A stretch of DNA of 64,000 nucleotides, taken from Escherichia phage EI-SP-GF. Below are positions 1 through 64,000 of the stretch, piece by piece (the first letter of the stretch is position 1; every line of letters begins with the position of its first letter). The stretch is taken from sequence record OR992645.1. The stretch is one strand, 5' to 3'. The notes beneath the pieces were generated by a model, which had not been told where the DNA came from, did no database searches, and saw only the letters and a program-made list of their open reading frames with translations. The translations under genes and the position numbers were made by a program.

Positions 1-630
1 TTTGACGATGGTCAGCTTAATATTACTGGCTATAACAAGTTCGGGGAGTGTCGCACTGGGGATCGTAACCCTATAAACTACCCGAGCGAGACGGCCTGGA
101 ATGTTGATCATGTGTGGAGAGCAGACCGTGCGTTTGTGATCCGGACTTTTGATAACCAGTTTTTCTACATCGGCTGCACTGCAGGTCTTATCGGATCCAC
201 TGCGGCAGGTGGTAACGATGTTTGCGTAAACGAGTGGACACCTCTTCCGGAACAGATTGTTAAAGGATTGCACCTTGACACCCACCCAGAGCGCCTTATT
301 GAGGTAATGGGAGGTATTAACAACACTGTCTGGGTTATTGCAGAGGCAGAAGGTACTGGCATACTGAACCTGTATGGGTCTGGTAACAACACCTACGGAT
401 CTTTACATGTAGATAAAAACCAGCATGCAACTCCTGTAAAGATTGGTGAAACATCAGAAAATCCTGAAACAGGCCCTTGGAAAAACCCAAGTATCAACTG
501 CGAGGTGCATGACAACTCTGTTATTTTCGGTGGGCCTAGAGGTTTTTGGATTGCTGGATACGACTTTCTGAGAAACAACAGTAGAAACGACCTTGTTTGG
601 CCCCTGCTCAGATTACTCGCAACGATTTGA
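1..630 (+). CDS. Structural (tail-fibre-like) protein, C-terminal fragment; 5' end outside window
   Basis: Frame 1 is open from base 1 to stop at 628-630; Gly/Asn/Thr-rich fibre-like composition; may be fused to next ORF by frameshift. Confidence 0.5.
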   Translation, partial: FDDGQLNITGYNKFGECRTGDRNPINYPSETAWNVDHVWRADRAFVIRTFDNQFFYIGCTAGLIGSTAAGGNDVCVNEWTPLPEQIVKGLHLDTHPERLIEVMGGINNTVWVIAEAEGTGILNLYGSGNNTYGSLHVDKNQHATPVKIGETSENPETGPWKNPSINCEVHDNSVIFGGPRGFWIAGYDFLRNNSRNDLVWPLLRLLATI

Positions 631-3600
631 AAGGCATTCCTGCAGATGAGGAGTGGAAAGGATTCATGTGTGGTCCGAACGGGGCGATAATTGCAACGCA
701 GAGGATGCACAAGCCTAATGATCAGCAACTTGTTAACGTATTCTACGGGCAAGATGTCTGGGGAGATGATACATGGCGTTCCTTAAATATTACCTACACC
801 CATGAAGTAATAATGGCTCGTGGGTACGGAACAAGTGGCATTTTCTTCAATAATGGTACTAAGCAGTATCGCGGATTCTCTCGCAACCTGTGCAACGATA
901 TTGGAGCACAATCTGCAAACAATAATCCTCGCGCCAATTTTATCCATTATCAAGCTCTTGCTACAGCCAAGTATGTTGAGCAACGACTGCCAGTTAGCTG
1001 GACAGAGAGTGTTTACTTCCAGGGTATTCATAGAGAAGGTTTTTTAGGGACCTTTACCGTTGTTAATGGCAAACTTTGGTGGTCAGGCATCCCAAGGGGA
1101 AGTTTTGCAGGATCTAATAACCTGTTTGGCGGCAGACTTAACAGCCAGGGGTTCACAGAGGTTCCTGAGAATTGGTATAAAAATGTCCCAGTAGATAGTT
1201 GGGATATTGATGATATTTTTGACGTTAACGGTGTTAGCAGTGTTAGCAATATTTACATCGGTGACACGGTCAAGATGAAATTGAAGCCTCAACCAGAGGG
1301 GGCCACGTTCATTATTGACAAGATTGAACTGGTAAATGCTGCAGGCACGGTTGTTACAGATGCAAATTACCAATTCTCCACCAACTGGAACCACGGCGGG
1401 GCCAACGAGGTTGTTGTTACTCAGTATAACAGAAATGTTAACAGACGCGGTCTGTACTCTGTAAAAATAACCTATCATGACAAGCATGGCACGGGCAGAA
1501 CTCACACAACAAGGACTTTGAACTGGAACACTATAGTTCCTGCGTATCCGTCTGATGGTAAATGGCACACTGTAGGCAGAAACAAACAGTTCCATGTTAA
1601 CGATACTGTGTACTTTGGGCTTAACGCTGCTCAGCCAGCTCCAGAAAGCGATACAGCGTATATGGTTCGGCTGCACAGGCAAGATGCTGGGTCTGTTACC
1701 TACGATGTGACCCAAGAGATCTACAATCAGAGACGCTCCACGTATGACAATATTGTGAAAACACAAGCCTTGTGGGAGTTCAACCCTAACGGCAAAGGTG
1801 GTAAAATGTTGCAGGTTAACGAGCAAAACGGAACATCGTTAACTGTCCACGAACACCCAGACCCTTGGCCTGACCCTGGTAAACCTAACTCAGGTGCTCG
1901 CACACTGCAAGTTGTCAGTCATGATGTAGGCTATTTTGGGATACGTTGGGAGGCCACAGTAAAATATGCCGATGGGACAACAAACAACATAGGGATTACG
2001 CTTGGTGGCACTAGTGAGAGTAACTCGCTGAAAATTGCCTACACTCCTAGAGGTATCTCTATTGACAACATGGATATAGTCCGTAACGGTTACGGAGATG
2101 TAAACATCAAAGTTACTCTTGGTGAGCATCTTGGCGGAGAAAGGATCATTATGTATGCCTTTGATCATGACCCTCGAACCAACGGAACTTATGCAAATCA
2201 GGCCTGGAGTTACCTGATAAGTGCACCTGAGCCGAATACTAAAGAATTCTACTACGGTATGAAGCGAGATGTGTGCAAGAAAACAGGAACACACGACTGG
2301 ATTGCTATCTGTGTTAAAGATGAGAGAACAGCTTGGGATGAGCCTGTTAACCGCTGGTTCATAGGTATTCCCACCAGAAGTGATAAATACGTTGAAGAAT
2401 ATATTGTATGTATGGGCGGCACCAACCTCAACATGTGTTGGAACGAGGACGCAAACAAATATTCTGATTATGACTATATGAGGGACTACTCTTGTAATCA
2501 ATGGTTCAACCAATCCGGGTATGCTAATAGACAGTCAAGGGTAAACCCTGCAATCTTCACAGATACGCAGGTTTTCTTGACAAAACAGGCCAACGAGGTT
2601 CAGACCTTCAAGAACAACTATGATCCTAACAAGTGGTTCTACAACTGTTCCGGAGCAATATTCTGGGGGCCTGGTGAACTGCCTGATAGTGGTTCTTGCT
2701 TCGAGGCTGCAACCTATGGCAGTGACTATATTATGGGGCAGGTCAAGAAGTACAAGATGATTCCAGGACCTGAAACTTTAGGTAATGCTGTTGACCCGTA
2801 CATAAATTTCGCAGCTATACATGCTAATATGGATGGAGAGAGATATCCGTTTGTTGTTCCGTTAACTTGGGGGTACAAACGTGTCGTGATGATTATTAAA
2901 TGCGATCTGATCGGGAAGCAAGTTCTTGCAGAAAATGGAACATCCACACACCCTTTTGAAGTTGCTCTGCACTACCAGTTTGCAGACTCACCATATGCAG
3001 GGGATAAAAGAATATCCGACACAGACTCTAAGCGCTGTAAGAAAGTTTTACTTGGAGCCGGGTGGTGGTGGTACGAGTTTGATTTGACAGATAAGTTCAC
3101 AGATGATACCAAAACTCTCACAGGTATCCGTCTGGACCTTGGTGAGAACATGCATAAAAGTGTTTGTGATGGTACCTACGGTGACCCTACGGTATATCTA
3201 AAGTATGTTTCTCTTGAGCATCGCGAAGAGGATGTTTACGGTCCAAAACTGAGATTGTTTGGCGCATGGATTGCCAAAGACAGAGTAGGTATGGGTAAGA
3301 AGGTGAGAGGCTTCTTGATAGATGTAGGGACAGAGGACATGCTGGTTAATGCAGTATGGCCTGAATTACCCGGAACTCAGTGGAACAACTCTGCCAAATC
3401 TATAAACTGGTACAATATTCACAGAGCTATGTGGACCACTAACTGCTACTTGTGGAGAGAGCTTAACGATCAGGCCTTTGGCTTTAGTAACGGCAGAAGG
3501 ATGGCGATCATTTGCTGGACAACATTGCAAAGATGTTATGACCATGACTATGAGATTGGTGGTAGGGCATGGAAAGATATCAGGGACAGAGTTATATACA

Positions 3601-5477
3601 ATTTTGCAGACGATAATGGTGGCGGGGCATATAACTTTGGCACAAGCCGACTTATCCATTTGAACGGATCCTCAGCCTACAAGAAAGAGGGTTACTCTGG
3701 GTCTATGATTGAGTGGGGTCTGGTGAAAGATGCTCGCGTATTGATGGGTCAACAACTTGCTGCTGCAATAGGACCTAGCGCAGTGCAGTCGGTTAAACCA
3801 GCGTGGTTCGATATCCCAATATGGTCATCTGGAACACCAGGAACTGCGGCAATTAACCCTACCACCGGAGATTTGGAAATCTCTTGGGAGGACTTAAAGC
3901 AGGTCGGTGGCTGGGATAAGACTGGGTACCAGGTGCAATGGTGGAGATCTGACGGATCGTTAGCGGCTGATGAGTTTGTTAAGGACAATTTCTACACCAT
4001 GTCCTCTGCAAAAGCACAACAATTGTTTGGTCAGGCCACCCCGTCAACGATCACTATGTCCATGTGCTGTAAAGACAACAGGACGGGAGCTCTGGGACCA
4101 AGGGTTGCTAAAGTTTTCTCAGGTATTAAATGGAATCTCCCTGTTCAAAGTGTTTCATGGAAGCAAATAGGTGATAACAAGCTGCTGGTTACTCCTGCCT
4201 GTCAGTTCAACGCAACTCTTAACGTTGATCCTGCTGTTGCGGCAAACTCAGCTAAAGCTTCTGACTTCTCTGTGTCTAACACTGCTATGGCAGATGTGAG
4301 GAAGATTGACACACTGAACGCCAGAATTACCTGTAAAAACACTTATGGCACATTCCAGATCATCAACAACTTCACAGATGCTGATTCTAAGGTAGTAAGG
4401 ACAGCAAGCCAGACTATGCAGTTGGGCACTCTGGCATACTCTGCCCTGATCACTGAACAATCTCCTACTCTTCAGGGTGGGGGTGTTGGTAAGTTGATCA
4501 CAACACCTGTGTGGAAGCCAAATGAGTGGGTTGTGTTTGATTTGACTGTAGACTTCTCCAGTGACAATAACTGGACATGGGTAAGGAATTGCTTGCCACA
4601 GTTGATGGGCGGTCCAAATTCCGTTAGTGATAGCCACGACTCTACCGATCCGAGCGTGTTCCAGGTGGGGAAAACTCACCCAGAGACTGGGGAAACGTTG
4701 CCTGACAGGAAGTATGCTTTAGTTTGCATCTCCAACGGCAAGGCAGATATAACCTTCTCGGGGATACACTCGTATAACGGCACTTACAACTTCTCTAAAA
4801 AGTACAGCCTCAAGGCAGGTAACATTATAGACGAAGTTGGTCCGTTATATAACCCAGGTAACGGTATTGGGATTGTAACTGGTATTCTTCCTATGCAGGA
4901 GCCTTCTATAACCCCAGCCAACGTGCCTGGTATCAGAAAAACTTGGGAAAGTAGCAATACCAATATTGCAACAGTGGATGCTACCACAGGACTGGTAACA
5001 TTTAAGGCTACCGGGAATGTCACCATAAGGTTTGTAGTTACAGATGATGCAGGCCGCAAAACGTCTTCAACATCGTTTACTGTCAAACAGATGGCACCTC
5101 AGTGGTTTATTTGGGAAGGAAATCCTCTTGACGGGGCTTACCCTAGACCTGCAGGAACGTCTAATATGAGGGTCTTTACCGGTCCAGTCATGGACAATCC
5201 AACCACAACCACCAACCCTGCATTTTTTGGTGCTTACATACCTGAAATTATTGGCCTACCAAGGAACCAAATACAATTGCTTTTCGGGGCAGGCGTTGAT
5301 GGTCTAGCCACTTTCGGGTACAGTGACAACATTGATGCAGCCAGAAGCTCGGGTTGGATTGGATTTAAGTTCCAGTGGAACCCTGGTGGTAGAACATTAG
5401 GTCTTGCAAGTGTAGGTGTTATGCTGCCTGGCAACCAGCAATACCATCTCGAAGCTTATACAAACTTCCCTAGTTAA
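597..5477 (+). CDS. Large tail fibre / host-recognition structural protein (about 1600 aa) with C-terminal Big_2-like Ig domain
   Basis: 4.9 kb ORF; Ig-like segment ...TWESSNTNIATVDATTGLVTFKATGNVTIRFVVTDDAGR...; start uncertain (frame open from 585, TTG 597, first ATG 666); followed by strong terminator. Confidence 0.75.
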   Translation: MAPAQITRNDLKGIPADEEWKGFMCGPNGAIIATQRMHKPNDQQLVNVFYGQDVWGDDTWRSLNITYTHEVIMARGYGTSGIFFNNGTKQYRGFSRNLCNDIGAQSANNNPRANFIHYQALATAKYVEQRLPVSWTESVYFQGIHREGFLGTFTVVNGKLWWSGIPRGSFAGSNNLFGGRLNSQGFTEVPENWYKNVPVDSWDIDDIFDVNGVSSVSNIYIGDTVKMKLKPQPEGATFIIDKIELVNAAGTVVTDANYQFSTNWNHGGANEVVVTQYNRNVNRRGLYSVKITYHDKHGTGRTHTTRTLNWNTIVPAYPSDGKWHTVGRNKQFHVNDTVYFGLNAAQPAPESDTAYMVRLHRQDAGSVTYDVTQEIYNQRRSTYDNIVKTQALWEFNPNGKGGKMLQVNEQNGTSLTVHEHPDPWPDPGKPNSGARTLQVVSHDVGYFGIRWEATVKYADGTTNNIGITLGGTSESNSLKIAYTPRGISIDNMDIVRNGYGDVNIKVTLGEHLGGERIIMYAFDHDPRTNGTYANQAWSYLISAPEPNTKEFYYGMKRDVCKKTGTHDWIAICVKDERTAWDEPVNRWFIGIPTRSDKYVEEYIVCMGGTNLNMCWNEDANKYSDYDYMRDYSCNQWFNQSGYANRQSRVNPAIFTDTQVFLTKQANEVQTFKNNYDPNKWFYNCSGAIFWGPGELPDSGSCFEAATYGSDYIMGQVKKYKMIPGPETLGNAVDPYINFAAIHANMDGERYPFVVPLTWGYKRVVMIIKCDLIGKQVLAENGTSTHPFEVALHYQFADSPYAGDKRISDTDSKRCKKVLLGAGWWWYEFDLTDKFTDDTKTLTGIRLDLGENMHKSVCDGTYGDPTVYLKYVSLEHREEDVYGPKLRLFGAWIAKDRVGMGKKVRGFLIDVGTEDMLVNAVWPELPGTQWNNSAKSINWYNIHRAMWTTNCYLWRELNDQAFGFSNGRRMAIICWTTLQRCYDHDYEIGGRAWKDIRDRVIYNFADDNGGGAYNFGTSRLIHLNGSSAYKKEGYSGSMIEWGLVKDARVLMGQQLAAAIGPSAVQSVKPAWFDIPIWSSGTPGTAAINPTTGDLEISWEDLKQVGGWDKTGYQVQWWRSDGSLAADEFVKDNFYTMSSAKAQQLFGQATPSTITMSMCCKDNRTGALGPRVAKVFSGIKWNLPVQSVSWKQIGDNKLLVTPACQFNATLNVDPAVAANSAKASDFSVSNTAMADVRKIDTLNARITCKNTYGTFQIINNFTDADSKVVRTASQTMQLGTLAYSALITEQSPTLQGGGVGKLITTPVWKPNEWVVFDLTVDFSSDNNWTWVRNCLPQLMGGPNSVSDSHDSTDPSVFQVGKTHPETGETLPDRKYALVCISNGKADITFSGIHSYNGTYNFSKKYSLKAGNIIDEVGPLYNPGNGIGIVTGILPMQEPSITPANVPGIRKTWESSNTNIATVDATTGLVTFKATGNVTIRFVVTDDAGRKTSSTSFTVKQMAPQWFIWEGNPLDGAYPRPAGTSNMRVFTGPVMDNPTTTTNPAFFGAYIPEIIGLPRNQIQLLFGAGVDGLATFGYSDNIDAARSSGWIGFKFQWNPGGRTLGLASVGVMLPGNQQYHLEAYTNFPS

Positions 5478-5490
5478 CAGGAGACAAATA

Positions 5491-5519
5491 AAAAGGGGCC
5501 AAACGGCCCCTTTCTTTTT
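5491..5519. terminator. Rho-independent terminator, bidirectional
   Basis: GGGGCC-aaac-GGCCCC hairpin flanked by A-run 5' and TTTCTTTTT 3'; lies between convergent genes. Confidence 0.8.
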
Positions 5520-5523
5520 ATAG

Positions 5524-5724
5524 TTAGTAATACTCCCAACATGCCCCATCTTCAGACGGCTTGACTCGCTTACCCTTGTGGTCCACATAAGTGTAACCGC
5601 AACCTTCGCAGATAACAGGTGCCGCATAACCTTCCTTCCACTGATCTTCTGTGATCAGTCCTTCCAGATCTCTGCAGTCAAAACCAAACAACTCTTCAGA
5701 ACAATTTTTGCAAAAATCAGCCAT
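5524..5724 (-). CDS. Small zinc-ribbon protein
   Basis: 66 aa, CxxC...CxxC (FCKNCSEE...ICEGCGY). Confidence 0.6.
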   Translation of the reverse strand: MADFCKNCSEELFGFDCRDLEGLITEDQWKEGYAAPVICEGCGYTYVDHKGKRVKPSEDGACWEYY

Positions 5725-5727
5725 TTC

Positions 5728-6210
5728 TCAGTCCTCGCATTTAACAAATTTTTCTACAGATCCACCAAGCACAGCTTGTTGTTTGATGGCACTTTCTTCA
5801 TCATAGTGGATAGACTTATGTTCCGTACCTCCGAACTTACCTGTGTGGAAGGTGTGCACCCAAATCTCTTTGGGAAGGGATTTATTCTCTTCTTCCACCA
5901 ATTCCCACATACCCCACAAGTGATCTGTGATATCTTTGATGAAATATCCCTCGCCGAGGTTTGTATTCACACTATAGGCCGATTCGTGATCTCCGTGAAT
6001 ATAACGGAAGGCAGTATACTCTTTCCCTGGCGTGAAGTGGGTATCCATCAGTATAGCTGTTAGAGAATTAGGGTCTCGAAAGCCCAAGAACTTTAGTTTA
6101 ACAATTTCGACGTTCACACTTGCAAGATTATCCATGACAATCTCCTCTGCTTGGTTGATGAGATAATCATATATAAATCTGGTGTTGATGTCAAGCTTAA
6201 TTTTAAGCAA
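5728..6210 (-). CDS. Hypothetical protein (possible phosphoesterase-like, IHGDHES motif)
   Basis: 160 aa ORF tightly packed with neighbours; motif resemblance only. Confidence 0.55.
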   Translation of the reverse strand: MLKIKLDINTRFIYDYLINQAEEIVMDNLASVNVEIVKLKFLGFRDPNSLTAILMDTHFTPGKEYTAFRYIHGDHESAYSVNTNLGEGYFIKDITDHLWGMWELVEEENKSLPKEIWVHTFHTGKFGGTEHKSIHYDEESAIKQQAVLGGSVEKFVKCED

Positions 6211-6298
6211 TTTGAGAGGGTATTTTATTTAGAGAGGTAATCACACAGAGGTAGGCAGTTTATGAAGGCACAGGCCTCGTTTGAGGCCTTAAAACAGA

Positions 6299-6679
6299 TT
6301 ATGACGATTTGACGTAGCGCTCTGACAAAGCTGGGAAGCCAAAAGCAGCACCTACACTACCGTACGCTATCCACCATTGAAGTTCATCGTGACACCATTT
6401 TCCGATCAGAAAGGTGCTGGGGTAGCGAGTCAGTATTTTGGCATAAGCTTTAGGGTCTGCATCCTCTGGGATAATGATGCTTGGAACATCTTTGTTATGA
6501 CCACAGCAGCAGTTTAGAGTTTTCAATCCTGCCGCCCATAGACTCATGATAGGTTTAGCCATGCACTTATCAAGGCACACACGTTTTTTGCCGTCACGGA
6601 GCTTTTTAGGCACATCAACGATAACATTTGGATGCTTGGCACCTTTCACTTTCCAATTATAAGATTTACACTTGCACAT
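6299..6679 (-). CDS. Cys-rich hypothetical protein
   Basis: 126 aa ORF; CKCK...CCCGHN cysteine cluster. Confidence 0.55.
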   Translation of the reverse strand: MCKCKSYNWKVKGAKHPNVIVDVPKKLRDGKKRVCLDKCMAKPIMSLWAAGLKTLNCCCGHNKDVPSIIIPEDADPKAYAKILTRYPSTFLIGKWCHDELQWWIAYGSVGAAFGFPALSERYVKSS

Positions 6680-6710
6680 TTAGTCAGTCTCCATCTAGAA
6701 AGCCATACTT

Positions 6711-6880
6711 TACTTAAAGTCTTTGTCACCTATTACGATTGCACGAATCCACTCATTGTGATGCTCAATGGATGTAAGGTGTAACATAATGCAGTGATTG
6801 TCATTACCGAACACGGCTCGATAAGCCTTAGCAGCACCATGATATAACTTCCACATCACGTAATGGTATCTTCGTTTCAT
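6711..6880 (-). CDS. Small hypothetical protein (56 aa)
   Basis: ATG at 6880 immediately abutting stop of upstream gene; not in ORF track (below 60 aa). Confidence 0.3.
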
Positions 6881-7356
6881 GGTTCTTTCTCCGGTTCAGG
6901 ATCTGGGTAATCTTCAATAATAAAGGGCCATCCGTTACGCTTAGCGTCAGACTTATACTCAATCTCCTTCATTGCAAACTCTAACTGATTCTTAGCCGGA
7001 ATGCAAGCTGGAGAGTCATCAACCCAGATGTCTGGGTAGATATCAAACTGCGCCAGATAAGCGGCCTTCTGAACGCCTCCAGTATAAAACACTCCAACAT
7101 CGAGCTCCTTGCGCCAGTATTCGATGTCCACGTTGTCTTGAGTGATGAATCGGGAAGTCACAAGATAGACTGTCCACCCTTCCTTCTTCAGGTCCTTAAT
7201 AAGGCGGGAGAAGATGAAAGGGCTCGCATTAAACGTTCCATCAAAGTCAATAGCAATGATGTGTGTGCCGTGACGAGTCTCATATGGATTACTCGTGGTG
7301 AGATTGCTGTAGTTAAAAGGTACTTCTTCTCCGCAGTAGCTGTAGTCCATATTCAC
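6877..7356 (-). CDS. HAD-superfamily phosphatase (nucleotidase-like)
   Basis: Motif I IAIDFDGT (DxDGT) near N-terminus, later VDDSP; 159 aa. Confidence 0.7.
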   Translation of the reverse strand: MNMDYSYCGEEVPFNYSNLTTSNPYETRHGTHIIAIDFDGTFNASPFIFSRLIKDLKKEGWTVYLVTSRFITQDNVDIEYWRKELDVGVFYTGGVQKAAYLAQFDIYPDIWVDDSPACIPAKNQLEFAMKEIEYKSDAKRNGWPFIIEDYPDPEPEKEP

Positions 7357-7628
7357 ACCTTCTCGTTGATAAATTTACGGGCGGTTTGGTGAGTTGTTTC
7401 TGCTGTCTTCAGAATGATATTAATTTTATTGTCAAGATCATTCATCTCAGCAGTTAATTCAGGAATCTCTCCAGCATGCATGGTGAAATCATACATAGAC
7501 ATACCCAGGATCTCATTGATGCGGCGGTTGCATTCTGCAGCACGCTGGTTCATTTTCCAAGCTAACACCAAAGCCTCCTGCGTAGCCTCCAGTGCAAAGT
7601 CTAATACGTCAGCTTCTTCTTTCGTCAT
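7353..7628 (-). CDS. Hypothetical protein
   Basis: 91 aa ORF, 4 nt overlap with downstream gene. Confidence 0.55.
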   Translation of the reverse strand: MTKEEADVLDFALEATQEALVLAWKMNQRAAECNRRINEILGMSMYDFTMHAGEIPELTAEMNDLDNKINIILKTAETTHQTARKFINEKV

Positions 7629-7684
7629 CTCAGTCTCTCTTGTTGTATTGTTGATAGGTGTATGAATGCTTTATAACTCACCTT

Positions 7685-8251
7685 TTATTCAAACTGCAAT
7701 AGCAAATCCACTACCGCGCTAGGTCTGTCAACAAATTCCCCAGGCCCACATGCCCACAGAGGGTATCCGTCTACATACCGCCAAATCCAACCTGCAGTGT
7801 GGAGTTCTAGCAGGGCAGTACCGTCTTTACTGTCAACCACTCTTTCCCACAGTGTTGGGCAGCGAAGCTTGAGGATCGGATCCCCTCCCTTATACCCATC
7901 CATGTAGATACCCATCGCAAAGTTTAACATCATCTTTTTGTGCACTGACCTCTTACTGAGGGTGCTCATCACTTCCTCTTTGTGAATGTTTGTAAGCTTC
8001 TCCTTGGCTACCCGCAGATCGTTGCAGCCATTGTTCAGAAGATCTTCCAGACACTTGATCCGAAGGTCGTGAATATCTTTGTCGTGCACCGTTGGTACAG
8101 GGTCGTAGCGATAGAGCACCGTTGATACAAGGTTGCTCGGGTGTGGGTCTGACAGCAACCCATAACCCCAATACTCCTCTGTATCTGAAAGGACAAGACA
8201 CCCAATGTCTCTGTCAAGCTTTCCTGTGTTGTAAGCCACATTGACCGCCAT
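7685..8251 (-). CDS. Hypothetical protein
   Basis: 188 aa ORF in co-directional array. Confidence 0.6.
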   Translation of the reverse strand: MAVNVAYNTGKLDRDIGCLVLSDTEEYWGYGLLSDPHPSNLVSTVLYRYDPVPTVHDKDIHDLRIKCLEDLLNNGCNDLRVAKEKLTNIHKEEVMSTLSKRSVHKKMMLNFAMGIYMDGYKGGDPILKLRCPTLWERVVDSKDGTALLELHTAGWIWRYVDGYPLWACGPGEFVDRPSAVVDLLLQFE

Positions 8252-8253
8252 GA

Positions 8254-8499
8254 TTATAGCTCCACTAGCAAAGTGCTCTCAAAATGCCTCTCATGCAGAC
8301 CGTTATAAGGAACCACTTCCACAACACCGTCGCGGATGTATGGAGCCATCATGGTGACATAATCACCGAACGGGTTGACATTATCACTAACCACGACCAC
8401 ATGCTGGCCCTCCTTGGCAGAGTGCCAGATAGATCTGCACTTCATCATGTGTTCGAGAGCGCCAGGTAAAATCTTGTTACGTTCTTTACGGGTCTTCAT
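8254..8499 (-). CDS. Hypothetical protein
   Basis: 81 aa ORF, tight spacing. Confidence 0.5.
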   Translation of the reverse strand: MKTRKERNKILPGALEHMMKCRSIWHSAKEGQHVVVVSDNVNPFGDYVTMMAPYIRDGVVEVVPYNGLHERHFESTLLVEL

Positions 8500-8945
8500 A
8501 ACAGATATAGCTCCTTATGAAAGTGGGCTTTCAATTTCTCACCGAGAAACTTCTTGATACCTTCCTCTAAAGTGTTTTCGATGTAGTCCAACTTAACTGC
8601 TTCGATGGACATATCATAGATCGCCAGCTCTAAGCTGTCAAGTCCCATCATAGCATGAACCATAAGATTTTCATCTTCAGATACATTCAGGGGACTTCCT
8701 ATAACATCTGGAGGTAGAATAGTTTCCCAATTATTCTGGGCGGTAGATCTCCCGCCATCCACCTTACGTCTCAGCTCGAATGTATTCTTAGTGTAGAACA
8801 CTTCATAAGAAACGATACGACTGTCACTCTCATAATGGACGAAGTTCAAGTAGGAGCCCAGCCGTAGTCGGCAAACTTCTACCCCAAACCATTGTTTCTT
8901 ATAAGAATTCAGGCTAATGCTGTCGCATTCACGTTTGCTCAACAC
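8496..8945 (-). CDS. Hypothetical protein
   Basis: 149 aa ORF, overlapping stop/start with neighbour. Confidence 0.6.
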   Translation of the reverse strand: MLSKRECDSISLNSYKKQWFGVEVCRLRLGSYLNFVHYESDSRIVSYEVFYTKNTFELRRKVDGGRSTAQNNWETILPPDVIGSPLNVSEDENLMVHAMMGLDSLELAIYDMSIEAVKLDYIENTLEEGIKKFLGEKLKAHFHKELYLL

Positions 8946-8961
8946 GGCTCTCTCCTTCTTG

Positions 8962-9195
8962 TTAATCTTCGTAAATAATGATTTCTGCTTTAGGTTTTCG
9001 TGCTTTCAGGTCCAGCTCTATCCAGTGCACCATCGCTGTTTCAAGAAAAACAGCCTGGATGCATCCGTCTTCAGCGTGCCCTACCAGCATAACAAGATCT
9101 TCACATTCATCATCTGCATCACGGACATACAAGATCTCTCCAGATTCAAAGTCTTTCACAACCTGATTGCTGGATAATTTACGAATTTTTGCCAT
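8962..9195 (-). CDS. Hypothetical acidic protein
   Basis: 77 aa ORF. Confidence 0.5.
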   Translation of the reverse strand: MAKIRKLSSNQVVKDFESGEILYVRDADDECEDLVMLVGHAEDGCIQAVFLETAMVHWIELDLKARKPKAEIIIYED

Positions 9196-9196
9196 A

Positions 9197-9460
9197 TCAG
9201 AAACCCTCTAAAAAGCTCTTGTAGAAAATAATCTCAGTATCCACACCAGTCACGATCTTGTCGTTCCTGATTTCATCTGTAAGATAGGTGTCAAAACGCA
9301 GCACCTGTGTGGTATTGTCACACATCCACTCGGCTGTGACCATGGCAAAAATCTTGGCATCTTCATTATCTGGTGTGAATGTTACCACCTCACCGCATTT
9401 AAACTTTTCGATAGGTTGCGTGTTAGCTTTTGGTTCTGCAATGGTGATTTTTGTAGTCAT
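9197..9460 (-). CDS. Hypothetical protein
   Basis: 87 aa ORF. Confidence 0.5.
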   Translation of the reverse strand: MTTKITIAEPKANTQPIEKFKCGEVVTFTPDNEDAKIFAMVTAEWMCDNTTQVLRFDTYLTDEIRNDKIVTGVDTEIIFYKSFLEGF

Positions 9461-9717
9461 TACTCTTCCTCCATAGTTTCACCAAATACTTCGATACGAG
9501 CGTCAAGCTCTGTTGCTTTCAGCTCCCCGACAAAATCTTTCAGTTCTTTCTCGTCAAGATCGTATGCCCACACACAAGATGAGCATGCAGATTTCACGAT
9601 TAGCAGTGTAGATACACGGCCTGACTCTGTAATCATGCTCACAATGGTTCCTACAGGGAACGTGTTGATAGCTTTTTTAACTGGGCGTTCAGCTTTAATT
9701 ACTACCTCTGTTGCCAT
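9460..9717 (-). CDS. Hypothetical protein
   Basis: ATG at 9717 preceded by AGAGAGGA RBS (track start 9726 lacks RBS). Confidence 0.5.
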   Translation of the reverse strand: MATEVVIKAERPVKKAINTFPVGTIVSMITESGRVSTLLIVKSACSSCVWAYDLDEKELKDFVGELKATELDARIEVFGETMEEE

Positions 9718-9732
9718 AAATACCATCCTCTC

Positions 9733-11214
9733 TTACTTAGCATACTCGATTAATTCCACAGTTTTCCCAAAGCTCGGGATATAATTTTTATTATACCCTT
9801 CAGTGAGAACCCATAAAGTATCGTACTTTTTCCACTTGTTGTCAACAGCCTTTTGTTCAAAGTTATGCTCAAAGTAGAGGTCGGTAAGGACGATGACATC
9901 TTTTGCATTCGGTATGTTAGCATCCAGATACTCGAACACGCAGGCGGCTGTTGTGCCCCATGTTGAGTGGACCTCATAGTTGATCATCTCATCGATGTTA
10001 CCGCGAGTGTATACTTTAACCTCTCCAACCTCGGTTGACCAACAGAACATCGTAACCTTAAACTCTTTATACAAATTGCACAACCCGGTGATCTCATTGA
10101 ACATTTTCTTTAAAGTTCTTTGCGAGATCGATCCAGAAACGTCCAAAGCCACTACAATATCTATGGTGTTTTCCGGATTACGACCAGGAACAATAATGTG
10201 TTGATTCTTGTTTATAGCTCTAACTTTTCGCATTGTGGTGGTCAAAGACCCAGATCGGCGACCAGGTTTTCTGTAGGTTAGCTCGGCCTTTCGTTTAGAC
10301 AACATACGTTGCTTAATAATATCTATATAGTTGATTACAGGCTTGCCTCTGTTTTTGACAAACTCGCGCACCGCCTCAGGGCAACGACCTCCTGAAGCTT
10401 GCATTGCTGCTTCCAACATGTCACCAGAGTCCTGCATGGCCTGATCTTTATCAGATTGACTGATTACTGGTTGCGGCTGATCATACCCCATAGCCTTTCC
10501 AAGATCATCACTAGTGCCACCGTTCCCGCTCATGTGATCATCGGTTTGTCGTTTATCTCCTTGGGAGTTCTCGCCTTTACCATTCTTACTTTTACCGCTA
10601 TTCTGATCTCTTTGTTTATCAAGAACTGCATAGACGTTCTCAGCAATCCATCCATGAAACTTCATGTCGCAGTAGCAATTAGCTAAGAAGCCAAAAGGCT
10701 TACCTTTTACGAACTCAGTGCTTTTCCCCTTCGGGAAGAAAACACAAGGAGGCTTGCTAAAGTCAACCACAAGACCTGTGTTGATAACGTGATCACAAGC
10801 AATATTGAACAGTTCCGGCTCAAAGCTTTTACCACGGACCAGATGATCACAGATAATATGCCCCACCTCATGTGACAGAAGGAAGGCCACCTCTTTCACA
10901 GATTTTGGGGAATAGAAAACCTCAGCCATCTCAAACTGCTTGTCAGTCAGAGATGCTTTAAGAATGGTTTTACGCTCATCTGCCAACCCCATAATGAACT
11001 CAGGGCTGTAGTAGATGCGTTTATGGTCTGTTGCCATAGTGGAGCACCATGTGTGGTTTTCTACGAACTGCAACCCTGACAACAGTGTGCCATAAAACGG
11101 CAGCTTTTCAAGAAGGTACATGCGAGCGGCCTGCAGCATTCGCAAGGCATCATCTTTTTGTGCGGTAATGATTTCTGAACTTCTGCTATCCATTAAAACT
11201 CCAGAAGGGGCCAT
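9733..11214 (-). CDS. Fused putative zinc metallopeptidase / von Willebrand A-like domain protein (DUF2201-type)
   Basis: HExxH (LLSHEVGHIICDH) in N-terminal half; MIDAS-like DxSxS (IVVALDVSGSIS) in C-terminal half; Gly/Ser/Asp-rich linker. Confidence 0.75.
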   Translation of the reverse strand: MAPSGVLMDSRSSEIITAQKDDALRMLQAARMYLLEKLPFYGTLLSGLQFVENHTWCSTMATDHKRIYYSPEFIMGLADERKTILKASLTDKQFEMAEVFYSPKSVKEVAFLLSHEVGHIICDHLVRGKSFEPELFNIACDHVINTGLVVDFSKPPCVFFPKGKSTEFVKGKPFGFLANCYCDMKFHGWIAENVYAVLDKQRDQNSGKSKNGKGENSQGDKRQTDDHMSGNGGTSDDLGKAMGYDQPQPVISQSDKDQAMQDSGDMLEAAMQASGGRCPEAVREFVKNRGKPVINYIDIIKQRMLSKRKAELTYRKPGRRSGSLTTTMRKVRAINKNQHIIVPGRNPENTIDIVVALDVSGSISQRTLKKMFNEITGLCNLYKEFKVTMFCWSTEVGEVKVYTRGNIDEMINYEVHSTWGTTAACVFEYLDANIPNAKDVIVLTDLYFEHNFEQKAVDNKWKKYDTLWVLTEGYNKNYIPSFGKTVELIEYAK

Positions 11215-11226
11215 TGGCCCCTGTCA

Positions 11227-12216
11227 TTATTTAACGTGCTTGAAAATACCAGCCAACTCGGTCATTGTCATGCGAGTGGTCTTCATAAGGTCTGTCATAG
11301 CCTTCTCCATGATTGGAGATACTACCATGAAGTTACCTTTGGTGAAACCTTTGTTCCAGTCGGTAACTAATAGGGGTTTAAGTCCGGCACCGAGACGTTC
11401 ACCAGTTAAAGCACAACATTTTCGAATGTATGTGCTCTTAAACTGGCTGAATGACAGATCAACTTTCATACCTGCATCGTAGAACGTCTGGCAATAGAAA
11501 GTGTAAGCTTTGGCAATCTCAACATCGTCAGGCAGTGCAGGAACCTCTTCTGTAAGCTCTTCTTCGACCCCTTGAGGCTCTTTTTCCTCTTCGTAAGCCT
11601 GTTGCGTCATCTCTTCAATCTCCTCTACTACAGGCTCGTTTACAATGTCAGAAATGTGCTTGTTGGCTCCACGATTAGCCATGAAGTTTTTAAAATCCTG
11701 CATTGGTGACATATCTTCCTCCCATTCTTCGTCAAAGAGTGCTAGTTTATCCTCTTCCGTTCCATATTGCAAGATGAAATCTTCAAAAGTGTAATCACCT
11801 TTCAATTTCTCCATACGCTCTTCGCTCAGGTGGAGCATCATCTGCTGGACAATTTTTCGATCAGTTTTATCTTTAATCAGGACTGCGGTCTTTTTATCTA
11901 CCAGACAATCCTTTAGAGAGTTGCATCTCAATCCCACCACACAACAGTTATCAACCGCATAAGGACCTTCATCATCTATCCGCTCTAGAGATGGGTAGAA
12001 AGGATTTCCCAGTCCGTTTTCATCTGTGTGCATGTCGAAAGGTATAAGGGTATAGTCGCATACCCCCTCTCCTAAAAGTTTTTTACCAAATAGGAGATAT
12101 TCTTCCCATGACAGGTTGAACTCTATATCTCGTTTCCGTGCATTATTCTGTTTGCGTCTGTATTTTTTGAGCAAGCGCTCTAACTCTTCTGGTGTATAAT
12201 ATTTTTCAAGATTCAT
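11227..12216 (-). CDS. HNH_3-like endonuclease-family protein with acidic C-terminal half
   Basis: SLERIDDEGPYAVDNCCVVGLRCNSLK resembles the RID..GY..DN...N..K motif; start moved to ATG 12216 because a minus-strand promoter (12249-12277) lies inside the longer ORF. Confidence 0.5.
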   Translation of the reverse strand: MNLEKYYTPEELERLLKKYRRKQNNARKRDIEFNLSWEEYLLFGKKLLGEGVCDYTLIPFDMHTDENGLGNPFYPSLERIDDEGPYAVDNCCVVGLRCNSLKDCLVDKKTAVLIKDKTDRKIVQQMMLHLSEERMEKLKGDYTFEDFILQYGTEEDKLALFDEEWEEDMSPMQDFKNFMANRGANKHISDIVNEPVVEEIEEMTQQAYEEEKEPQGVEEELTEEVPALPDDVEIAKAYTFYCQTFYDAGMKVDLSFSQFKSTYIRKCCALTGERLGAGLKPLLVTDWNKGFTKGNFMVVSPIMEKAMTDLMKTTRMTMTELAGIFKHVK

Positions 12217-12248
12217 GAGTTGTCTCTTGTTCTCTGTGGGTGGAGAAA

Positions 12249-12277
12249 TCTTACCAAGCGCCTGGGGAGATGTCAAC
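12249..12277 (-). promoter_or_regulatory. Sigma70-like promoter (TTGACA-17-TAAGAT), minus strand
   Basis: Reverse complement of 12249-12277 reads TTGACA, 17 nt, TAAGAT; divergent from plus-strand promoter. Confidence 0.5.
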
Positions 12278-12289
12278 CTCAAAAACGTG

Positions 12290-12318
12290 TTGACTTTACT
12301 CTAAATCTCCGATATAGT
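12290..12318 (+). promoter_or_regulatory. Sigma70-like promoter (TTGACT-17-TATAGT) for the plus-strand replication block
   Basis: TTGACT 12290-12295, 17 nt spacer, TATAGT 12313-12318; AGGAG RBS and ATG at 12359 follow. Confidence 0.65.
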
Positions 12319-12358
12319 GCACCCATTCGAAAGAAAACTAACATAGGAGCACTTATTC

Positions 12359-13258
12359 ATGGCAAATCTTAACAGTTTTAGCACCAGGTGGCAACAGGAT
12401 ATAACAACCAATCTTTCAGCTGGAGATATCCTTTCTGCAATTTACGAGGCTTTGGATGATAAAGCTACTTCAAGATCGGTTTGTACTAATCCGCTAATTC
12501 CTATGGTGATGAAGGTAATTGAGCGGAGGTTGGTATCTGGGTCCGATAAGTGGACATACCTTGATAATGGAGGGCATACTTACTCCAACGGATATGTTGA
12601 TATAAAAGTGGAATACGCAGTATCATACCGCCGGAGCGGTTCTGTAACTTTCAACTTCTCTGGAGGTTTCCGATCTCTGGCAACTTCACCTTTTGTTTCC
12701 TCAGAGGAGAAGTATGAGCTGCCATTTCTTTGGATGATGGCTAACGCGACAGGAAAAACCCCCGTTAGCATCCGAGTAAAATACAACTACAACGGATCTA
12801 GTAAGATCTATGCCGAGAGTGTCTCAGCAAGTTTTTATTTTGTGATGGGGGATGGAATCCTCAAACATATAAAGATGTGCGATATGCATGATGTTATAAA
12901 TGAAGTGACTGATAAGAATGTCCTAGTGAAAGACCTCAATAATTTTTATACACCTGGAGACTATTACGTCAACCGCCCACTGTGCATCTTTAATGCCGCA
13001 CACCCTTTAGGTGAGTATTTGATCGCCAATAGCGATATTGCCAATAATCGCTTCGAGGTAGCAAGAGTACAGAATGAGGTGTTGACATCTTGCAAGAGCG
13101 GTGATAAGTTTACCGAAGAAGAGATGGGTGTTTTAGAGATGATGGGATATAAGTGTAGCCTTTGGGTAGATGAGGTGTTTAATGACGGCATCTATGGACA
13201 GGATATTTACCCACTAAAGAAGTATACTGATTCCAGTTTAATTTACGCGGAGATTTGA
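12359..13258 (+). CDS. Hypothetical protein
   Basis: 299 aa ORF with AGGAG RBS, first gene after promoter. Confidence 0.7.
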   Translation: MANLNSFSTRWQQDITTNLSAGDILSAIYEALDDKATSRSVCTNPLIPMVMKVIERRLVSGSDKWTYLDNGGHTYSNGYVDIKVEYAVSYRRSGSVTFNFSGGFRSLATSPFVSSEEKYELPFLWMMANATGKTPVSIRVKYNYNGSSKIYAESVSASFYFVMGDGILKHIKMCDMHDVINEVTDKNVLVKDLNNFYTPGDYYVNRPLCIFNAAHPLGEYLIANSDIANNRFEVARVQNEVLTSCKSGDKFTEEEMGVLEMMGYKCSLWVDEVFNDGIYGQDIYPLKKYTDSSLIYAEI

Positions 13259-13260
13259 CT

Positions 13261-13533
13261 ATGATGAAGTCATGTGGTAGTGTATATTATGTTGGTGAGA
13301 ATGTTCAGGCAGATAGTGTGTGGAAATCCATTAAGTCCACCACCGATGATGCCTTCTTGAGCGGGTTATGTTTCCCCAATCCTGGGGACATTCTCCCTCA
13401 CCCTGGGGATTTTGTTGTCAACAAGACAGACGGTTATACCGTGTGCCTGATGGTTGAAAAAATCTTTTTAGACACTAGACACAATCACCGTCTTGTGCTA
13501 AAATTTCAAGAATGTAAAATGACAGTTGCCTAA
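13261..13533 (+). CDS. Hypothetical protein
   Basis: ATG 13261 with GGAG RBS (track start 13255 is TTG). Confidence 0.5.
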   Translation: MMKSCGSVYYVGENVQADSVWKSIKSTTDDAFLSGLCFPNPGDILPHPGDFVVNKTDGYTVCLMVEKIFLDTRHNHRLVLKFQECKMTVA

Positions 13534-13545
13534 GGAGGCCTATCA

Positions 13546-13902
13546 ATGTCTAAAGTTACTTATCGTGCAGCTATTTACTGCAATGAGCAACCAATCAATA
13601 GTGATGGTCACTGCTTTTTTAAAGAAAATCAGTTGGGCTGTATTGCCCTCCCTGATGAAGGGGAAGGTTATATGATTGCATTGACAGGGTTTGAGCCTGA
13701 AGCCTTGGAAGCCAATCTGGACTACCTAGTAGAGAAGGGTGCTGCAGACTTGGTTGCCAATGGCCTCTCCATAAGCCTTGAAGAAGTGGAGCGCTTCATG
13801 GGCAATTACCGTGTAGTGCGTGAGTTCACTATCGAGGTGGAAACTCCAGAGTGGGGTAGCACTGAAACTAATGCTGAAGAAAAAGAAGAGGGGGTAGAAT
13901 AA
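13546..13902 (+). CDS. Hypothetical acidic protein
   Basis: AGGAGG RBS; 118 aa. Confidence 0.6.
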   Translation: MSKVTYRAAIYCNEQPINSDGHCFFKENQLGCIALPDEGEGYMIALTGFEPEALEANLDYLVEKGAADLVANGLSISLEEVERFMGNYRVVREFTIEVETPEWGSTETNAEEKEEGVE

Positions 13903-14159
13903 TGAAAGTGCAGATCTTGACTAATGCCGAGAAGATGTTTATCGAAGATACGCCTTTTGAAACTGGTGAGCTACAGTTTGTATATTTTGTTGACTTAGAT
14001 AAGGTTTTTCCTGCGCTGAATCTGGGTTTGGAGAAAGTACCTTATAAAACTCTATGCCAGGTTGTCCGTGCCTTAGCAGCAGATGGAGAGTTCCACACCC
14101 TTGAAGATATCCAGACCTATGGGTATCTTGAACTGCAACGAGAAGAAGAGGTAGACTGA
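13902..14159 (+). CDS. Hypothetical protein
   Basis: TAATG overlap with upstream gene; GGGGG RBS. Confidence 0.55.
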   Translation: MKVQILTNAEKMFIEDTPFETGELQFVYFVDLDKVFPALNLGLEKVPYKTLCQVVRALAADGEFHTLEDIQTYGYLELQREEEVD

Positions 14160-14161
14160 TA

Positions 14162-14542
14162 ATGGCCCAGTGGAAGACAACAGTTGACCTTCATGATCAG
14201 TGGTTAGGACGCATAACTGAAGACGGGAAACTGGTAGAGTGGGACAACAAGCATGTTAGCGAGTTGGCAAGTATTGTGGCTGGCAAGTTACGCTCCAAGT
14301 TCCCTGAACAACTGGATCCTGATAATTCAAAGTTCGATCCTGAGTTGGAGGATGTTGTATACTACTTCGATACCGTGGATGACTACGATGCGTGGCTTGC
14401 AGCACGGAATCTTTACCCGCAAGGCTCTGCTATGCGCCAGATGGAAGAAGATTATCCTCCGTGTGAGCAATTCAATAGCGCAATGACTTGCCTCTATGAT
14501 TGGGCAGATAAGAACCTTGTCTGGATTCGAACTGCATTCTAG
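14162..14542 (+). CDS. Hypothetical protein
   Basis: 126 aa ORF with GAGG RBS. Confidence 0.6.
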   Translation: MAQWKTTVDLHDQWLGRITEDGKLVEWDNKHVSELASIVAGKLRSKFPEQLDPDNSKFDPELEDVVYYFDTVDDYDAWLAARNLYPQGSAMRQMEEDYPPCEQFNSAMTCLYDWADKNLVWIRTAF

Positions 14543-14545
14543 TAG

Positions 14546-14851
14546 GTGGTGGCAGGGATGCCGCTTAGAAGAGTAATAAACATGTTATACCAGAAACACG
14601 AACTTTGTGCAGAAAAAGAGTTAAATTTTGACAAAGTTATCCACAGATATTGTTACGGGAAAACCGGAAGATACCTAAAAAGGTGGACTCCAGCATTCTT
14701 TCACCCCAGCAGGAGACTAAGCCCTGAAGAAGCAACAGCAGAAAGGGTTGCATACAACTGGGAAGTTGTGTACGATATTGACAGATCCGATGTGACATCT
14801 GTTTTGGAAAACTTTGAAAACACTTACACACAAGTAGAGGACTTTTACTAA
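14546..14851 (+). CDS. Hypothetical protein
   Basis: 101 aa ORF; start ambiguous (GTG 14546 or ATG 14558). Confidence 0.5.
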   Translation: MVAGMPLRRVINMLYQKHELCAEKELNFDKVIHRYCYGKTGRYLKRWTPAFFHPSRRLSPEEATAERVAYNWEVVYDIDRSDVTSVLENFENTYTQVEDFY

Positions 14852-16035
14852 TGTCAAGAAACGTATTTGAAAGTGGTCAAATCACTGTCCGTGAGTTGCC
14901 AGCTATTATTCAGTTTGCCCAGCGTCATAACCGATCTGTCCTGATTTTAGGACCAATGGGCGTGGGTAAGAGCCAGGTGATGAAGCAGATTGCCGATAAT
15001 ATGTTCGGTGAGCGAGATGACAACCTGGTTGACGTGCGACTGTCAGATAAAGATCCTGCCGACTTATCTGGGCTACCTATCCCTGTAGAAGCGGATGGAA
15101 CTACACGTACAGTGTTTGCAATTCCAGAATTTTGGCCTTCGGATCCGGACTGGAGCGGAATTATCTTTCTGGATGAGCTTACTCATGCAGATAATTACCT
15201 GCAAAAGGTTGCAATGCAGATTATGCTCGACCACAAGTGCGGCACCTATGCATTCCCTAAAGGCTCTGTTTTTGTGGCTGCGGGTAACCGTTCTACAGAT
15301 GGTGCGGTTCTTTCGGCGCTCGAAGCTCCTCTGGCTAACCGCTTTATCATTGTAGAGGTTACAAGCAATGCAGAGGTGTTTATTGAGGACTACGCATTCC
15401 TTAATGGGGTGCATTCCTCTGTAATTGGATATCTGAAAAGAGTTCCATCAGCTATCGATAATTATGAGGCTATGGCTGAGATTAATTGTCCATCTTTTGC
15501 CACACCGCGATCTTGGGTTGCTGCATCTGATATCTTGCACGATTTTGACAGCGGTATTATTTCTGACGCTATGGCCCGTGTTCTTCTGCAAGGTGCTATT
15601 GGTCACACTGCAGCGGTAGAGATCTGGACCTACCACACCAAGAAACGCAACTTACCGGAAATCGGTCGGATTATGGCAGGTGGTTGCAAAGAATACGTAG
15701 GTCCTAAGCAGCCAGACATCTTGTGGATTCTTGGATCTGAAGGTTGTATCGCTATTCGTAATATGATGGAAAATGCAAGTATCTCTGACGAAGATCTTGT
15801 CAGCTGCGTGGCAAACTTCCTCGATTTCCTTTGGGAAAACTTCAAGGACGAGAACCGAGATTTTGTATTCTCAGTCTTTATGGCGATGATGAAACCTAAC
15901 GCCTTAGGAAATGCCTTGCTTATCGGTAAAGGGCGTGACAAGATCGTTGCTCAACTGATCAAAGCGTACCCAAACCTGATGAAGATTGTAAAAGAGTTTG
16001 GTGAAGAGTTTAGCGCCATTTTAGCTAAAGCTTGA
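14851..16035 (+). CDS. MoxR-like AAA+ ATPase (AAA_5 type)
   Basis: Walker A GPMGVGKS, Walker B IIFLDELTHA, sensor AAGNRS; 394 aa. Confidence 0.8.
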   Translation: MSRNVFESGQITVRELPAIIQFAQRHNRSVLILGPMGVGKSQVMKQIADNMFGERDDNLVDVRLSDKDPADLSGLPIPVEADGTTRTVFAIPEFWPSDPDWSGIIFLDELTHADNYLQKVAMQIMLDHKCGTYAFPKGSVFVAAGNRSTDGAVLSALEAPLANRFIIVEVTSNAEVFIEDYAFLNGVHSSVIGYLKRVPSAIDNYEAMAEINCPSFATPRSWVAASDILHDFDSGIISDAMARVLLQGAIGHTAAVEIWTYHTKKRNLPEIGRIMAGGCKEYVGPKQPDILWILGSEGCIAIRNMMENASISDEDLVSCVANFLDFLWENFKDENRDFVFSVFMAMMKPNALGNALLIGKGRDKIVAQLIKAYPNLMKIVKEFGEEFSAILAKA

Positions 16036-16044
16036 GGAGGTTGT

Positions 16045-16425
16045 ATGGCTAAAGTAGGTAAGCGGGGAAACTACTTGGTGGTATTGACCGAGGAGCCGGA
16101 GAAGGAGTACGAATGCAGCTCCACTTGTGTGATCGATATCCGAGAAAAAGATGTGGATGAAATCTGGTTTAAAATACTGGACGCTTGCGACAGCAGTGAC
16201 TATTTCTTCATCTATGTCAACGATAAAGCTGGGTTCTTCCATGACGATGGGGAATTACCGTATGAAATTTATGAACTTGTAGAGGCTTGCCATCGTGGAG
16301 ATGCGGAGTTGTTTGGTCTACGGCTGAAAAGCGGTAAATTCTTCTATCAAGATGAATGCATGAATCTTCACAACTTCGTAGAGGGGACTTGCAACGATGG
16401 AGAGATTTTGGCACACTACGATTAA
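16045..16425 (+). CDS. Hypothetical protein
   Basis: GAGGAGG RBS; 126 aa; followed by terminator. Confidence 0.6.
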   Translation: MAKVGKRGNYLVVLTEEPEKEYECSSTCVIDIREKDVDEIWFKILDACDSSDYFFIYVNDKAGFFHDDGELPYEIYELVEACHRGDAELFGLRLKSGKFFYQDECMNLHNFVEGTCNDGEILAHYD

Positions 16426-16437
16426 TTTCTAAGACAC

Positions 16438-16467
16438 ACCCCCGCTTCGGCGGGGATTTTCTATTTG
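16438..16467 (+). terminator. Rho-independent terminator
   Basis: CCCCGC-ttcg-GCGGGG hairpin followed by ATTTTCTATTT. Confidence 0.65.
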
Positions 16468-16475
16468 GAGCTATT

Positions 16476-16976
16476 GTGAAAATTAAAATCTTTGCTATTA
16501 TTTTGAGCGCATTTTTATCGCTGCCTGTTGTTGCAGCACCAAAACAAAAAGTATATCACACTTGCAAGCCGTCGGATACTAAGGAAAACATTCTAGCATG
16601 CAATATCTACAGGGAGGCTAGAGGGGATGGCACGATGGGTATGCTGGCATCCGGATTTGCCACACTAAACAGGAAATCCCACCCCAAATACCCAGACACT
16701 ATAAGAAAGATTGTCTACCAACCTAACCAGTTTTCGTGGACAAACCACGGCAAAACTTTTAAGGTGACAGAAAAAGATTCATGGGATCACGCTAAAAGTC
16801 TTGCAAAGATGCTTCTAAAGGTCTATAATAACAACCATGTTGCATACATGGCTATGGATATAACAGGTGGAGCAACACACTACCATACAACAAAAGTACG
16901 ACCGAAATGGGCAAAAAAGATGCAGAGGACAGCTCAATTCGGGAGTCATATCTACTACAAGGAGCGCAATAAATGA
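16476..16976 (+). CDS. Secreted cell-wall hydrolase, SleB-like (Hydrolase_2 family)
   Basis: GTG start after GGAG RBS; N-terminal signal peptide VKIKIFAIILSAFLSLPVVAAP; NIYREARGDGTMGMLASGFATLNR resembles the SleB catalytic region; the track start 16356 would read through the terminator. Confidence 0.65.
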   Translation: MKIKIFAIILSAFLSLPVVAAPKQKVYHTCKPSDTKENILACNIYREARGDGTMGMLASGFATLNRKSHPKYPDTIRKIVYQPNQFSWTNHGKTFKVTEKDSWDHAKSLAKMLLKVYNNNHVAYMAMDITGGATHYHTTKVRPKWAKKMQRTAQFGSHIYYKERNK

Positions 16977-18955
16977 TTGTAAACAGCAATGAAACTAAAG
17001 CGGTGCTAACTGGGAATATGGAGGTAACCCGGGGATCAATTTCTCTGAACAAAGAGACTTTTGGGCTAATCATCAAAGGGATTTATGAAGATAAGGTACT
17101 GGCAAGCTGCCGTGAACCGATCTTCAATGCTGTGGACTCCCATGTTGAGTCTGGACGGGGTGATGTTCCGATCATCATTCACTCTCCTACAGACCTTGAA
17201 CCATACTTCTTTGTGCAGGACGTTGGATTAGGCATGTCAGAAGAGATGGTCCGCAACACCTTCATGAACCTCGGAGAGTCAACCAAGCGCAACAGCAACG
17301 CTCTGGTAGGCAATAAAGGTGTTGGTTCAAAGGCCCCGTTCAGTATGGTGGACACTTTCGATGTAATCAGTGTGCACAACGGTGTGGAAAGCACATACCT
17401 ATTGTTCTTAGACCAGGGTATCCCAAATGTCACCAAGATCCGTGAGCGGAAGACTGAAGAGCACAATGGGGTAAAAGTTCAGTTTCATGTTAAGAAAGAG
17501 CATGTTCTGAAATATCGTACCGCTATTGCATCATGCCTGCGCTATGCAAAATTTCCGTTCACTGTCACCGATCCGATGACGAGCAAGATGCTGGAGGGGG
17601 ACAAAGTAGAGGCGCAGTATCGCTACGAGAAAGATGGTTGGAAAATGACTATCCTGAAAGGTTATACCAGCTCTGATGAGAGCCGTGTTGTGATGGGTCA
17701 CCAACCTTACCGCTCTAAGTTCCTGGAGACATTGACCGATTACCCTGCAATCTGCGTGGAAATTCCTATTGGGGATTGCAATATTAACCCTGGGCGTGAA
17801 TGGACCATAGAGGGCCATGACGACGGTGGATTCCAGGATCGCCTGGAGGCCTTTGTCAAAGAAGGTATACGTCTTCGCGGGGCAGAAGTTGTTGCAGAAC
17901 TGGAGACGGCAAAAACCTCCGCAGAAGCACGTGAAATGATGAAGAATAGTGGGGTGTTCGGACACATCTTCGGTAAAAACTTTATGTGGAACCGTTGGGA
18001 AGAAACAGGACTTGGAGACTTAGGCGATTGTGAAATTTTCGCTGGCGGCTTAAATAAAGGCCGCATAGGCTATGCTCGTTATGGAAAGTCAGAGTTCTTA
18101 CGGGGAGTCTATTTAGTATTTAACGACGGAGACGGCAAATATAACCGAAATAAGTGTAACTACTTAAGCGAGATCACCGGACGCAACGTTTTCTATTGCC
18201 GTAACACGGATCTGGTGGAAGAGTTTAAAGAAGCGGCACACCACCCGTTCTTTGCAGATACGGTCAAATTGTTATCAGAGCTCCCTCGCCGACCTGTCAA
18301 GAAAGGTGAAACAAAAACTCGTTATGAGCCAGGCTATTGGGTTAAAAAACTTGAGAAGGATGGTTACTTCCGCCGTGAACGTATTACTAAGGCAGAGTTC
18401 CGGAAGATTAAACACTGCATCCCTTATGAGGGTGATATCCAACGTGGAAGTTGTTGGCTGGGGCAGATGAGTAACATCTACCAGCAAGATTATGACCGTG
18501 TACGTGCGGCACTTCAGATTCCTGAAGGTGAAGATCTGTATCTGGTATCTGAATCTCGTCTGCTTTGGACTGATCCTGATTGCCAGTATGTTACAGAGAA
18601 GAATGTGGAGCACCTGTTGAAAGAGGATGCTTGGAAATTCTTACTGACCCGTGCAGCAAATGAGACTTCTTATGACAGCCTGTATAGACAATTAGGGAAA
18701 ATTATTCCCATGCAAGATTTTGGAAATTATCGGCCACATTTCCACAAGTGGGAAGGTAACACCACGTGGAAGCACAGTGAGCTAAATCATCGTGCCAAAA
18801 TCTTAATCGCCAACCGAGTTAAATGCGGGAAGGCCTATATTGCAAGATTGGAAAAGAAATACCCACTTTTGAAGCATGTAGGCTTGAAATATTGGGACAC
18901 CCCTGCTATGATTGAATACCGTGAGCTGATTGATACAAAGAATAACACCAAATAA
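16973..18955 (+). CDS. rIIA: rIIA-like protein with N-terminal GHKL ATPase fold
   Basis: GHKL N-box EPIFNAVDSH, G1 box VQDVGLGMS, G2 box GNKGVGSKA; 660 aa, similar in size and position to phage rIIA. Confidence 0.65.
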   Translation: MIVNSNETKAVLTGNMEVTRGSISLNKETFGLIIKGIYEDKVLASCREPIFNAVDSHVESGRGDVPIIIHSPTDLEPYFFVQDVGLGMSEEMVRNTFMNLGESTKRNSNALVGNKGVGSKAPFSMVDTFDVISVHNGVESTYLLFLDQGIPNVTKIRERKTEEHNGVKVQFHVKKEHVLKYRTAIASCLRYAKFPFTVTDPMTSKMLEGDKVEAQYRYEKDGWKMTILKGYTSSDESRVVMGHQPYRSKFLETLTDYPAICVEIPIGDCNINPGREWTIEGHDDGGFQDRLEAFVKEGIRLRGAEVVAELETAKTSAEAREMMKNSGVFGHIFGKNFMWNRWEETGLGDLGDCEIFAGGLNKGRIGYARYGKSEFLRGVYLVFNDGDGKYNRNKCNYLSEITGRNVFYCRNTDLVEEFKEAAHHPFFADTVKLLSELPRRPVKKGETKTRYEPGYWVKKLEKDGYFRRERITKAEFRKIKHCIPYEGDIQRGSCWLGQMSNIYQQDYDRVRAALQIPEGEDLYLVSESRLLWTDPDCQYVTEKNVEHLLKEDAWKFLLTRAANETSYDSLYRQLGKIIPMQDFGNYRPHFHKWEGNTTWKHSELNHRAKILIANRVKCGKAYIARLEKKYPLLKHVGLKYWDTPAMIEYRELIDTKNNTK

Positions 18956-18965
18956 GGAGACAGTT

Positions 18966-20171
18966 ATGATTTTCATCTACGAACACTTCAAAACTCGTAA
19001 AGAAGCACGCGACCGCCGTGCAGAACTTGAGAAGAAGGGTTTCACATGTGCCATTGAGAAAGGTGACACAACCTGGACACTGGCAGTTGGTGCCCCAGAG
19101 TTGTTCGATCCTGACCGTGACAGCGTCTGCTACACCCGTGAGGATTTTGAAACCCGCGAAGAGGCCCGTTTATTTCGATACGGTCTGGAAGATAACGGTA
19201 AGTACGCTATGATCTTAGATTTAGGCGAAGGTTCCGTTAAACGTTGGGGCGTGGTATACCCACTGTGTGTTGTTCACGGTGTGGGGTTCACTGGGGTAGC
19301 AATCAAGTCAGAAGAACCTTTAGTAGAAGTCAAAGATCCGGTGCTGGAGGTGGTGAGCAGTGTGTCTCAGCAACAGACTCGAAGCATCGAGCCTTTGGTG
19401 GTTATTTGCGGGGAACTCCTCCAGATCACCTGCAACGAAGGCATTTTTGAAATTCGCCGCAGTGAAAGTGAGGAAGTTTACCAGAAAGTCTTCGACCATA
19501 TCTCTGTTCAGGAATATGACGAGGCAATTGGTGAAATCCTTGTCTGGCTGGAACGCAAGAATGAGTTCACCACACTTGCAGACAACCTGATCATGAAAGA
19601 TGGTAAGCTCTACTACTACGGTGTAGAGATGCGATCCACCATTGCAAAGAAAATTGAGAAAGATTATGCAGACGGAACACTGGATGACCGCTATGTGAAA
19701 TTCCTCGTTCGCCTGCTACGCAATCCTTCTGCAAAATCTGTAAACATGCTCTACGATTTTATGCAGGCAAACGACATTCAGATTGCAGAAGATGGTCGAA
19801 TCATTTGCTACAAAGGGGTTCAGTTTAACGGCGACAAGTGGGTGGATTGGCACAGTGGTAAAGTCCCACAATACCAGGGGGCTTTTGTATCCATGCCTCG
19901 TAACTTTGTAGAGGATGATCCGGAAGCTGCATGCTCTTATGGCCTGCACTGTGCCAGCAAAGAGTATGCAAAGAGCTACGGAACTGTGATGACGGTTATG
20001 GTTGACCCTGCCGATGTAGTTAGTGTACCTTACCAACACAACAGCGCCAAGTGTCGTGCATGCCGCTACGAAATCGTAGTAGCTCCAGAATCACGCAAAG
20101 ATGGCGACCCAATTGAGTACGTGGTTGACCGCGACGGTAATACTATCGACATTATCTACGAGGAGGCGTAA
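18966..20171 (+). CDS. Hypothetical protein, possibly rIIB-like (by position only)
   Basis: 401 aa ORF directly after rIIA-like gene, AAGGAGA RBS; no motif recognised. Confidence 0.55.
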   Translation: MIFIYEHFKTRKEARDRRAELEKKGFTCAIEKGDTTWTLAVGAPELFDPDRDSVCYTREDFETREEARLFRYGLEDNGKYAMILDLGEGSVKRWGVVYPLCVVHGVGFTGVAIKSEEPLVEVKDPVLEVVSSVSQQQTRSIEPLVVICGELLQITCNEGIFEIRRSESEEVYQKVFDHISVQEYDEAIGEILVWLERKNEFTTLADNLIMKDGKLYYYGVEMRSTIAKKIEKDYADGTLDDRYVKFLVRLLRNPSAKSVNMLYDFMQANDIQIAEDGRIICYKGVQFNGDKWVDWHSGKVPQYQGAFVSMPRNFVEDDPEAACSYGLHCASKEYAKSYGTVMTVMVDPADVVSVPYQHNSAKCRACRYEIVVAPESRKDGDPIEYVVDRDGNTIDIIYEEA

Positions 20172-21541
20172 TGGAAAAAGGGCAGTACGATGTAGGCACA
20201 GATGCTGCCCTTGTTGCAATCATGAGTGGTGAGAATGTCTTCGTAAGTGGACCTGGTGGAACCGGGAAGACATATCTTATCAACATGATCCAGTCCATGT
20301 ATGGAGACTCTTGCATAACGGTTGCCCCGACAGGGGTAGCCGCTTTAAACGTTAATGGAGCAACAGCGCACCGAACTTTCGATCTTGCCGCAGGTGTGAG
20401 CATGGAGTCAGACTGGACAGCAATAAGGGCAAAAACAGCAAAGCCTCTGAAAAGCAAGGCATTTACCATCCTAATTATCGATGAAATTTCTATGATCCGT
20501 GCTGACAAGTTCATAGAGATGGATAGAAAACTCCGCTTTCTTCGGAAAAATGACAAACCTTTCGGGGGCATTCAGGTGTTATTGTTTGGAGATTTCTACC
20601 AAGCACCTCCGGTTGTCTCTTCTATGGAGAAGGAAGCCTACTTCAACTTCTACCACACAGATCTGTGTTGCTATACAGAGTCTTGGGAGGATCTTAATCT
20701 TCACAATATAGCTTTAGTAGACCAGTTCCGTCAGGAATCTGTTCGCTTCGCCACAATGTTGAACTGTGTTCGTGAAGGTCGTCGCATAAAAGAGGTTGTA
20801 GCAGAGCTTAACACTCGTTGCTATCATGGTGGTGTCCCAACCGATGCCTTGACCATCTGTGCCACCAATAAGCAAGCAGAAGAGGTGAACAGACGTTTCT
20901 ATGATGCCATCAAGGCCCCAGAGAAGACCTACATTGGTAAAATGAAAGGTAAGTTCCCCTCCACACTACCTGTGGAGCAGGAAATGAGGCTGAAGATAGG
21001 GATGAAGGTTATGATAACCTCAAACGATGTTGACCCGACACACAAAGTTCCGTACTATGTCAACGGGACACGCGCCACAGTGGTAAAATTCAAGACCAAG
21101 TCTGTGGTGGTTGAGCTGGAAGACGGGACACAGGTTGAAATCGAGCCGAGATTGTGGGAGAATAACGAGTACAAACCTTCCCAGAGGTACAATATTGCCG
21201 AAAGGAAGATGGAGAAGTTCATAGAGAGGGTTGTGATCGGGTCTTATGAGCAACTTCCTTTGAAATCTGGGTACGCAGTAACATCGCATAAAAGTCAAGG
21301 ACTTACGTTAGATTGTTACAACCTAGACCTCGGAAAGAACGGAGCTTTCTCTCCCGGAATGACGTATGTTGCCTTGAGTCGGGTTAAGACGATACAAGGA
21401 ATAAACTTGTTGCGTCCATTAAGAGAGGTGGATATTATTGTTGACCCGAGAGTCGTAGAGTTTTATAATACAACTTTCCCTGGCTTAGACGAGAAAGTCA
21501 GGAAAGATTTTGAAACTAGAGCAGAAAAGGGGGACGTATGA
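20171..21541 (+). CDS. dda: SF1 DNA helicase, Dda/Pif1/RecD-like
   Basis: Walker A GPGGTGKT, motif TVAPTGVAA, Walker B LIIDEISM, later VTSHKSQG. Confidence 0.8.
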   Translation: MEKGQYDVGTDAALVAIMSGENVFVSGPGGTGKTYLINMIQSMYGDSCITVAPTGVAALNVNGATAHRTFDLAAGVSMESDWTAIRAKTAKPLKSKAFTILIIDEISMIRADKFIEMDRKLRFLRKNDKPFGGIQVLLFGDFYQAPPVVSSMEKEAYFNFYHTDLCCYTESWEDLNLHNIALVDQFRQESVRFATMLNCVREGRRIKEVVAELNTRCYHGGVPTDALTICATNKQAEEVNRRFYDAIKAPEKTYIGKMKGKFPSTLPVEQEMRLKIGMKVMITSNDVDPTHKVPYYVNGTRATVVKFKTKSVVVELEDGTQVEIEPRLWENNEYKPSQRYNIAERKMEKFIERVVIGSYEQLPLKSGYAVTSHKSQGLTLDCYNLDLGKNGAFSPGMTYVALSRVKTIQGINLLRPLREVDIIVDPRVVEFYNTTFPGLDEKVRKDFETRAEKGDV

Positions 21542-21879
21542 GTTTGTGGAGAAATATAGTTAACTACGTGTGCGGTAATCCAAATCCTGAAGAGAAGGAT
21601 GTTGTGATTCACGATTTTACTAAAAGATCTCGTGAAAAAGACCTCCTGCTAACAAAGGTGATCGATAAAGACCCTGCAGTAGGAGATTGGGCAGGTTTTG
21701 CGTTTACATCTGACAAATACACCTTTAACAAAGGTGACTACCTTGTTGTGGATTTTAACGAAGACATCGAGGGTGCTGAACCTTACTATCAGACCCTTAT
21801 CGTTGCAGAGTGTGTTGAGCTCTCTGCAAACATGCACAGTTTGATTCTTTTTGAGCTTGACTCTGAAGACCTTCAGTAG
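21538..21879 (+). CDS. Hypothetical protein
   Basis: 113 aa ORF, overlapping start/stop, GGGGG RBS. Confidence 0.55.
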   Translation: MSLWRNIVNYVCGNPNPEEKDVVIHDFTKRSREKDLLLTKVIDKDPAVGDWAGFAFTSDKYTFNKGDYLVVDFNEDIEGAEPYYQTLIVAECVELSANMHSLILFELDSEDLQ

Positions 21880-21939
21880 TAAGATGTGAGTCTAAAGGGG
21901 AGGCACTCCTCCCCACAAAAACTAAGGAAGCACTAAACG

Positions 21940-22242
21940 ATGAAACGTTATAAACCATACACTTTTGAAATCGATTTCGAACTTGACGATATGTTTACTG
22001 TGGAAGCTCAGGCAGTTGTCCAGTTGCCAGACCCGGAGTGCCGTGATTCTGATGTTGACTATTACGGATTTAGACAAATTACCGATGTGCATGTTTACCA
22101 CAACGGTGAAGAGGTGAACTTCCACCAACTGCCAAACGATATGCGCCACTCAATTTACAAACGTGCAGCCCGTGAACTAGAGTCCTATCTGGATGCAGCG
22201 ACGACAGCAGCTGCGTTTGCGGAAGAAGTAGGAGGTTTCTGA
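21940..22242 (+). CDS. Hypothetical protein
   Basis: AAGGAAG RBS; 100 aa. Confidence 0.55.
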   Translation: MKRYKPYTFEIDFELDDMFTVEAQAVVQLPDPECRDSDVDYYGFRQITDVHVYHNGEEVNFHQLPNDMRHSIYKRAARELESYLDAATTAAAFAEEVGGF

Positions 22243-22637
22243 TGATTACAGGTGTGAAGATTATCCAATACCACTTAACCAAATTGGAGGATGCTGAAAA
22301 AGAGCTTGCAGAAGTTCTGAATAGTGGATATACTTTGCTATCATGCGCCTGCTCAGACACCTACGCTGTGTGGACACTTATCCGGAAGGAAGAGCCTGCG
22401 GGGATCTTGGTGCCAAACCCTAAGATCATTAGTGAGGTGGATGACTACGCTCAGGACGGCCTTCCAGAAGGCTGGGAAGTATGGGAAGGTGGTGAAAACC
22501 CTGCGCCAGGTAAGTGGGTAAAATACAAACTACGTAGCGGTGCACAGCACGCTGGATACTCTGATAACCTGGACTGGAGTCATTCTTCACCGGAATCATT
22601 GGTAAGTGCATATGATATCATAGCTTTTAAGGAATAA
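22242..22637 (+). CDS. Hypothetical protein
   Basis: AGGAGG RBS; 131 aa. Confidence 0.55.
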   Translation: MITGVKIIQYHLTKLEDAEKELAEVLNSGYTLLSCACSDTYAVWTLIRKEEPAGILVPNPKIISEVDDYAQDGLPEGWEVWEGGENPAPGKWVKYKLRSGAQHAGYSDNLDWSHSSPESLVSAYDIIAFKE

Positions 22638-22649
22638 GGAGAAGGCGGT

Positions 22650-23132
22650 ATGTCAGATTTTATGTGGAAAGTGGGTTATGCCTCTCCTGAAATGTGCGAG
22701 GCTTGCTTTGTAAAAATAGGCCGCGAGGATATTGACAAAGTAATCTTTAAGTTTCGTGATGTATCTGTGATCGGCAACCGAGTGCTTAAGCACTTAAAGA
22801 ATCTGAAGCTCACCAAAAAGAAGTTCTTCGGACTTTTCGAAGAGAAAGTTGATGCTTGGACCCATTGCATTCAGGAAGCTAAATCTCACTACAGTGCTAT
22901 CGTTACCCCAGAACGGGTAGCCAAGATGGAAGGATTCATCAACAGCACAGAGTTTGAGTGCCTAAAGGCTGCCCTTGATAGCTATCCAAAGTGCCTCAAA
23001 CACCTTGACAAGTATGTAGAAAAGGATGGTGAAATGTATCTCACTCTGGACGCATACTATGAGATGCAAGAAATTTTAAATTTAGATTTGACATTGGTAT
23101 CCACCGAGTATACAATAGGTATCCGGGTTTAA
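22650..23132 (+). CDS. Hypothetical protein
   Basis: AAGGAGAAGG RBS; 160 aa; followed by terminator. Confidence 0.6.
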   Translation: MSDFMWKVGYASPEMCEACFVKIGREDIDKVIFKFRDVSVIGNRVLKHLKNLKLTKKKFFGLFEEKVDAWTHCIQEAKSHYSAIVTPERVAKMEGFINSTEFECLKAALDSYPKCLKHLDKYVEKDGEMYLTLDAYYEMQEILNLDLTLVSTEYTIGIRV

Positions 23133-23138
23133 CACTAG

Positions 23139-23166
23139 GCCCTGCCCGAAAGGGTGGGGCTTTTTG
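23139..23166 (+). terminator. Rho-independent terminator (hairpin identical to the one at 33948)
   Basis: GCCCTGCCC-gaaa-GGGTGGGGC hairpin with two G-U pairs, then TTTTTG. Confidence 0.7.
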
Positions 23167-23183
23167 CATTAGGAGACAGCAAA

Positions 23184-23948
23184 TTGAAATTTATCTACAA
23201 AGACCACTACCACAAAGGTGTTGTGTGGAGTCTATTTGACGGGTCTGGTGGTGCAGTTATTGACTGGGCAAAAGCTGGGTACCTGTGCCTGTGCTTTAAT
23301 GCAGAAGGTGCTGACCACGGTAGTTATGCAGAGGTGATAACCGATCATCCCAATATTCACTATGTGGATTATTGGATTGACCCATGGTTCCCTCAGGAAA
23401 CTTTTTGCATGTACCCAGCTCCAGACTTTATTCTTGCATTTCCTCCGTGCACGCATTTAGCGGTGTCGGGTGCTGCACATTTTAAGAAAAAGCTGGCTAA
23501 GGACCCCCTGATCCAAATTAATGCTGTAAAGGATGCTCGGGTTGCGGAAGAGCTGGGAGAGATTTACGATTGCCCGTGGCATGTAGAGAATCCTGTTGGT
23601 GTTATGTCCACACTGTGGCGCAAACCTGATTACCGTTTTCATCCTTCTGACTATGGCGGGTATTTACCGGAGGATGATGTAAACCCCTGGTTTCCTGAAT
23701 TTATAGCTCCACGTGATGCCTATCCAAAAATAACTTGCGGCTGGATAGGTAATGGATTTATAATCCCGGCCACAAAACCTGTCCCGCAAATAGTTGACGC
23801 GGTTAGCGGGTATTCCATGCAACACGCCAAGCTGGGTGGAAAGAGTGCAAGAACGAAGATGATCCGAAGCCTCACACCACGTGGCTGGGCAAAAGCCGTA
23901 TTCTTAGCAAATGAGCCTGTAGTAAGGAGCAGAATTAATGGGAAGTAA
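23184..23948 (+). CDS. DNA cytosine-5 methyltransferase-like protein (compact)
   Basis: Motif I LFDGSGG, motif IV PPCTHLAVSG, motif VI ENPVGV; start taken as TTG 23184 after AGGAGA RBS because the longer ORF begins inside the terminator. Confidence 0.6.
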   Translation: MKFIYKDHYHKGVVWSLFDGSGGAVIDWAKAGYLCLCFNAEGADHGSYAEVITDHPNIHYVDYWIDPWFPQETFCMYPAPDFILAFPPCTHLAVSGAAHFKKKLAKDPLIQINAVKDARVAEELGEIYDCPWHVENPVGVMSTLWRKPDYRFHPSDYGGYLPEDDVNPWFPEFIAPRDAYPKITCGWIGNGFIIPATKPVPQIVDAVSGYSMQHAKLGGKSARTKMIRSLTPRGWAKAVFLANEPVVRSRINGK

Positions 23949-26016
23949 ATTTATGGCATCTGCATACAACCGTTTCGGTGAGCCAAACCCGAAAGCAACT
24001 AAGTATAAAAGTGGGGGAAGTGTGAAACGAGACTATCGTGATGAAAAAGAAGTTGAAACTGTAGAGACTGTTTTAGAAAATACTAAAATTGTCCCTGTTC
24101 CACAACAAAATATCGGACTGATGGCTGCACAGTATTTCGGTGTACGATCATCCCTATCCCAAGAGGATGGTGTAACTGTTACTGCCACCTACTTCCCGTA
24201 TTATGACCGCTACGGTAATCTATCTGGCTTTAAAAAGCGTGACTGGACAATCCCTAAAGAGCAAAGGGGCCATTTCTCAGTTGTTGGCATAGTAAAAGCC
24301 AACTCCCAGATGTTTGGTCAAAAGCTGTGTGCATCTTCCAACAACCGTAAGCAGATTAACGTTTGTGAGGGAGAAGGTGATGTTATTGCAGCATGGCAGG
24401 CTGCATATCAGGTGCAAGTAAAAGGAATTCTCACCAATGCTAAAGCCCCAGCGAAGGTGGAGCAGTGGGCTAAAGAGGTCCAGGATGGGATCGATGCAGT
24501 TATCAACGGCGGCGATCTTGCAGGAAAACCCTGCCTACCTTTTGTTGGAATTAACTGCGGGTGTGCAAACGCAGTAGACACTTTTGCGAACAATGAGAAA
24601 TTTATCCGTAGCTACGGAACAGTAGTCCTTGCAATGGACAACGATGCAGCTAACGAGGTAGAGAAGCAAAAACACGTTATCAAAGGTGTTGAAGCCACAC
24701 ATAATATCGCGGCATTTTTGATGGCTGATAACGTTTACCACGTGGAATACCCCAGTGAGGTAAACGACCCTGACGGTGTAAAAGATATCCGTGACATGCT
24801 GAAGGCTAAAAAGCTGGAAGATATTGTCAACATGTTCCGTCACCCAGTCAAATATGTGCCTGATGCTGTATCTGATTTAGAAGACTTCTCCATTGAATCT
24901 CTTCGTAAGAAGACTTCTAATGGCGTAGATATCAGCGCGGAGTTCCCTAAATTGCAGAAGATGCTGAAAGGACTTCACAAAGGCACCTTGATGATGCTGA
25001 CAGGCCCATCTGGCGGTGGTAAAACAACTGTAGCCAAGAAACTAGAACACTGCATTGCAAAATACTTGATGGATCCTACATGCCCTAAAGCCGATGATTA
25101 TGAAGAGGATGATCGCCTGTGTCTGATTCACCTTGAAGAGGACCCTGAGGAAGCAATTAACTCTCTATACGCCAACCAGTTGGGGTTTGATGTTAAAGAG
25201 TTTGTTGAAGACCCTAGTCAGTTCCTGACTGATCAGGAGCATGCTGAGATTCACCAATCTTGGGCCAAGGCTGGAAAAATCAAAGTGTTCAAGCATTTTG
25301 GGTCTATTCCTGTAGATGAGTTGATCACTAAGCTTAAACAAATGGTGTGTCTGTATCACTGCCGTTATATTGTGCTGGATCACCTATCCATGGTAATTTC
25401 AGGGCTTAATGTTAAGGATGAGCGAAAAGAGCTGGACATGGCTATGACCCAACTAGCCGCGTTCTGTAAGCAGTTTAATGTATTTATCTTGGTGATCGCT
25501 CACCTGAAACGCACAGAGATTGTGCCTCCAAAGGACAAGGATGGGAATCCGTTACCTTTCTGGTATCCTGTACGAAAAGAGAACCTTCGAGGTAGTGCCG
25601 GATTGGAGCAACTTAGCTGGGTAGTTGTTGGGGTGGAGGCAGAAGAGATGGTGGATCGTTCCCGTGGACGTGTCCGACTGGTAGGTCTTAAAAACCGCCC
25701 AGCAAAAACGTTAGGCATTGCGGATACCTTAGTTATGGATCCTCACACAGGTAAGTTCCATGATGCCAGCAATTGGTACTGGGACAAAGAAATGCAGATG
25801 TTCACAGACGGCGAAGGCGGGGAGGTTGTTTGGAGACCTCAAGCTATGTTTGAGGATCAAGAGCACGCAGTTGTAGAAACACCTGTAGGTAGGGTTGTGG
25901 CTGATAAGGTTGTAACTCCTACTGTTAACCCTGTTGACACACAAGAAGACCTTCCGTATGATGATCCGTCCTCTGACCCTGTTCCCGGTTTTGAAGACGA
26001 TGAAACACCTTTTTAA
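23938..26016 (+). CDS. Bifunctional DNA primase/helicase (TOPRIM primase plus DnaB-like helicase, T7 gp4-like layout)
   Basis: TOPRIM motifs VCEGEGDVIAAW and VVLAMDNDAAN; helicase Walker A GPSGGGKTT and IVLDHLSM; 692 aa. Confidence 0.8.
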   Translation: MGSKFMASAYNRFGEPNPKATKYKSGGSVKRDYRDEKEVETVETVLENTKIVPVPQQNIGLMAAQYFGVRSSLSQEDGVTVTATYFPYYDRYGNLSGFKKRDWTIPKEQRGHFSVVGIVKANSQMFGQKLCASSNNRKQINVCEGEGDVIAAWQAAYQVQVKGILTNAKAPAKVEQWAKEVQDGIDAVINGGDLAGKPCLPFVGINCGCANAVDTFANNEKFIRSYGTVVLAMDNDAANEVEKQKHVIKGVEATHNIAAFLMADNVYHVEYPSEVNDPDGVKDIRDMLKAKKLEDIVNMFRHPVKYVPDAVSDLEDFSIESLRKKTSNGVDISAEFPKLQKMLKGLHKGTLMMLTGPSGGGKTTVAKKLEHCIAKYLMDPTCPKADDYEEDDRLCLIHLEEDPEEAINSLYANQLGFDVKEFVEDPSQFLTDQEHAEIHQSWAKAGKIKVFKHFGSIPVDELITKLKQMVCLYHCRYIVLDHLSMVISGLNVKDERKELDMAMTQLAAFCKQFNVFILVIAHLKRTEIVPPKDKDGNPLPFWYPVRKENLRGSAGLEQLSWVVVGVEAEEMVDRSRGRVRLVGLKNRPAKTLGIADTLVMDPHTGKFHDASNWYWDKEMQMFTDGEGGEVVWRPQAMFEDQEHAVVETPVGRVVADKVVTPTVNPVDTQEDLPYDDPSSDPVPGFEDDETPF

Positions 26017-26074
26017 TGTTTAACCAAGAGTGGGAGGGGTAGTACAACCGCCTCCCCTTTAAGGAGAACTGTAT

Positions 26075-28852
26075 ATGAGTATGTGGTCTTTCGACCTGGA
26101 GGCCTCTGGTTTACTAGAAGACCTAGATCTTTATTATCACTGCGGCTTGTTTAAAGAGCTGAATAAGAACCGTTTTATGCTGTTCCTTCCTCTAAATGAC
26201 CGCACACACTACTCTGAAGAGGATATAGAGAAGGCTAAGAACTTTATTCTGGCAAAGAAAACTCTTTATAAAGATTTTGAAGTTCGCATAGCAGATTTTT
26301 CAGAGTTGGAAGGTTGGCTTACAGGCAATTCTGACTGGTCACCCACAGCTTTGAACTGCCACAACTGCTACAGCTACGACTTTATGCTGATGGAGAGATT
26401 GTCCGGTATTCATTTTGATATGTTCCGTGACCCTAAGTGTATGGGGACTATCAACGACCACCAGGTTAATCTGTTTGATACGTTGGCGATGAGCCGAATC
26501 TTGTGGCCTGATCGCCCTTTACCAAAAGGTTGTCCGGACTCTGTATTCAACCCGGTTACTAAGAAAATGCAGCCTGTTGGTCCTCACGGACTTATGGCAT
26601 GGGGCTACGCCCTTGGTAACCAGAAAGTTCAAATTGATGACTGGCGCGATCTTCCGTTGTGGAAGTATGTGGATCGTGTATTCGAGGACGTTATCATCCA
26701 GGAGCTGCTCTGGAAAGAGCTGGTAGCGGAATCAAAAGGTGTATTCTACGGCAAATCTGACATGCAGAACTTTATGTACGATCCAGCCAAAGAGAAGCCG
26801 AAAGGGTTCAAGAAGATCACCTGGAAGAACGCATTACGTCGAGGCATGCTGCAGCACTTCCTGATGGAGCTGCAGGCCCGTCAGGGTGTATACTTCGACA
26901 TAGATGGAGCTATTGCTTTACGTGACCGTTGCGATGCGTGGATGAAAGAAATAGCTGATCGTGTTGAACCACAACTGCCTTTAAAAGAGCTGTCAATGTC
27001 TCAGCGGCCCAAGTTCCCTGAAAAGCCGTTTAACCAAGACGGGACAATCTCTAATAATGGTTGGAAATGGTTAAAAGATAAGCTTGGCTATCCTGTAGAC
27101 ATGAGCGCTTTAGAGTTCAAAGCCCCGCCTAAGAGAGCATTTACCTCTACAGGGGATGTCAGCAAGATGGGGATAAAATGGTGTGAAGAGATGGGCTGCA
27201 AAGACCCCGATAAGATGGCTGATTTCTTGAGAGGCTATATTAAGGGCACTTCCACACCACACCCTTTGCCTAAAGAGCTGATGGATCAGGCAATAAGTGA
27301 TCTACAGCAGAAGCGAATGCCGGACTGCAAGATACCTATGAAAATCAGCAATCAGGACGACATTAAGCGGTATCTGATCAGCGCTGGCTGGCTCCCGACA
27401 ATGTGGAGAACTAAGGATGTAACTAAAGACAGCAAGAAGAAAGCTCTACCTGATGCAGATGTTGATGCACGAGTATATGCTTATATGGACGAGCTTTTAG
27501 AGTCAGAGTATTGTGACCTAATTATCAACTTCTGGAACAAAACTGATGCTAAGTTCCAGACAACCGTGCACAAGTTCCGAAGCTTTCCTAACTCCGAAAG
27601 GATTAAAAAGGAAGTGTTCGGGAAAATACGTAGAAAAGCCAGGGCACTTATTACTTCTCCGCAACTGAAAGATACGTTTGGACACCTGTGTCCGAATCTT
27701 GAAAAATTGAACGGAGAGATGGCTAAAGATATCGTCTTGTGGTTATCATTGCGAAACCGCAGATCGGTCCTTGACCCAATCAAGGAGGATAAGGTTGATA
27801 CTGGTCTTCTTAATCACCCACGTTTGAAGATTGACCATAAGCTTCCTGCTAAAAGTTCTGGGCTAACAAACACTTCCAGACAGAAACACAGTATTTGTGC
27901 AAACATGCCTAAACCATCTCCTAAAGTGGTTATGGGTAAAGAGATGCGTAGTCTATGGGGTGTTCCTCCTGGATACTTTCAGATCGGTATTGACGGGTCC
28001 AACTTAGAGCAGCTTATCGGGGCTTGGGGTGCCTTTGAGTTCGACAACGGCCTGTATTATGATGTTGTAAGTAACGGAGACGCACACCAAAACAATGCTG
28101 AGGCATATACAAAAGTAGCAGGCAGAGAGGTGTCCCGTAACGACGGTAAACCTATCACGTATGGTGTTATGTACGGGGCACAAAAAGATAAAGTTGCAGA
28201 TATGCTGGACATCTCTCCAGAGTTGGGGCAAAGGGTAATAGATGCACTTTGGGATGCCAACCCCGGTCTTAAGGGGCGCAAAGAGGATCTGGAGAAATTC
28301 TGGGAAGCAACAGGTAAGAAGTTTATCTACTCTTTTGACGGTCATGCTATTTGGACACGCTCTAAACACTCTTTGCTTAATGCATATCAGCAAAATGGCG
28401 GTGCATCACTGTGTGACCTAGTTGGGATACTCATGCACCACCAGATGGTGAAGCGTGGATGGTATGATGAGGGTGTTCGTCGTATTATCTATTACCATGA
28501 CGAATATCAGCTTCAAGTGCCTGACACACCTAAGTATAAAACCGTATACACCTTCGACACAATTGAAGAGCTGGAAACATTTAAAGCCCAACAAGAGGCT
28601 AAACTTCATGTGTTCGACGGTCATAAGTACAAAAAGGCACGCAAAGATGAGGACGGAAACGAAGTGGTTGACAAGGATGGAAATACGGTATACGATCCTA
28701 TCTTGAACGATGACGGAAAGCTTGAACTTATCTGGAGCCCTGTGGGCGAAATGGTGGTGCATTGCTTCTGGCAGGCTTCTAAAATGATGGGCGTTCCGTT
28801 CCAGATCACAGGTGAATACTTGTGCGGTCGTAACTGGGGCGATTGTCACTAA
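26075..28852 (+). CDS. DNA polymerase, family A, with 3'-5' exonuclease motif
   Basis: Exo motif FDLEASGL at N-terminus; motif B RNDGKPITYGVMYGA; motif C YYHDEYQLQV; 925 aa. Confidence 0.85.
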   Translation: MSMWSFDLEASGLLEDLDLYYHCGLFKELNKNRFMLFLPLNDRTHYSEEDIEKAKNFILAKKTLYKDFEVRIADFSELEGWLTGNSDWSPTALNCHNCYSYDFMLMERLSGIHFDMFRDPKCMGTINDHQVNLFDTLAMSRILWPDRPLPKGCPDSVFNPVTKKMQPVGPHGLMAWGYALGNQKVQIDDWRDLPLWKYVDRVFEDVIIQELLWKELVAESKGVFYGKSDMQNFMYDPAKEKPKGFKKITWKNALRRGMLQHFLMELQARQGVYFDIDGAIALRDRCDAWMKEIADRVEPQLPLKELSMSQRPKFPEKPFNQDGTISNNGWKWLKDKLGYPVDMSALEFKAPPKRAFTSTGDVSKMGIKWCEEMGCKDPDKMADFLRGYIKGTSTPHPLPKELMDQAISDLQQKRMPDCKIPMKISNQDDIKRYLISAGWLPTMWRTKDVTKDSKKKALPDADVDARVYAYMDELLESEYCDLIINFWNKTDAKFQTTVHKFRSFPNSERIKKEVFGKIRRKARALITSPQLKDTFGHLCPNLEKLNGEMAKDIVLWLSLRNRRSVLDPIKEDKVDTGLLNHPRLKIDHKLPAKSSGLTNTSRQKHSICANMPKPSPKVVMGKEMRSLWGVPPGYFQIGIDGSNLEQLIGAWGAFEFDNGLYYDVVSNGDAHQNNAEAYTKVAGREVSRNDGKPITYGVMYGAQKDKVADMLDISPELGQRVIDALWDANPGLKGRKEDLEKFWEATGKKFIYSFDGHAIWTRSKHSLLNAYQQNGGASLCDLVGILMHHQMVKRGWYDEGVRRIIYYHDEYQLQVPDTPKYKTVYTFDTIEELETFKAQQEAKLHVFDGHKYKKARKDEDGNEVVDKDGNTVYDPILNDDGKLELIWSPVGEMVVHCFWQASKMMGVPFQITGEYLCGRNWGDCH

Positions 28853-28903
28853 TGTAAACTATCAACACACGGAAGTGTTGTTAGACAAAGAGAGGAGACT
28901 TTT

Positions 28904-29188
28904 ATGGTAGTAGAACCAACAAAAACATTTACCTCCATGACTATCCCTGTCATTATGCAGGTAGAATGCGTTCAGGTGTCCCAAGTATGGCCCGGTACTA
29001 AAATTCCAACAGGACCTGATTTCTTTCAGGTTGGCAAAGTGTACAATGTCTGGAAGGCACCAGATTGTTATCCTTTCATTAAAGATGACCGTGGAATGCT
29101 GTGGTATCTTGGAAATGATTTGACACTGCACCTTGGGAATGCTATTATTGCAGTATTCAGACTTAACAAGAAGGAGACTGATCAATGA
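28904..29188 (+). CDS. Small hypothetical protein, paralogue A of a tandem triplet
   Basis: GAGGAG RBS; shares pattern FF.VGKVY.V...IKDDRG..WY with next two genes. Confidence 0.6.
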   Translation: MVVEPTKTFTSMTIPVIMQVECVQVSQVWPGTKIPTGPDFFQVGKVYNVWKAPDCYPFIKDDRGMLWYLGNDLTLHLGNAIIAVFRLNKKETDQ

Positions 29189-29412
29189 CGACTTTGGTTA
29201 AAGCTACCTTTGTAGAAGAAAAGATGACAGACCTGTCATTCTTTAAAGAAGGAAAGACCTACGAGGTTTATTACGATAAAGCTCGTGCAAATAAAATGAT
29301 TAAAGACGAGGAGGGTATCTCCTGGTATATCTCCCATCTGGCAAATGGTGAGTATCATATCTATGGAACCACCCTACTTGCCAAGTTTGTAGCTGTTGAA
29401 GAGGATCTATGA
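29185..29412 (+). CDS. Small hypothetical protein, paralogue B
   Basis: AAGGAG RBS; FFKEGKTYEVYY...IKDEEGISWY. Confidence 0.6.
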   Translation: MTTLVKATFVEEKMTDLSFFKEGKTYEVYYDKARANKMIKDEEGISWYISHLANGEYHIYGTTLLAKFVAVEEDL

Positions 29413-29603
29413 AAGTAAAGTATCTGGCTGAAGGTATGAGTAGGTATTTTACCCTTGGAGAAGAATATTGGCCCTTTACAAGTAACGGCGATGTCTACGT
29501 GAAAGATAATTTCGGTACGCCGTGGTTTTTACACTCTAACGGGTTAGGATATTCTATTTATCGCAGTGCAATGAGTAACACAACCCTTGCAGAGTTTGTA
29601 TAG
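29409..29603 (+). CDS. Small hypothetical protein, paralogue C
   Basis: YFTLGEEYWPF...VKDNFGTPWF; 64 aa. Confidence 0.55.
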   Translation: MKVKYLAEGMSRYFTLGEEYWPFTSNGDVYVKDNFGTPWFLHSNGLGYSIYRSAMSNTTLAEFV

Positions 29604-29613
29604 AGGAGGTAGA

Positions 29614-29985
29614 ATGTTAGTAAAAGGTACCCACACAGTCAAACAGCGTATTGAAGTTGAGATTGATGATTGTGAGCTGAAGCATATTCTACGGTCATGC
29701 TCTAACGTTTTGCTCCTTAGTATTCTCCAGGAGCGAGCGGAGAACGAGTTCTTAAATGCACTGGCAGGCCACCCTGGCGACTTCTGTGTGCGTAAACGTG
29801 GAAATAACAAGCCTTGGCTATGGGAAATTGATGCCAGTTGGGATTACCACAAAAATGAAGGCATAGACGAACCTATCCGAGAGCTAACCGAAAATGAGGT
29901 TCAGATGTATGAAGATGTTTGCCAATGGGCAAAAAGTCAACAGACCTATCTCGATCCCTGGTGGATGATTGAAAATAGTCGTTGA
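29614..29985 (+). CDS. Hypothetical protein
   Basis: ATG 29614 after AGGAGG RBS. Confidence 0.55.
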   Translation: MLVKGTHTVKQRIEVEIDDCELKHILRSCSNVLLLSILQERAENEFLNALAGHPGDFCVRKRGNNKPWLWEIDASWDYHKNEGIDEPIRELTENEVQMYEDVCQWAKSQQTYLDPWWMIENSR

Positions 29986-30010
29986 CAAGAAGTAAGATTA
30001 GATATAAGAT
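29982..30010 (+). promoter_or_regulatory. Sigma70-like promoter (TTGACA-17-TAAGAT)
   Basis: TTGACA 29982-29987; GAGGAG RBS and ATG 30062 downstream. Confidence 0.55.
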
Positions 30011-30061
30011 GCTCCACACAAATAGGGAGTTGATTTTTAAACAATTGAGGAGACTGCTAAA

Positions 30062-30316
30062 ATGAAAATTACTTTGAAGCCAGAATGCGTTGCAAATGAC
30101 CGAGCTTTTAAAGATTGCACACTCGGTGCAATTTATGAAGCAGAGTTTTGTGAGAACCCTCTGGTAAAAGCCCTTCTGGAAGAAGGAACCTGTTTATCAC
30201 AAGAAGAACTTGATGAGTTGGAAAACTCGGCCCAGTGTCTTACCTTTAAAGATGATGAAGGGGATTCTGTCTGGTGCACTGTTAACGAAGTAGTTTTTGT
30301 AAAACCTGAGCATTAA
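30062..30316 (+). CDS. Small hypothetical protein, paralogue 1 of a tandem pair
   Basis: KPECVANDRAFKDCT...FKDDEGDSVWCT matches the next gene. Confidence 0.6.
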   Translation: MKITLKPECVANDRAFKDCTLGAIYEAEFCENPLVKALLEEGTCLSQEELDELENSAQCLTFKDDEGDSVWCTVNEVVFVKPEH

Positions 30317-30319
30317 TAC

Positions 30320-30348
30320 TTGACAATAGAGATGGGGTCTAATATAAT
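30320..30348 (+). promoter_or_regulatory. Sigma70 consensus promoter (TTGACA-17-TATAAT)
   Basis: TTGACA 30320-30325, 17 nt spacer, TATAAT 30343-30348. Confidence 0.7.
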
Positions 30349-30379
30349 GGCCCTATCAAAACGAAAGGAGACCACAGCA

Positions 30380-30652
30380 ATGACCAAACAATATCAACGA
30401 ATTAAAGCCAAGGTTAAGCCAGACTATCTGGAGAAGGACTCTGCTTTTCGGGACTGCACAGCAGACAAAATTTACACAGGGGCCGTCCTGCTAAACGATG
30501 AATTTGAAGTGGATGTGCTAGGTAAGGAGGCTACTATCAAGGATGACCAGGGAGATTATGTTTGTTGCACCACCAGAGAGCTGGAGGTATTAGAATACTT
30601 CGGTGAAATCTTCACCTCTCTTGATGATTACTTAGATGACGAGGAAGCGTGA
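30380..30652 (+). CDS. Small hypothetical protein, paralogue 2
   Basis: ATG 30380 after AAGGAG RBS downstream of promoter; KPDYLEKDSAFRDCT...IKDDQGDYVCCT. Confidence 0.6.
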   Translation: MTKQYQRIKAKVKPDYLEKDSAFRDCTADKIYTGAVLLNDEFEVDVLGKEATIKDDQGDYVCCTTRELEVLEYFGEIFTSLDDYLDDEEA

Positions 30653-31053
30653 TGAAAAACATTTGGGATATTAATATCTTTGAAGCCTCTGAGCTTGACG
30701 GTGCCGATGGAGTTATTATAGTCTCTGATGGAAAGGCAACATTGACCTCTGGACTGACCTATGAGGACACTACCTACGCACTGGGAGATCTTGCCTTGTT
30801 GAAATCCACAGGTGACTCTCTGGAAGAACGTCTGCAAGGATTTGCCTTTAAAGAAGGCACAAGCACCACACTGATGTGCACTACACGCACTGTTCAGTTG
30901 GGCAACGGAGTCTATATGGTCATTGCAGTGTGCCCCAAATTCAGCAACATCAATAAAGATGATGCTGACGCTGTCAACGACGTGGTTGTCCTCTTCGTTG
31001 GTGACGCTATGGCAGATCTGATGAATGCAGGAGAAGCAGCAAATGAAGACTGA
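30649..31053 (+). CDS. Hypothetical protein
   Basis: 134 aa ORF, overlapping start. Confidence 0.55.
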   Translation: MMKNIWDINIFEASELDGADGVIIVSDGKATLTSGLTYEDTTYALGDLALLKSTGDSLEERLQGFAFKEGTSTTLMCTTRTVQLGNGVYMVIAVCPKFSNINKDDADAVNDVVVLFVGDAMADLMNAGEAANED

Positions 31054-31345
31054 AAACATAAACCCAACAGGGTTCTTGAAAGTATACCGTGAACTGCTGT
31101 ATACTACAGAGGACAGTGTTCTAGAGTATCCAGAATACCTTTTGCTGTATAAGTATCTACAGGAAGCTGGTGAAAATCTACCAGTTAGTGCAGAAGGCGG
31201 TCCGAACTGGATATACAGCGCATGGAGAAAGGTTGACATTCTCCCAGATCCAGGAAAAGATATGGTAGTTTGGCAGCTTATCAACAACATCGGGATTCCA
31301 ATCTTTGATGAAGCTGTTAAAATCTATTTTGAACTTGACGATTAA
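31043..31345 (+). CDS. Hypothetical protein
   Basis: ATG 31043 after AGGAGAAG RBS. Confidence 0.5.
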   Translation: MKTENINPTGFLKVYRELLYTTEDSVLEYPEYLLLYKYLQEAGENLPVSAEGGPNWIYSAWRKVDILPDPGKDMVVWQLINNIGIPIFDEAVKIYFELDD

Positions 31346-31362
31346 TATCAGGAGACCTTAAG

Positions 31363-31608
31363 ATGGCTGAAGTAGTTGCTCGCGCAGGACAGAAAGTACG
31401 TTGTGTTGAAGTAGGTTTTGGTGGCAAAGGGTGTCAAAACTTGACTCAAGGTAAGGAATACACTGTTGTTTCTGGTGGTGGTGACGAAAGTATTGTGTTC
31501 GATGACCATATTCTGGATGTTGAAAACTTTGAAATAATTGACGATGATGGTGATCCGATCACCTGCCTGCTGAACGGGAGTTGGGGCACTTTCGAAGTAA
31601 TTGGCTAA
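31363..31608 (+). CDS. Hypothetical protein
   Basis: AGGAGA RBS; 81 aa. Confidence 0.55.
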   Translation: MAEVVARAGQKVRCVEVGFGGKGCQNLTQGKEYTVVSGGGDESIVFDDHILDVENFEIIDDDGDPITCLLNGSWGTFEVIG

Positions 31609-31645
31609 TAAATAGCTGTTGTAATTTACAGAAGGAGATGCTAAA

Positions 31646-32056
31646 ATGGTGTCTCCTTTATGTTGTTCAAATAAAATCGGAGATTCCACAATGGAACAAA
31701 TGAACGATCAAGCGTCGGTTGCGATGAACGAGCAAGAACAACCTCAAGAATTTTTCTTAGGGTTAAGCAAAGATCAAGTGTCTCTTCTGCTGGTACTTTC
31801 TTCTTTTATGGGAAGACTTCAGGAGCTCACACAACAACCAGAGGCTGAACAGTTATTTCAGGCTCTGCGCGAAGAAGAAAAATATCGTCGTTTGGATTAT
31901 GCCTTAGGTTGGGTAGCTCAGCAACGAGATATGCTAATGGCCCTTTCTGGGACGACAAGTTTTGCAATGGGCCTGTTGGCTCAAGTGCAGGACAAATTAA
32001 TTCAAGCAGGGTTTGCACACACAGCAAACACCAACGAAGAACAAGGAGACAAATAA
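31646..32056 (+). CDS. Hypothetical Gln-rich protein
   Basis: GAAGGAGA RBS; 136 aa. Confidence 0.5.
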   Translation: MVSPLCCSNKIGDSTMEQMNDQASVAMNEQEQPQEFFLGLSKDQVSLLLVLSSFMGRLQELTQQPEAEQLFQALREEEKYRRLDYALGWVAQQRDMLMALSGTTSFAMGLLAQVQDKLIQAGFAHTANTNEEQGDK

Positions 32057-33327
32057 TGAGCGTTATTCAACAATTTGCCAACCCGATGAATCCGCGTGAA
32101 ACTGTTTTACTGGCTCACGGTATGATTAAACGTGTCAGCATCAAGCCCATTAAAGGTGCTGATCCTACAACAGGTATTAAAACCACTGTGTGGCAAGGTA
32201 AGAAAATTGAATCCAGCCACACCATCTCTTTACTGATTTCTGAACTGGACTCCTCTGATAACCTGCTCCAAGGTGGTGAAGAAGTTTGGATCAGTATGGG
32301 TGATAAACTGCTTAAGCATGGTCATCAAGACTCCGTCTCTGTTAAAATTGACGACAAGTGGGAAACCGTAACGCCAGGATGGATCGTAAATATCCCTTTG
32401 AAGGCAAACGAGCATAACGGCAAGACCTACTACAAAGGCTCACTGGCTAAAATGGTTAAGTTGGGGGCAGGAGAGGCTCCAGCAGCGCCACAGCAACAAA
32501 AACAGCAACAAGGCACACAATCACAAGGCCAGAAGCAGAAACCTCAGCAGAATGCCAATCAGGACGTTTTACGCATCTATGGTGATGTGACTCAGATTGT
32601 TGGCAACGTGGTTACTGTCAATGATCACAAGATTGGTGAAGGTGCTATGGTTGTCACGGATGAGCAGCTTAAAGACCTGGTGGTAGGTGGTCGTGTTGCA
32701 GCCATTGTTGACAAAGACACCGGAAACATTATCAGTGGTTTCAAAGCCTACCCACCTAAGGCAGAGAACGGTACACAAGGTTCTGGTGGTAAGCGTAAAT
32801 CCTCTTACGACCCCATCGGTGTAGAGACAGGGCACAGTATCAATGCATTGCAGATCATCCTGGATCGCGGGTTTAAGATTGACAGCCCTTTAGATGTGGC
32901 TAAAACACTGCACGTGGTCACCATCGAGCTTAAGAAAGAGTACGCTCAAGCCACTAACCGAACTGAAGATGAAGTAGGTGCCAGTGTTGGTAATGCGGTA
33001 TTGAACGCTTGTCGCCGTATTGACAAGAAAACGAAAGTTGATGATTTTGCAGTAGCAATTACTGCAGAGGCAAAAGATGTCTTGACTAATCTTGCTGAAC
33101 CGTTGTATGATTGGATCAAGAACGGTGCTGGAGCCACTGACCATCAAGAGCCTCAAGCTGCCAAACAGGAAGCCGCCCCACAGCAAAACACTGTAGACGC
33201 TCCTCCTGTAGATGATGCGGAAGACGACCCGATGGATCAGAATCCGGCACAGTACGACTTCTGTGATGACATACCTTTCGCTCCGGTAGGTCTGCAATAT
33301 GGTAAAAGTAGAATCTACGCATTGTAA
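32056..33327 (+). CDS. Putative ssDNA-binding protein with SSB-like acidic DDIPF motif near C-terminus
   Basis: ATG 32056 after AAGGAGA RBS; Q-rich linker; acidic tail [23 protein letters not shown] followed by 16 more residues; OB fold not verified. Confidence 0.6.
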
Positions 33328-33922
33328 GAGGTGCATCAAGTGCGGAGAGGTGAAAAACCTCTCCGAGTTCTACAAACATCCAAAGATGGCTGACGGTCAT
33401 CTTAATAAGTGCAAAGAGTGCTGTAAGAAGGCCAGCAGAGAGGCTGACCAGTTTTCCCACAACTCTTCGGAAAAAGGTGTAATACGCGTGCTGTACAAGT
33501 CTCAAAAGTGCAACAGCAAGCAAAGAGGTCACCCTCCTCCGACTTACACCAAAAAAGAGTTTAAGGAGTGGCTATACCTAAACGGTTACAAAGAGTTGTA
33601 TGATCAGTGGGTAGCCAGCGGATACGACAAAAGGAAAAAGCCTTCTTGTGACAGGATAGATGATTTCAAAGGGTACTCTTTTGATAATATCCGTTTAACG
33701 ACTTGGGGAGAAAATAAAGATAAGCAGACGGAGGATATTCTGTTGCATAGAAGCACCAGCGGTAGACGGTGTAAAAATGTAAGGAGGCTGGACATGAATG
33801 GCAACGTTCTTAAAGAATGGGTATCCCACAATTCTTGCCGAAGAGAAACAGGGATATGTGTTGATTACTACATTCATGAAAAAATTCCAGCTCCCGATGG
33901 ATACCTCTATGAATACTTCTAA
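33299..33922 (+). CDS. HNH_3-like homing endonuclease with zinc ribbon
   Basis: CxxC...CxxC zinc-ribbon-like N-terminus; [27 protein letters not shown]; overlaps 3' end of SSB-like gene by 29 nt. Confidence 0.55.
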
Positions 33923-33947
33923 CATTTAGTTAACATAGCCCTGCCCG

Positions 33948-33976
33948 AAAGGGTGGGGCATTTTTGTATAAGGAGA
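33948..33976 (+). terminator. Rho-independent terminator (same hairpin as 23139)
   Basis: GCCCTGCCC-gaaa-GGGTGGGGC followed by ATTTTTG. Confidence 0.7.
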
Positions 33977-33983
33977 TCTAAAA

Positions 33984-34400
33984 ATGACATTAGAAGATAT
34001 CATTGTTAAACCTGAGAACTATGACCGATACAACCTGTCAACTCAATCTGTAGACCTTGGATGCGCCACGGTCAGTGCGTGGCTGGTTAACGGAAAAGAG
34101 CTGGATAAATGCTTAGAAGCTCACATGTCTATTAACAAGTTTCTGGATGAAAATACTCACTGGCTGGAAGGTGCAGGTGTATACGCTTCGTGGCTAGAGA
34201 GTATGGGATTTGACTACCAATCTGAAGAGGGGTGGTGGAGCTATCTGGCTATCTGTCCAGAGACATTGCAATGCTTCATGAAATATTCTGAAGATTTGGA
34301 GTACCGGGCGGTGGTTGACAGTGCTATTGCTCGTTATAGCCGTAAACCTTTTTCCCACGACATTAAAACTGTGGAAGAATTTGTTGAAGTTTTCTGTTGA
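33984..34400 (+). CDS. Hypothetical protein
   Basis: AAGGAGA RBS; 138 aa. Confidence 0.6.
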   Translation: MTLEDIIVKPENYDRYNLSTQSVDLGCATVSAWLVNGKELDKCLEAHMSINKFLDENTHWLEGAGVYASWLESMGFDYQSEEGWWSYLAICPETLQCFMKYSEDLEYRAVVDSAIARYSRKPFSHDIKTVEEFVEVFC

Positions 34401-34426
34401 CACAGGTTGTAAGGTGTGCAATTATA
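34397..34426 (+). promoter_or_regulatory. Possible sigma70-like promoter (TTGACA-18-ATTATA)
   Basis: TTGACA 34397-34402 with A/T-rich -10 candidate. Confidence 0.4.
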
Positions 34427-34496
34427 ACCTTGTTGAGCTGGAGGATGTGATGAACGAAGAAAACTGGGATGTATAACTAACAGGAGGCCACTGCCC

Positions 34497-34694
34497 ATGA
34501 TTTATCGAATCCGTGTGAGAGAAGATGCACCAGGTTGTTACTTTGACTGGCGTGGGTGGTGGTTTCTCCACCCAATGGATGGACTCACAGATAGAATGCT
34601 AGATGCTGCCCTTTACACAGATACTGACATAGAGTATAATCTTTACTTGAAGGATGGTATCGATAACGGCCTGTTTGAAGCAATTCCTGCGTAA
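34497..34694 (+). CDS. Hypothetical protein
   Basis: AGGAGG RBS; 65 aa. Confidence 0.5.
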   Translation: MIYRIRVREDAPGCYFDWRGWWFLHPMDGLTDRMLDAALYTDTDIEYNLYLKDGIDNGLFEAIPA

Positions 34695-34759
34695 GAGAAT
34701 GTGATCGCCATGTTTTATGATCTTCCTGTAGCACCACCTATTGATCCTGGAGAACTACG

Positions 34760-35185
34760 ATGATTTATGAAATGCCAAAACTGATTCGTGACGATGCACG
34801 AAACGCCCACACCTTTATTATGGGCAAGCGCATGGATATTATTTGCCACAAAGACTTCTGGGAAGGAAGCTACTTCACAGAATATTTTGGAAAAATGGAT
34901 GATGGCCTACTGATCCAGTTTTACACCGATGCGGAAAACAACATTAGTTGGGAGTTCGAGACCGAAGATATCCATAAACTTTTCACCTTCCTCGACATTA
35001 AGGTTAAGGCCAAGTTTGAAGAAGGTGAGTGCGACGATTGTGGATTTTATGAGGTAACAGATTTCTATCTTCCGAGCGGTAAAAACCTTTACTATGAAAG
35101 CCACTTCGGTAACTCCAATATGCCACAGTGCTGGACTGAGTTTTTTGAAATTGTGGAAGAGGAGCTGGAATATCGTGATTATTGA
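34760..35185 (+). CDS. Hypothetical protein
   Basis: GGAGAA RBS; 141 aa. Confidence 0.6.
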   Translation: MIYEMPKLIRDDARNAHTFIMGKRMDIICHKDFWEGSYFTEYFGKMDDGLLIQFYTDAENNISWEFETEDIHKLFTFLDIKVKAKFEEGECDDCGFYEVTDFYLPSGKNLYYESHFGNSNMPQCWTEFFEIVEEELEYRDY

Positions 35186-35633
35186 TACTGTAGAGGGAGA
35201 TTTAATCTCCCTTTTTAAGAGCGGTGCTGGTCACCTGATCCACGGTTGTAACTGCTTCCACACAATGGGTAAGGGTGTAGCAAAACAGATTGCCCGTGAG
35301 TTCCCTCAAGCATTGGAAGCTGATAAAATGACTATGCACGGTTGCCTAAGCAAACTGGGCGCGTTCTCCCGCTGGGAGCACTTATCTCCGATAGGTATTG
35401 TCTACGGAATAAATCTGTATACTCAGTTCTACCCAGGGCCTAATGCTGAATATTTCTCAATACTGAAAGGCTTTGAGCGAGTCAATGAAGTATTTGAGGG
35501 GTCGATTTTACCATTCTACATCCCTAAGATCGGGTGCGGCATAGGCGGTTTGAAGTGGGAACATGTAGAGGACATTATTAACCTTGCCACTTTTGATATA
35601 GATATTATAGTGGTGGAGTACAAAGGGTGTTGA
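35175..35633 (+). CDS. Macro domain protein, DarG/Poa1p-like ADP-ribosyl hydrolase family
   Basis: GDLISLFKSGAGHLIHGCNCFHTMGKGVAKQIAREFP and IPKIGCGIGGLKWEHVEDII match the DarG-type macro signature from memory; start GTG 35175 uncertain (in-frame ATG 35094 would overlap upstream gene). Confidence 0.7.
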   Translation: MIIDTVEGDLISLFKSGAGHLIHGCNCFHTMGKGVAKQIAREFPQALEADKMTMHGCLSKLGAFSRWEHLSPIGIVYGINLYTQFYPGPNAEYFSILKGFERVNEVFEGSILPFYIPKIGCGIGGLKWEHVEDIINLATFDIDIIVVEYKGC

Positions 35634-35658
35634 CAGCTATATTTTAAGGTGGTATAGT
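35630..35658 (+). promoter_or_regulatory. Sigma70-like promoter (TTGACA-17-TATAGT)
   Basis: TTGACA 35630-35635, TATAGT 35653-35658; GGGGAG RBS and ATG 35688 follow. Confidence 0.65.
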
Positions 35659-35687
35659 CACCACAACGATTAAGACAGGGGAGCACT

Positions 35688-35882
35688 ATGGAGACTAAAA
35701 TCCTAATTCTAGCTGTGATAGATACAACAGAAGGAGCCATGTTTGAATCTGCAGGAGGGTATTTCTACCTGCCCTATGGAAAAAGAACTTCCGAGCCGAG
35801 TAAAGATTCAATCCTCAAAGTGTTCCCGTGTGCTTTCTGGCTGGAGATTCTGGTAGAAGATTGCAGAGGACTAGGGAGATAA
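35688..35882 (+). CDS. Hypothetical protein
   Basis: 64 aa ORF downstream of promoter. Confidence 0.55.
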   Translation: METKILILAVIDTTEGAMFESAGGYFYLPYGKRTSEPSKDSILKVFPCAFWLEILVEDCRGLGR

Positions 35883-35884
35883 TT

Positions 35885-36079
35885 ATGAGAAACAAGAAAG
35901 AGCTTTACTCTGGTGAGTGGATAAACGATCAACAGGTAGGAGAGGTAACCTGCTTCCGGTGCTTTACTCGGTACAATCTTAAAACTGCACCAAAAAGTGT
36001 TCCAAAGACTGATGGTTATTACATAAAAGAACCCCATTGCCCGAAGTGTAAATGCCGATTATACTGGAGTAACCTGTAA
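35885..36079 (+). CDS. Small zinc-ribbon protein
   Basis: ATG 35885 after GGGAG RBS; CFRCF...CPKCKC. Confidence 0.5.
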   Translation: MRNKKELYSGEWINDQQVGEVTCFRCFTRYNLKTAPKSVPKTDGYYIKEPHCPKCKCRLYWSNL

Positions 36080-36083
36080 AAGG

Positions 36084-36111
36084 TTGACATCTGAAAACTG
36101 CAGTATATAAT
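36084..36111 (+). promoter_or_regulatory. Sigma70 consensus promoter (TTGACA-16-TATAAT)
   Basis: TTGACA 36084-36089, TATAAT 36106-36111. Confidence 0.65.
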
Positions 36112-36142
36112 ACAAACATAGACTAGCAGAGAGGGATAAATT

Positions 36143-36334
36143 ATGGTAATTTTTAATCGAGACGGTATCATAGTTAGACAGCACCCATTCCTTGAATACT
36201 ATCAAGTTGAGCAATGGTGTTACGGGGATTGCAGTCATTCCTATGGGCAAAGTTGGGGATATCGCACAGTTTTTGAATCAACAGACATTGATAAAGTAAA
36301 ACAGAAAGTTTTAGAACTTCTTAACAACAAGTGA
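36143..36334 (+). CDS. Hypothetical protein
   Basis: GAGAGGGA RBS; 63 aa. Confidence 0.5.
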   Translation: MVIFNRDGIIVRQHPFLEYYQVEQWCYGDCSHSYGQSWGYRTVFESTDIDKVKQKVLELLNNK

Positions 36335-36344
36335 GTATCGTACC

Positions 36345-36677
36345 ATGGTAACATTAGAAAGACGTAAAGCTATCGCCGCCACACTGGCAGACATTTTTTG
36401 GGATTGTAATTTAAAATCTACCCGAAATTGTGGCGCATCTGTAGATGTATTATTCCCACGGCCTACTATTGTTGCAATGGGCAACCTGCTCGATGTGGTA
36501 TATGGAGCATGGGACAAGGAAGGTGGATTCTATATCTGGCAACCTGACTACGGGACTTGGAAAGAGGTTAGTGGTTCTACGGACTTCACCCCTGCAGTGG
36601 CTAAAATGGATGGCTGGAAAATCTATGTCGGTAACGACATGGAACTGAAAGGCGAAATTGTTTACTGGTTACCTTAA
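36345..36677 (+). CDS. Hypothetical protein
   Basis: 110 aa ORF. Confidence 0.55.
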   Translation: MVTLERRKAIAATLADIFWDCNLKSTRNCGASVDVLFPRPTIVAMGNLLDVVYGAWDKEGGFYIWQPDYGTWKEVSGSTDFTPAVAKMDGWKIYVGNDMELKGEIVYWLP

Positions 36678-36697
36678 GAAAGTGCAGGAGATAAAGT

Positions 36698-36943
36698 ATG
36701 AACAAAGGGTGGACATTTGTAGACGGCGTTAAAAACATGCCTCTCGGAAAGTATATTGTAGCCATGGCAGATGAGAATGGCAAGGTGGATTTCGGAGTTT
36801 GCGAGATTGTTCTTGCAGGATCTGGTGACTATGCCCACAAAACTGGGATAATTAACGGTCATTTCTACTTTGATTACAACCCTGTCGTGGCGTATATGGC
36901 TATGCCAGAGTTAGAGCTCCCAAAGGAGGGTGCAGATGTTTAA
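36698..36943 (+). CDS. Hypothetical protein
   Basis: AGGAGA RBS; 81 aa. Confidence 0.55.
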   Translation: MNKGWTFVDGVKNMPLGKYIVAMADENGKVDFGVCEIVLAGSGDYAHKTGIINGHFYFDYNPVVAYMAMPELELPKEGADV

Positions 36944-37133
36944 GCTTAAATCTGCATGGAACATTGCTGTGGGTGATGAGATCCGCATTCCGGGTGGGAA
37001 GACCGTTATGAAGATATCCCGTATTGAATACGAAGGAGACCGTGTATTCCACATCTTTGCAGAAGATGGTCGGGAAATTTATGTACAAGCAGGCTCTCAC
37101 ATCTATATCCGTAAGAAAGGGGATGACAAATGA
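36930..37133 (+). CDS. Hypothetical protein
   Basis: AAGGAGGG RBS; 67 aa. Confidence 0.55.
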   Translation: MQMFKLKSAWNIAVGDEIRIPGGKTVMKISRIEYEGDRVFHIFAEDGREIYVQAGSHIYIRKKGDDK

Positions 37134-37459
37134 CAGAGATCATTATTTCAACTGCAGGGTATGTATTCCTGACAATCATTGCTCTGACCATTTTGGTGGC
37201 GGTATATGGATTTGTTATTCTACCTATTCTTGAGACAATTAGTTTGTGTCGGTGTTGGAGAAAGGCTTACGGTCCACAGCCGTGGAGGGACTGGCCCCAC
37301 CTGGTTCGCATAGCGTTCTCTTATGCTTATGATCACGCCAGCAGTGCATGCATAACAGGGTATCACGCTCACAATTGGAACTGGGAAGGGTTGGGTAGAT
37401 GGAATGTTATAAAGACCATACCTCTACGTATGCACAAGCCTAAAAACAAAGACAATTGA
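37130..37459 (+). CDS. Membrane protein (one N-terminal TM helix)
   Basis: Hydrophobic stretch AGYVFLTIIALTILVAVYGFVILPIL; AAGGGG RBS. Confidence 0.55.
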   Translation: MTEIIISTAGYVFLTIIALTILVAVYGFVILPILETISLCRCWRKAYGPQPWRDWPHLVRIAFSYAYDHASSACITGYHAHNWNWEGLGRWNVIKTIPLRMHKPKNKDN

Positions 37460-37480
37460 TACTTGAAAATCCCTGGCACA

Positions 37481-37530
37481 TCAAGTATAAGGAGGATTTC
37501 TAAAATGGATTTCCTCCTTTTGATATTTTA
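37481..37530 (+). terminator. Hairpin plus T-rich tract; candidate terminator closing the replication block
   Basis: AAGGAGG...CCTCCTT inverted repeat followed by TTGATATTTTA. Confidence 0.4.
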
Positions 37531-37770
37531 CCTAGCCGGATATTTTAAAATTCTTAGAAAATCAGAAAATGGATCGAAAACTAAAATGGATTTTTCAAGA
37601 CAGGCGCGATAAGATGTGCTGCTCATTCTATCGTTCGCACCGTACTTTAAGTTACTATTCCAGATTTTCCGCACATACCCTCACCCTTCTACCAGAACTT
37701 TCCCAGCTTACCTTTGACCTTTTATAACAATAAGCCCATTATTCTCAGTAGGTTTTGATACATCTCTCTC

Positions 37771-37858
37771 AGTACTCGATCTGTTTTTCGTTTCAAAGAT
37801 TGAATTTTCTGAAAATTTTTCTCGATAAATTTCTTAGTACTCGATCTGTTTTTCGTTT
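37771..37858. repeat. Direct repeats (23 bp AGTACTCGATCTGTTTTTCGTTT x2, plus degenerate third copy) in non-coding region
   Basis: Identical 23-mers at 37771-37793 and 37836-37858; related CGATTTTTCGTTTTCGG at about 37915. Confidence 0.7.
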
Positions 37859-38060
37859 TCTGAATCAGATTTTCTGGAAATCGTTCCGGAGCTCGACCTG
37901 AAATTTTTGGGGACGAAATCGATTTTTCGTTTTCGGAAATGGATTTTTAAAATTTGTATATGGAAATATTTAAGGAGGTATTATTTTATATAGAATTGTC
38001 ACGGTAGGTAATTAGCATGCTAACTAAATTTATGAAATGCGAAAAGTTCTCATTTAGAAT

Positions 38061-38260
38061 TTTGAATGATAATCATTCTCGTTTGCAGAATAACGGGCAC
38101 CCCCGGTGATTGTCTCCCGGCCCCTGTTGCCCCGGCTTGTTATTATAGTATCACACAGGACAAAGAAAGCAAGGATTTTTTGCATAAATTTTTAAATGAT
38201 AATGATAACCGTTCTCATTTTATGCAGCGCCCATCCCCGGTGGTTGTCTCCCCCGTCACC
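38061..38260. repeat. Duplicated roughly 65 bp GC-rich element
   Basis: Two copies sharing AATGATAAT...TTCTC.TTT...CCCCGGTG.TTGTCTCCC, at about 38061-38130 and 38190-38260. Confidence 0.55.
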
Positions 38261-38719
38261 GGTGCCTGCCGTCCTTTCGATAGGTATATTGTGCCACCTG
38301 TCGGGGCCGCTGTCAACACTTTTCAAAAAAAAAATTCTAACCTGATGCGCTAACCGTTGCAACCTGGCGGGGCCAGCCTGACCAGGTAGGAGAGAGTGAA
38401 AGCTTGCAAACCTGGTAGGCCTATGCTACAGGGCAGGTAACAATTGAAGAGGAGGTACAAAAATGAAAGGTAATTTGATCCCCTGGAAATGTAGCGATTA
38501 ATGACGCTGAGGCTATCGCCCTGGTTGAAAAGGCTATGGCGGGAGCGTTGGAACATAAAGAAGAGTACGAAAAAATGATGGTTAACCTGGTAGGGGCGGC
38601 GGCTGGAGAATTCTGCCCAAAAAATAATTCTAACTAATGGTTGACAGCTCGGATAGTTCTGTTATTCTTATCCTTGCAAGGTGAACAACACCACACTAAT
38701 TAACAGAGAGGATAAAATC

Positions 38720-38917
38720 ATGAACGCCTACGGAATTAAAGTACGTCGCAACACTTGCCAGGCCGTCACCGATCAAATGATTTGCCAGGTGGACGTAACC
38801 ATCAACAACGGGCAAGGCCTTTATAAATTCCGTCGCGGTCAGAGCTATACCCGGCAACAGCTTAATCGTTGCGCCCTGACAAAAGGCCAGATCAACCACT
38901 GGTTTAATAAAAAATAA
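38720..38917 (+). CDS. Small hypothetical protein
   Basis: ATG 38720 after GAGAGGATAAAATC RBS. Confidence 0.55.
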   Translation: MNAYGIKVRRNTCQAVTDQMICQVDVTINNGQGLYKFRRGQSYTRQQLNRCALTKGQINHWFNKK

Positions 38918-38920
38918 GTA

Positions 38921-38949
38921 TTGACATACAGTCCGACACCAAATACACT
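38921..38949 (+). promoter_or_regulatory. Sigma70-like promoter (TTGACA-17-TACACT)
   Basis: TTGACA 38921-38926; AAGAGGATAAAATC RBS and ATG 38982 downstream. Confidence 0.55.
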
Positions 38950-38981
38950 AAAAGCACAAAAGACACTAAGAGGATAAAATC

Positions 38982-39380
38982 ATGAAAACCACTACCTTTA
39001 ATTTTGATAATGCGGACTTTTCTTTTTCTGATGTCAAGAACTGCCGCCGTGATCGTGGATTTTACAAGGCTTATAATCTGGTGGGCCTGGACGATGACAA
39101 TAATTTGCACGAAGTAGCTGAGATCCGGTATTATGCCGCCGCCAGCGGGAACACTCAATACTGCGTTTTTTGGATTCACGACAACAAGAACAATAAGTAC
39201 GGTTATACTGGCGGGAAGGCGAGCGGTCACGGTTACGATAAAGCTAATGCAGCACTTGAGAGCGCATTAAATGCTATGGGGATCACTGCCAACGGCTGGA
39301 TCTATGAAGAAGAGTTTTTGTCGGCACTTGCTAACCACCTGGGCTATAAAAAGCACATTGTAACATGCGCCCACGAATAA
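38982..39380 (+). CDS. Hypothetical protein
   Basis: 132 aa ORF with strong RBS. Confidence 0.6.
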   Translation: MKTTTFNFDNADFSFSDVKNCRRDRGFYKAYNLVGLDDDNNLHEVAEIRYYAAASGNTQYCVFWIHDNKNNKYGYTGGKASGHGYDKANAALESALNAMGITANGWIYEEEFLSALANHLGYKKHIVTCAHE

Positions 39381-39387
39381 AAAATTA

Positions 39388-39416
39388 TTGACACGCTGCA
39401 AAATTAAAGTAAACTA
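39388..39416 (+). promoter_or_regulatory. Promoter (TTGACA-N13-TAAAGTAAACT type) with 5' UTR hairpin
   Basis: TTGACA 39388-39393; same TAAAGTAAACT block as in the 44 bp repeat; hairpin GGCGGGAATGTTTCCCGCC follows. Confidence 0.55.
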
Positions 39417-39463
39417 GGCACAAAAGGCGGGAATGTTTCCCGCCAACACAAAGGAAAAAGATC

Positions 39464-39859
39464 ATGAATAAGAACGTACGCCGCATCATGAACGAACTGG
39501 CAAACGATGAAAAAATTATTGATATGCATTTGGTCAACATTTGCCGCCGTTGTGTAACATATAACAACCGCGCCGCAAAAGCGCGTGAGATGAACGCAAA
39601 AGGCACCTTAAAGCCCTTTCAGGTGGTTGTAAAATCTATAACTAATGCAGCAGGCCAGGCGCATGACCACAACAACGAGAGCACTAATATTGATCCGTCT
39701 TACGTAATGAAACGGATCCGGACTTGCAAGAATAAAGATCAGGTGTATAACGTCATAGATTGGCTGGACTCCATGGGCGATGTTGTTTATAATAGGTTTT
39801 CTGCAGCTATCGAGATCCAGCTTGACAGACTGGACGGGAAAGTACTGAAAACTTACTAA
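39464..39859 (+). CDS. Hypothetical protein
   Basis: 131 aa ORF; GGAAAAAG RBS. Confidence 0.6.
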   Translation: MNKNVRRIMNELANDEKIIDMHLVNICRRCVTYNNRAAKAREMNAKGTLKPFQVVVKSITNAAGQAHDHNNESTNIDPSYVMKRIRTCKNKDQVYNVIDWLDSMGDVVYNRFSAAIEIQLDRLDGKVLKTY

Positions 39860-39861
39860 GT

Positions 39862-39906
39862 TTATTTTTAGATGGCCTTGACTCCAGGGCCATCAATAAA
39901 GTAAAC
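39862..39906 (+). repeat. Conserved 44 bp element, copy 1 (TTATTTTTAGATGGCCTTGACTCCAGGGCCATCAATAAAGTAAA)
   Basis: Identical in three copies; contains ATGGCC/GGCCAT inverted repeat and TTGACT...TAAACT promoter-like spacing. Confidence 0.8.
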
Positions 39907-39938
39907 TAATCCCAGTTAAGCTAAAAGGGGGCTTAAAG

Positions 39939-40058
39939 ATGAGCACTACACGCCAGCACACAAAGGTAACTATTATCGTTTGCATCATTGGTTATATCCT
40001 GGCGCAAATGTTGATGGGTAGCGCCAACAGTGTCGCAAAATTTTTCTTAAACTTTTAA
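39939..40058 (+). CDS. Putative small membrane peptide (39 aa)
   Basis: GGGGG RBS then ATG directly after the 44 bp element; hydrophobic core VTIIVCIIGYILAQMLMG. Confidence 0.3.
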   Translation: MSTTRQHTKVTIIVCIIGYILAQMLMGSANSVAKFFLNF

Positions 40059-40086
40059 TTGACAAGCTAACTTAGATCAGTATACT
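40059..40086 (+). promoter_or_regulatory. Sigma70-like promoter (TTGACA-16-TATACT)
   Basis: TTGACA 40059-40064, TATACT 40081-40086; hairpin CGGGAAAACTTCCCAG then AAGGAGA RBS. Confidence 0.6.
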
Positions 40087-40136
40087 AAACACATCAACGG
40101 GAAAACTTCCCAGAACACACAAAAGGAGAAAACACC

Positions 40137-40478
40137 ATGACTACTATGACCGCCGCAGAAAAAGCTATTCAGATCGCTGCCCTGAAAAAACAGATCGCAG
40201 ACCTTGAGAATAAGATCGATAACTTTGAAATCGACGAGGACAAGTACGACGAAAACTATGATGAATGGTTAGACGAGATCTACGGCGAAATTATGATCGG
40301 AAACATTTCTTTTCTTCCGTCGCGTATCCTCAAGGAGCTAGATCCTATCGCTTACCGCTGCGGATTTAGCGACTACATCGACAGCCTGGATATTGAGGAC
40401 GATGAAGAATACCAGGAATTACAGACAGAGTTGGAAGAAGCAAAAGAAGAGCTTGCGGAGCTGGAAGAAAACGAGTAA
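40137..40478 (+). CDS. Highly acidic coiled-coil protein
   Basis: 113 aa, Asp/Glu-rich (EDDEEYQELQTELEEAKEELAELEENE). Confidence 0.6.
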   Translation: MTTMTAAEKAIQIAALKKQIADLENKIDNFEIDEDKYDENYDEWLDEIYGEIMIGNISFLPSRILKELDPIAYRCGFSDYIDSLDIEDDEEYQELQTELEEAKEELAELEENE

Positions 40479-40480
40479 GA

Positions 40481-40525
40481 TTATTTTTAGATGGCCTTGA
40501 CTCCAGGGCCATCAATAAAGTAAAC
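40481..40525 (+). repeat. Conserved 44 bp element, copy 2
   Basis: Identical to 39862-39906. Confidence 0.8.
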
Positions 40526-40567
40526 TTTATACTGTTAACACTGAACTAATGCATAGGAGTTAAAACC

Positions 40568-40813
40568 ATGGCAGCACTAATCACTAAATATTACGCCCCT
40601 ACCAACACCAAAAGCGCCCGTATCATGGTAAAAGGCTTCGGACGTAAAAAGGTTTACACCTGGGATTATTCCCTAGACATGGAAGACAACTACACCAACG
40701 CGATGACTGATTTTATTAATGAACTAAATAAGCAGATCTTAACCAATTATAAGGTGACCGACATCGCCTATGTTGGGGAAGGTGGGATCTGTTTTGTCGG
40801 TATTGTCAAATAA
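40568..40813 (+). CDS. Hypothetical protein
   Basis: AGGAGTT RBS; 81 aa. Confidence 0.55.
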   Translation: MAALITKYYAPTNTKSARIMVKGFGRKKVYTWDYSLDMEDNYTNAMTDFINELNKQILTNYKVTDIAYVGEGGICFVGIVK

Positions 40814-40825
40814 ACTGTTTTTTCG

Positions 40826-40849
40826 GTGGCCCTGGTGGCAGGGCCATCT
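40826..40849 (+). terminator. GC hairpin (TGGCCCTG-gtgg-CAGGGCCA), candidate terminator or processing site
   Basis: 8 bp stem after stop of upstream gene; T-rich tract upstream rather than downstream, so function uncertain. Confidence 0.35.
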
Positions 40850-40888
40850 ATAAAGATAGTTTATTAACACCATGAAAGGAGAAAGTAC

Positions 40889-41242
40889 ATGATCAGCGGG
40901 GCTAGTTTTATTATTGGCGCTATTGCTACAGCTTTAATTGTAAACAAGATCCAGGATAAAAAGGAAAGAGGAAGTACCGCCCTTGCAGAATATCCATTTT
41001 GGACATTCAACGATAACGAAGATTATATTATAAAGTATAAAAATAAAGAAGGTTACCAAGTAACACCGCGACCGATCCCGGCTTACAAGATGCAGGAAAC
41101 ACTATACCGCTTGGAGGCAGGGGGCGCAAAAATTGTGGACTTTTGGGGATACGATCACACAGATCAGGAAGTTATAAAGCGCCGTATCCGGGCTATTCAG
41201 GCCAATATTGAAGTTAGCAAGGGGGGAATATATGAAGATTAA
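40889..41242 (+). CDS. Membrane-anchored hypothetical protein
   Basis: N-terminal hydrophobic MISGASFIIGAIATALIV; AAGGAGAAAG RBS. Confidence 0.55.
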   Translation: MISGASFIIGAIATALIVNKIQDKKERGSTALAEYPFWTFNDNEDYIIKYKNKEGYQVTPRPIPAYKMQETLYRLEAGGAKIVDFWGYDHTDQEVIKRRIRAIQANIEVSKGGIYED

Positions 41243-41429
41243 TTTTGAGAAAATTGTAAAGCGATCTCATGATTCCGAAGAGCTGCCGGAACGCCGCCAG
41301 CGTAACAATAAACTGAATAAGCCAAAAAGATTTGGGAAGATCTGGCGGAATCATTATGATCGTAAATTGCCGGGCCTCCTTTTGGAACGTGAACGGCAGG
41401 CGGAACGATACCGCCACAAAGGCAACTAA
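41232..41429 (+). CDS. Small basic protein
   Basis: ATG 41232 after GGGGGG RBS; Arg/Lys-rich. Confidence 0.45.
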   Translation: MKINFEKIVKRSHDSEELPERRQRNNKLNKPKRFGKIWRNHYDRKLPGLLLERERQAERYRHKGN

Positions 41430-41436
41430 CAACCAA

Positions 41437-41466
41437 CGCCCCGCCATCGTGCGGGGCTTTTTATTT
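41437..41466 (+). terminator. Rho-independent terminator
   Basis: GCCCCGC-catcgt-GCGGGGC then TTTTTATTT. Confidence 0.7.
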
Positions 41467-41587
41467 CTACCCTACAAATAGCGCCCCTGGTTGGCCCCAC
41501 AACGCCCTAAAAGCCCCCTACCCATGCAATCCCCTTTCTTAACCTGAAAACATCGTCAAAGGCTGTTTTAAAGCGTTAAAAATATTG

Positions 41588-41615
41588 TTGACATCTAAAA
41601 TATTCTAGATATACT
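41588..41615 (+). promoter_or_regulatory. Sigma70-like promoter (TTGACA-16-TATACT)
   Basis: TTGACA 41588-41593, TATACT 41610-41615. Confidence 0.6.
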
Positions 41616-41650
41616 AATCACATCAAAGCGAGAAGTAAGGAGTAAACGCC

Positions 41651-41911
41651 ATGCGTAAATTGAAAAATTTTGATAAAGTCGATGTTGTCCTAAATAATTT
41701 TTACTACTGCAATAACAAGGCCGTTTGGTGGCGTGATAGTTCCACCGATAAAGTCAAGGCGCGCTTTCTCCAGGGGCACTGGCAAGGCCGCCCAGTGATT
41801 AAAATCATGGGGCAATTGGTAGCGTTTAAAAATTGCCGCCGTGTTGATGACGTTGAAGAGATTTTAAACATTTTGCGCCACAATAATTTAAAAAATAGTG
41901 TTGACAAGTAA
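41651..41911 (+). CDS. Hypothetical protein
   Basis: TAAGGAGT RBS; 86 aa. Confidence 0.55.
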   Translation: MRKLKNFDKVDVVLNNFYYCNNKAVWWRDSSTDKVKARFLQGHWQGRPVIKIMGQLVAFKNCRRVDDVEEILNILRHNNLKNSVDK

Positions 41912-41928
41912 ATCTCAATAAGTATACT
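41901..41928 (+). promoter_or_regulatory. Sigma70-like promoter (TTGACA-16-TATACT) with 5' UTR hairpin
   Basis: TTGACA 41901-41906, TATACT 41923-41928, hairpin GGCGGGAAAACTTCCCGCC. Confidence 0.6.
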
Positions 41929-41985
41929 TAAACACACAGGCGGGAAAACTTCCCGCCACCAACAAAGAAAATAGGAGAAAATATC

Positions 41986-42609
41986 ATGACTACCGTTAAC
42001 ATTACCACAGGTTACAATTTAGCTTTCGACGTGCTGACCGACGAACAAAAAGAAAAAGCCGTGGAAATGGTCCGCGAAAGAGAAGAACACAGCGGGGATA
42101 ACTTTTTTGCAGAAAGTGTAATTGAGTACTATAAAGAATATGTTTTTCCAGAGTACGGCCTTGAAGATACCGATGTACATTGGTCAGGCTTTTGGTGCCA
42201 GGGTGACGGCGCGTCAATCAGTGCGGAAAACGTGGATTTAGAAAAATTCTTGCGTAAAGTCAAGTCTCTGACTAAATTCCGCTCAATTCGTCACTTGTTC
42301 GGCACAATGCACGATGGCGAGTTATCCGCAAGTGTTGAGCGTGATCCATATAGCCGCTATAGTCACGAAAACACTGTAAACGGGTACATCGATACTACAT
42401 GGCTAGACCTGACCACCAAGCAAGAAAACAAAGTGGAAGATCTGGAAGAGCTGATCACCGAGACGGTACGGGAGTTATCCCGCAAGGTTTACGTAGACCT
42501 GGAGGAGGCCTATCTAGAACAGTTCACTACCGAAAACCTGATCGGCCTTATTGAGGCCAATGATTGGCGGTTTGATGTCGATGAACACGGTGAGATGACT
42601 TTTTCATAA
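41986..42609 (+). CDS. Acidic hypothetical protein (207 aa)
   Basis: ATAGGAGAAAA RBS; no motif recognised. Confidence 0.65.
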   Translation: MTTVNITTGYNLAFDVLTDEQKEKAVEMVREREEHSGDNFFAESVIEYYKEYVFPEYGLEDTDVHWSGFWCQGDGASISAENVDLEKFLRKVKSLTKFRSIRHLFGTMHDGELSASVERDPYSRYSHENTVNGYIDTTWLDLTTKQENKVEDLEELITETVRELSRKVYVDLEEAYLEQFTTENLIGLIEANDWRFDVDEHGEMTFS

Positions 42610-42698
42610 ATAAAGTGTTGCAATAACCTAAAAACCTGCTATATTAAAACTCAAGGGGCAAGACGTTTGCCCCCACACAAAACAAAGAGGTAAACATT

Positions 42699-43079
42699 AT
42701 GAAAAACACTACTAAAGCTATTGACACCGTTATGTTTAACCTGGTTACCTTTCGCGAGGATATGAAAGATCTTCCACGTGAAACAGTGTGCGATCACATT
42801 GAAAACTATCGCAAACTAATCAAAGAGTTGCCTTTAAAACGTGATCAGTATGCGGCTAACGCCATGCTTAATGCCATGATCAAAAAGATGATCCAGTGTG
42901 ATTTAACTTTGGCCTATGACTATGCTGGTGGTCGTTTTGCAGTATACAATCAGCCCGTGCCCGGTATGGGCACCACCGAAGAATTGCACGCGCTCAATCT
43001 AAAACAAGACGTGTGGGATAGTATGCCCCGCGTGGTGGTGTGGGCAGAAAGCGGAAAGATTTACGGCGATAATTTTTAA
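42699..43079 (+). CDS. Hypothetical protein
   Basis: AAGAGGTAAACA RBS preceded by hairpin GGGGCAAGACGTTTGCCCCC. Confidence 0.6.
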   Translation: MKNTTKAIDTVMFNLVTFREDMKDLPRETVCDHIENYRKLIKELPLKRDQYAANAMLNAMIKKMIQCDLTLAYDYAGGRFAVYNQPVPGMGTTEELHALNLKQDVWDSMPRVVVWAESGKIYGDNF

Positions 43080-43143
43080 TCAGGTAACAGGCGGCATATT
43101 TGCCGCCTTATTGTTAAACAGAACTGCAAAAGAGGTACATAGA

Positions 43144-43515
43144 ATGGAATTTATTATTTTGGCTGTATTGGTTGCCTTGTTTAACGCCTGGATCGCTGGC
43201 AAGATGGGCAGATCCGCCTTTTTATGGTTTATTATATCTATTTTCCTGGGGGTGGTTGCAACTATTGTATTGGTTATCCTTGCAATTGTTGACAAGGGGA
43301 ATAATAGAAAGGGTAAAGTATTTTCAGACCTGTACGACGCTCAAACGTTTGTCAACGCCTATTATAGTGATCTTCCAGTCTCCCTACGCTGCAGCCTGGC
43401 ACAACAGGTTTTTGATGAGGCTAAAACCAGAGATCAAGCCCATGAGATATGTTTAACTGAGGCGGATCGCCTATTTGAGAGGAATAGAAAATATGTGGGC
43501 CAACCGTTTAAATAA
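43144..43515 (+). CDS. Membrane protein (two predicted TM helices)
   Basis: ATG 43144 after AAGAGG RBS and hairpin GGCGGCATATTTGCCGCC; hydrophobic N-terminus. Confidence 0.55.
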   Translation: MEFIILAVLVALFNAWIAGKMGRSAFLWFIISIFLGVVATIVLVILAIVDKGNNRKGKVFSDLYDAQTFVNAYYSDLPVSLRCSLAQQVFDEAKTRDQAHEICLTEADRLFERNRKYVGQPFK

Positions 43516-43738
43516 TGCCACGTTAATTAATTCCTTTAGTGAAGATTTGAAGCCAGCCGCCTGGCGTGACGGATTCAATAACGAACGCTTTATTTTCAGG
43601 CCTGATCTTGAGGAATTTTATAACAATGGATCGAACAACAGCGGAGATAATTTTTCTTGTGGTGTGTGTCGTGATAGGACTCCTGGGGGCCATTGTAGAT
43701 CGCGTCACTACTACCGGGAGGAAAGGGGGAGACGATGA
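43493..43738 (+). CDS. Hypothetical protein (uncertain; competing small TM ORFs in other frames)
   Basis: ATG 43493 after GAGAGGAA RBS; alternative 43626-43751 encodes a TM peptide. Confidence 0.25.
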   Translation: MWANRLNNATLINSFSEDLKPAAWRDGFNNERFIFRPDLEEFYNNGSNNSGDNFSCGVCRDRTPGGHCRSRHYYREERGRR

Positions 43739-43855
43739 CAACCAAGGATAAGCCATGCACCGATAAGGTGCGCCGCGTTATGGTATGGCTTGAGATTATC
43801 GCCCTTGAAATATTGCTAGGCGTAGGGATGTACTTTATCGCTGTAAGTAACTAGG
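43736..43855 (+). CDS. Putative small membrane peptide (39 aa)
   Basis: AGGGGGAG RBS; hydrophobic WLEIIALEILLGVGMYFIAV; followed by terminator. Confidence 0.3.
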
Positions 43856-43857
43856 AA

Positions 43858-43890
43858 CGGCCCCCGATCATGGGGGCCTATCTTTTTAAA
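43858..43890 (+). terminator. Rho-independent terminator
   Basis: GGCCCCC-gatcat-GGGGGCC then TATCTTTTT. Confidence 0.7.
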
Positions 43891-43993
43891 AAATTTTTCT
43901 TCCGTGGTGTTGCAATCCGGTCCGGAATGTGGATAATAACAATCAACGGGGAGCTAATCCTCACCACCACAAAAACCAGAAAGGAGAAACAAA

Positions 43994-44194
43994 ATGAGCA
44001 ACAATATCCGCGTTATTAACTTCAAAAAAGAAGAAAAAATTGCCGTGCTGATTGACGGTCAAGAAATCTTCAAGGGCGACTATGAAGATCATCAAACGGC
44101 GATTAGTATCACTCGCGTGATTGGTTACCATAATTTTTACCCCCAAGGAGCTGAGGCAGCGGTTAAACGAATCAAAGAGATTGTAGGCCTGTAA
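43994..44194 (+). CDS. Hypothetical protein
   Basis: AAGGAGAAACA RBS; 66 aa. Confidence 0.55.
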   Translation: MSNNIRVINFKKEEKIAVLIDGQEIFKGDYEDHQTAISITRVIGYHNFYPQGAEAAVKRIKEIVGL

Positions 44195-44197
44195 AAT

Positions 44198-44242
44198 TTA
44201 TTTTTAGATGGCCTTGACTCCAGGGCCATCAATAAAGTAAAT
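44198..44242 (+). repeat. Conserved 44 bp element, copy 3
   Basis: Identical core to 39862 and 40481, ending GTAAAT instead of GTAAAC. Confidence 0.8.
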
Positions 44243-44287
44243 TTAAACCCTGTTAAAATACCACGCAGTTAACAAGGAGTGATAGAC

Positions 44288-44587
44288 ATGTTTATCCAGG
44301 CTAATAATCTTTATTTCTTTGATGGTCAGATCGTAGATGGTGTGGAAGTGGAGATCACTGGGTGCCCTGGCGGTCAGGCTATGACTTTTCGGAATAATGC
44401 CTTTGATGATTCTCATATCGTTATGAGAATGGAAGTTACGAAGCTGGATGACAAGAAAACACTCATTGACTATTCTGTGAAAGATCATCCAGACTACCAC
44501 ATGATCTATGGTGATTTGTGCATTGTTGACCGTGACAAGGTGAGCGGCATTGTGATCGCTATTGTGAACGATGTTTTCTCAAACTAA
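44288..44587 (+). CDS. Hypothetical protein
   Basis: ATG 44288 after AAGGAG RBS. Confidence 0.55.
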   Translation: MFIQANNLYFFDGQIVDGVEVEITGCPGGQAMTFRNNAFDDSHIVMRMEVTKLDDKKTLIDYSVKDHPDYHMIYGDLCIVDRDKVSGIVIAIVNDVFSN

Positions 44588-44604
44588 TTTCAACAGGTGA
44601 TTTT

Positions 44605-44955
44605 ATGAAAGTTAAATTATATTACCTTAATGAGCTTAACCCCCTTGCCCAGGTCCGCGCCCTAGCTAATACCTTGATTTGTGAGAAATCTGTATATTGT
44701 GTTGAGCTTAACGCCATGCGTGAACGTCTCAAAGGTGGTTACTTTAACATCCATGCTGCAATCAACGGCCTGAATATGGAATTTATCCGTTTACGTAACA
44801 GCCGCCGGAATCTGGCAAGAATGGAACAAGATCCGGCCCACCTTCGTAAGCTGGTTATTGAAAATCATCTGATGTTTAATGCCGAGGGTGATTATTACCA
44901 TTTTCACCGCAAACGCTGGTACCGTGGCGGCAATACAGGCAAGAATGCAAAATAA
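44605..44955 (+). CDS. Hypothetical protein
   Basis: 116 aa ORF. Confidence 0.55.
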   Translation: MKVKLYYLNELNPLAQVRALANTLICEKSVYCVELNAMRERLKGGYFNIHAAINGLNMEFIRLRNSRRNLARMEQDPAHLRKLVIENHLMFNAEGDYYHFHRKRWYRGGNTGKNAK

Positions 44956-45157
44956 GGCCCCAGGCAGGGCCTACAGCGACCTAAACACTAGCAGGCTATG
45001 CAATCGCATAGCCTTTATTGTTTTGACGTTACAACGGCCCTAAGGCGCTTAAAAAATTTTTAAAGAAGTACTTGCATCATTCCCGACAATATGGATAATA
45101 AGAGTTGTCGAGGGGGGAGGCCCCCAATCATTGACCAGATAGATAGGAGTTAAAATC

Positions 45158-45442
45158 ATGGCTATTGTTACCGCTGGCGATGTAGTAGAAATGGAAGCAA
45201 AATACTTAAAAGCGGGTATGCATATCCTACGGAATGATCAAGAGTTATTATTAACGATGGTTGACTATAATCCCGGCCAGGATTATCCAAGCATCGACTA
45301 CTTTTTTGAGTATGTTAATGAAGAGTTGAAAGAGGATGAGGCCTACTGCGGTGAGTTCTGCAACTTCTTTTGTCCTGATGAGGTTGTAAAGGTTATTTAT
45401 CAACCTGGCGTAGCTTTCCCGCTGCACGCTATCAATAAATAA
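45158..45442 (+). CDS. Hypothetical protein
   Basis: TAGGAGTT RBS; 94 aa. Confidence 0.55.
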   Translation: MAIVTAGDVVEMEAKYLKAGMHILRNDQELLLTMVDYNPGQDYPSIDYFFEYVNEELKEDEAYCGEFCNFFCPDEVVKVIYQPGVAFPLHAINK

Positions 45443-45506
45443 ACCTGGCGGGGCCGAAAAGGCCCCTACAGCATAAAATTATGAAAATAAAGAGAGGTAA
45501 ATCATC

Positions 45507-45740
45507 ATGATGGAACAAATTAAACGCACCGAGGCTATTAATGGCAATGTGATCTATTTTGTTAGCAATAACGAGAAAGGCGTACCATATGCAGCGGTAA
45601 TAGTACAGCCTGACGGTGATTATTGGTTTACTGTATACGGATCTTATTCTTTCGGGCGTCCGGTGCATGATAGAATTTTGAAAGTAGCGAACCCTACCGG
45701 GAAGAATATCACAGCAGAAAAATTTTTTGAAAATAGTTGA
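45507..45740 (+). CDS. Hypothetical protein
   Basis: AGAGAGG RBS; 77 aa. Confidence 0.5.
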   Translation: MMEQIKRTEAINGNVIYFVSNNEKGVPYAAVIVQPDGDYWFTVYGSYSFGRPVHDRILKVANPTGKNITAEKFFENS

Positions 45741-45764
45741 CATGACCATATAAAACTGTAATAT
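45737..45764 (+). promoter_or_regulatory. Sigma70-like promoter (TTGACA-16-TAATAT)
   Basis: TTGACA 45737-45742, TAATAT 45759-45764. Confidence 0.55.
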
Positions 45765-45815
45765 ATAAATCAAAGGGAGCAACAAGCCCCACCAACCACA
45801 AAGAGGATAAAAATC

Positions 45816-45995
45816 ATGGCTATTATTGCAAAGACCGAGATCGTAGGCTTAGATTCTATTCTCCTCGCATATGAGGAAGCTATAGAAATGTATGTGGTTT
45901 CCTATGGTGAGTATATCCGTGAATATGAATCTATTGATCTAGCTTTTGAATGTTATATTCGCCAGGTTAATAAAGCGTACGATGATTATCGTTAA
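45816..45995 (+). CDS. Small hypothetical protein (59 aa)
   Basis: AAGAGGATAAAAATC RBS; below ORF-track cutoff. Confidence 0.4.
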   Translation: MAIIAKTEIVGLDSILLAYEEAIEMYVVSYGEYIREYESIDLAFECYIRQVNKAYDDYR

Positions 45996-46087
45996 AATAG
46001 TTTGACAACAAACAACCATCTAACAAAGCATAATACATAAGGTGGTAGAATGATCCGCCACCCCGGAACAAAGAAGAGGTAAACACC

Positions 46088-46333
46088 ATGAAAAGCAATA
46101 AAGGTTATAACGGTTACAAAAACAAAACTCATTGGAATGTAAGCCTTTGGATTAATAACGATGAGTCATTGTACCGGTTGGCCCAAGGCTTTATTAACGC
46201 TAATGCTAATCGTAATGATGCGGCGCGGGATATGATGCTTTTTCTGGAGCTAACCGGACAAGATAAGACCCCGGACGGCTTCAAGTACAGCACTACGGCG
46301 ATCCGTGCCGCGATGGTTGGAATGAAACACTAA
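46088..46333 (+). CDS. Hypothetical protein
   Basis: AGAAGAGGTAAACACC RBS after hairpin GGTGGTAGAATGATCCGCCACC. Confidence 0.55.
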   Translation: MKSNKGYNGYKNKTHWNVSLWINNDESLYRLAQGFINANANRNDAARDMMLFLELTGQDKTPDGFKYSTTAIRAAMVGMKH

Positions 46334-46524
46334 AAGCACATAGCCGCCTTACCCTGGGGCTGTGGTAGCGGCCCCATGAATAAGGTTACTAACAGAAGAG
46401 AATAAACACCATGAAACAGAAATTAATCGATGCAGTGATCTTGATTATTGCCCTGGGTATTGGCCTGATTGCAACCATGTCTAATATGATCTTGTCTTCC
46501 AACGGTATCGGGTGAGGTTGGCAA

Positions 46525-46740
46525 ATGATCACTAACAAAACTGGCAAAACAGAATTTTTACGCAACTTACAGATCGGCAAGCCTGAGATCTGGTACTGCA
46601 CTAAAACACCGCGTGACGAAATGAAAGACTTCACCGCCACGCTGCAACGGGTAAAGATATCTATCACGCAGAAAAAGGCCTTACTAGTGGTGGAAGGGGA
46701 AATCCCCCAAACCGTTGTTATAGTTGAGCGTACAGCATAG
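46525..46740 (+). CDS. Hypothetical protein
   Basis: 71 aa ORF; GGTGAGG RBS. Confidence 0.5.
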   Translation: MITNKTGKTEFLRNLQIGKPEIWYCTKTPRDEMKDFTATLQRVKISITQKKALLVVEGEIPQTVVIVERTA

Positions 46741-46831
46741 TTTAATTTATACCGATACCCGAAAATTAACCAACAAATCATAAACAGGCGGTTACCGCCG
46801 CCTTAAACGTAGCAGAAAGAGGATAGACACA

Positions 46832-47122
46832 ATGAAAAAGATGATCGCAGTGGTTGCCCTGGTTGTTGGACTTAGTGCGCCTGCAATGGCTAATGAGCTG
46901 GCAAAAGAGGTTAATCTAACGGATATTCATGCCGTCAATCGAATCGGGGTTACTTATCGCTTATGCCTTGCCACTAAAACTTTTAATGACGGTACAACAG
47001 AGTACTACGGATTCGAGGGTATCCGGTGCGGTGAACTTGCTCGCGACCTTAAGGAAGATCCAGACCTGGAAGATTTGCCGATGACGGTAAACGGTAAAGC
47101 TTACGTAAACCGCCAACAATAA
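46832..47122 (+). CDS. Secreted/periplasmic small protein
   Basis: Signal peptide MKKMIAVVALVVGLSAPAMA; AAGAGGATAGACAC RBS. Confidence 0.6.
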   Translation: MKKMIAVVALVVGLSAPAMANELAKEVNLTDIHAVNRIGVTYRLCLATKTFNDGTTEYYGFEGIRCGELARDLKEDPDLEDLPMTVNGKAYVNRQQ

Positions 47123-47138
47123 GTAAGGGCGATGTAAA

Positions 47139-47330
47139 ATGAATACTGAACAAGTTAGAAAGGTATTGGCGGTACTGCGTTATCATAATCATAAAAAGGT
47201 GATAGACGATCCTGATTATGTAGATTCAAGCCTGGAAGAGGACACGCTACAAGCTATAGGCCATATGCAAGAATTGCTTAAACGCATGACAGAGAAAAAC
47301 CGACCGGACTACATAGGGGGTAAAATATGA
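47139..47330 (+). CDS. Hypothetical protein
   Basis: 63 aa ORF. Confidence 0.45.
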   Translation: MNTEQVRKVLAVLRYHNHKKVIDDPDYVDSSLEEDTLQAIGHMQELLKRMTEKNRPDYIGGKI

Positions 47331-47638
47331 TCGCTATTACGCCAACCGTTTTAGATTGGTATCGGCAACGCATAGCGCCTCCACTGGCTATCTTCAAAGA
47401 TGCGGAAGCAAAACAACGCCGGATCTCAATACATGAGATCATCAACCTTAACGCTGGAGGCACACCATACCGCCCAGGACCTGGCCGTGAGATGGACAAT
47501 ACATTGGCGATCCTGAAGATACGCCGTAAACGGTCCTCCCTTACGCTGGATTCATTACACACAATGCAGTCTCCGTTCCAGGTGACTGGGAAACGGATCG
47601 CCAGGTCCTGGACAAAGGCCAATGACCGGACCGTATAA
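47327..47638 (+). CDS. Hypothetical protein
   Basis: GGGGG RBS; 103 aa. Confidence 0.5.
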   Translation: MIAITPTVLDWYRQRIAPPLAIFKDAEAKQRRISIHEIINLNAGGTPYRPGPGREMDNTLAILKIRRKRSSLTLDSLHTMQSPFQVTGKRIARSWTKANDRTV

Positions 47639-47772
47639 ATAAAAGTGTTTTGGTACTGATTTTGGGGTTGACTTGTTCGGCCCCTTTTGCTATTCTTATT
47701 AAACGGGCGGCACTTGGGAACAGGTGGAGACAATCACCGGGCCTGCCTGTCATATAAGAACTATAAAAACCG

Positions 47773-47801
47773 TTGACATCTGCCATGGGGTGGGGTAACA
47801 T
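47773..47801 (+). promoter_or_regulatory. Sigma70-like promoter (TTGACA-17-TAACAT)
   Basis: TTGACA 47773-47778; AGAGAGGAAAACAC RBS downstream. Confidence 0.5.
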
Positions 47802-47855
47802 TTATCTTGAAGGGGCAAAGGTGCCCACACAACAACCAGAAGAGAGGAAAACACT

Positions 47856-48128
47856 ATGTCAAGCTGGATTAATCAAGAAGTCGAATCACGTTTTAATGCT
47901 ATTTGGGATCTCATCGAAAAAGAAGACGGCACATCAAGCCCCTACCTCAACAATTTGGAATTCCATTTTGTGGAAGCGATGAACGCAGAACATGATCACG
48001 AAGGTGGTGCGGACGAGTTCGCTAAAGGGTATGGCTTCAACAATGCCAACGAAATGATCGAGGCGGTTGTACTCCAGGCTGAGGAAGATTATCAATTAAA
48101 AACGCTTGAATTCTGCCGCCGTAAGTAA
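47856..48128 (+). CDS. Hypothetical acidic protein
   Basis: 90 aa ORF with strong RBS. Confidence 0.55.
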   Translation: MSSWINQEVESRFNAIWDLIEKEDGTSSPYLNNLEFHFVEAMNAEHDHEGGADEFAKGYGFNNANEMIEAVVLQAEEDYQLKTLEFCRRK

Positions 48129-48188
48129 TAAGATAATGACACGGGCCGGGAGGCCCACTAATCAGAACCGCACAAAGAGGTAAACATC

Positions 48189-48452
48189 ATGAAACGTCTT
48201 GATCAGCTTAAACTAGTTCAGTACATGGCCTACAAAATTCTTGAAGTCCAAAAAGGTAGCAAAAAAGAGGTTTGCGAGAAAGCGTACAAGATCTTTACTC
48301 GTAAAAAAGACGATTGGATGTTGCGCCAGACTAAAAAGGCTGACATCTTGGGGTACCTGGAAGAAGAGATCCGACTTGAAGAGCAAGAAGAGATCCGCCG
48401 TAGTGAGGCAGATTATCAGGCAGCCTGGGAAAGCTGGATGAATAACAAATAA
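48189..48452 (+). CDS. Hypothetical protein
   Basis: AAGAGGTAAACATC RBS; 87 aa. Confidence 0.55.
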   Translation: MKRLDQLKLVQYMAYKILEVQKGSKKEVCEKAYKIFTRKKDDWMLRQTKKADILGYLEEEIRLEEQEEIRRSEADYQAAWESWMNNK

Positions 48453-48519
48453 TACAACAGGTTGCATGGTCAGGGGCGATAAAGCCCCTTGATCACATAA
48501 AAAATTATGCTATCCCTTG

Positions 48520-48548
48520 TTGACAGGGATCGGCAGTTTTGCTATATT
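48520..48548 (+). promoter_or_regulatory. Sigma70-like promoter (TTGACA-17-TATATT)
   Basis: TTGACA 48520-48525, TATATT 48543-48548. Confidence 0.6.
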
Positions 48549-48597
48549 CTTTTTTGAAGGGAAGTTGTAAGAAAATTAACTAAGAGGTAAAAACACC

Positions 48598-49017
48598 ATG
48601 AACATTAAATCTGATAATCCGGCATATAGCTTTGATAACGCTTTTTGTCACGGTCCGGCGGCGAAAGGATTCGAAATCGATGGTAAACTAGTTATTGTCA
48701 ATGTTGACGGGGAAGAGGTTGCAGTATATCCGGTGGCAGACGTTAAAAGCCGTCTACAATGCCGCATCGATGTTACCGCCTACCAGCTTGATCCGGTCCG
48801 GGTAGTTGCCCTGGTCCTGGAAGAAGAAATTAAAGCAATGCACCACAGCAACAAGTTTATTGGTGACGCTCAAGATAATATGAAGGTGTGCCGCCATAAA
48901 GTTAATGAAGTGCTTAAAGAATATGGCTTTAAAGATCTGATGATCAAACGTGAGGAAAAATTCCGCTACCGTAACGACCTGGCAAATCGGATTTTTGAAA
49001 TATACGAATCATTATAA
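48598..49017 (+). CDS. Hypothetical protein; last gene of plus-strand array
   Basis: AAGAGGTAAAAACACC RBS; 139 aa; followed by terminator. Confidence 0.6.
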   Translation: MNIKSDNPAYSFDNAFCHGPAAKGFEIDGKLVIVNVDGEEVAVYPVADVKSRLQCRIDVTAYQLDPVRVVALVLEEEIKAMHHSNKFIGDAQDNMKVCRHKVNEVLKEYGFKDLMIKREEKFRYRNDLANRIFEIYESL

Positions 49018-49036
49018 TTTCTTAACTGAATTATCA

Positions 49037-49063
49037 AGGGGCTTAAAGGCCCCTTTCTTTTTG
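49037..49063 (+). terminator. Rho-independent terminator
   Basis: GGGGC-ttaaag-GCCCC then TTTCTTTTT. Confidence 0.7.
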
Positions 49064-49670
49064 TCTGCTCTTCTCCTACCATAAACGGCCCTACCTGGCA
49101 AGTGGAATAATTGACTAGCCATCAATCCCACACACTGTACAAATATACATGGAAAATAACTATTGCATAATCTTTCATTGTGTGGTAGCAAGGCCATTTT
49201 TACCCGTTTTCTCTCCCAAAAGTGCACGTAATGCAGCTATTGCACAAATTTTAACCTGATGCATATCTCCAATATCTTGTCAACAACTAAAAATCTTTAT
49301 AAGTCATACACTTACACAGCATCGAAAGCGTGTTCTACGCGAAAAATCGAGTATAACTATAGCCGCCAGATCTCAGAATTCACGTACGCACGCCATTCTA
49401 TAGCCTGCAAAGTATTTATTCCAACCACAGAATAACGGAATAGTCAATACCTGCATAAAATAATTATTCGTGTAAACTGCATAACATAAATCAGCTCAGG
49501 TGTCAACATTTTTCGTAAACAGTCCGAAATTATCACGATGAGTTATCATAAACAGAGAAATCTTTAGTCGTCTAATGTTTACTGTACATTACTATACTGA
49601 CTGGAATCATTAGATGACTAAGAAAAAGATAAGAAATAATTAATAATGTAATTGTTTTACCTGTAACAAT

Positions 49671-49849
49671 AAGGCAACTATGCAAACGAATGGCATGGCG
49701 CGACGGAGTCGCGACATAATATAAAAGCAGTAACCATCACCCCCGTGATGGTTTTTCTGCAATCTATTATTCAGATCATAGTTGCCTTGTATTTAGTTAA
49801 TCATGACATAACAAGCAAGGCAACTGTAGATCTTCTAATAGTTGCCCTG
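49671..49849. repeat. Inverted repeats of AAGGCAACT / AGTTGCC(T/C)T (four half-sites) plus CGCGAC-gga-GTCGCG palindrome
   Basis: AAGGCAACT at 49671 and 49816; ATAGTTGCC at 49777 and 49838; GC palindrome at about 49698-49715. Confidence 0.65.
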
Positions 49850-49879
49850 CTTTTATATTATGTCATAGATTATTAACTT

Positions 49880-50110
49880 ATTAACTGTCAGCTTGTTGGC
49901 TGTTAGCTTGTCAATTGTTATCTTGTTAATTGTTTTCATGCAAACGAATGTCATGGCTTATCATCTCTGTGTAAACAGTTTGGGCGTAAACTATTCAGGC
50001 GTAAACAGTCTATGAGTAAACAGTGAGATATGGAATAGTAACAGCCGTTATTGTGTCATATTGTGCTGCAGTGCGTTATGTTGTGCCATATTGTGTCACT
50101 ATTATGTCAG
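49880..50110. repeat. Three short tandem-repeat families in non-coding DNA (CTTGTT-type, GTAAACAGT x4-5, ATATTGTG x3)
   Basis: GTAAACAGT copies between about 49971 and 50035; TTGTTAGCTTGT-like units 49885-49935; ATATTGTG units 50058-50095. Confidence 0.65.
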
Positions 50111-51557
50111 ACAAGTTTTTCCTCTCTTTGTCAAGTGCTGCATGAAAAATTTACAAACTGGTATGGTAGCATTTTTGCGGCCCTGTTTACATTCAGTTGT
50201 GTATGTATAACCCTTGTTGTGTGGGCGTTTAGACGTCTGGACGGTCAGAAGTCCGCAGGTTAATATCTAATCTATTGGCTGCTGACTATATCCCACACAA
50301 ATAGTAAGAAATATAATTGTTATATGCGTAAACAGTAACCCATGTTATCAATCCCTGTATGTATCGCCAGTGGTGCGCATAATGGGTATTATGTTAAATT
50401 GCCCGTAATGATAACCATTCTCACAATGATAGGTATTCTCATTCACTCCCACAAGATAGATTGCAAATGTTGTGCCACTGTGTGAACGGCCTGGCCTATT
50501 AATTTGCCTCACTGCCTCGATATTTGAGAATTATTATAAAAATGAGAAGTATTCCCATTCCGTCCGCCTGGCAGCACTCCAGTCGCTACCGGCTCCTGAC
50601 AGGGCAGCACTCCTGTAGGACAAGCACAAAATCGGGGCATAACTGCCTGTTCAGATATTTCTGGCTAACTCTTCAGGCCTGTGTGGGAAAAGCCAACCTC
50701 TCCGGCGGCGGGGAGGGGTCAATTAAAAAATTTAGGTGGTGTATGAAGCGCTCTTCAGGCAAGGTGTGTATTATGGGATGAAACCCTCTTCAGGTGATGA
50801 TATTTGTGGGTGTGATATTTGCTGGAAAGCCAGATATGACGGGACTCCCGGCGGGGCAGGGGTAGTACAGGCAGGGAAAATGTGAGGATGTGGTGGGAGT
50901 AAATTGATCAGGCAGGTAGGATATGGAATATGTTACAAGTATGTTAAATATGGAGGCAGGATATTTGTAAGATTTGTGTGTAAAATCAAAGACTTAAGTG
51001 GTGTTGTGGTATTTTCTATAAATAATTCAAGTTTAATAGGTAATATTTGTCTCTATCCGCTTTGTGTGGTAAACAGATTCTAATTGAATTGGTTTACAAG
51101 TGTATATAAAGTATACAAATTAAAGATATAAGAAACCCCCCTCCCCCTTCGGCTACCATTCACCTTTTCCTCTGACTGGTACTTAAACACTTATTCAGAC
51201 TCTTCAGGTTATCACCCATATACTATATGGCAGTGACTGGTGTCCTCCGGCCCCTCTTTCGTCACCCGTCCGCTTCGCCATGCTAATGCCATAGCTAAAG
51301 GTTCGGTTGTTCACCCTGTTCACTCAGGTGTATCTCCATACCCCTTCAAACCGAAGAGAACAGAAAACCCGAATTACTCGGTAAAAGAAAAGAGAAGAAC
51401 TTAATTTTATCAGGATAGGCAAGAATGTCAAGGGATGACTGCTCACTAAACAAGCAAACAGTCATGTGTGGTAGGTAAGTGATTGTGGTGGTGGAAAATT
51501 TAGTTGAAAGATGTGTTATAGTGCTTCCAGCACTTTAGCCGGGCGGCTAATTGTGTG

Positions 51558-51773
51558 TCAGTCCAGCGGTTCATCCTCCACTTCACTGAAATCAATGTTC
51601 AGGGTCTCTTCCCAACCATCGATCTCAGCACAAGAGTGAAGTTCTTTAGGGTTTACTCCCAAAGCCTCAGCAACAGAGTCTATATTTAACACCTCTGGCA
51701 GGTATGATTCATCGAATTCAAGGTAAATCAGGCCACGAGTGTTGTCAGCTCCACCAAATATTTCTATCTTCAT
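51558..51773 (-). CDS. Small acidic hypothetical protein
   Basis: 71 aa ORF, last gene of minus-strand array. Confidence 0.5.
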   Translation of the reverse strand: MKIEIFGGADNTRGLIYLEFDESYLPEVLNIDSVAEALGVNPKELHSCAEIDGWEETLNIDFSEVEDEPLD

Positions 51774-51894
51774 GAAATCTCCTCTGGAAATGAGAGTGTG
51801 AACAGGGTTTTATACGTCCCAATGCACAGGAATTATGCACGTTTGCCTCTTCAGGCCATGCTTTAGCATGAGGAACCTGTGTGGGCTCGGTGCT

Positions 51895-52233
51895 TCATAG
51901 TCTACCACCTCTGAACTCTTCGTGCTCAGGCATAATAGAGAACCAGATATCTACGATGTCCTCCCACGTCAGGTCATCAGCCTCAGGATCTACCTGGAGC
52001 GAAGATGGAGAATCTTCAGAATCGAAGTTTTCCTCTTTCACTGGCTCAGCCAATGGACATATGGTCACTCCTTCAGATGTCTCTTCAGATGCATGTGTGT
52101 TGATCATGTTCCACCCGTGAGTATTCCGGCAACAGCCGCTATGGACGTAATGATCATCAGGATCACCACTAAAACTTCGGACAATGTTCTCATTGTGTAT
52201 TCCATATTCTCCAAACTGTGTGGATACTATCAC
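51895..52233 (-). CDS. Acidic hypothetical protein (start uncertain)
   Basis: Minus-strand promoter 52224-52252 overlaps the annotated start; true start probably at an internal Met. Confidence 0.4.
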   Translation of the reverse strand: MIVSTQFGEYGIHNENIVRSFSGDPDDHYVHSGCCRNTHGWNMINTHASEETSEGVTICPLAEPVKEENFDSEDSPSSLQVDPEADDLTWEDIVDIWFSIMPEHEEFRGGRL

Positions 52234-52252
52234 TGTAGCGGTAATGTGTCAA
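52224..52252 (-). promoter_or_regulatory. Sigma70-like promoter (TTGACA-17-TAGTAT), minus strand
   Basis: Reverse complement reads TTGACA, 17 nt, TAGTAT. Confidence 0.5.
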
Positions 52253-52417
52253 CAGAAACGCCGCGAGGGTTTGGTTAAAATCCGAGCGTATGGTGATTTG
52301 GGTCAAAACGGACGTGCGTTCTCGCTACGCTCGAAATAGAGAGTTGTTTGTAGGAAGCTCTTAAACGCTTTGTAATGAGATTAACTACCCAAGGTATGCA
52401 ATCGTGCACCAGATAAA

Positions 52418-52445
52418 GAAAAGGACGCCACAGAGCGTCCTAGGT
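52418..52445 (-). terminator. Rho-independent terminator, minus strand
   Basis: GGACGC-tctgtg-GCGTCC followed on the minus strand by TTTTCTTTAT. Confidence 0.65.
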
Positions 52446-52465
52446 GTCTTAAATTTGATGTTTTG

Positions 52466-52777
52466 CTATACCCATGAGGGCTTATCAAGGTTGGAGTAGC
52501 TGAAAGGTGTCAAAAGGTGACTGTCAAAATCTCTCAAACTATCCAGATCTTTTTCCTCGTCCTGACACCATCTGTGCCTACATTTATTGTTGTAGTGCAT
52601 AGAATGCATAGCGTTCTGCAACTTAACAGGCACAAGCGATTCAGGAGTAGATAGTATTGTTGGGTATGCCAGGACTATCTCAAACAATGGAAACACATCG
52701 AAACTGAAGTTTGTTTCTGCAGAGGTTGATGGCATGTAGGAGTATTTAGCCGCCTTTGTAGACATAATCCACCTCAC
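52466..52777 (-). CDS. Hypothetical protein
   Basis: 103 aa ORF. Confidence 0.5.
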   Translation of the reverse strand: MRWIMSTKAAKYSYMPSTSAETNFSFDVFPLFEIVLAYPTILSTPESLVPVKLQNAMHSMHYNNKCRHRWCQDEEKDLDSLRDFDSHLLTPFSYSNLDKPSWV

Positions 52778-53106
52778 ACAGGTTTGATAATACCTTCACC
52801 GAATAACTCTTCGTATCTAATCTTGTCCGGATCCCACTCCTGGATAATTTCGAAGATAATATCCAACCCTGGGATAATCACTTCTCCAGTGTCAAGCTTA
52901 GCAAGAACAAAACCGGAAGGTTGAATGGTTTCCCAGTTACGGCGATCAGAATAAAATACTTCGAAAATATCACCAACCTCAATCCGTTTCTGTTGCTCAA
53001 GATGCTCAAGGTTCTCTTTCATACGGATGCAGCGGATTTTTCGTGCAGGCCATAGACCACCTGCATCACGTTCATTCAATTCTTTTACAGTGATCGGCAT
53101 ACCCAT
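52774..53106 (-). CDS. Hypothetical protein
   Basis: 110 aa ORF. Confidence 0.55.
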   Translation of the reverse strand: MGMPITVKELNERDAGGLWPARKIRCIRMKENLEHLEQQKRIEVGDIFEVFYSDRRNWETIQPSGFVLAKLDTGEVIIPGLDIIFEIIQEWDPDKIRYEELFGEGIIKPV

Positions 53107-53127
53107 CTCAAATCTCCTTCATAGGTA

Positions 53128-53150
53128 GTAAAAAGAGGGGCTTGGGCCCC
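53128..53150 (-). terminator. Rho-independent terminator, minus strand
   Basis: AGAGGGGC-ttgg-GCCCCTCT with TTTTTAC on the minus strand. Confidence 0.65.
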
Positions 53151-53159
53151 TCTTTGTCA

Positions 53160-53465
53160 TTATTCTACAGAGCGTTTGAACAGAATGTCTGCCTCAGACA
53201 TGTGCTCAACCTCTTCTTCGATTTTAGCTCGACGTTTTTCAGCCTCATAGCGAATATCGAACTCGGTAGCCACCAGAGATTTGATGAATTTAGGAGAATA
53301 CAGGTGATCCTGCTTCTCAACGAGAATGATATCCTTAATGGCATCTTTCAGATCTTTAATCTGAAGTTGGAGTTCCACCAGTTCTTCGATTGTTTTGCGG
53401 AGGCGATCACGCTCTGCAGTGTCAGAAGGAAGAGAGGTGAACAGTTCAACTTTAGATTTAGCCAT
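53160..53465 (-). CDS. Coiled-coil hypothetical protein
   Basis: 101 aa, heptad-like charged repeats. Confidence 0.55.
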   Translation of the reverse strand: MAKSKVELFTSLPSDTAERDRLRKTIEELVELQLQIKDLKDAIKDIILVEKQDHLYSPKFIKSLVATEFDIRYEAEKRRAKIEEEVEHMSEADILFKRSVE

Positions 53466-53493
53466 AGTAAGAGTCTCCTTATGTTGTTTTAAA

Positions 53494-53745
53494 TTAACGT
53501 TCTACAAAAATACCGTTCAGTTCAATAACCAGGAATTTCTGGTCTTCACTATCGTCTCGTGCCAGCACCTCACAGACGTATCGGTCATCTCCATCATCAT
53601 CGCAGTCAAATACAAGACTGAGGACTTTATCATGATAAACCTTCGCCACTACCGCCTCGTAAGTATTGCCGATTGTGAATCCAAGATAATCTCCAATGCA
53701 TTTGACAACAACATGATCGCCAGCATTCAAGTCAATCTTCGTCAT
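53494..53745 (-). CDS. Hypothetical protein
   Basis: ATG 53745 after AAGGAG RBS (the longer track ORF lacks an RBS). Confidence 0.55.
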   Translation of the reverse strand: MTKIDLNAGDHVVVKCIGDYLGFTIGNTYEAVVAKVYHDKVLSLVFDCDDDGDDRYVCEVLARDDSEDQKFLVIELNGIFVER

Positions 53746-53900
53746 TACTGCGCTCCTTGGGTAATAATACTGTATGTAAAACTTTAACCAGAGATGTGAA
53801 TAACGCCCCAAAACACACCGATAGCGCTAAAACAGACAAGGCCATCATTAAAGCTTCAGTAAAATCAGTCACTCCTCACCTCTTGTTAGTCACTATACTG

Positions 53901-54164
53901 TCATTTATCCTTGCCGTCAAGAACTTTTTTAAATCTTTCAGGTATATCGCCTGTTCTTAGATAGCTCATGACCTCACAAGGTTCCCATTTGAATTTCTTG
54001 CAAAGCAGGGCGGCTGAGATTGTTTCATTGCGAAAAGAAAGGATATTAATATCCCATTCTGAGAACCCCAACTTCCGAAGGGTAGCTACAGAAATCCTCA
54101 CCGCAACCCAGCAGCAAAAACATGCAACAAACGCCACTGCTATAACCCACATCAGGATGTTCAT
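53901..54164 (-). CDS. Small membrane protein
   Basis: N-terminal TM MNILMWVIAVAFVACFCCWVAV. Confidence 0.5.
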   Translation of the reverse strand: MNILMWVIAVAFVACFCCWVAVRISVATLRKLGFSEWDINILSFRNETISAALLCKKFKWEPCEVMSYLRTGDIPERFKKVLDGKDK

Positions 54165-54253
54165 ACAAGCACCTCACTGAAATACAAGACACAGTGTTAA
54201 GGTTGCAGACCAGCAAATAATTAACAGTGCCGTTGCAACCTTGGCAAGATTTA

Positions 54254-54541
54254 TCATAGTGCCTCTAAGATTTCATACCCTTCGGGTCGGAATACAAGCC
54301 ACTCCGTGGATCCGTTTGGTCGATACGCTTTATACAGAACAACCTGATCTCGGCACATGCACATAGCTACATAGTTTTCATCCACACCTGCAGCCTGCAT
54401 TGCATCTTCTTCTCCGGTAACTGCTTTGCTTACAACCTCCTTAGTAGGCAGGTGTGCGATCAGCTCGTCACCATCATTAATTCCAAAATGGCTGAGTTCT
54501 CCACTGGTATCTTTAATCTTGATCTTAACCAAATCCTTCAT
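54254..54541 (-). CDS. Small acidic protein
   Basis: 95 aa; MK..KIKIKD start and acidic EGYEILEAL end, like neighbours. Confidence 0.55.
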   Translation of the reverse strand: MKDLVKIKIKDTSGELSHFGINDGDELIAHLPTKEVVSKAVTGEEDAMQAAGVDENYVAMCMCRDQVVLYKAYRPNGSTEWLVFRPEGYEILEAL

Positions 54542-54870
54542 TAGTCTTCCCCCAAGTTCAAAGGTCCTAAGATTTCATATGCCAGATTAGAAGTTACCAG
54601 GGGATCTTCTGCATCTTTAGTATTATACCACCCGTGAATAACCAGAGTCCCACTTTGCTTCATGTCTAACTGGAACTGTTCTGCCGTTTCCTCATCCATC
54701 TCCAAGATCTCCATGAGGTATTTGATGTTAGGAAGGTATGCAGCTGTTACAGTCCCCTCTACCAGGCCTTCAGGCCAACCTACATCCGGATGACAAGTAG
54801 GGACCAGAGAGGTCAGCTTGATAGTGTATGCTTTTTCTGCACGAGCCTTCAGTAACGGATCAATTTTCAT
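54541..54870 (-). CDS. Small acidic protein
   Basis: 109 aa ORF. Confidence 0.55.
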   Translation of the reverse strand: MKIDPLLKARAEKAYTIKLTSLVPTCHPDVGWPEGLVEGTVTAAYLPNIKYLMEILEMDEETAEQFQLDMKQSGTLVIHGWYNTKDAEDPLVTSNLAYEILGPLNLGED

Positions 54871-55220
54871 TATTCTTCCTCCTCTTCGGTGCCTGCTTCC
54901 AGTAGTAAGTTAAGAACATCTTCAGCAGAAGGTTCGTAGAACTCTTGGCCTTCGTTGTCGATGATACGATAGTCATCACCACGAATAATTAGAGGATCGT
55001 CATCAAAACCTTCAAGACCTTTAACAACGACAACACGGTCGATTGCCATCATTGTAAGAACTTTATCAACATCTTCCTCTGCTACACCATACTGCAGCAG
55101 AATGTCTTTGGTAGGAGGGACAGCATCCACCACAACACCGTTACCAAAACCTTCCGGAAGTTTAGCTAAAATATCTTCCGGAACCACATTCATATCAAAA
55201 CCTGTGATCTCTACTTTCAT
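54870..55220 (-). CDS. Small acidic protein with poly-Glu tail
   Basis: 116 aa; ends EAGTEEEEE. Confidence 0.55.
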   Translation of the reverse strand: MKVEITGFDMNVVPEDILAKLPEGFGNGVVVDAVPPTKDILLQYGVAEEDVDKVLTMMAIDRVVVVKGLEGFDDDPLIIRGDDYRIIDNEGQEFYEPSAEDVLNLLLEAGTEEEEE

Positions 55221-55481
55221 TTACAGAACCTCTTCGTCAACTACTTCATAAAAATGGCTTGGGATTGCAATGGCGTTCTCGCCTTCACCTAAGAACACTG
55301 TCCCACTAACGATTAACATTAGAAGAACGTCTGCGATACCTTCCTCTGGGACGTTGCCAAAACCTTTAATCAGCTCGTAGGTTGGAAGATTTACCTCTAA
55401 GATGTCACCATCCTTAGAACGGAAATCAACACCGTCCTGAATCTCTGCCGTTTCAAGGTTTTTCAATTTAATCTTCATCAA
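55221..55481 (-). CDS. Small acidic protein
   Basis: 86 aa; MMKIKLKNLE...YEVVDEEVL. Confidence 0.55.
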   Translation of the reverse strand: MMKIKLKNLETAEIQDGVDFRSKDGDILEVNLPTYELIKGFGNVPEEGIADVLLMLIVSGTVFLGEGENAIAIPSHFYEVVDEEVL

Positions 55482-55557
55482 TCAGTCTCCTGTCTTGTTA
55501 AGATGAAGGTATTATTGCACACAGGGTTGGTGTTGTCAACACCTGTGTGTCATAAAA

Positions 55558-55953
55558 TTACTGAAACAGTGCAGATAAATTACCTTCTGGTGGGAACTTA
55601 TCTGCCAGGAATGGGGTTAGAACAGTGGCCTTCTGAAGATCAGGGGTCCACTCATTGTTCAGAACATCCCAGTAGTACGCAATGTTGCTGTGTGGGTGAC
55701 GCATTACGAACTTTTTCCCTTCGTAGCCATCTGAAACCTCTACAGAAGAAATAACAACAGAATCTTCAAGGGTTTCTTCATAGAAAGATCCGCCTTCAAA
55801 TTTCCAACGAGATGCAAGAGCCCCTGCCTTGAACGCTGCAGATAACGGACTGTCGGCAAGAACATACATTTCTTGCACTCTGTCGCTGCGATCTTTGCTT
55901 CTTACGTTGTATACAGTATCTGAGCTATACTCAACACGGTATAGGCTTACCAT
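55558..55953 (-). CDS. Hypothetical protein, paralogue of 57760-58158
   Basis: Shares KKFVMRHPHSNIAYYWDVLNNEWTP with the other copy. Confidence 0.6.
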   Translation of the reverse strand: MVSLYRVEYSSDTVYNVRSKDRSDRVQEMYVLADSPLSAAFKAGALASRWKFEGGSFYEETLEDSVVISSVEVSDGYEGKKFVMRHPHSNIAYYWDVLNNEWTPDLQKATVLTPFLADKFPPEGNLSALFQ

Positions 55954-56312
55954 TACCGCACCTCCTCAATAACTTCCACATCTGAACCTACCACAAATGC
56001 AAAAGGACAGGTTTCATGAAAGATATCCGGATCGCCGCCAAGCTTGCTAACAATCTCTCCACCACTAATAAACACAAGCTCACCGATATTCATCAGATTG
56101 CTGAAATAGTACCCATAATGATTAAAGAATGCAGCAGGATCAGGTAGACTAGTAGCCTCAAGCACTACATCAGTTGAGGTTACTTTCTTATCATAACCTC
56201 TCGCCTTTTGAGATGCAAGATCTGCAGAATCCTCAGGAGACCGGAGATGCACAGGGATTGTTTCACCAATAAAGCGTACTTTCATATTATCACCCAACAA
56301 CCATAGCTTCAA
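55953..56312 (-). CDS. Hypothetical protein
   Basis: 119 aa ORF; internal alternative start MKVRF. Confidence 0.5.
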   Translation of the reverse strand: MKLWLLGDNMKVRFIGETIPVHLRSPEDSADLASQKARGYDKKVTSTDVVLEATSLPDPAAFFNHYGYYFSNLMNIGELVFISGGEIVSKLGGDPDIFHETCPFAFVVGSDVEVIEEVR

Positions 56313-56553
56313 AAGGAGTCATGAACGAATAAACGGCATCATCATCTGCTTCAGGGAATGCTCCCAAAGACTTCATGTCTGAGCCCTTGACAAATACAAG
56401 GTTTTGATCAAAGGCTTCTTGGGGGTCAATCCGATACATATTTCGTAGAATATCGCTTACCTCCTCATCAAGAGGTGAGTATGCTGTGCACGTTTTTCCG
56501 ATCAAGCTTTGAGAATCAGGGTATCCACCTGAAGTTTTAAAATAAACAATCAT
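56290..56553 (-). CDS. Small protein related to the DLIAAGA family
   Basis: VFVKGSDMKSLGAFPE resembles VMVKGKDLLAAGAES. Confidence 0.5.
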   Translation of the reverse strand: MIVYFKTSGGYPDSQSLIGKTCTAYSPLDEEVSDILRNMYRIDPQEAFDQNLVFVKGSDMKSLGAFPEADDDAVYSFMTPFEAMVVG

Positions 56554-56644
56554 ATAGTATCACCTCTGGTAAGAGATTGGGATTCCTTTCCCACAAATAA
56601 TTACAAACCTTCCTTATCGAGGAAGCATGCTAATCCGAGCAGGA

Positions 56645-56914
56645 TTATTCCTCTACAATCTCATACACATCAGGAGTTACAATCAACTCTTCTCCGTTAC
56701 CCGGTGCAACAAACACCACCAAGCCTTCAGGTGTGTGCTTTTTAGCCATCTCGATAACATCTTCTCGCAGAGCTGGCTCCATCAGATCAAAGCCTTCACC
56801 CAGGGCATCACGAACCACCTTCATATAGTCCACTGGTTGTGCTTCAACAATCATGCCTTCAACCAGTCCACAGTTTTTGTCTGCCAGCTCAGTTTTGAAT
56901 AATTTAATTTTCAT
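56645..56914 (-). CDS. Small acidic protein
   Basis: 89 aa; MKIKLFK...YEIVEE. Confidence 0.55.
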   Translation of the reverse strand: MKIKLFKTELADKNCGLVEGMIVEAQPVDYMKVVRDALGEGFDLMEPALREDVIEMAKKHTPEGLVVFVAPGNGEELIVTPDVYEIVEE

Positions 56915-57051
56915 TTAGAGGTCTCCTCAATTATTTGATATTAATAGCCGTAACCTAACACATTAACTACAACTGCGATTGCAAACATAATTTCAAAGCA
57001 TGCAATCTCTACATTTGGGACTAATTTCTTAATCATGCCCATTGTAGCACC

Positions 57052-57369
57052 TCATTCTCCAAAGTCAATCTTTACTTTGCCTTTCCCCTTACCTTTCTTT
57101 CCACCACATTTAGCCAACTGACGTGCTGCAACATCTACCATACGGTCAGTTGCCTCGTAAGCATCACTGCCTTTAGCTTTGGCAATAACTTCTTTTCCGG
57201 AAGTGTCAAAAATGAACGCCATAACTTCCTGGTGATCATTTTCAACTTTTACACTCACACGTGCATAGTTGGCAGAGGGGTGCAAACGCTCCAGCTTAGA
57301 CATTTTGTGGGAAATGAAAGACACCATACCTTCAGTGATTTCTACGTTGCCAGTGATTTCAATTTGCAT
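57052..57369 (-). CDS. hpf: Ribosome hibernation promoting factor homologue (HPF/RaiA/YfiA family)
   Basis: MQIEITGNVEITEGM...KLERL...VSVKVE...GKEVIAKAKGSDAYEATDRMVDVAARQLAK aligns along its length with the E. coli HPF sequence as recalled; Lys/Gly-rich tail. Confidence 0.8.
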   Translation of the reverse strand: MQIEITGNVEITEGMVSFISHKMSKLERLHPSANYARVSVKVENDHQEVMAFIFDTSGKEVIAKAKGSDAYEATDRMVDVAARQLAKCGGKKGKGKGKVKIDFGE

Positions 57370-57416
57370 AACGTGTTCCTTTTAAAGAAGAGGGAACCAA
57401 ACCCTCTTTGAAAACA

Positions 57417-57445
57417 ATGATACTAAATCTGAAGCGTTGTGTCAA
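57417..57445 (-). promoter_or_regulatory. Sigma70-like promoter (TTGACA-17-TATCAT), minus strand, driving the HPF gene
   Basis: Reverse complement reads TTGACA, 17 nt, TATCAT; followed by hairpin AGAGGG-tttggtt-CCCTCT and AAAGGAAC RBS. Confidence 0.6.
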
Positions 57446-57451
57446 CAGTTT

Positions 57452-57742
57452 TTACAGCTTGTCGTCGATAGTTTTTAAAATATCCACAGCAAGATCTGCC
57501 ATTTTTCGAACATACTCTGCAAACTCAACAGGATCCTTGATCAAAGAATTCACAGGGTCGTACCCTAGAGCGTTCAAAATGGCTGCAGCATCTACAACCT
57601 TCTCATCATTTGCGAAGATCTCTCCATCAAACTTGTAGGTCCATTTTGAGTCAATCTTGGCAGAGAAGGATTGGTCAACGCTTGTTACACCATCCTTTTT
57701 AAACTCTCCGGTGTTATCAGTGTCCAGAACTAAATCCATCAT
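57452..57742 (-). CDS. Hypothetical protein
   Basis: 96 aa ORF. Confidence 0.55.
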   Translation of the reverse strand: MMDLVLDTDNTGEFKKDGVTSVDQSFSAKIDSKWTYKFDGEIFANDEKVVDAAAILNALGYDPVNSLIKDPVEFAEYVRKMADLAVDILKTIDDKL

Positions 57743-57759
57743 GTTAGTACCTCACTGTT

Positions 57760-58158
57760 TCAGTCTAGCTTTTCTTCAACAACCCCATAACTTGGGGCAG
57801 AGTCAAGAGCTTTCTGGTTTAAAAGTGGCGTAGCAGAATCTGCAAACGGTGTCCAAGTTTTTGTTCTGGCATTCCAGTAATGCTTCACTCTGGAATCTGG
57901 ATGCACTATAACAAAAACTTTTTCACTTGTCAACACATTAATTTCTTCTACACCCTTGCTGATAATTTCTCCGTCATAGCCACCAATCTGGTATCCTTCG
58001 TACCAGGTTCTTGCATATGCATAGCCAGCCTGCCAGCATGCAGCCTCCTCCGAGGTGGAGACTACGTAGAAGTCTTTCTCAAATTCTGGGATACGCCCTT
58101 GCTTTACGCTCCAAGACCCGCGAATTTTCATTGTAACTTTGAACAGTTTATTTTTCAC
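57760..58158 (-). CDS. Hypothetical protein, paralogue of 55558-55953
   Basis: KVFVIVHPDSRVKHYWNARTKTWTP. Confidence 0.6.
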   Translation of the reverse strand: MKNKLFKVTMKIRGSWSVKQGRIPEFEKDFYVVSTSEEAACWQAGYAYARTWYEGYQIGGYDGEIISKGVEEINVLTSEKVFVIVHPDSRVKHYWNARTKTWTPFADSATPLLNQKALDSAPSYGVVEEKLD

Positions 58159-58170
58159 AACGGTTACCCC

Positions 58171-58425
58171 TCACAGCTCTACAATCTCTGCATCTGACCC
58201 TGCCCCAAAGGCATAATAGGATTCTTCCCCGAAATAATATTCCGGTGCACCAGCAGCGATCAGGTCTGATCCCAAGATAAACACCACGTTGTGGCCTACA
58301 TAACTGTGATGTTGCCGCACAGGATCATCCCACGGCAACCCTTCAAAGTATACCGCAGGAACGACCTTTCCATTCAGGAAGGATTGTCCCAAGTAGACGT
58401 TAGAATCAAGAATTTTAACCTTCAT
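58171..58425 (-). CDS. Small protein, DLIAAGA family member
   Basis: MKVKILDSNVYLGQ...GSDLIAAGAPE. Confidence 0.6.
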   Translation of the reverse strand: MKVKILDSNVYLGQSFLNGKVVPAVYFEGLPWDDPVRQHHSYVGHNVVFILGSDLIAAGAPEYYFGEESYYAFGAGSDAEIVEL

Positions 58426-58642
58426 TCTCGTCCTCCACTATCTCTACATCCTCACCAAGGGCAAAGTTGTAGGTCCACTGACTGTCAAAGCAGTCCTGAG
58501 ATGCACCAGCGGCAATAAGATCTGCACCTTTTATTTTTAAAAGGTCAGGATAATCTTCGTTAGGGATAGCGGTAAACACTTTCCCCACTAAGGGCTCCTG
58601 ACCAATATAGAAGCTTGAATCTAAAACTTTAACTTTCATCAA
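58415..58642 (-). CDS. Small protein, DLIAAGA family member
   Basis: MMKVKVLDSSFYIGQ...GADLIAAGASQ. Confidence 0.6.
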   Translation of the reverse strand: MMKVKVLDSSFYIGQEPLVGKVFTAIPNEDYPDLLKIKGADLIAAGASQDCFDSQWTYNFALGEDVEIVEDENEG

Positions 58643-58926
58643 CGGTCTCCCTCAGGCGGTTGTGGGACGTAAACACTGTTACGAATATCGTCAGCAGTGT
58701 AGTAATAAGTGGTTCCAACCCTATCTCGGGCTGCAATGTACTCTGCTATACCAATAAGTGCCATTGATTTGGTGGCGTATCTTCCCAACTCGTTAGCTCC
58801 CCAGTAGAATTTAGACCAGTAGGGAATAAGACCGAACAAATATACCTTTTGACGAACTTCCCAGTAAGTGCCTTTTCCGACAAGTTTAAACTCTACTTCA
58901 CTACTGTTAATCTTTTTCATTATCAA
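58639..58926 (-). CDS. Hypothetical protein
   Basis: 95 aa ORF. Confidence 0.55.
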   Translation of the reverse strand: MIMKKINSSEVEFKLVGKGTYWEVRQKVYLFGLIPYWSKFYWGANELGRYATKSMALIGIAEYIAARDRVGTTYYYTADDIRNSVYVPQPPEGDR

Positions 58927-59219
58927 TCTCCCTCTACCGTGGTCGGATTGTCAGTAAGAAATTGAGCATTGGCTGGAGGCACGCCTGACATTTTCCACAC
59001 AACCATAAGTTTGTAACCAGGCACTCTATTAAGTGCAGATCGAGTAGAGTTTGTGCACGTATACTTTCGCTTTCCAAACCCGTTCTCCATCATAATCCAG
59101 TACCCAGTATCTTTGTCACCAGGTATCGGTAGACCACCTTCATCAACCCACTGAATGGACCACGGCACGATGGCTACAGCTTTATATTTAAACTTTTTAA
59201 ACCACTCAAAAAGTTTCAT
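58923..59219 (-). CDS. Hypothetical protein
   Basis: 98 aa ORF. Confidence 0.55.
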   Translation of the reverse strand: MKLFEWFKKFKYKAVAIVPWSIQWVDEGGLPIPGDKDTGYWIMMENGFGKRKYTCTNSTRSALNRVPGYKLMVVWKMSGVPPANAQFLTDNPTTVEGD

Positions 59220-59519
59220 AATTCAGCCTCGCATAGACATAATCACTATAAACAGGCAAATAATGAATCCGAATGCCACGCCACCCATAAACGTTAATAT
59301 TGATGCGACCATAATCAATCAGCCTCGTTTGGCAGCTCTTCCATTTTTACATACCGGAAAGTGTTGCCGTAATAGTTGATCCATGACATCAGCTCACTTT
59401 CTTGCTCTTCCTCTGGGATGGACTCTCGAACGCTGACAAGTTTTAAGAAAACCCAATCACAATCCACCCCCCATCCTACCAGACAGACAATAGTGCTTCA
59501 TAAAACCCTCCCGCCTGGT

Positions 59520-59714
59520 TTAGAATATTGCTTCTTCCATTGCACCTGAGAGCAACAAAGAGGTAATCTGGCTAACATTCATCTCAGACTCCACTTCCTC
59601 TCCTTTGAAAGGTTCGCGGCAGAATAGGACTGTTTCAGGATTTTTACTTCGAACAATATAATACAAATCATTCAAAGTGTTGTAGTAATAAGTGTTAAAA
59701 TGTAAGTTTTTCAT
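59520..59714 (-). CDS. Hypothetical protein
   Basis: 64 aa ORF. Confidence 0.45.
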   Translation of the reverse strand: MKNLHFNTYYYNTLNDLYYIVRSKNPETVLFCREPFKGEEVESEMNVSQITSLLLSGAMEEAIF

Positions 59715-59998
59715 TTTCTAGTCCCCTTTTTAGATTTTTGTGCAGAAACGCTTTCTGCAATACGAGACAGGCGTTCTTCTGAAGCTTTACCTACCCCAGG
59801 TTTCTTGAGCGGATTATCTTTATGACCGCAATCCAATTGGATGCTAGATACATCCCCAACCTTGTAAGTCAATTCTAGCAAAAGGTTGTCGTCCTTGTCA
59901 AATGTTTTTACGATAAATTTTTTATCGTCCTCCTTAACTTCATATCTAGTACCTGCAGTATACAGCATGGTGCCATCAGCGTAGGATATCCAGATCAT
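59711..59998 (-). CDS. Hypothetical protein
   Basis: 95 aa ORF. Confidence 0.55.
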   Translation of the reverse strand: MIWISYADGTMLYTAGTRYEVKEDDKKFIVKTFDKDDNLLLELTYKVGDVSSIQLDCGHKDNPLKKPGVGKASEERLSRIAESVSAQKSKKGTRK

Positions 59999-60342
59999 TG
60001 CACCTCCTTCTGCTGCAACAGCATCAACTCTTTGTTGGAAATCTTTACTGCTGTCTTTATTGTCCCATCTTCACGGAACCACGACCAGAATTCTACAGTA
60101 TCACCACTATCAAGCAAGGCATGACCATGGTAAAAATCTTTGTCCTTAGACAGTTTCTCATCTATATCTGCATCGACACATTCGTGATCCATAGCATTCT
60201 GCCTGAATGCATCGGTTATGCCAATGCACGCCTTACTCTCAAGGCTGGTATACCCAATATCTTTTAATTCAGTTTCCCAAGTCCAGTATCCTACAAAAGC
60301 TACAACAGCCACCCACATTAATATCGATTTAATCTTTGACAT
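59995..60342 (-). CDS. Secreted or membrane-anchored hypothetical protein
   Basis: N-terminal hydrophobic MSKIKSILMWVAVVAFVGYWTW. Confidence 0.55.
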   Translation of the reverse strand: MSKIKSILMWVAVVAFVGYWTWETELKDIGYTSLESKACIGITDAFRQNAMDHECVDADIDEKLSKDKDFYHGHALLDSGDTVEFWSWFREDGTIKTAVKISNKELMLLQQKEVQ

Positions 60343-60402
60343 TCTCTCTACCTCTTTCTTAGTTTATTTAGTTATGGCACATCCTTTGTGCCATAATGCA
60401 CA

Positions 60403-60864
60403 TTACTTAAACAACAGTTCAAAATAGTGCAAAATTAACAGAAGTTGAATTACGCCTAGCACAACTGCAAGTATGTTGATCTTAGAATCAAAAAACTTCT
60501 TAACTTTTACCCTAAAAGGCTCCTTAATGTCCTTTACGATCCTATTTATAGATGATTTCATATCCCTGATTACCATCCTAAACATTAGAGACGGATCTTC
60601 CTTCTCTGTAACGGAATCGAAAACATACTCTCTTCGGTCATAAGGACCTCCAGATCTGCGTATTAACCTCTCCACAGATACCTCGTACGACACACCTGTA
60701 ACGTAATCATCTATGACAAGTAGTGACGGGTCTTTATCGTCCAAAGGTATCAAAGTTATCTTTCCAGATTTTGTTAAAATTTCTCCTTTTTCAAGCAGTG
60801 TGTACCAATGCTCTCTACCAAGGTTGTTGAGGCACGTTTTTACATATTTAACAAACATCGTCAC
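60403..60864 (-). CDS. Hypothetical protein with C-terminal TM helix
   Basis: 153 aa; C-terminal NILAVVLGVIQLLLILHYF. Confidence 0.6.
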   Translation of the reverse strand: MTMFVKYVKTCLNNLGREHWYTLLEKGEILTKSGKITLIPLDDKDPSLLVIDDYVTGVSYEVSVERLIRRSGGPYDRREYVFDSVTEKEDPSLMFRMVIRDMKSSINRIVKDIKEPFRVKVKKFFDSKINILAVVLGVIQLLLILHYFELLFK

Positions 60865-61046
60865 CCCTCATCGCACGTCTGATATAGCCATTCTATGAAA
60901 TCTTGATACCACTCTCCCTCTGAGCGCTCCGTAGGCCAATAATCTTCCCCCTCTCTTGCATTAAAATCTGAGTATTCAACTTTCCACTCCTTTACCAGCT
61001 CGTGGAGAAGGTTTTCAGCCTGTTCTAAGGATTTATTTTTTGTCAT
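60861..61046 (-). CDS. Small hypothetical protein
   Basis: ATG 61046 after AAGGGG RBS. Confidence 0.45.
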   Translation of the reverse strand: MTKNKSLEQAENLLHELVKEWKVEYSDFNAREGEDYWPTERSEGEWYQDFIEWLYQTCDEG

Positions 61047-61129
61047 TACTGTCCCCTTTTTCAATATAATTATACATCAGCGCCGCGCCACCTAAAATGG
61101 CTACCAGCAGTAATACCCCAGAGAGCATT

Positions 61130-61282
61130 TCAATAAACATGGCTTGAAACATTAGAAGGCCCCCCTAATTTCACGCACCATTTTAAATACATATTCTTTT
61201 CCCATAAAGGTGCCCGGCTAAGATCTGCGTAGAATGCAATCTCTTTAAGAACAGTATAAACAGTTTTAGGTGCGGTATCCAT
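61130..61282 (-). CDS. Small hypothetical protein (50 aa)
   Basis: ATG 61282 after AAGGAGAAAAAGGAGAG RBS. Confidence 0.35.
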   Translation of the reverse strand: MDTAPKTVYTVLKEIAFYADLSRAPLWEKNMYLKWCVKLGGPSNVSSHVY

Positions 61283-61502
61283 CCCTACTCTCCTTTTTCT
61301 CCTTACGGATATTCTTGCGGTAATCAACTAGGCACATTATTACGATGAAGATAACAACAGGCCAAAAGGGCGCAGCAGTGATGATGGTGATAAAATCATC
61401 AAACTTCACCCTTCGGGTAGACACGATGCATATACCTGCCAAGATTACTGCTGTTATAACAGCTACTACCAGGTAACCTATCAGCACAGCATCTATACTC
61501 AT
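61266..61502 (-). CDS. Small membrane protein (two TM helices)
   Basis: LIGYLVVAVITAVILAGICIV and AAPFWPVVIFIVIMCLV hydrophobic segments. Confidence 0.5.
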   Translation of the reverse strand: MSIDAVLIGYLVVAVITAVILAGICIVSTRRVKFDDFITIITAAPFWPVVIFIVIMCLVDYRKNIRKEKKESRDGYRT

Positions 61503-61520
61503 TGGCTCCTCCTTTGTAGG

Positions 61521-62066
61521 TTAAATTGTACACTGCAGGTGGTTGCCGAGGGTGTCAAGAAAATTATCCCGTTCTTTCTCAGAGTTTTCATGGGTGTAGC
61601 TGAAAAACATATCTAGAATAACCTTATTGATATATTCCAGCTCCTCTGTGTTCAGGTACTTAGCAGGATCTACAATGACATCCCAAATATCATACAAACC
61701 GCACTCATGATACCCCCAACGCCACTCAACTGTCAAACTGAGCGGCAAATCTTTACCATCACAAACAACCTTCCATCTGCAGATGTTGGTATCTGGACGT
61801 ACCTGTGCACGGTATACCTGTACAAAATCCAATTTGAATTTGAGGTACTCGTCATACAATTTAAGTACAAAACTCTCGATTTGTGGAGACACTTTTGCAG
61901 CAAACTGTGCGTATTTGTACTTGCACTGGATGATCTTTCTGCGTTTTGCAGTTAAATTTTTTGCAGCCAGTTGTTCTTCAGTGTACCTCCACCTACGATC
62001 AACAAACGCAACAGGGTCTTTGTCCCCATAGAGGTCTTCCCAGTTAATCAGAAGCATACCTGTCAC
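61521..62066 (-). CDS. Hypothetical protein
   Basis: 181 aa ORF. Confidence 0.6.
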   Translation of the reverse strand: MTGMLLINWEDLYGDKDPVAFVDRRWRYTEEQLAAKNLTAKRRKIIQCKYKYAQFAAKVSPQIESFVLKLYDEYLKFKLDFVQVYRAQVRPDTNICRWKVVCDGKDLPLSLTVEWRWGYHECGLYDIWDVIVDPAKYLNTEELEYINKVILDMFFSYTHENSEKERDNFLDTLGNHLQCTI

Positions 62067-62296
62067 TCCTCCACAACTTCAAGGCCTTTGCCGCCTCGTT
62101 CTGGTAGATTACTTAAAGACAGGTAATACGTATAGTCAGGAGAGATCCTGCCAGACTCTGCACCTGCAGCTAGTAAATCTTTTCCCTTAACCATGACAAC
62201 ATTATCGTTTGCAGATAGCCGTTTTGCTTCCACAATTTTACCAACGCAGTCAACCAAGGAAGGGTACCCTAAATCTGTAAGAAATTTAACTTTCAT
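62063..62296 (-). CDS. Small protein, DLIAAGA family member
   Basis: MKVKFLTDLGYPS...GKDLLAAGAES...LEVVEE. Confidence 0.6.
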   Translation of the reverse strand: MKVKFLTDLGYPSLVDCVGKIVEAKRLSANDNVVMVKGKDLLAAGAESGRISPDYTYYLSLSNLPERGGKGLEVVEE

Positions 62297-62335
62297 GCTA
62301 CCTCCTGCTTTTACCGTCCCTGGTAAGATAAATTA

Positions 62336-62734
62336 TTACTGAACAGATCGCGGAGCTGGGAAGGATAACTCTTCTAAAGAGAAGATTTCATTTCCCACAA
62401 TCCATGTTGCCGGATCATCCGGGTTGACTGGATAGATAATCATCACCTCGTCCGTGTTACATACTCGCTTTTTACCTGTGGAGTTATCAGCAACTAGCAT
62501 GCGAGGCTCTTCAGAGATACACAAGTATCCACCACGTCCAACTGTCCCTTCTACAGGATCCTGGCCTTTTATCACGATGAATATCTTCTCTCCTGCGGTG
62601 ATATTACCTTGCACACTCACCGTTTGACCAACCTTGGATGTGCCAATCTTAGTGACTTCGAACATTACATCACGGATAACTGTTGCATAGTTACCAGAGA
62701 CTTTCTTACCTTCTTCAGTAATCTCAATCTTCAT
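62336..62734 (-). CDS. Hypothetical protein
   Basis: 132 aa ORF. Confidence 0.6.
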   Translation of the reverse strand: MKIEITEEGKKVSGNYATVIRDVMFEVTKIGTSKVGQTVSVQGNITAGEKIFIVIKGQDPVEGTVGRGGYLCISEEPRMLVADNSTGKKRVCNTDEVMIIYPVNPDDPATWIVGNEIFSLEELSFPAPRSVQ

Positions 62735-62970
62735 AATTTAGGCTCCTTAAATGAATCTATATAGTCAATTAAATCCCAAGCATCTCTATGGCCTGTCAGA
62801 GGGTATACTTCTCCAAGAGGGATCATAGCAATAAGCCTATCAAAAACCCAATCTGGACGCAACATTTTATGATGATATTCCCACTCACCTTCCACAGATT
62901 TTTTCTGAGTGATCAGAATCTCTGTGTAGTGTTTTGTCTGTCTTGAGTAGATTGAAAATGACTTATACAT
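62731..62970 (-). CDS. Hypothetical protein
   Basis: ATG 62970 after AGAGGGGGG RBS (track start is TTG). Confidence 0.5.
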   Translation of the reverse strand: MYKSFSIYSRQTKHYTEILITQKKSVEGEWEYHHKMLRPDWVFDRLIAMIPLGEVYPLTGHRDAWDLIDYIDSFKEPKL

Positions 62971-63006
62971 AGATGACCCCCCTCTTGTTGAAAACAAAAT
63001 ACACTA

Positions 63007-63291
63007 CTACCAGGTCACTGTCAAGTAGGCAACTGTGTTATTTTTCTCCGGGGAGATGCCAACAACATCCACCTGCAGACCTCCTGCCCTCAAATCCCCA
63101 ACGATGTGTGGGAAGTAGTCTGAGAGGTGTGATGGAAGATTTATCGAAAATCCGCATCCCAGAAAGCCTGCTAACGCCTTATTTTGTATCTCCCCTACAA
63201 TCGCATCATAAATGGAGTTAAGCTCGTCAGGGAGAGTTACAGGACGTTTTAGCGCTAACTGGTGCAACTTGTCCTTAGCACTCATTTTCAT
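63007..63291 (-). CDS. Hypothetical protein
   Basis: ATG 63291 after GGAGG RBS; overlaps stop of upstream methyltransferase. Confidence 0.5.
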   Translation of the reverse strand: MKMSAKDKLHQLALKRPVTLPDELNSIYDAIVGEIQNKALAGFLGCGFSINLPSHLSDYFPHIVGDLRAGGLQVDVVGISPEKNNTVAYLTVTW

Positions 63292-63821
63292 TTCAAGTCT
63301 GCCTCCGGAGGTGCCAACCACATAAATGGTGGTAGGTCTAAACGGTTCTTCTTGTCCCACACAAAATATGCATATGCTTGCCCGTCAGTTCTGCCATTCG
63401 ATTGGAATGATGGACGCTTAGATATTGTGATCACAGTGGTAGGGGCATTATCAAGCCACCATTCAAATCTGGCCTTGCTTTCCAGAAAATTAAGACGCAA
63501 AAGCATAATAACTACGTCGGCATCTTTCAACGCCTTGTCCACAAACTCACGAGCCAGGCTGTACGGCGGGTTGGTGATAATACAGTCAACATGGTTGTAT
63601 TCTGTATTCAGATAGTCAACACCTTCTTGGATTTCTCCCCATGCAGATCCTAACGGCATACGGGAGTAGAACACACCTGAGGCGCTATTCCTGCAAGGCT
63701 CCAAATAGGTCCAATCTTCTGGGAACGGAATGAGGTCATACAACCCTTCTGCACACCACTCTGGTGTCACATATTCATCATAGGCGTTACGTTGTTCGTC
63801 AGGTTTTCTAGCACAAGTCAT
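63288..63821 (-). CDS. DNA N6-adenine methyltransferase, small phage Dam-like type
   Basis: Catalytic IITNPPY motif; 177 aa. Confidence 0.75.
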   Translation of the reverse strand: MTCARKPDEQRNAYDEYVTPEWCAEGLYDLIPFPEDWTYLEPCRNSASGVFYSRMPLGSAWGEIQEGVDYLNTEYNHVDCIITNPPYSLAREFVDKALKDADVVIMLLRLNFLESKARFEWWLDNAPTTVITISKRPSFQSNGRTDGQAYAYFVWDKKNRLDLPPFMWLAPPEADLK

Positions 63822-63837
63822 GCAAATCTCCAGATCA

Positions 63838-63861
63838 TAAAAGCCCTCCGAAGAGGGCTTT
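63838..63861 (-). terminator. Hairpin (AAAGCCCTC-cgaa-GAGGGCTTT), candidate terminator
   Basis: 9 bp stem; short T-run on the minus strand. Confidence 0.45.
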
Positions 63862-63872
63862 AAGATTAATGT

Positions 63873-64000
63873 TTAAGCTTCTTCGATAATTCCTGCGCCC
63901 AGGATTTTTTCATTGAGCTCTTTTGCTGTTTTAATAATATTGTCCACCAGACGCTTGCGGGTCTTATCTTTAACCTGAACTTCTTCACCTCCGTTCAGGG
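63873..64000 (-). CDS. C-terminal fragment of a protein whose 5' end lies outside the window
   Basis: Minus-strand frame open from window edge, ending ...LVDNIIKTAKELNEKILGAGIIEEA*. Confidence 0.4.
   Translation of the reverse strand, partial: LNGGEEVQVKDKTRKRLVDNIIKTAKELNEKILGAGIIEEA

Follow-up and report, generated by a model that had tools for sequence, protein, structure and literature searches.

Locus, start codon and neighbourhood

The window analysed here comprises 64,000 nucleotides of one strand of Escherichia phage EI-SP-GF (sequence record OR992645.1), a Vequintavirus, i.e. an rV5-like virulent myophage of E. coli. The locus consists of a small gene for a macrodomain protein, the open reading frame in front of it and a number of candidate expression signals:

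34612..34640, + strand: sigma-70-like promoter candidate from a consensus scan, TTTACA-17-TATAAT (11/12 match), 5' of the 34760-35633 unit
34760..35185, + strand: upstream ORF of 141 aa, assigned to PHROG 8157 of unknown function (E 5.8e-80), without Pfam match
35160..35164, + strand: Shine-Dalgarno-like AGGAG, read directly in the sequence, 10 nt 5' of the GTG at 35175
35175..35633, + strand: macrodomain CDS, stand-alone, 152 aa, GTG start and TGA stop, homologue of T4 Tk.4/AdfM
35630-35658 and 36084-36111: near-consensus sigma-70-like promoter candidates from a consensus scan

The 3 kb around the macrodomain gene showed 98.4% identity to the phages ECP32, ECP2303 and ECP2309, and matched 118 phage records in total. 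The orthologue in ECP32 is already annotated as "macro domain protein" with the identical GTG start, while other GenBank records of the orthologue carry the label 'phosphatase' (many) or 'Poa1p-like family protein' (one). A chance ORF is excluded by several lines of evidence, which comprise the Pfam match described below, the match to the PHROG 335 profile (E 2e-60), the 104 homologues found in the database and the occurrence of tblastn matches in about 5% of the phage records (2803 of 50,697), including the T-even tk.4 adjoining vs. Furthermore, the gene is under purifying selection, with a dN/dS of 0.116 compared to the orthologue of bov10K2 (79.6% protein identity). It is conserved across Vequintavirus, and a protein identity of at least 80% was determined by tblastn in 87 phage records.

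The open frame spans 35094..35633 (+ strand) with the GTG at 35175 lying in frame, and a preceding sequence-only reading had left the start ambiguous between this GTG and the ATG at 35094. The GTG is favoured because AGGAG is located 10 nt upstream, because the ATG is lost in bov10K2, which has Thr at the aligned residue, and because the homologues of T4 and Krischvirus kvi begin at the equivalent MII/MIV and have a stop in frame 1-5 codons ahead of it. Both the GTG and the AGGAG are kept in ECP32 and NHEP1 and also in bov10K2, which is more distant, and a start equivalent to GTG 35175 was found in all 77 aligned homologues. A start at ATG 35094 would yield 179 aa and overlap the upstream gene by 92 nt without a Shine-Dalgarno sequence. 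Moreover, it is not kept in bov10K2 and its extra residues are absent from every homologue, and it was rejected. The ambiguity is thereby resolved in favour of the GTG.

The macrodomain gene starts before the upstream ORF of 141 aa has ended, with an overlap of 11 nt. Based on this overlap, the two genes are probably co-transcribed and translationally coupled. Their order is the same in ECP32 and bov10K2, while the 141-aa ORF is unlinked to tk.4 in Krischvirus and T4. Genes for replication, namely helicase, methyltransferases, primase-helicase and DNA polymerase, lie 5' on the same strand. The earlier placement of the gene inside the replication module holds true as far as the vicinity is concerned, but the gene is not part of the module itself: the DNA polymerase ORF ends at 28852, and the macrodomain gene follows 6.3 kb farther downstream amid a long same-strand array of small, early-type ORFs. 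Ten neighbouring ORFs showed no Pfam match and only PHROGs of unknown function, save one endonuclease VII-like gene. As pattern matches, the promoter candidates are compatible with early transcription by the host polymerase; the number of sigma-70-like sites in the region (10 compared to 6.1 ± 2.8 in shuffles) is no significant excess.

Fold and active site

The translation from GTG 35175 contains EGDLISLFKSGAGHLIHGCNCFHTMGKGVAKQIAREF and KIGCGIGGLKWEHVEDIINL. The two blocks that had been named as signatures of DarG-type macrodomains, 'GD…HGCNCFHTMGKGVAKQI' and 'IGCGIGGLKWEHVEDI', are both found in the 152 aa. A search with macro profiles and a structure prediction compared with DarG had been proposed as checks of this assignment, and both came out in its favour. 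With an E-value of 1.5e-7 and 31.8 bits the protein exceeds the gathering cut-off of 22 for Pfam Macro (PF01661). The NCBIfam DarG model NF048014 reached 47.6 bits against a cut-off of 250 (E 1.4e-12) and was matched at positions 3-143 of 338 only; likewise, the PADLOC DarG model (E 5e-14) was matched by its macro part only. Among solved structures, the top sequence matches were M. tuberculosis DarG (5M3I), Poa1p, BT1257, SCO6735 and TARG1.

An AlphaFold2 model built on the 77-sequence alignment showed a pLDDT of 96.4 and a pTM of 0.91. In Foldseek, TARG1, T. aquaticus DarG and Poa1p were the best matches with TM values of 0.7-0.8, and the predicted model gave a TM of 0.75-0.79 to ADP-ribose-bound TARG1 and DarG, with TARG1 at the top. 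The model accordingly groups with macrodomains of the DarG/TARG1/SCO6735/Poa1p type and shows the three-layer alpha/beta/alpha macro fold, including the GxG loop and the Gly-rich diphosphate loop. The nearest relatives in structure as well as in sequence belong to the ALC1-like class, not to the MacroD, PARG or viral nsp3 types. Judged by sequence and predicted fold, the protein is a genuine member of the TARG1/DarG/SCO6735/Poa1p ('ALC1-like') macrodomains, an assignment that does not separate DarG-, TARG1-, SCO6735- and Poa1p-like activities. At this class level, the initial designation as a DarG/Poa1p-like macrodomain was right. A ranking of the four relatives by profile score or fold was uninformative, with near-equal scores of 57-68 bits for the 77-sequence family profile against DarG, TARG1, SCO6735 and Poa1p; together with BT1257 they were matched at E 6e-18 to 1.5e-14.

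The putative active site could be located by alignment in four segments of the gene:

35241..35252, + strand: codons of H23-G24-C25-N26, from the alignment to DarG, SCO6735 and PhiKZ AdfM
35268..35276, + strand: codons of G32-K33-G34, the GxG loop predicted to line the ADP-ribose cleft, from alignment
35412..35426, + strand: codons of N80-L-Y-T-Q84, from alignments; T4 Tk.4 also reads NLYTQF
35532..35549, + strand: codons of G120-C-G122-I-G-G125, the putative glycine-rich diphosphate-binding loop, from alignment

Nine residues (G24, N26, G34, A36, N80, Q84, P117, G120 and G122) are invariant in the 77 homologues, and H23, G32 and G125 are each at least 90% conserved. N26 aligns to N22 of DarG, N27 of SCO6735 and N23 of PhiKZ AdfM, while H23 aligns to H24 of SCO6735 and H23 of Poa1p; the roles of N27 and H24 in SCO6735 have been described (PMC9411070). 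Within an alignment of seven proteins including DarG, TARG1 and SCO6735, G32 and G34 are invariant, and the role of the GxG motif in macrodomains is known (PMC9503650). In the diphosphate loop, G120 and G122 align to G126 and G128 of SCO6735.

A deviation from DarG and TARG1 concerns position 84. Here, Q84 aligns to the catalytic Lys of DarG (K80), TARG1 (K84) and PhiKZ AdfM (K78), and to Gln85 of SCO6735 (in 'ANMIGQHG'). Going by these alignments, the T4-type AdfM family comprises Gln where DarG, TARG1 and PhiKZ AdfM have the catalytic Lys. For SCO6735, the removal of thymidine-linked ADP-ribose from DNA and the rescue of E. coli from DarT have been shown; the Q85A variant is inactive, N27S loses activity and G128E lowers activity, and a water-mediated, lysine-independent catalysis was proposed (PMC9411070). 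The counterparts of Q85, N27 and G128, i.e. Q84, N26 and G122, are invariant in the 77 phage homologues. As SCO6735 demonstrates, a Gln-type active site of this kind can be competent on the DarT2 product.

Relation to known phage and cellular macrodomains

The protein and T4 Tk.4 align over residues 1-150 and 1-152 with 41% identity (E 7e-43). Both are single-domain proteins of 152-155 aa with Gln at the catalytic position, the stretches HGCNCFHTMG and NLYTQF are identical in the two, and a P-[KR]-IG-x-GIG motif is common to the protein and the tk.4 products. By homology, the protein is a member of the T4 Tk.4/AdfM family, although at 41% identity the substrate specificity could have shifted. 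In contrast to T4, where tk.4 is a Straboviridae gene located between vs and tk, the present gene occurs in Vequintavirinae with other neighbours, and unlike tk.4 it has a GTG start that overlaps an upstream ORF. In Krischvirus kvi, tk.4 has the same position as in T4, flanked by vs and tk. The Krischvirus kvi Tk.4 shares 69.5% identity with the vequintavirus protein, compared to 41% between the latter and T4 Tk.4 and 45% between the two Tk.4 proteins. These identities indicate a lateral exchange between Krischvirus and Vequintavirus.

In the window, the sole significant tblastn match of Tk.4 was 35175-35624. A second macro-like region at 14222-14422 showed an E-value of 0.29 with Tk.4, belongs to an unrelated ORF of 126 aa and was regarded as noise, and tblastn with an improvised consensus peptide gave nothing further. 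The macro gene of Bas54 (Vequintavirinae) was not found by name in the HIDEN-SEQ supplements.

The family membership connects the gene to experimental work on phage defence. In a transposon screen of T4 on a DarTG2 host, tk.4 was the single significant, conditionally essential gene, and a clean deletion of tk.4 sensitises T4 to DarTG2, for which the gene was named adfM, with AdfM denoting anti-DarT factor macrodomain (bioRxiv 10.1101/2025.11.20.689424). This evidence for T4 Tk.4 is genetic and originates from a preprint. In the case of PhiKZ, gp104 (AdfM) strips the ADP-ribose added by DarT2 from DNA and protects the phage, and this Lys-type protein is the only phage AdfM tested biochemically (PMC13309987). 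The name AdfM in the two papers from 2025-26 hence spans a Lys type (PhiKZ) and a Gln type (T4 and the protein described here). The assumption of the sequence-only reading, a counter-defence enzyme against DarT-like toxins, is thus backed by experiments on the homologues T4 Tk.4 and PhiKZ gp104, and extends to the vequintavirus protein by homology.

PhiKZ gp104 resembles the protein in being an orphan macrodomain from a phage and DarG-like in class, and each has an Asn equivalent to N22 of DarG. However, the identity amounts to only ~22-25% (tblastn E 0.006-0.027), and gp104 keeps a Lys (K78, in 'PTKD') where the vequintavirus protein comprises Gln, which places the latter outside the gp104 type. 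Another difference is that gp104 is imported into the phage nucleus; to our knowledge, vequintaviruses do not build such a structure.

Outside phages, parallels are found in SCO6735 and BT1257, which share with the phage protein the Gln in N-x-x-x-Q, the H-x-C-N and the glycines of the GCG loop. Both are stand-alone, orphan proteins that neutralise DarT; the phage protein is likewise an orphan, and DarT neutralisation is predicted for it. Despite these similarities, the identity is only ~25%, Val25 of SCO6735 (Val/Ile25) corresponds to Gly24, and the mobile loop following the Gln, which in SCO6735 is extended and carries K89 and K94 for DNA binding, is 6-7 residues shorter and lacks the lysines.

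Several features separate the protein from DarG proper. The DarG proteins of T. aquaticus (5M31/5M3E) and M. tuberculosis (5M3I) possess a C-terminal DarT-binding domain that is missing here, and DarG2 combines the catalytic Lys K80 with a neighbouring darT, compared to Gln84 and no adjacent darT in the phage. Only Asn22 of DarG, which is needed for turnover, is matched by the invariant N26. The low score, the missing second domain, the absent catalytic Lys and the gene context led to the rejection of DarG proper, so that of the initial term 'DarG-type' the DarG-like macrodomain persists but not an identity as DarG. Poa1p and TARG1 are cellular enzymes with other substrates. Neither F152 of Poa1p, the yeast ADP-ribose-1''-phosphate phosphatase, nor K84/D125 of human TARG1/OARD1 is present in the phage protein; the TARG1 pair is replaced by Q84 and G124, while of the residues probed in the crystal structures of Poa1p H23 is kept, S30 aligns to T30 and F152 aligns to Gly.

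Predicted function and rival explanations

Altogether, it is considered likely that the protein acts as an orphan, Gln-type ADP-ribosyl-DNA glycohydrolase which reverses the DarT2 modification of single-stranded phage DNA, corresponding to the function of AdfM. By analogy to its homologues, we infer an enzymatic activity, thymidine-ADPr-DNA as substrate, a role against DarTG2 and an early expression. Accordingly, the protein would be produced early in infection and would strip the ADP-ribose from those thymidines of single-stranded phage DNA that the DarT2 toxin of the host modifies. The removal would restore replication and packaging, and an abortive defence of the DarTG2 type would be neutralised. 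In the active site, the invariant Q84 takes the place of the catalytic Lys of DarG and TARG1 and would be held beside the invariant N26. The catalysis therefore probably needs no lysine and is mediated by water, in line with the mechanism put forward for SCO6735, in which the Gln positions both the distal ribose and the transition state.

A different substrate class would be given if the protein processed soluble ADP-ribose derivatives, either as a housekeeping or as an anti-signalling enzyme. Candidates would be ADP-ribose-1''-phosphate as in the reaction of Poa1p, O-acyl-ADP-ribose supplied by the Sir2-like enzyme of the phage itself or by an RNA-repair pathway, and ADPr-derived immune signals or toxic metabolites. 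A survey of comparative genomics argued that the macrodomains of phages act mostly on soluble ADPr derivatives (PMC9503650). This explanation would account for the alignment of H23 with H23 of Poa1p and for the 'phosphatase' labels in PHROG 335 and many GenBank records as well as the single 'Poa1p-like' label, and it would fit the genome of NHEP1 (96% identical to the source phage), in which an RNA ligase, a Sir2-like protein, a nucleotide pyrophosphohydrolase and a phosphoesterase are clustered together. However, this cluster lies ~50 kb from the macrodomain gene, beyond the window, and is absent from T4, which has the same macro family and no annotated Sir2. The name 'phosphatase' goes back to yeast Poa1p, whose F152 (mutated in 6lfu) aligns with Gly, and we know of no phage member of the family that has been demonstrated as a phosphatase. 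Moreover, the one conditional phenotype described for tk.4 occurred on a DarTG2 host (bioRxiv 10.1101/2025.11.20.689424). Processing of soluble derivatives is therefore regarded as unlikely.

The erasure of ADP-ribose from protein or RNA, directed against ADP-ribosylating host defences that hit proteins or mRNA or tuning the modification made by a transferase of the phage, appears even less probable. In its favour, TARG1 as the top Foldseek match hydrolyses ADPr on protein (Glu/Asp) and nucleic acids, and the Gln-type SCO6735 acts on protein as well as on DNA (PMC9411070). On the other hand, the replacement of K84/D125 of TARG1 by Q84/G124 speaks against a TARG1-like reaction, and the phenotype of the T4 homologue is specific to the DNA-modifying DarTG2 (bioRxiv 10.1101/2025.11.20.689424). 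In addition, tblastn of the window and the whole NHEP1 genome revealed no homologue of T4 Alt, ModA, ModB or NADAR AdfN at E<0.3 (all E>0.3 for Alt, ModA and ModB). Since homologues of Alt, ModA and ModB are lacking in both, there is no support for a role of the protein as an eraser of ADP-ribosylation made by the phage itself.

It would also be conceivable that the exchange of Lys for Gln abolishes hydrolysis as in ALC1, leaving a protein that binds ADP-ribose without catalysis or inhibits DarT stoichiometrically, by sequestering ADPr-modified sites or by binding the toxin. The macrodomain of ALC1/CHD1L also carries Gln, and the dead Q85A variant of SCO6735 still inhibits DarT by interaction (PMC9411070). 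Nonetheless, the equivalents of the catalytic N27, Q85 and G128 of SCO6735 are all invariant, the C-terminal DarT-binding domain is missing and the Gln-type SCO6735 itself is a highly active hydrolase (PMC9411070), which renders a non-catalytic protein highly improbable.

Assuming hydrolysis of the DarT2 product as outlined above, an accessory gene that is conserved in rV5-like phages receives a likely counter-defence function against DarTG2, and it is predicted that these phages resist E. coli carrying DarTG2. Phages of this group serve in phage-therapy and biocontrol work. The macrodomain annotation of the gene, the published counter-defence role of its family and the concept of an orphan, antitoxin-like macrodomain in phages were already known, so that the gain is incremental. 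As a more speculative extension, which we hold possible but would not expect, the Tk.4/vequintavirus clade might represent a mechanistically distinct, lysine-independent branch of AdfM, convergent with the Lys type of PhiKZ and perhaps, like SCO6735 with its dual specificity, erasing protein or RNA adducts too. Such broad substrates of the Gln type would imply protection against several ADP-ribosylating defences and not against DarTG2 alone. For the design of catalytic-dead controls or inhibitors, the presence of Gln instead of Lys has to be taken into account.

Probable lateral transfer and start codon of the macro gene

The product of tk.4 from the RB49-like Krischvirus phage kvi (L006 1501-1956) showed 69.5% identity to the vequintavirus macro protein (window 35175-35633), compared to only 45% identity to T4 Tk.4. 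Since the Krischvirus protein is closer to the vequintavirus protein than to its T4 counterpart, the protein comparison points to the macro gene having passed laterally between Krischvirus and vequintavirus, which are myophages of unrelated lineages.

The annotated start of the gene differs between the relatives. While an upstream ATG, resulting in 179 aa, was chosen in NHEP1 (L004 21095-21634), the GTG, resulting in 152 aa, was chosen in ECP32 (L001 7176-7634) and bov10K2. Altogether, the comparison between the phages favours the GTG over the upstream ATG as the probable start.

Promoter-like sites downstream of the macro gene

Two sigma-70-like promoter candidates were observed:
35630-35658, + strand, TTGACA-17-TATAGT with an upstream TG, near-perfect
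36084-36111, + strand, TTGACA-16-TATAAT, 12/12

Both are located directly 3' of the macro gene, in short intervals separating small ORFs. The presence of two such near-perfect sites between small ORFs suggests that this region may comprise numerous distinct early transcription units.

Differences to related phages in the neighbouring genes

A further difference to the relatives concerns two genes upstream of the macro gene:
32056-33327, + strand, PHROG 4477 protein gene, 423 aa (25 C-terminal residues not shown)
33299-33922, + strand, endonuclease VII-like gene (PHROG 1035, E 1.4e-40)

The ECP32 orthologue of the PHROG 4477 protein comprises 408 aa and terminates precisely in QYAFDDDIPF*, an acidic tip of the SSB-like type at the C-terminus. 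In the window, the endonuclease VII-like gene is inserted exactly at the stop codon position of this 408-aa form, and as a result of the insertion the protein carries an altered tip and is 15 residues longer. Compared to the window, no endonuclease VII-like gene was present at the corresponding site in ECP32 or NHEP1; in bov10K2, an endonuclease VII gene lies 5' of the same gene block.

The DNA polymerase ORF (26075-28852, + strand) has an identical length of 2778 nt in the window and in ECP32, whereas a CDS of 3747 nt is annotated in NHEP1 (L004 11760-15506), which may reflect either another choice of start or a difference in the sequence itself. Beyond the window limits, adjoining genes of the closely related phage NHEP1 (L007 14696-18549) encode a phosphoesterase, an ATPase, an RNA ligase, a Sir2-like NAD-dependent protein and a nucleotide pyrophosphohydrolase. 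The arrangement resembles an NAD-linked RNA-repair cluster, and such a cluster could give rise to ADP-ribose derivatives.

What the first reader, a model, noticed from the sequence alone, without database searches (positions are those of the whole stretch)
37460..38719. 1.2 kb non-coding stretch with iteron-like direct repeats at the end of the replication module
Directly after the replication genes there is a gap with two identical 23 bp direct repeats (AGTACTCGATCTGTTTTTCGTTT) about 65 bp apart plus a degenerate third copy, several AAAATGGATTT units, and a duplicated GC-rich element. Iterons next to replication genes are a classic origin signature.
Basis: seen in the sequence. Interest (0 to 1): 0.55.

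Follow-up and report, generated by a model that had tools for sequence, protein, structure and literature searches.

The report
Conserved repeat-and-Fur-box control region
A 1-kb gene-free stretch of an rV5-like E. coli phage is a strongly conserved control region that combines three phage-specific repeat modules, the easiest-to-melt DNA in the window, inward-facing promoters and binding sites for the host iron sensor Fur; it may be a replication origin, but that is unproven.

Summary
The window is an rV5-like Vequintavirus. The gap, however, lies 8.6 kb downstream of the DNA polymerase gene, not directly after it.

The gap is syntenic and its layout is kept in five Vequintavirinae genera:
- a terminator hairpin;
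- GATATTTT and AAAATGGAT motifs;
- three about 65-bp repeat modules, whose core sequence differs by genus;
- the least stable 60 bp of the whole 64 kb;
- near-consensus Fur boxes;
- an unstructured C-rich segment;
- comparatively conserved sigma70 promoters on the minus strand, which fire back towards the repeats.

All seven Fur-type boxes in the window lie in its two non-coding gaps (0.2 expected by chance). The same palindrome occurs in phi92-like phages, in the T5 injection-stop region and in at least 120 uncultured viral contigs.

My best reading is a transcription-activated replication origin coupled to Fur (confidence about 0.35). A non-origin regulatory or insulator region is nearly as likely. 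A T5-like DNA-entry site and a Fur decoy remain open. A packaging site, a structured RNA and protein coding are disfavoured.

The parts
37489..37531 (+). Intrinsic-terminator-like hairpin (AAGGAGGA / TCCTCCTT) followed by a U-tract. It ends the upstream + strand operon. The first AAAATGGATTT unit sits in its loop.
   Evidence: fold energy -17.7 kcal/mol, z -3.7, 0 of 200 shuffles as good. Invariant in 12 Vequintavirus genomes. Coordinates.
37522..37546 (+). Two GATATTTT motifs (37522 and 37539). The same motif is clustered in the other non-coding gap.
   Evidence: 6 of the 7 + strand GATATTT[GT] sites in the 64 kb lie in the two gaps. GATATTTG is repeated 2-3 times at the same place in CR3, GAP31, SSE121, BIS47 and Hena1.
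37502..37593 (+). Three AAAATGGAT units (37502, 37566, 37583). A fourth, GAAATGGAT, lies at 37936 inside repeat module 3.
   Evidence: The block 37485-37600 is nearly invariant across the genus, including phita32, whose upstream gene is different. AAATGG(A/T)TTT arrays occur at the same place in other genera.
37600..37770 (.). Poorly conserved spacer, C-rich and G-poor on the + strand.
   Evidence: many substitutions, in contrast to the invariant flanking blocks.
37771..37835 (+). Repeat module 1: the 23-bp box AGTACTCGATCTGTTTTTCGTTT followed by a short A/T inverted repeat (GAATTTTC-T-GAAAATT).
   Evidence: Conserved in the genus, with some changes in rV5, Alma and nomine.
37836..37890 (+). 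Repeat module 2: an exact second 23-bp box followed by GATTTTC-TG-GAAATC.
   Evidence: Invariant in all 12 genomes.
37891..37950 (+). Repeat module 3 (degenerate): GCTCGACC, then CGATTTTTCGTTTTC, then GAAATGGATTTTT. On the + strand it can fold into a 16-bp G:U-rich hairpin followed by a U-run.
   Evidence: 72% to the reference copy. (terminator-like site).: -15.1 kcal/mol, z -1.9 on the + strand, against -5.9 on the - strand.
37937..37996 (.). A/T-rich segment that is the least stable 60-bp duplex of the entire 64-kb window. It resembles a DNA unwinding element.
   Evidence: nearest-neighbour dG -62.0, against a mean of -80.2 with sd 4.3. It ranks second with 100-bp windows.
38036..38083 (.). 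Fur-box pair of cassette 1. The degenerate box is at 38036-38054 and the strong box AATGATAATCATTCTCGTT at 38065-38083, 29 bp start-to-start.
   Evidence: 3 and 1 mismatches to AATGAKAATNATTMTCATT.. This consensus equals the published Xanthomonas Fur box (PMC1790865). This stretch is the only part of the gap found by distant blastn in other genera.
38062..38091 (+). Candidate Fur-occluded + strand promoter, TTGAAT-18-CAGAAT, with the Fur box lying between the hexamers. It is weaker and less certain than the minus-strand promoters.
   Evidence: TTGAAT and CAGAAT are kept in most lineages, but the -10 is degraded in BIS47, L117 and L055.
38095..38137 (.). C-rich segment of cassette 1 (G 13, C 19), with the conserved core CGGTGATTGTCTC.
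   Evidence: No consensus fold or covariation on either strand. Single-sequence z-scores +1.65 and -1.1. No Rfam match.
38142..38172 (-). Minus-strand sigma70-type promoter of cassette 1. The -10 is TATAAT (reverse complement of 38142-38147). The -35 is TTGCTT (reverse complement of 38167-38172), with a long 19-nt spacer. It fires leftwards towards the Fur boxes and the repeats.
   Evidence: At the equivalent position all 10 lineages have TTGnnn, 16-18 nt, then nAnnnT, with unrelated spacer sequences.
38195..38219 (.). Fur boxes of cassette 2. Two boxes overlap with a 6-nt offset, at 38195 and 38201.
   Evidence: 3 and 2 mismatches; 16 of 19 to the classical E. coli consensus GATAATGATAATCATTATC, with 0.02 expected.
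38229..38280 (.). C-rich segment of cassette 2 (G 13, C 23), with the core CGGTGGTTGTCTC.
38288..38316 (-). Minus-strand promoter of cassette 2: TTGACA-17-CACAAT with an extended -10 TG.
   Evidence: 10 of 12 matches. The hexamers are invariant while the spacer varies within the genus.
38334..38362 (-). A further minus-strand promoter-like site, TTGCAA-17-TAGAAT.
   Evidence: 9 of 12 matches.
38463..38640 (+). Decayed small early gene with the ribosome-binding site GAGGAGG. Only 12 codons remain open in this window.
   Evidence: 55-60 aa in WalterGehring, YN3, FV3, BP9 and Alma; 45-46 aa in ime and nomine; truncated to 10-22 aa in the window, rV5, pangalan, phita32 and L128.
38641..38668 (+). 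First strong early promoter (TTGACA-16-TATTCT with TG), serving the gene at 38720-38917. It marks the right edge of the region.
   Evidence: Annotated as P195B in rV5.

Best explanation
**What is shown**

Positions 37485-38330 are a conserved, non-coding, multi-part cis-acting region of Vequintavirinae. From left to right it holds:
- a terminator that closes the upstream operon;
- GATATTTT and AAAATGGAT motifs;
- three repeat modules, whose genus-specific cores mark them as sites for a phage-encoded protein;
- the most easily melted DNA of the window;
- an array of host Fur boxes with 29-bp phasing;
- two tandem cassettes, each a C-rich segment plus a sigma70 promoter that transcribes leftwards, back through the Fur boxes into the A/T-rich and repeat DNA.

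**What is inferred**

I read this as the phage's replication origin or initiation-control region, of the transcription-activated kind seen in the T7 primary origin, T4 oriF/oriG and ColE1.
1. Host RNA polymerase starts at the minus-strand promoters. It makes a G-rich, untranslated transcript.
2. That transcript opens or primes the adjacent unwinding element.
3. A phage protein bound to the three modules organises the entry of the T7-type primase-helicase and PolA.
4. Fur bound between promoter and unwinding element, together with a Fur-occluded opposing promoter, ties firing to host iron status. That would make sense because ribonucleotide reductase, and hence dNTP supply, depends on iron.
For: - **Synteny and architecture.** The gap is syntenic in Vequinta-, Certre-, Seuna-, Mydo- and Henunavirus, and partly in Phapecoctavirus.
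- **Conservation pattern.** Within the genus, blocks 37485-37600, 37770-37960 and 38000-38330 are almost invariant. The spacer between them and the 3' end of the flanking gene vary.
- **Repeat modules.** There are three in every genus, spaced 74-78 and 63-71 bp apart. The core is CTCGATCG in four genera and CTTGAGRGG in both of the two downstream modules of Henunavirus; its first module reads CTCGAAAGG. Phapecoctavirus has unrelated 72-nt repeats at the same place.
- **Unwinding element.** 37937-37996 is the least stable 60-mer of the 64 kb, z +4.2.
- **Minus-strand promoter.** It is kept as TTGnnn-16/18-nAnnnT, with variable spacers, in 10 lineages. The cassette-2 promoter scores 10 of 12.
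- **Fur boxes.** Seven sites with up to 3 mismatches are found in the window, all in the two gaps, against 0.2 expected. The 29-bp phasing is shared with GAP31, CR3 and anhysbys. The consensus equals a published Fur box.
- **Not an RNA.** No structured RNA was detected.
- **Not coding.** The 95-aa ORF is frameshifted in 3 of 12 genomes and absent in other genera.
- **Replisome type.** It is T7-like: PolA with a DnaB-type primase-helicase.
- **Not the genome end.** The physical terminus of a relative maps to the other gap, so this is not the packaging site.
Against: - There is no direct replication evidence of any kind.
- The 65-78-bp repeat spacing is unlike classical iterons.
- No initiator or DNA-binding gene could be identified next to the region. 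The 275-aa neighbour found in other genera has no homologue here.
- There are no DnaA boxes and no GATC enrichment.
- Cumulative GC skew does not turn at 37-38 kb. The rV5 authors likewise found skew changes only where transcription direction changes.
- The G over C bias of the leftward transcript is modest: 13 G against 19-23 C on the + strand.
- In the window's genus the cassette-1 promoter has a poor -35 and a 19-nt spacer.
- In T5, Fur-type palindromes sit in the injection-stop region, while the origins map near the genome centre.
- A Fur roadblock on an essential origin transcript would be odd in iron-replete cultures, where these phages grow well.
Confidence: 0.35

Rival explanations
1. 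It is a transcription-control and insulator region, not an origin.
- The terminator and the C-rich spacer stop the upstream operon.
- The three modules are operators or architectural sites for a phage regulator, possibly as curved upstream DNA.
- The Fur boxes gate face-to-face promoters. Their short, untranslated and mutually interfering transcripts set the timing of the neighbouring early genes, or their iron dependence.
For: - The terminator hairpin has z -3.7.
- The promoters are convergent, with transcription start sites roughly 40-50 bp apart, and a Fur box lies between the -35 and -10 of the + strand candidate.
- In 11 of 120 unrelated viral contigs, the same palindrome lies 4-16 nt downstream of a TTGACn-N16-18-TAnnnT promoter. 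That is the position of an operator.
- In Seuna- and Mydovirus the leftward unit includes a real 61-63-aa gene.
- The region sits exactly at the boundary between two co-directional gene blocks.
Against: - It does not explain why the least stable DNA of the window and three genus-specific repeat modules are kept next to promoters that have no gene downstream in this genus.
- The early genes have their own strong promoters.
- The repeat core occurs nowhere else in the window, so it is not a general promoter or operator motif.
Confidence: 0.3
2. It is a DNA-entry or host-factor docking region analogous to the T5 injection-stop signal. It would mark the inner edge of a roughly 11-kb terminal segment of small host-takeover genes. 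There, host proteins (Fur) and a phage protein would hold or pause the incoming genome, and the leftward promoters could help draw in the remainder.
For: - T5 Repeat Region 3 is also a 1.2-kb untranslated stretch of repeats at the inner end of a roughly 10-kb pre-early segment.
- That T5 region contains Fur-type palindromes, together with a LexA-like box and DnaA boxes.
- The 514-bp terminal repeat of the related phage KPP-1 lies in the other gap. This would place the present gap about 11-13 kb from a genome end.
- Both gaps share Fur boxes and GATATTTK motifs.
Against: - Two-step injection has never been reported for these phages.
- PhageTerm called three Vequintavirus genomes circularly permuted, so fixed ends are unproven for this genus.
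- There are no DnaA boxes here.
- No large A1-like gene lies in the early block; the largest ORF there is 207 aa with no Pfam hit.
- The function of the palindromes in T5 is itself unknown.
Confidence: 0.13
3. The region acts as a Fur decoy. The seven or more high-affinity Fur boxes per genome, multiplied by replication, would titrate host Fur, as in the classical Fur titration assay. This would de-repress host iron uptake, and the Fur-repressed RNR genes, in favour of phage DNA synthesis. The other motifs would be unrelated to this role.
For: - The boxes are clustered, phased and near-consensus.
- They lie in two non-coding gaps rather than upstream of particular genes.
- 59 of 120 viral loci carrying the palindrome have two to seven boxes.
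- From general knowledge, multicopy Fur boxes de-repress the Fur regulon.
Against: - This accounts for only about 200 bp of the region.
- It does not explain the fixed position of the boxes next to promoters and repeats across subfamilies.
- Some genera carry a single box here (SSE121, Hena1).
Confidence: 0.1
4. It is a packaging (pac) site, a structured small RNA gene, or unannotated small protein genes.
For: - GATATTTK motifs are shared with the gap that holds the terminal repeat in KPP-1.
- GenBank records annotate assorted small ORFs here.
Against: - The terminal repeat maps about 8 kb away in KPP-1.
- Rfam finds nothing.
- There is no consensus structure or covariation, and folds are no better than shuffles.
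- ORF calls disagree between records.
- The longest ORF is frameshifted in 3 of 12 genomes and has a stop after 6 codons in anhysbys.
Confidence: 0.05

Closest known systems
Iteron-type origins (lambda ori; plasmids RK2, pSC101, R6K; P1 oriR)
   Same: Both have direct repeats of about 20 bp next to an A/T-rich, easily melted segment. Both show repeat sequences that co-vary with the lineage, as expected for a cognate binding protein.
   Different: - Only three repeats are present, embedded in about 65-bp modules and spaced 65-78 bp apart rather than about 22 bp.
- There is no initiator gene around or beside them.
- There are no DnaA boxes and no GATC clustering.
Transcription-activated or primed origins (T7 primary origin with phi1.1A/B plus an A/T-rich region; T4 oriF/oriG promoter plus unwinding element; ColE1 RNA II / RNA I)
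   Same: - Promoter(s) point into an A/T-rich unwinding element.
- The transcript is untranslated and G-biased.
- An opposing promoter is present, as with ColE1 RNA I.
- The replisome is T7-like.
   Different: - The promoters are host sigma70-type.
- The unwinding element is about 140 nt from the start site rather than adjacent to it.
- Fur boxes lie in between.
- No RNA structure comparable to RNA I or RNA II is present.
- Nothing has been tested experimentally.
Bacteriophage T5 injection-stop-signal region (Repeat Region 3 of the left terminal repeat)
   Same: Both are 1.2-kb untranslated, highly conserved mosaics of direct repeats and palindromes. Both sit at the inner edge of a roughly 10-kb block of small early genes. 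Both contain Fur-type palindromes.
   Different: - T5 has paired DnaA boxes, a LexA-like palindrome and a nick site, all absent here.
- The T5 region lies within a 10-kb terminal repeat.
- Two-step transfer is documented only for T5-like phages.
Fur boxes of Fur-repressed bacterial promoters (E. coli 19-bp consensus; Xanthomonas, Shewanella and Bacillus 9-1-9 consensus)
   Same: The 9-1-9 palindrome AATGAKAATNATTMTCATT is matched with 1-3 mismatches. The boxes overlap or are phased, as in natural Fur operators. One box lies between the -35 and -10 of a candidate promoter.
   Different: - They are located in a virulent phage, in gene-free DNA.
- There is no iron-related gene downstream.
- The phage consensus prefers G/C at the fourth position of each half-site (GAGAAT / ATTCTC).

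Membership tests
Iteron-containing replication origin | At least three direct repeats of about 17-22 bp, conserved among relatives | tested here: met
   There are two exact 23-mers and one degenerate copy. Three modules are present in every genus examined.
Iteron-containing replication origin | Repeats closely spaced in helical register (about 11 or 22 bp) | tested here: not met
   Spacing is 65 and about 55-74 bp here, and 74-78 and 63-71 bp in other genera.
Iteron-containing replication origin | Adjacent A/T-rich DNA unwinding element | tested here: met
   37937-37996 is the least stable 60-bp duplex of the 64 kb.
Iteron-containing replication origin | Cognate initiator gene adjacent to or overlapping the repeats | tested here: not met
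   The neighbours have no Pfam domain and only unknown-function PHROGs. The neighbour found in other genera is absent here. Binding itself is not testable with these tools.
Iteron-containing replication origin | Host DnaA boxes or GATC clusters, common in such origins | tested here: not met
   There are no TTWTNCACA sites in the gap, and 5 GATC sites against about 7 expected.
Iteron-containing replication origin | Supports initiation of replication | not testable with these tools
   This needs origin mapping or a plasmid replication assay.
Transcription-activated origin (T7 / T4 / ColE1 type) | Promoter directed into an A/T-rich unwinding element, with no coding function downstream | tested here: met
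   Minus-strand promoters lie at 38142-38172 and 38288-38316, and are conserved across lineages. No conserved ORF lies downstream.
Transcription-activated origin (T7 / T4 / ColE1 type) | Persistent RNA-DNA hybrid, or an RNA-to-DNA transition | not testable with these tools
   Only a modest G bias of the leftward transcript can be shown.
Fur box | 19-bp 9-1-9 palindrome matching the Fur consensus | tested here: met
   38065 has 1 mismatch, 38201 has 2, and 38036 and 38195 have 3 each. 38198 matches the classical E. coli consensus at 16 of 19. The consensus is identical to the published Xanthomonas Fur box.
Fur box | More frequent than chance, and conserved in relatives | tested here: met
   7 sites are found against 0.2 expected, all in the two gaps. 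This is the only part of the gap retained across subfamilies. Two composition-matched control palindromes gave 0 hits in IMG/VR, against at least 120 for the Fur palindrome.
Fur box | Overlaps a promoter that it represses | tested here: inconclusive
   The box lies inside the candidate promoter TTGAAT-18-CAGAAT, and at about +50 to +70 of the minus-strand promoter. No transcript data are available.
Fur box | Bound by Fur-Fe2+ | not testable with these tools
   This needs EMSA or footprinting, a Fur titration assay, or ChIP.
T5-type injection stop signal | Untranslated repeat and palindrome region at the inner end of the first-entering terminal segment | tested here: inconclusive
   The position relative to a genome end is inferred only from the KPP-1 terminal repeat. 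Vequintavirus genomes were reported as permuted.
T5-type injection stop signal | Paired DnaA boxes within inverted repeats | tested here: not met
   There are none in the gap.
Structured non-coding RNA | Match to a known family, or a stable fold with covariation | tested here: not met
   Rfam gave no significant hit. RNAalifold gave -1.5 kcal/mol with 0-1 compensatory pairs. Fold z-scores were +1.65 and -1.1.

The most novel reading that the evidence does not exclude
Fur boxes may be a widespread, previously unremarked feature of virulent phage control regions. The same 9-1-9 palindrome is found here, in all Vequintavirinae genera examined, in phi92-like phages, in the T5 injection-stop region and in at least 120 uncultured viral contigs. 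In those contigs it often lies just downstream of strong early promoters, or beside DnaA boxes. It often occurs in arrays, which have 29-bp phasing in the rV5-like and phi92-like genomes examined. Under this reading, lytic phages use the host iron sensor as a checkpoint or architectural factor. That factor would gate origin firing, early transcription or genome entry.
Probability: 0.3. Interest if true: 0.8.

Novelty: new variant of a known kind. Interest (0 to 1): 0.58.

Why it matters
- No replication origin or cis-control region has been mapped for rV5-like phages. These are broad-host-range O157 phages used in typing and in biocontrol. This work delimits an 850-bp candidate, with defined parts that can be mutated.
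- The Fur boxes give a concrete, testable link between host iron status and the development of a strictly lytic phage. That link is relevant in the iron-limited gut.
- Their presence in the T5 injection-stop region offers a new candidate host factor for a long-standing puzzle.
- In the papers searched here, Fur boxes in phage DNA were discussed only for temperate-phage cargo genes.

Tried and rejected
- **Known RNA families.** Rfam at gathering and at E-value thresholds, on the window and on 7 related loci, gave nothing credible.
- **RNA structure of the GC-rich element.** RNAalifold on both strands found no consensus structure. Single-sequence folds were inconsistent between lineages and no better than shuffles.
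- **Coding potential.**
  - ORF annotations differ between 10 GenBank records.
  - The 95-aa ORF starting inside the Fur box is broken in Alma, pangalan and phita32, and absent in other genera.
  - The minus-strand 68-aa ORF has no homologue.
- **Packaging site or genome end.** The KPP-1 terminal repeat lies in the other gap.
- **Host origin features.** DnaA boxes, GATC enrichment and a GC-skew turn are all absent.
- **Capture from host or plasmid.** There is no match in 5,426 E. coli genomes. The only PLSDB match is a mislabelled rV5-like phage genome.
- **Candidate initiator next door.** There are no Pfam domains and no homologue of the 275-aa neighbour seen in other genera.
- **A + strand promoter at 37714 that could transcribe the repeats.** It is not conserved in rV5.
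- **A loose IMG/VR pattern.** It returned essentially only chance matches.
- **Element 2 of other genera as an RNA.** A quick alifold was unconvincing.
- **Literature.** I found no paper linking Fur boxes to Vequintavirinae or T5 in the library searched.
Full report
**Identity and context**

The window is an rV5-like myovirus of genus Vequintavirus. The region 37000-39400 is 98% identical to phage ECP32 and 91% identical to rV5. On the + strand, the replication genes are:
- the PIF1-like helicase, 20171-21541;
- the DnaB-type primase-helicase, 23938-26016;
- family-A DNA polymerase, 26075-28852 (annotation of WalterGehring).

About 25 small ORFs follow. They include an endonuclease VII and a macro-domain protein. 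The gap therefore starts 8.6 kb after the polymerase gene, not directly after it.

To the right of the gap lies a run of small genes, each with a sigma70 promoter. This run reaches a second non-coding gap at about 49.0-51.1 kb, where the direction of transcription reverses.

**Checking the observation**

- The 23-mer AGTACTCGATCTGTTTTTCGTTT occurs exactly at 37771 and 37836, and a degenerate third copy follows. Its core is found nowhere else in the 64 kb.
- AAAATGGAT occurs at 37502, 37566 and 37583, and GAAATGGAT at 37936.
- The duplicated element (38052-38118 and 38188-38252) is real.
- One part of the gap is not primordially non-coding. Positions 38463-38640 are a decayed 58-aa gene.

**Conservation within the genus**

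I aligned 12 Vequintavirus genomes of 82-98% identity. Three blocks are almost invariant:
- 37485-37600;
- 37770-37960;
- 38000-38330.

They are separated by a freely varying spacer (37600-37770) and followed by an indel-rich stretch (38340-38460). These blocks are better conserved than the end of the upstream gene. In phita32 that gene is replaced, and homology resumes exactly at 37485. ORFs annotated inside the gap differ from record to record. The longest one is frameshifted in 3 of 12 genomes.

**Conservation across genera**

Distant blastn retains only 38036-38111 in other genera. Reading the syntenic gaps directly tells more. I examined CR3 and P7_Pc (Certrevirus), GAP31 and SSE121 (Seunavirus), BIS47 and KPP-1 (Mydovirus), Hena1 (Henunavirus) and several IMG/VR contigs. 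All show the same order of parts:
1. GATATTTG, two or three times;
2. AAATGG(A/T)TTT arrays;
3. three repeat modules;
4. one to four palindromes of the form AATGAGAATCATTCTCATT;
5. a C-rich segment;
6. a minus-strand promoter.

The three modules are spaced 74-78 and then 63-71 bp apart in every genus. Their core is CTCGATCG in four genera, but CTTGAGRGG in the two downstream modules of each Henunavirus genome (the first module reads CTCGAAAGG). The phi92-like phage anhysbys has unrelated 72-nt repeats in the same place. Change that is concerted within a genome but differs between lineages points to a phage-encoded binding protein, not a host factor.

**The palindromes are Fur boxes**

- The phage consensus is letter-for-letter the published Xanthomonas Fur-box consensus AATGAgAATcATTctCATT. 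That paper reports 84% identity between this consensus and the Shewanella and Bacillus Fur consensus sequences (PMC1790865).
- One site matches the classical E. coli 19-mer at 16 of 19 positions.
- Scoring AATGAKAATNATTMTCATT with up to 3 mismatches gives seven sites in the 64 kb against 0.2 expected. All lie in the two non-coding gaps: 38036, 38065, 38195 and 38201 in this one, and 50407, 50425 and 50541 in the other.
- Neighbouring boxes are 29 bp apart here, in GAP31, in CR3 and in anhysbys.
  - 59 of those 120 loci carry two to seven boxes.
  - 11 have a strong promoter ending 4-16 nt upstream of the box.
  - 4 have a consensus DnaA box within 150 nt.
- T5-sized contigs were among the hits. 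T5 itself carries such boxes, together with a LexA-consensus palindrome and DnaA boxes, in the injection-stop Repeat Region 3.
- I found no paper that mentions Fur in this connection.

**The GC-rich element**

It matches no Rfam family. It has no consensus fold or covariation on either strand. It folds no better than shuffled sequence.

What is conserved next to it is a minus-strand promoter. All ten lineages have TTGnnn, then 16-18 nt of unrelated spacer, then nAnnnT, then CAT(A/G)GCG. The window has two such cassettes:
- -10 TATAAT at 38147-38142;
- TTGACA-17-CACAAT at 38316-38288.

A weaker + strand candidate, TTGAAT-18-CAGAAT, encloses the Fur box and faces them. The leftward transcripts are untranslated and mildly G-rich. 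They run through the Fur boxes into 37937-37996, which is the least stable 60-bp duplex in the window, and then into the repeat modules.

**Interpretation**

Two things are demonstrated. The region is a conserved cis-acting DNA region with distinct parts, and it contains genuine Fur-type boxes. Its function is inferred.

The layout is promoter, then untranslated transcript, then unwinding element, next to sites for a phage protein. The phage has a T7-type replisome. This fits a transcription-activated origin best, and I rate that reading at about 0.35.

Several points count against it, as listed under evidence against:
- the repeat spacing is not iteron-like;
- no initiator is identified;
- there are no DnaA boxes and no skew signal;
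- in T5, similar Fur-type palindromes sit far from the mapped origins.

The alternatives are:
- a purely regulatory or insulator role, about 0.3;
- a T5-like entry or docking role, about 0.13;
- Fur titration, about 0.1.

A packaging role is unlikely, because the 514-bp terminal repeat of KPP-1 lies in the other gap.

**Verdict**

Its interpretation is plausible but unproven, and it missed the most informative component, the Fur boxes. The region is a new variant of known kinds of element, namely an origin-like control region and Fur operators. It is of moderate to good interest because every part is directly testable.

Noticed in passing
window 49020-51100: A second, 2.1-kb non-coding gap lies at the convergent junction of the + and - gene blocks.
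- It contains GTAAACAG six times, GATATTTG/T four times and three Fur-type boxes (50407, 50425, 50541).
- It also holds the second least stable DNA of the window.
- The equivalent gap of Mydovirus KPP-1 holds the published 514-bp direct terminal repeat, so this is probably the physical genome end.
   Followed up: partly
L139 (T5, AY587007.1) 531-840, which is record 9330-9640: The T5 injection-stop Repeat Region 3 contains a consensus LexA box (palindrome D, TACTGTATAAATATACAGTA). It also contains several Fur-type palindromes, for example AAATGAGAATCATTATCATTT, beside the known DnaA boxes. The Davison preprint discusses only DnaA.
   Followed up: partly
IMG/VR loci L010-L129: The palindrome AATGAGAATCATTCTCATT is massively over-represented in uncultured viral contigs: at least 120 loci, against 0 for two composition-matched controls.
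- One sub-group has it directly after TTGACA-N17-TAAAAT-CGGCGCC promoters.
- Some loci have it beside triple DnaA boxes (L049, L104).
   Followed up: partly
L004 2640-2670, L005 2640-2665, L007 2640-2665, L003 4150-4170: In Certre-, Seuna- and Mydovirus and in anhysbys, the minus-strand promoter is preceded by GTAAA-N5-GTAAA. On the + strand this reads CTTTACAAATCTTTACAAA. The motif has the form of a CpxR box, and it is absent from the window.
   Followed up: no
L004 2679-2800 and equivalents in L003, L005-L009, L061, L117, L130: A conserved GC-rich 'element 2' of about 110 nt (CTACCGGCGATCCACCTTCCGACC...GCCCCGCCTTTTCGCCGTGGGGTGGCG) has its own minus-strand promoter. The G:U pattern hints at a + strand helix, UACCGG with CCGGUA. 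It has no Rfam match and no counterpart in the window.
   Followed up: partly
L005 2817-3008 (-), L007 2819-3004 (-), L130 11190-11381: A leftward 61-63-aa gene (the GAP31_044 family) is 60-92% identical between Seuna- and Mydovirus. It heads the leftward transcription unit in those genera. It has no homologue in the window.
   Followed up: partly
window 38463-38640: A small early gene with a strong ribosome-binding site is intact (58 aa) in FV3, BP9 and WalterGehring. A 2-nt deletion frameshifts it to 12 codons here. It is independently broken in rV5, pangalan and phita32.
   Followed up: yes
PLSDB record CP057073.1 17474-17997: A 137,565-bp record filed as an E. coli 'plasmid', from pooled cattle faeces, is in fact an rV5-like phage genome. 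It may reflect a carrier state or contamination of the culture.
   Followed up: no
window 35094-35633: An ORF upstream of the gap carries a Macro domain (Pfam E 2e-7) and matches a PHROG annotated as phosphatase. This suggests a possible ADP-ribose-processing function.
   Followed up: no

Follow-up and report, generated by a model that had tools for sequence, protein, structure and literature searches.

The gene block at 38641-49055 of the window (the whole 64,000-nt stretch of Escherichia phage EI-SP-GF, OR992645.1, that was analysed) is best explained, with a probability of about 0.7, as an accessory early block made of reusable PeSL-like expression cassettes that also act as recombination patches. 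PeSLs (promoter-early stem-loops) are cassettes that shuffle genes in T4-type phages.

38641..49055, +, whole block: 29 genes in about six terminator-bounded units; probable accessory terminal early-gene region of an rV5-like phage

A sequence-only reading of this DNA had described about 30 small genes without a product of recognisable function, and both points were borne out. We found 29 ORFs on the + strand between 38720 and 49017 (34-207 aa), all of which start with ATG. Every one matched a PHROG family labelled 'unknown function', and Pfam matches in the block were limited to two uncharacterised families, Phage_1_1 and DUF7249. Seven genes, each overlapping or abutting its upstream neighbour, lack a leader (translationally coupled).

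38720..38917, +, gene, 65 aa, phrog_7119
38982..39380, +, gene, 132 aa, phrog_7028
39464..39859, +, gene, 131 aa, phrog_13245
39939..40058, +, gene, 39 aa, phrog_16391
40137..40478, +, gene, 113 aa, phrog_9294
40568..40813, +, gene, 81 aa, phrog_3199
40889..41242, +, gene, 117 aa, phrog_12734
41232..41429, +, gene, 65 aa, Pfam Phage_1_1 (T7 gp1.1-like, function unknown); overlaps preceding gene
41651..41911, +, gene, 86 aa, phrog_11241
41986..42609, +, gene, 207 aa, phrog_5162; no match in PDB sequence search
42699..43079, +, gene, 126 aa, phrog_7352
43144..43515, +, gene, 123 aa, phrog_13090; annotated as membrane protein in relatives
43493..43738, +, gene, 81 aa, phrog_12060; overlaps preceding gene
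43735..43854, +, gene, 39 aa, phrog_13629; overlaps preceding gene
43994..44194, +, gene, 66 aa, phrog_12347
44288..44587, +, gene, 99 aa, phrog_7366
44605..44955, +, gene, 116 aa, phrog_8549; missing in 4/9 relatives
45158..45442, +, gene, 94 aa, phrog_12610
45507..45740, +, gene, 77 aa, phrog_9227
45816..45995, +, gene, 59 aa, phrog_9374
46088..46333, +, gene, 81 aa, Pfam DUF7249, phrog_871; missing in four relatives, replaced in two; near-identical coding DNA in Phapecoctavirus and jumbo Asteriusvirus phages
46411..46515, +, gene, 34 aa, phrog_14631
46525..46740, +, gene, 71 aa, phrog_5988
46832..47122, +, gene, 96 aa, phrog_9845; N-terminus looks signal-peptide-like by eye
47139..47330, +, gene, 63 aa, phrog_9599
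47327..47638, +, gene, 103 aa, phrog_13681; missing in 6/9 relatives
47856..48128, +, gene, 90 aa, phrog_7287
48189..48452, +, gene, 87 aa, phrog_11701; 'DNA translocase' label of some records receives no Pfam support
48598..49017, +, gene, 139 aa, phrog_12277; missing in Gotham and rV5_ev146; no match in PDB sequence search

The window belongs to a Vequintavirus (rV5-like) phage with 96.8% identity to phage LL12 (the figure is given for both window and block), and the block was matched by 303 phage records. Because its gene content differs among the nine relatives compared and phage rV5_ev146 lacks window positions 41377-47732 (6.3 kb of the block), the block appears to be accessory, dispensable and fast-changing. 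A terminal repeat begins about 1 kb past the block end, and that of Gotham maps onto window 50110-50568. As part of the best explanation, we consider it probable that the block is an accessory ('hyperplastic') early-gene region adjoining one physical end of an rV5-like genome. A convergent array on the - strand is present at 51700-64000.

The + strand of the block has 12 matches of at least 10/12 to TTGACA-N16-18-TATAAT and the - strand has none; dinucleotide shuffles of the block gave 2.0 +/- 1.4 such matches (maximum 7 in 200 shuffles). Intergenic leaders contain nine of the 12 (38641, 38921, 39388, 40059, 41588, 41901, 45737, 47773 and 48520). Together with seven weaker candidates of 8-9/12 (39878, 40497, 42618, 43910, 44214, 45072 and 47668), these nine amount to about 16 promoters for 29 genes. 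Thus, host-RNAP (sigma70-type) promoters are indeed present, confined to one strand and conserved in their hexamers, but the idea that almost every gene has a near-consensus promoter of its own could not be upheld. The same applies to the suggested 'independent' expression of the genes, as five canonical terminators split the block into about six units that hold 1-8 genes each and have internal promoters. Promoter density is about 1 per kb and is similar in neighbouring small-gene blocks. The promoter layout is genuine, but most of it had been predicted before: the rV5 promoters predicted in 2013 (P195A to P164) include all nine strong intergenic sites, a publication missed by the sequence-only reading, and the Gotham GenBank record carries annotation of these promoters. 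The rV5 paper described its predicted promoters as extensively homologous to the E. coli consensus and reported that homologues of T4 late-transcription factors were not found in rV5, and the literature on the related phage CB7 states that an RNA polymerase gene was not found.

38641..38668, +, promoter TTGACA-16-TATTCT, 10/12, TG extended -10; rV5 P195A
38921..38949, +, promoter TTGACA-17-TACACT, 10/12; rV5 P195; no leader hairpin
39388..39415, +, promoter TTGACA-16-TAAACT, 10/12; rV5 P194
40059..40086, +, promoter TTGACA-16-TATACT, 11/12; rV5 P192
41588..41615, +, promoter TTGACA-16-TATACT, 11/12; rV5 P186; no leader hairpin
41901..41928, +, promoter TTGACA-16-TATACT, 11/12; rV5 P185
42618..42645, +, weaker promoter TTGCAA-16-TATATT, 9/12, TG extended -10
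43910..43937, +, weaker promoter TTGCAA-16-GATAAT, 9/12
45072..45099, +, weak promoter candidate TTGCAT-16-GATAAT, 8/12
45737..45764, +, promoter TTGACA-16-TAATAT, 10/12; rV5 P174
46002..46034, +, doubtful promoter TTGACA, 21-nt spacer, CATAAT
47773..47801, +, promoter TTGACA-17-TAACAT, 10/12; rV5 P168
48520..48548, +, promoter TTGACA-17-TATATT, 11/12, TG; rV5 P164

GC hairpins whose end lies 19-40 nt ahead of an ATG number about 14, and the example given by the earlier reading, GGCGGGAAAACTTCCCGCC, was found at 41939-41957. In eight promoter-bearing leaders, the hairpin begins 9-12 nt past the -10 (P about 7e-9, a rough binomial estimate from intergenic hairpin density). Hence the proposed GC hairpin at the transcript 5' end would hold for these eight leaders but not for four strong promoters, of which 38921, 41588 and 48520 have none and 38641 has a weak palindrome only. 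Five further leaders (43144, 45507, 46411, 46832 and 48189) carry hairpin and SD without a promoter. Since both kinds of exception occur, one function common to all hairpins is unlikely. The supposed promoter-per-gene array with a shared leader therefore exists as a layout but was overstated: the promoter-hairpin-SD module is complete at about eight of 29 genes, and a strict scan of the block (promoter of at least 9/12, stem of at least 5 bp with at least 4 G-C pairs) yielded only four full modules.

39426..39444, +, leader hairpin GGCGGGAA-tgt-TTCCCGCC, 10 nt after -10, ends 19 nt before ATG
40099..40111, +, leader hairpin GGGAA-aac-TTCCC, 12 nt after -10
41939..41957, +, leader hairpin GGCGGGAA-aac-TTCCCGCC (the earlier example), 10 nt after -10, z = -5.4
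42655..42673, +, leader hairpin GGGGCAAG-acg-TTTGCCCC, 9 nt after -10
43089..43108, +, hairpin AGGCGGCA-tatt-TGCCGCCT, no promoter; weak terminator-like tail TATTGTT; rV5 t184
43948..43965, +, imperfect leader hairpin GGGGAGCTAATCCTCACC, 10 nt after -10
45112..45125, +, leader hairpin GGGGG-agg-CCCCC, 12 nt after candidate -10
45450..45466, +, hairpin GGGGCC-gaaaa-GGCCCC, no promoter; loop inverted to ttttc in Phage 206, stem kept
45775..45790, +, weak leader hairpin GGGAGCAACAAGCCCC, 10 nt after -10
46041..46062, +, leader hairpin GGTGG..CCGCC/CCACC; a U.G pair of the window corresponds to C-G in relatives
46355..46376, +, hairpin TGGGGCTGT-ggta-GCGGCCCCA, no promoter
46786..46803, +, hairpin AGGCGGT-tacc-GCCGCCT, no promoter
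47813..47826, +, leader hairpin GGGCA-aagg-TGCCC, 11 nt after -10
48143..48156, +, hairpin GGGCC-ggga-GGCCC, no promoter; loop aaaa or gaaa in relatives, stem invariant

Leader hairpins appear denser in the block than in 30000-38640. Folding of 22 leaders (-60 to -1) was better than that of shuffles (mean z -1.45, P = 2e-4), and 33 leaders of four other phages had a mean z of -2.06 against shuffles. When the paralogous hairpins were aligned by sequence only, register errors left hardly any covariation signal.

Further structure lies in a 51-nt repeat, D1, which had been overlooked; it occurs in four copies, and its hairpin embeds the -35 hexamer. D1 and the intrinsic terminators are as follows.

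39857..39907, +, D1 copy 1: AT-rich stretch, 10-bp hairpin GATGGCCTTG/CAGGGCCATC around TTGACT, then TAAACT
39878-39907, +, promoter inside D1 copy 1, 9/12
40476..40526, +, D1 copy 2, 98% identity to copy 1
40811..40861, +, diverged D1 copy, 69%; hairpin retained via wobble-compatible changes, -35 lost
44193..44243, +, D1 copy 3, 94%
41438..41466, +, intrinsic terminator GCCCCGC..GCGGGGC, then TTTTTATTT
43859..43887, +, intrinsic terminator GGCCCCCGATCATGGGGGCC, then TATCTTTTT; rV5 t181
44993..45023, +, intrinsic terminator AGGCTATGC..GCATAGCCT, then TTATTGTTTT; rV5 t177
47664..47696, +, intrinsic terminator GGGGTTGACTTGTTCGGCCCC, then TTTTGC; embedded promoter-like TTGACT-17-TATTCT (9/12, TG)
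49036..49064, +, intrinsic terminator AAGGGGCTTAAAGGCCCCTT, then TCTTTTTG; unit end; rV5 t164

Across the nine relatives, divergence was 0.9% in -35 hexamers, 2.3% in -10 hexamers and 9.1% in spacers, 3.1% in hairpin stems and 13.8% in loops, 1.8% in D1 stems and 13.9% in D1 loops, and 3.3/1.8/11.4% at codon positions 1/2/3, all of these figures counting aligned cells of related genomes and not independent events. Because hexamers and stems diverge by 1-3%, compared with 9-14% in spacers, loops and third positions, the promoter and hairpin elements look functional, and the two hexamers appear to be under strong purifying selection. Hairpin loops have been replaced or inverted with their stems retained (for example, 48143 and 45450), stem changes on one side only are for the most part compatible with G.U pairing on the + strand (21 cells), and a full compensatory path from U-A to U.G to C-G is present among relatives in the terminator at 44993..45023.

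The conserved A-rich Shine-Dalgarno block noted earlier before the ATG was confirmed, with the consensus aAaGAGGtAAAaCAyc-ATG and mostly G at positions -12 to -9. A content is 50-53% in leaders versus 32% in the block, the linker has a G content of only 11%, and the SD is mostly unpaired in predicted leader folds.

Comparison of relatives revealed that the cassettes are repeated, PeSL-like recombination substrates at which genes are exchanged. Among eight gene gains, losses or swaps, four had their joints inside cassettes and four outside any cassette. ECP26 has a deletion spanning D1 copy 1 to copy 2, gene 46088 was lost by exchange inside the SD/ATG region, and an extra gene in Gotham and naswa is flanked by duplicated linker and SD. 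In naswa, three phi92-type cassettes form a replacement whose crossover falls on or immediately past the -35 of the doubtful promoter at 46002. The promoter-hairpin-SD cassette also occurs in phi92, phAPEC8 and KKP3954 (Stephanstirmvirinae) and in BF17 (jumbo Asteriusvirus). Neither the joints inside cassettes nor the cassette in other lineages had been recognised in the sequence-only reading.

On the basis of these results, a cassette would begin with an AT-rich stretch that holds the stop codon of the upstream gene, followed by a sigma70-type -35 and -10. Its middle would be a GC-rich hairpin, 9-12 nt past the -10 or wrapped around the -35 (D1 repeat), and its end a linker rich in A/C and poor in G (unpaired according to prediction), the SD AGAGGTAAA, a 7-8 nt spacing and the ATG. 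Sequence and conservation suggest that, shortly after the phage DNA has entered the cell, E. coli RNA polymerase with sigma70 may initiate at every cassette, which would place the hairpin about 2-5 nt from the transcript 5' end. There it might hinder 5'-end-dependent decay via RppH and RNase E. Such decay is hindered by 5'-terminal stem-loops on ompA and papA mRNA, and an unpaired 5' tail of 2-5 nt is at the edge of the reported range for blocking RppH and RNase E. Where transcription reads through, and in the five leaders that lack a promoter, the hairpin could instead act as an intercistronic barrier or attenuator. According to folding predictions, the unstructured A-rich linker would leave the SD free and favour efficient translation. 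Since cassettes recur along the genome and are common to other coliphage lineages, they also serve as homology patches for the insertion, deletion or exchange of genes, as the comparison of relatives showed. What we infer by analogy is the early timing of the block, the stabilisation of its mRNAs and a role in host takeover or anti-defence. Our survey of the literature on the rV5-like group found no transcriptome, TSS, timing or RNA half-life data.

With regard to known systems, the equivalent block of phi92 abuts the right terminal repeat of that phage. The cassettes resemble the PeSLs of T4-type phages in both architecture and behaviour but are found in other phage lineages. It is therefore likely, as the other part of the best explanation, that the block represents the PeSL system of T4-type phages in a different lineage.

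The 10.4-kb block (38641-49055, + strand) was 96.8% identical to Escherichia phage LL12, and 303 phage records matched it, Vequintavirus (rV5-like) phages in nearly every case. The annotation of phage inoa was used to read the layout of the window: a + strand unit that begins near 12.3 kb carries the rIIA/rIIB, helicase, methylase, primase and DNA polymerase genes and then about 60 small genes, ending at 49.07 kb. It is followed by a 2.6-kb non-coding stretch and by a convergent small-gene array on the - strand. The annotated 459-bp terminal repeat of phage Gotham maps to window positions 50110-50568, and in phage phi92 the equivalent block adjoins the right terminal repeat. Thus, the block is the last 10 kb before a physical end of the virion DNA and is transcribed toward that end. 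The non-coding region (49070-51700, 2.6 kb), which contains the site homologous to the Gotham repeat, also carries short-repeat arrays just upstream of this site, namely GTAAACAGTTTAGGC x3.6 (49971-50024), TGTTAGCTTGTCAAT x2.3 (49901-49934) and TATTGTGTCA x6 (50049-50109); these may be packaging or terminus signals. On the other side of the block, a gene-poor gap (37760-37950) contains three direct repeats of ~47-55 nt, 65-74 nt apart, and a long AT-rich hairpin at 37903-37940.

Twenty-nine + strand genes were counted in the block, in agreement with the about 30 small genes of the sequence-only reading. They encode products of 34-207 aa, all 29 start with ATG, and 7 overlap or abut the preceding gene. 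That none of the products has a recognisable function was also borne out: each of the 29 matched a PHROG family, invariably labelled 'unknown function', and Pfam found only Phage_1_1 and DUF7249 among the block proteins. PDB sequence searches with four proteins gave no match below E = 0.2. Some GenBank records of this region use the labels 'DNA translocase', 'YeeU-like antitoxin' and 'Rel homology domain'. For the two products to which such labels could be mapped (48189 and 48598), no Pfam family was matched, and there was no window gene to which the 'YeeU-like' label could be mapped. A literature search for DUF7249 found no paper mentioning it.

Promoters were searched as TTGACA-N16-18-TATAAT with at least 10 of 12 matches, using dinucleotide shuffles as the null. 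Twelve such sites were found on the + strand versus none on the - strand (shuffles, 2.0 +/- 1.4), and nine of the 12 fell in intergenic leaders. Seven weaker leader candidates had 8-9/12 matches and one doubtful site had a 21-nt spacer; strong and weaker sites together gave about 16 promoters for the 29 genes, with AAAA-rich stretches upstream. The layout is real and non-random, and the near-consensus promoters claimed earlier are strongly strand-biased, but their assignment to almost every gene was overstated. Five canonical intrinsic terminators split the block into about six transcription units, and each internal one is followed by a promoter or candidate within ~25-130 nt.

Canonical intrinsic terminators of the + strand block
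41438: hairpin, then U-tract
43859: hairpin, then U-tract
44993: hairpin, then U-tract
47664: hairpin, then U-tract
49036: hairpin, then U-tract

Promoter density was alike in the neighbouring small-gene arrays. Promoter-hairpin-Shine-Dalgarno (SD) modules were also observed outside the block at 21857-21940, 57445-57369 (-) and 53191-53106 (-), including the replication-gene region and the convergent - strand array. In addition, a perfect 12/12 promoter (TTGACA-17-TATAAT) lies at 30320-30357, where a 9-bp hairpin (30331-30357) holds the -10 inside its loop. Judged by this layout, P30320 is another subclass resembling the promoter-early stem-loops (PeSLs) of T4-type phages, with the hairpin overlapping the -10.

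About 14 GC hairpins were identified in the leaders, ending 19-40 nt upstream of an ATG. In eight promoter-bearing leaders the hairpin starts 9-12 nt past the -10, a spacing for which a rough binomial estimate gave P of about 7e-9; with predicted starts 6-8 nt past the -10, the 5' tail before the hairpin would be ~2-5 nt. When leaders were picked by annotation alone, their folds beat those of shuffles (mean z -1.45, P = 2e-4), and the SD was mostly unpaired in the predicted folds. The conserved A-rich SD block was recovered as described (consensus aAaGAGGtAAAaCAyc-ATG), the leaders being ~50% A and the linker 11% G. The shared architecture is less uniform than had been claimed: a strict composite scan found only four perfect modules in the block, and five leaders combine a hairpin and SD with no promoter, the hairpin sitting 8-46 nt past a stop codon. 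These promoter-less hairpins cannot be 5'-terminal in a primary transcript. A U-tract, as expected of intrinsic terminators, is not present after the leader hairpins (the sole weak case is 43089); the five terminators bounding the units do have one.

Several other explanations of the hairpins were considered. An Rfam 15 search of 30000-53000 at a permissive E-value gave only a sub-threshold chance match (snR75) outside the block. Lambdoid nut sites (boxA + boxB) were rejected, since no boxA motif (CGCTCTT, TGCTCTT or GCTCTT(T)A) was found in the block and the loops are variable, with 13.8% divergence and one case of inversion among the relatives. A small structured RNA in 47700-47775, between P47668 and P47773, was dropped (z-score -1.03). 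Some hairpins precede T-rich runs on the - strand; however, a general role as terminators of antisense transcription was rejected because phi92-type copies are preceded by cAyATAG, which leaves no T-run on that strand. Alignment of 34 paralogous hairpins by MAFFT and RNAalifold yielded a 4-bp consensus only, as different-length stems slip out of register, and is uninformative on covariation.

To measure constraint, divergence was calculated as the fraction of aligned cells differing between the window and nine Vequintavirus relatives; cells from related genomes are non-independent events.

Divergence of block elements among nine Vequintavirus relatives (cells differing; related genomes, non-independent)
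-35 hexamers: 0.9%
-10 hexamers: 2.3%
Promoter spacers: 9.1%
Leader hairpin stems: 3.1%
Leader hairpin loops: 13.8%
D1 (51-nt repeat) stems: 1.8%
D1 loops: 13.9%
A/C-rich linker: 11.2%
Codon positions 1 / 2 / 3: 3.3% / 1.8% / 11.4%

The hexamers (0.9-2.3%) diverged far less than the spacers between them (9.1%), which, together with the 12 to 0 strand bias, upheld the assignment to sigma70-type promoters. Stems were kept while loops changed: loop 48143 reads ggga, aaaa or gaaa among relatives, and loop 45450 (gaaaa) is inverted to ttttc in one of them. One-sided stem changes were mostly wobble-compatible on the + strand, and terminator 44993 displayed the full path from U-A through U.G to C-G. 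On the basis of these patterns, hexamers and stems are under purifying selection, and the hairpins, as judged from their substitutions, are + strand RNA elements. For the linker, composition rather than sequence appears to be constrained.

A different arrangement is found in D1, which occurs in three copies of 94-100% identity (39857, 40476 and 44193) and one diverged copy (40811). It consists of an AT-rich stretch and a 10-bp hairpin with TTGACT at its top, with a TAAACT -10 located 18 nt downstream of TTGACT. The -35 is flanked by 7-bp inverted arms, so that in the three copies the hairpin overlaps the -35. Lying upstream of its own predicted start, this hairpin can act on upstream transcripts only. 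D1 is Vequintavirus-specific, being found in 120 records and usually in three copies per genome. A role as a double-stranded DNA operator is disfavoured, as substitutions in the arms are wobble-compatible on the + strand only.

Eight gene-content differences were identified among the nine relatives, four with joints inside a cassette and four with joints outside. The in-cassette joints lie in D1, in the SD/ATG leader (twice) and at the -35. Phage ECP26 has lost 39907-40467 through a clean exchange between the first two D1 copies. Gene 46088 is missing in four phages, in which the upstream promoter and hairpin are joined to the next gene within the SD/ATG region, and Gotham and naswa have an additional gene between duplicated linker and SD. 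In naswa, 46011-46460 is swapped for three phi92-type cassettes, with the crossover at or just past the -35. These joints, like the elements themselves and their conservation, are directly observed, and the naswa replacement shows, as far as the sequences tell, cassette exchange between phage subfamilies. These three consecutive promoter-hairpin-gene cassettes of the phi92/phAPEC8 type, in a Vequintavirus genome, lie at positions 11374-11986 of the naswa locus (L009).

Single genes have moved as well. For the DUF7249 gene (46088-46333), copies that match at ~84-95% DNA identity exist in Phapecoctavirus and in 350-380 kb Asteriusvirus jumbo phages. The homology is confined to the stretch between about codon 9 and the stop codon, each copy standing behind a lineage-specific leader. 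This points to a recent gene-level transfer between unrelated phages.

Copies of the DUF7249 gene
Window 46088-46333: DUF7249 gene of the block
Locus L013, 595-834: copy in another phage
Locus L014, 584-823: copy in another phage

Much of the block can be lost. Phage rV5_ev146 (LR699804), named as an evolved rV5 derivative, is without window 39457-39951, 41377-47732 and 48490-49037. The joints of the largest deletion (6.3 kb) are not in cassettes; it covers about 17 genes, which are therefore dispensable for propagation.

Early blocks of phi92, phAPEC8 and KKP3954 (Stephanstirmvirinae) carry the cassette in a more regular form, where the pattern is TTGACA-N17-TAnnnT, ~10 nt ending in cAyATAG, a hairpin GGCGG(G/C)AA..TT(C/G)CCGCC and then AAGAGA..ATG. 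It was also found in BF17, a 383-kb Asteriusvirus jumbo phage. Leaders of these other lineages again folded better than shuffles (mean z -2.06, P = 4e-7). In phAPEC8 (NC_020079), a repeated 20-nt 'PHIRE' motif annotated as a putative phage-specific promoter coincides with the leader hairpins (GGGCGGCAATGGTGCCGC). The motif is itself the hairpin, and the true -35 and -10 hexamers are found further upstream.

phAPEC8 features 'putative promoter determined with PHIRE' (locus L011)
249-268: coincides with a leader hairpin
630-649: coincides with a leader hairpin
1480-1499: coincides with a leader hairpin
2895-2914: coincides with a leader hairpin

A bolder reading, which we find rather doubtful, is that the promoter-hairpin-SD leader forms one horizontally mobile regulatory family serving as an integron-like exchange platform, in which the conserved hairpin (variants of it included, GGCGGGAA-N3-TTCCCGCC) would serve not as a generic stabiliser but as a specific RNA signal to which a phage or host factor responds. 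If true, the family would be common to at least three sets of large E. coli myoviruses that are unrelated to one another (the rV5-like Vequintavirinae, the phi92/phAPEC8-like Stephanstirmvirinae and the 350-380 kb Asteriusvirus jumbo phages), and early ORFans would move between phages already equipped for expression.

With regard to mechanism, the reading with the best support is that host RNA polymerase with sigma70 would initiate at the cassettes. In rV5, the predicted promoters are homologous to the E. coli consensus and T4-type late-transcription factors were not found (PMC3606486), and an RNA polymerase gene was not found in the related phage CB7 (PMC7344957). The start sites, early timing and stabilising effect are what we infer for the block; for Vequintavirinae, a literature search turned up neither transcriptome nor TSS data. 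A hairpin ~2-5 nt from the predicted 5' end would hinder RppH- and RNase E-dependent decay, as on ompA and papA mRNAs, while its part in read-through transcripts and promoter-less leaders would be that of an attenuator or barrier. Accessibility of the SD would be maintained by the G-poor linker. T4 Srd is reported to stimulate RNase E. Given that Srd-like 'anti-sigma' proteins, for which a role as an early/late switch has been proposed, are encoded by rV5-like phages (PMC3606486), 5' protection would, speculatively, have an obvious value.

The main rival is that the hairpins are chiefly attenuators or terminators that insulate cassettes from read-through and limit cumulative over-expression, 5' stabilisation being incidental. 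This is the function that the PeSL authors gave their stem-loops, which reportedly terminated transcription effectively in reporter constructs (PMC2839356; PMC4122927), and it would suit the five hairpins that lie 8-46 nt past a stop codon with no intervening promoter, the D1 hairpin upstream of its own start and hairpin 43089, called a terminator (t184) in rV5. However, all leader hairpins except 43089 are without the U-tract that the five canonical terminators have, their position is tied to the -10 (9-12 nt) and to the ATG (17-40 nt) rather than to the upstream stop codon, and a terminator just past a strong promoter would attenuate its own transcript too. As a general account it is somewhat unlikely, although a role as terminator or attenuator probably holds for D1 and the promoter-less hairpins.

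We consider it improbable that the hairpin or palindrome is instead a specific site for a phage or host factor switching the early genes together, either as the target of an RNA-binding protein or nuclease or, in D1, as a dimeric repressor site overlapping the -35. The hairpin is unusually alike across unrelated phages (GGCGGGAA-N3-TTCCCGCC, GGGCGGCA-atgg-TGCCGCTC), a conserved cAyATAG precedes it in phi92-like phages, the three D1 copies are nearly identical over 51 nt with inverted arms around the -35, and the Srd-like proteins could belong to such a switch. Yet stems vary widely within the window, loops change freely and even invert, the arm changes of D1 fit an RNA hairpin better than a DNA operator, and neither a boxA-like element nor an Rfam family match was found in the block. 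Least probable of all is transcription mainly from the long + strand unit starting ~26 kb upstream (rV5 unit 10-1-238-164), with minor local promoters and cassettes persisting via recombination or gene conversion: the rV5 paper proposes one large transcriptional unit over these genes (PMC3606486), near-identical D1 copies could be homogenised by gene conversion and cassettes are swapped between lineages, but the five terminators with a promoter or candidate soon after each, the complete strand bias of promoters and the far greater conservation of hexamers than of spacers among orthologous copies stand against it, the last indicating selection on promoter function and not on repeat identity.

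The elements of the block are real and, from their conservation, functional-looking. Cassettes acting in the proposed way would account for how rV5-like phages keep fast-changing accessory early genes expression-ready. These phages are often proposed for therapy and biocontrol, and cassette boundaries would offer natural, tolerated insertion sites for phage engineering. The 29 ORFans, most of them in DNA dispensable in the laboratory, may be sensible candidates for anti-defence or host-takeover screens.

Several known systems can be compared with the block. Emory, Bouvet & Belasco (1992) and Bouvet & Belasco (1992) reportedly described 5'-terminal stabilising stem-loops on the E. coli ompA and papA mRNAs. 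Papers on these stem-loops are listed in a review (PMC3997798). The likeness would lie in a stable hairpin close to the predicted 5' end (a few nt away), with an unstructured leader and SD behind it; the difference is that the 5' ends here are predicted from -10 spacing only.

The promoter array itself has already been published, which the sequence-only reading had missed, and the feature is largely anticipated. Kropinski et al. (2013; PMC3606486, Table S4) predicted sigma70 promoters in rV5, and the nine strong block promoters are orthologues of their P195A, P195, P194, P192, P186, P185, P174, P168 and P164; terminators t184, t181, t177 and t164 also have block counterparts. The GenBank record of Gotham (MT682716) annotates 14 PhagePromoter sites over the same block. 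Neither source describes leader hairpins, a common SD leader, D1 or a link to gene gain and loss. In Certrevirus CB7, CR3, CR8 and CR9, which belong to the same subfamily as the window phage, sigma70-like promoters (consensus AAAA-N3/4-TGTTGAC-N17/19-TATAAT) cluster among short hypothetical ORFs that were taken as early genes (Buttimer et al., 2020; PMC7344957), with no stem-loop or recombination role reported. The present analysis adds, modestly, the leader hairpin, the D1 cassette and their role in cassette shuffling, including exchange between lineages. D1, the cassettes of other phage lineages and the recombination joints had likewise escaped the sequence-only reading.

The closest system is provided by the PeSLs of the T4-type phages RB49/phi1, PST and nt-1 (Arbiol et al., 2010, PMC2839356; Comeau et al., 2014, PMC4122927), each comprising an AT-rich upstream region, a sigma70-consensus early promoter, a GC-rich stem-loop in one of five possible positions, an SD and an ATG. 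They stand upstream of ORFans in hyperplastic regions, with indels by recombination. In these phages the promoters are reported to be very strong in reporter assays, and mini-circles to form during infection. The block has the same order of elements, from a stop codon in an AT-rich stretch through promoter and stem-loop to SD and ATG, with nine leader sites of at least 10/12 and seven of 8-9/12 behind AAAA-rich stretches. Stem-loop position varies here too (past the -10 in eight leaders, over the -35 in three D1 copies, over the -10 in P30320), although the commonest site here is the 5' UTR, downstream of the -10, and in phi1/RB49 it is the spacer of the promoter or an overlap with the -10. 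The cassettes are intergenic, end in SD-ATG and cluster in front of ORFans in a plastic region, with variable content among nine relatives and a 6.3-kb dispensable stretch; in four of the eight indels or replacements between close relatives, but not in the other four, the joints fall inside cassettes. All architectural and comparative-genomic PeSL features tested were found here, a likeness of architecture and behaviour read from genomes. On the other hand, the lineage is Vequintavirinae (also Stephanstirmvirinae and Asteriusvirus), not T4-like, and BLAST with a phi92-type module returned Stephanstirmvirinae and relatives, with no T4-like phage among the matches listed. A literature search found no paper naming both PeSLs and Vequintavirinae. 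Thus, the block would work like PeSLs without a demonstrated relation by descent, and, if the cassettes act as proposed, PeSL-type modular shuffling would reach beyond T4-like phages and include exchange between unrelated groups.
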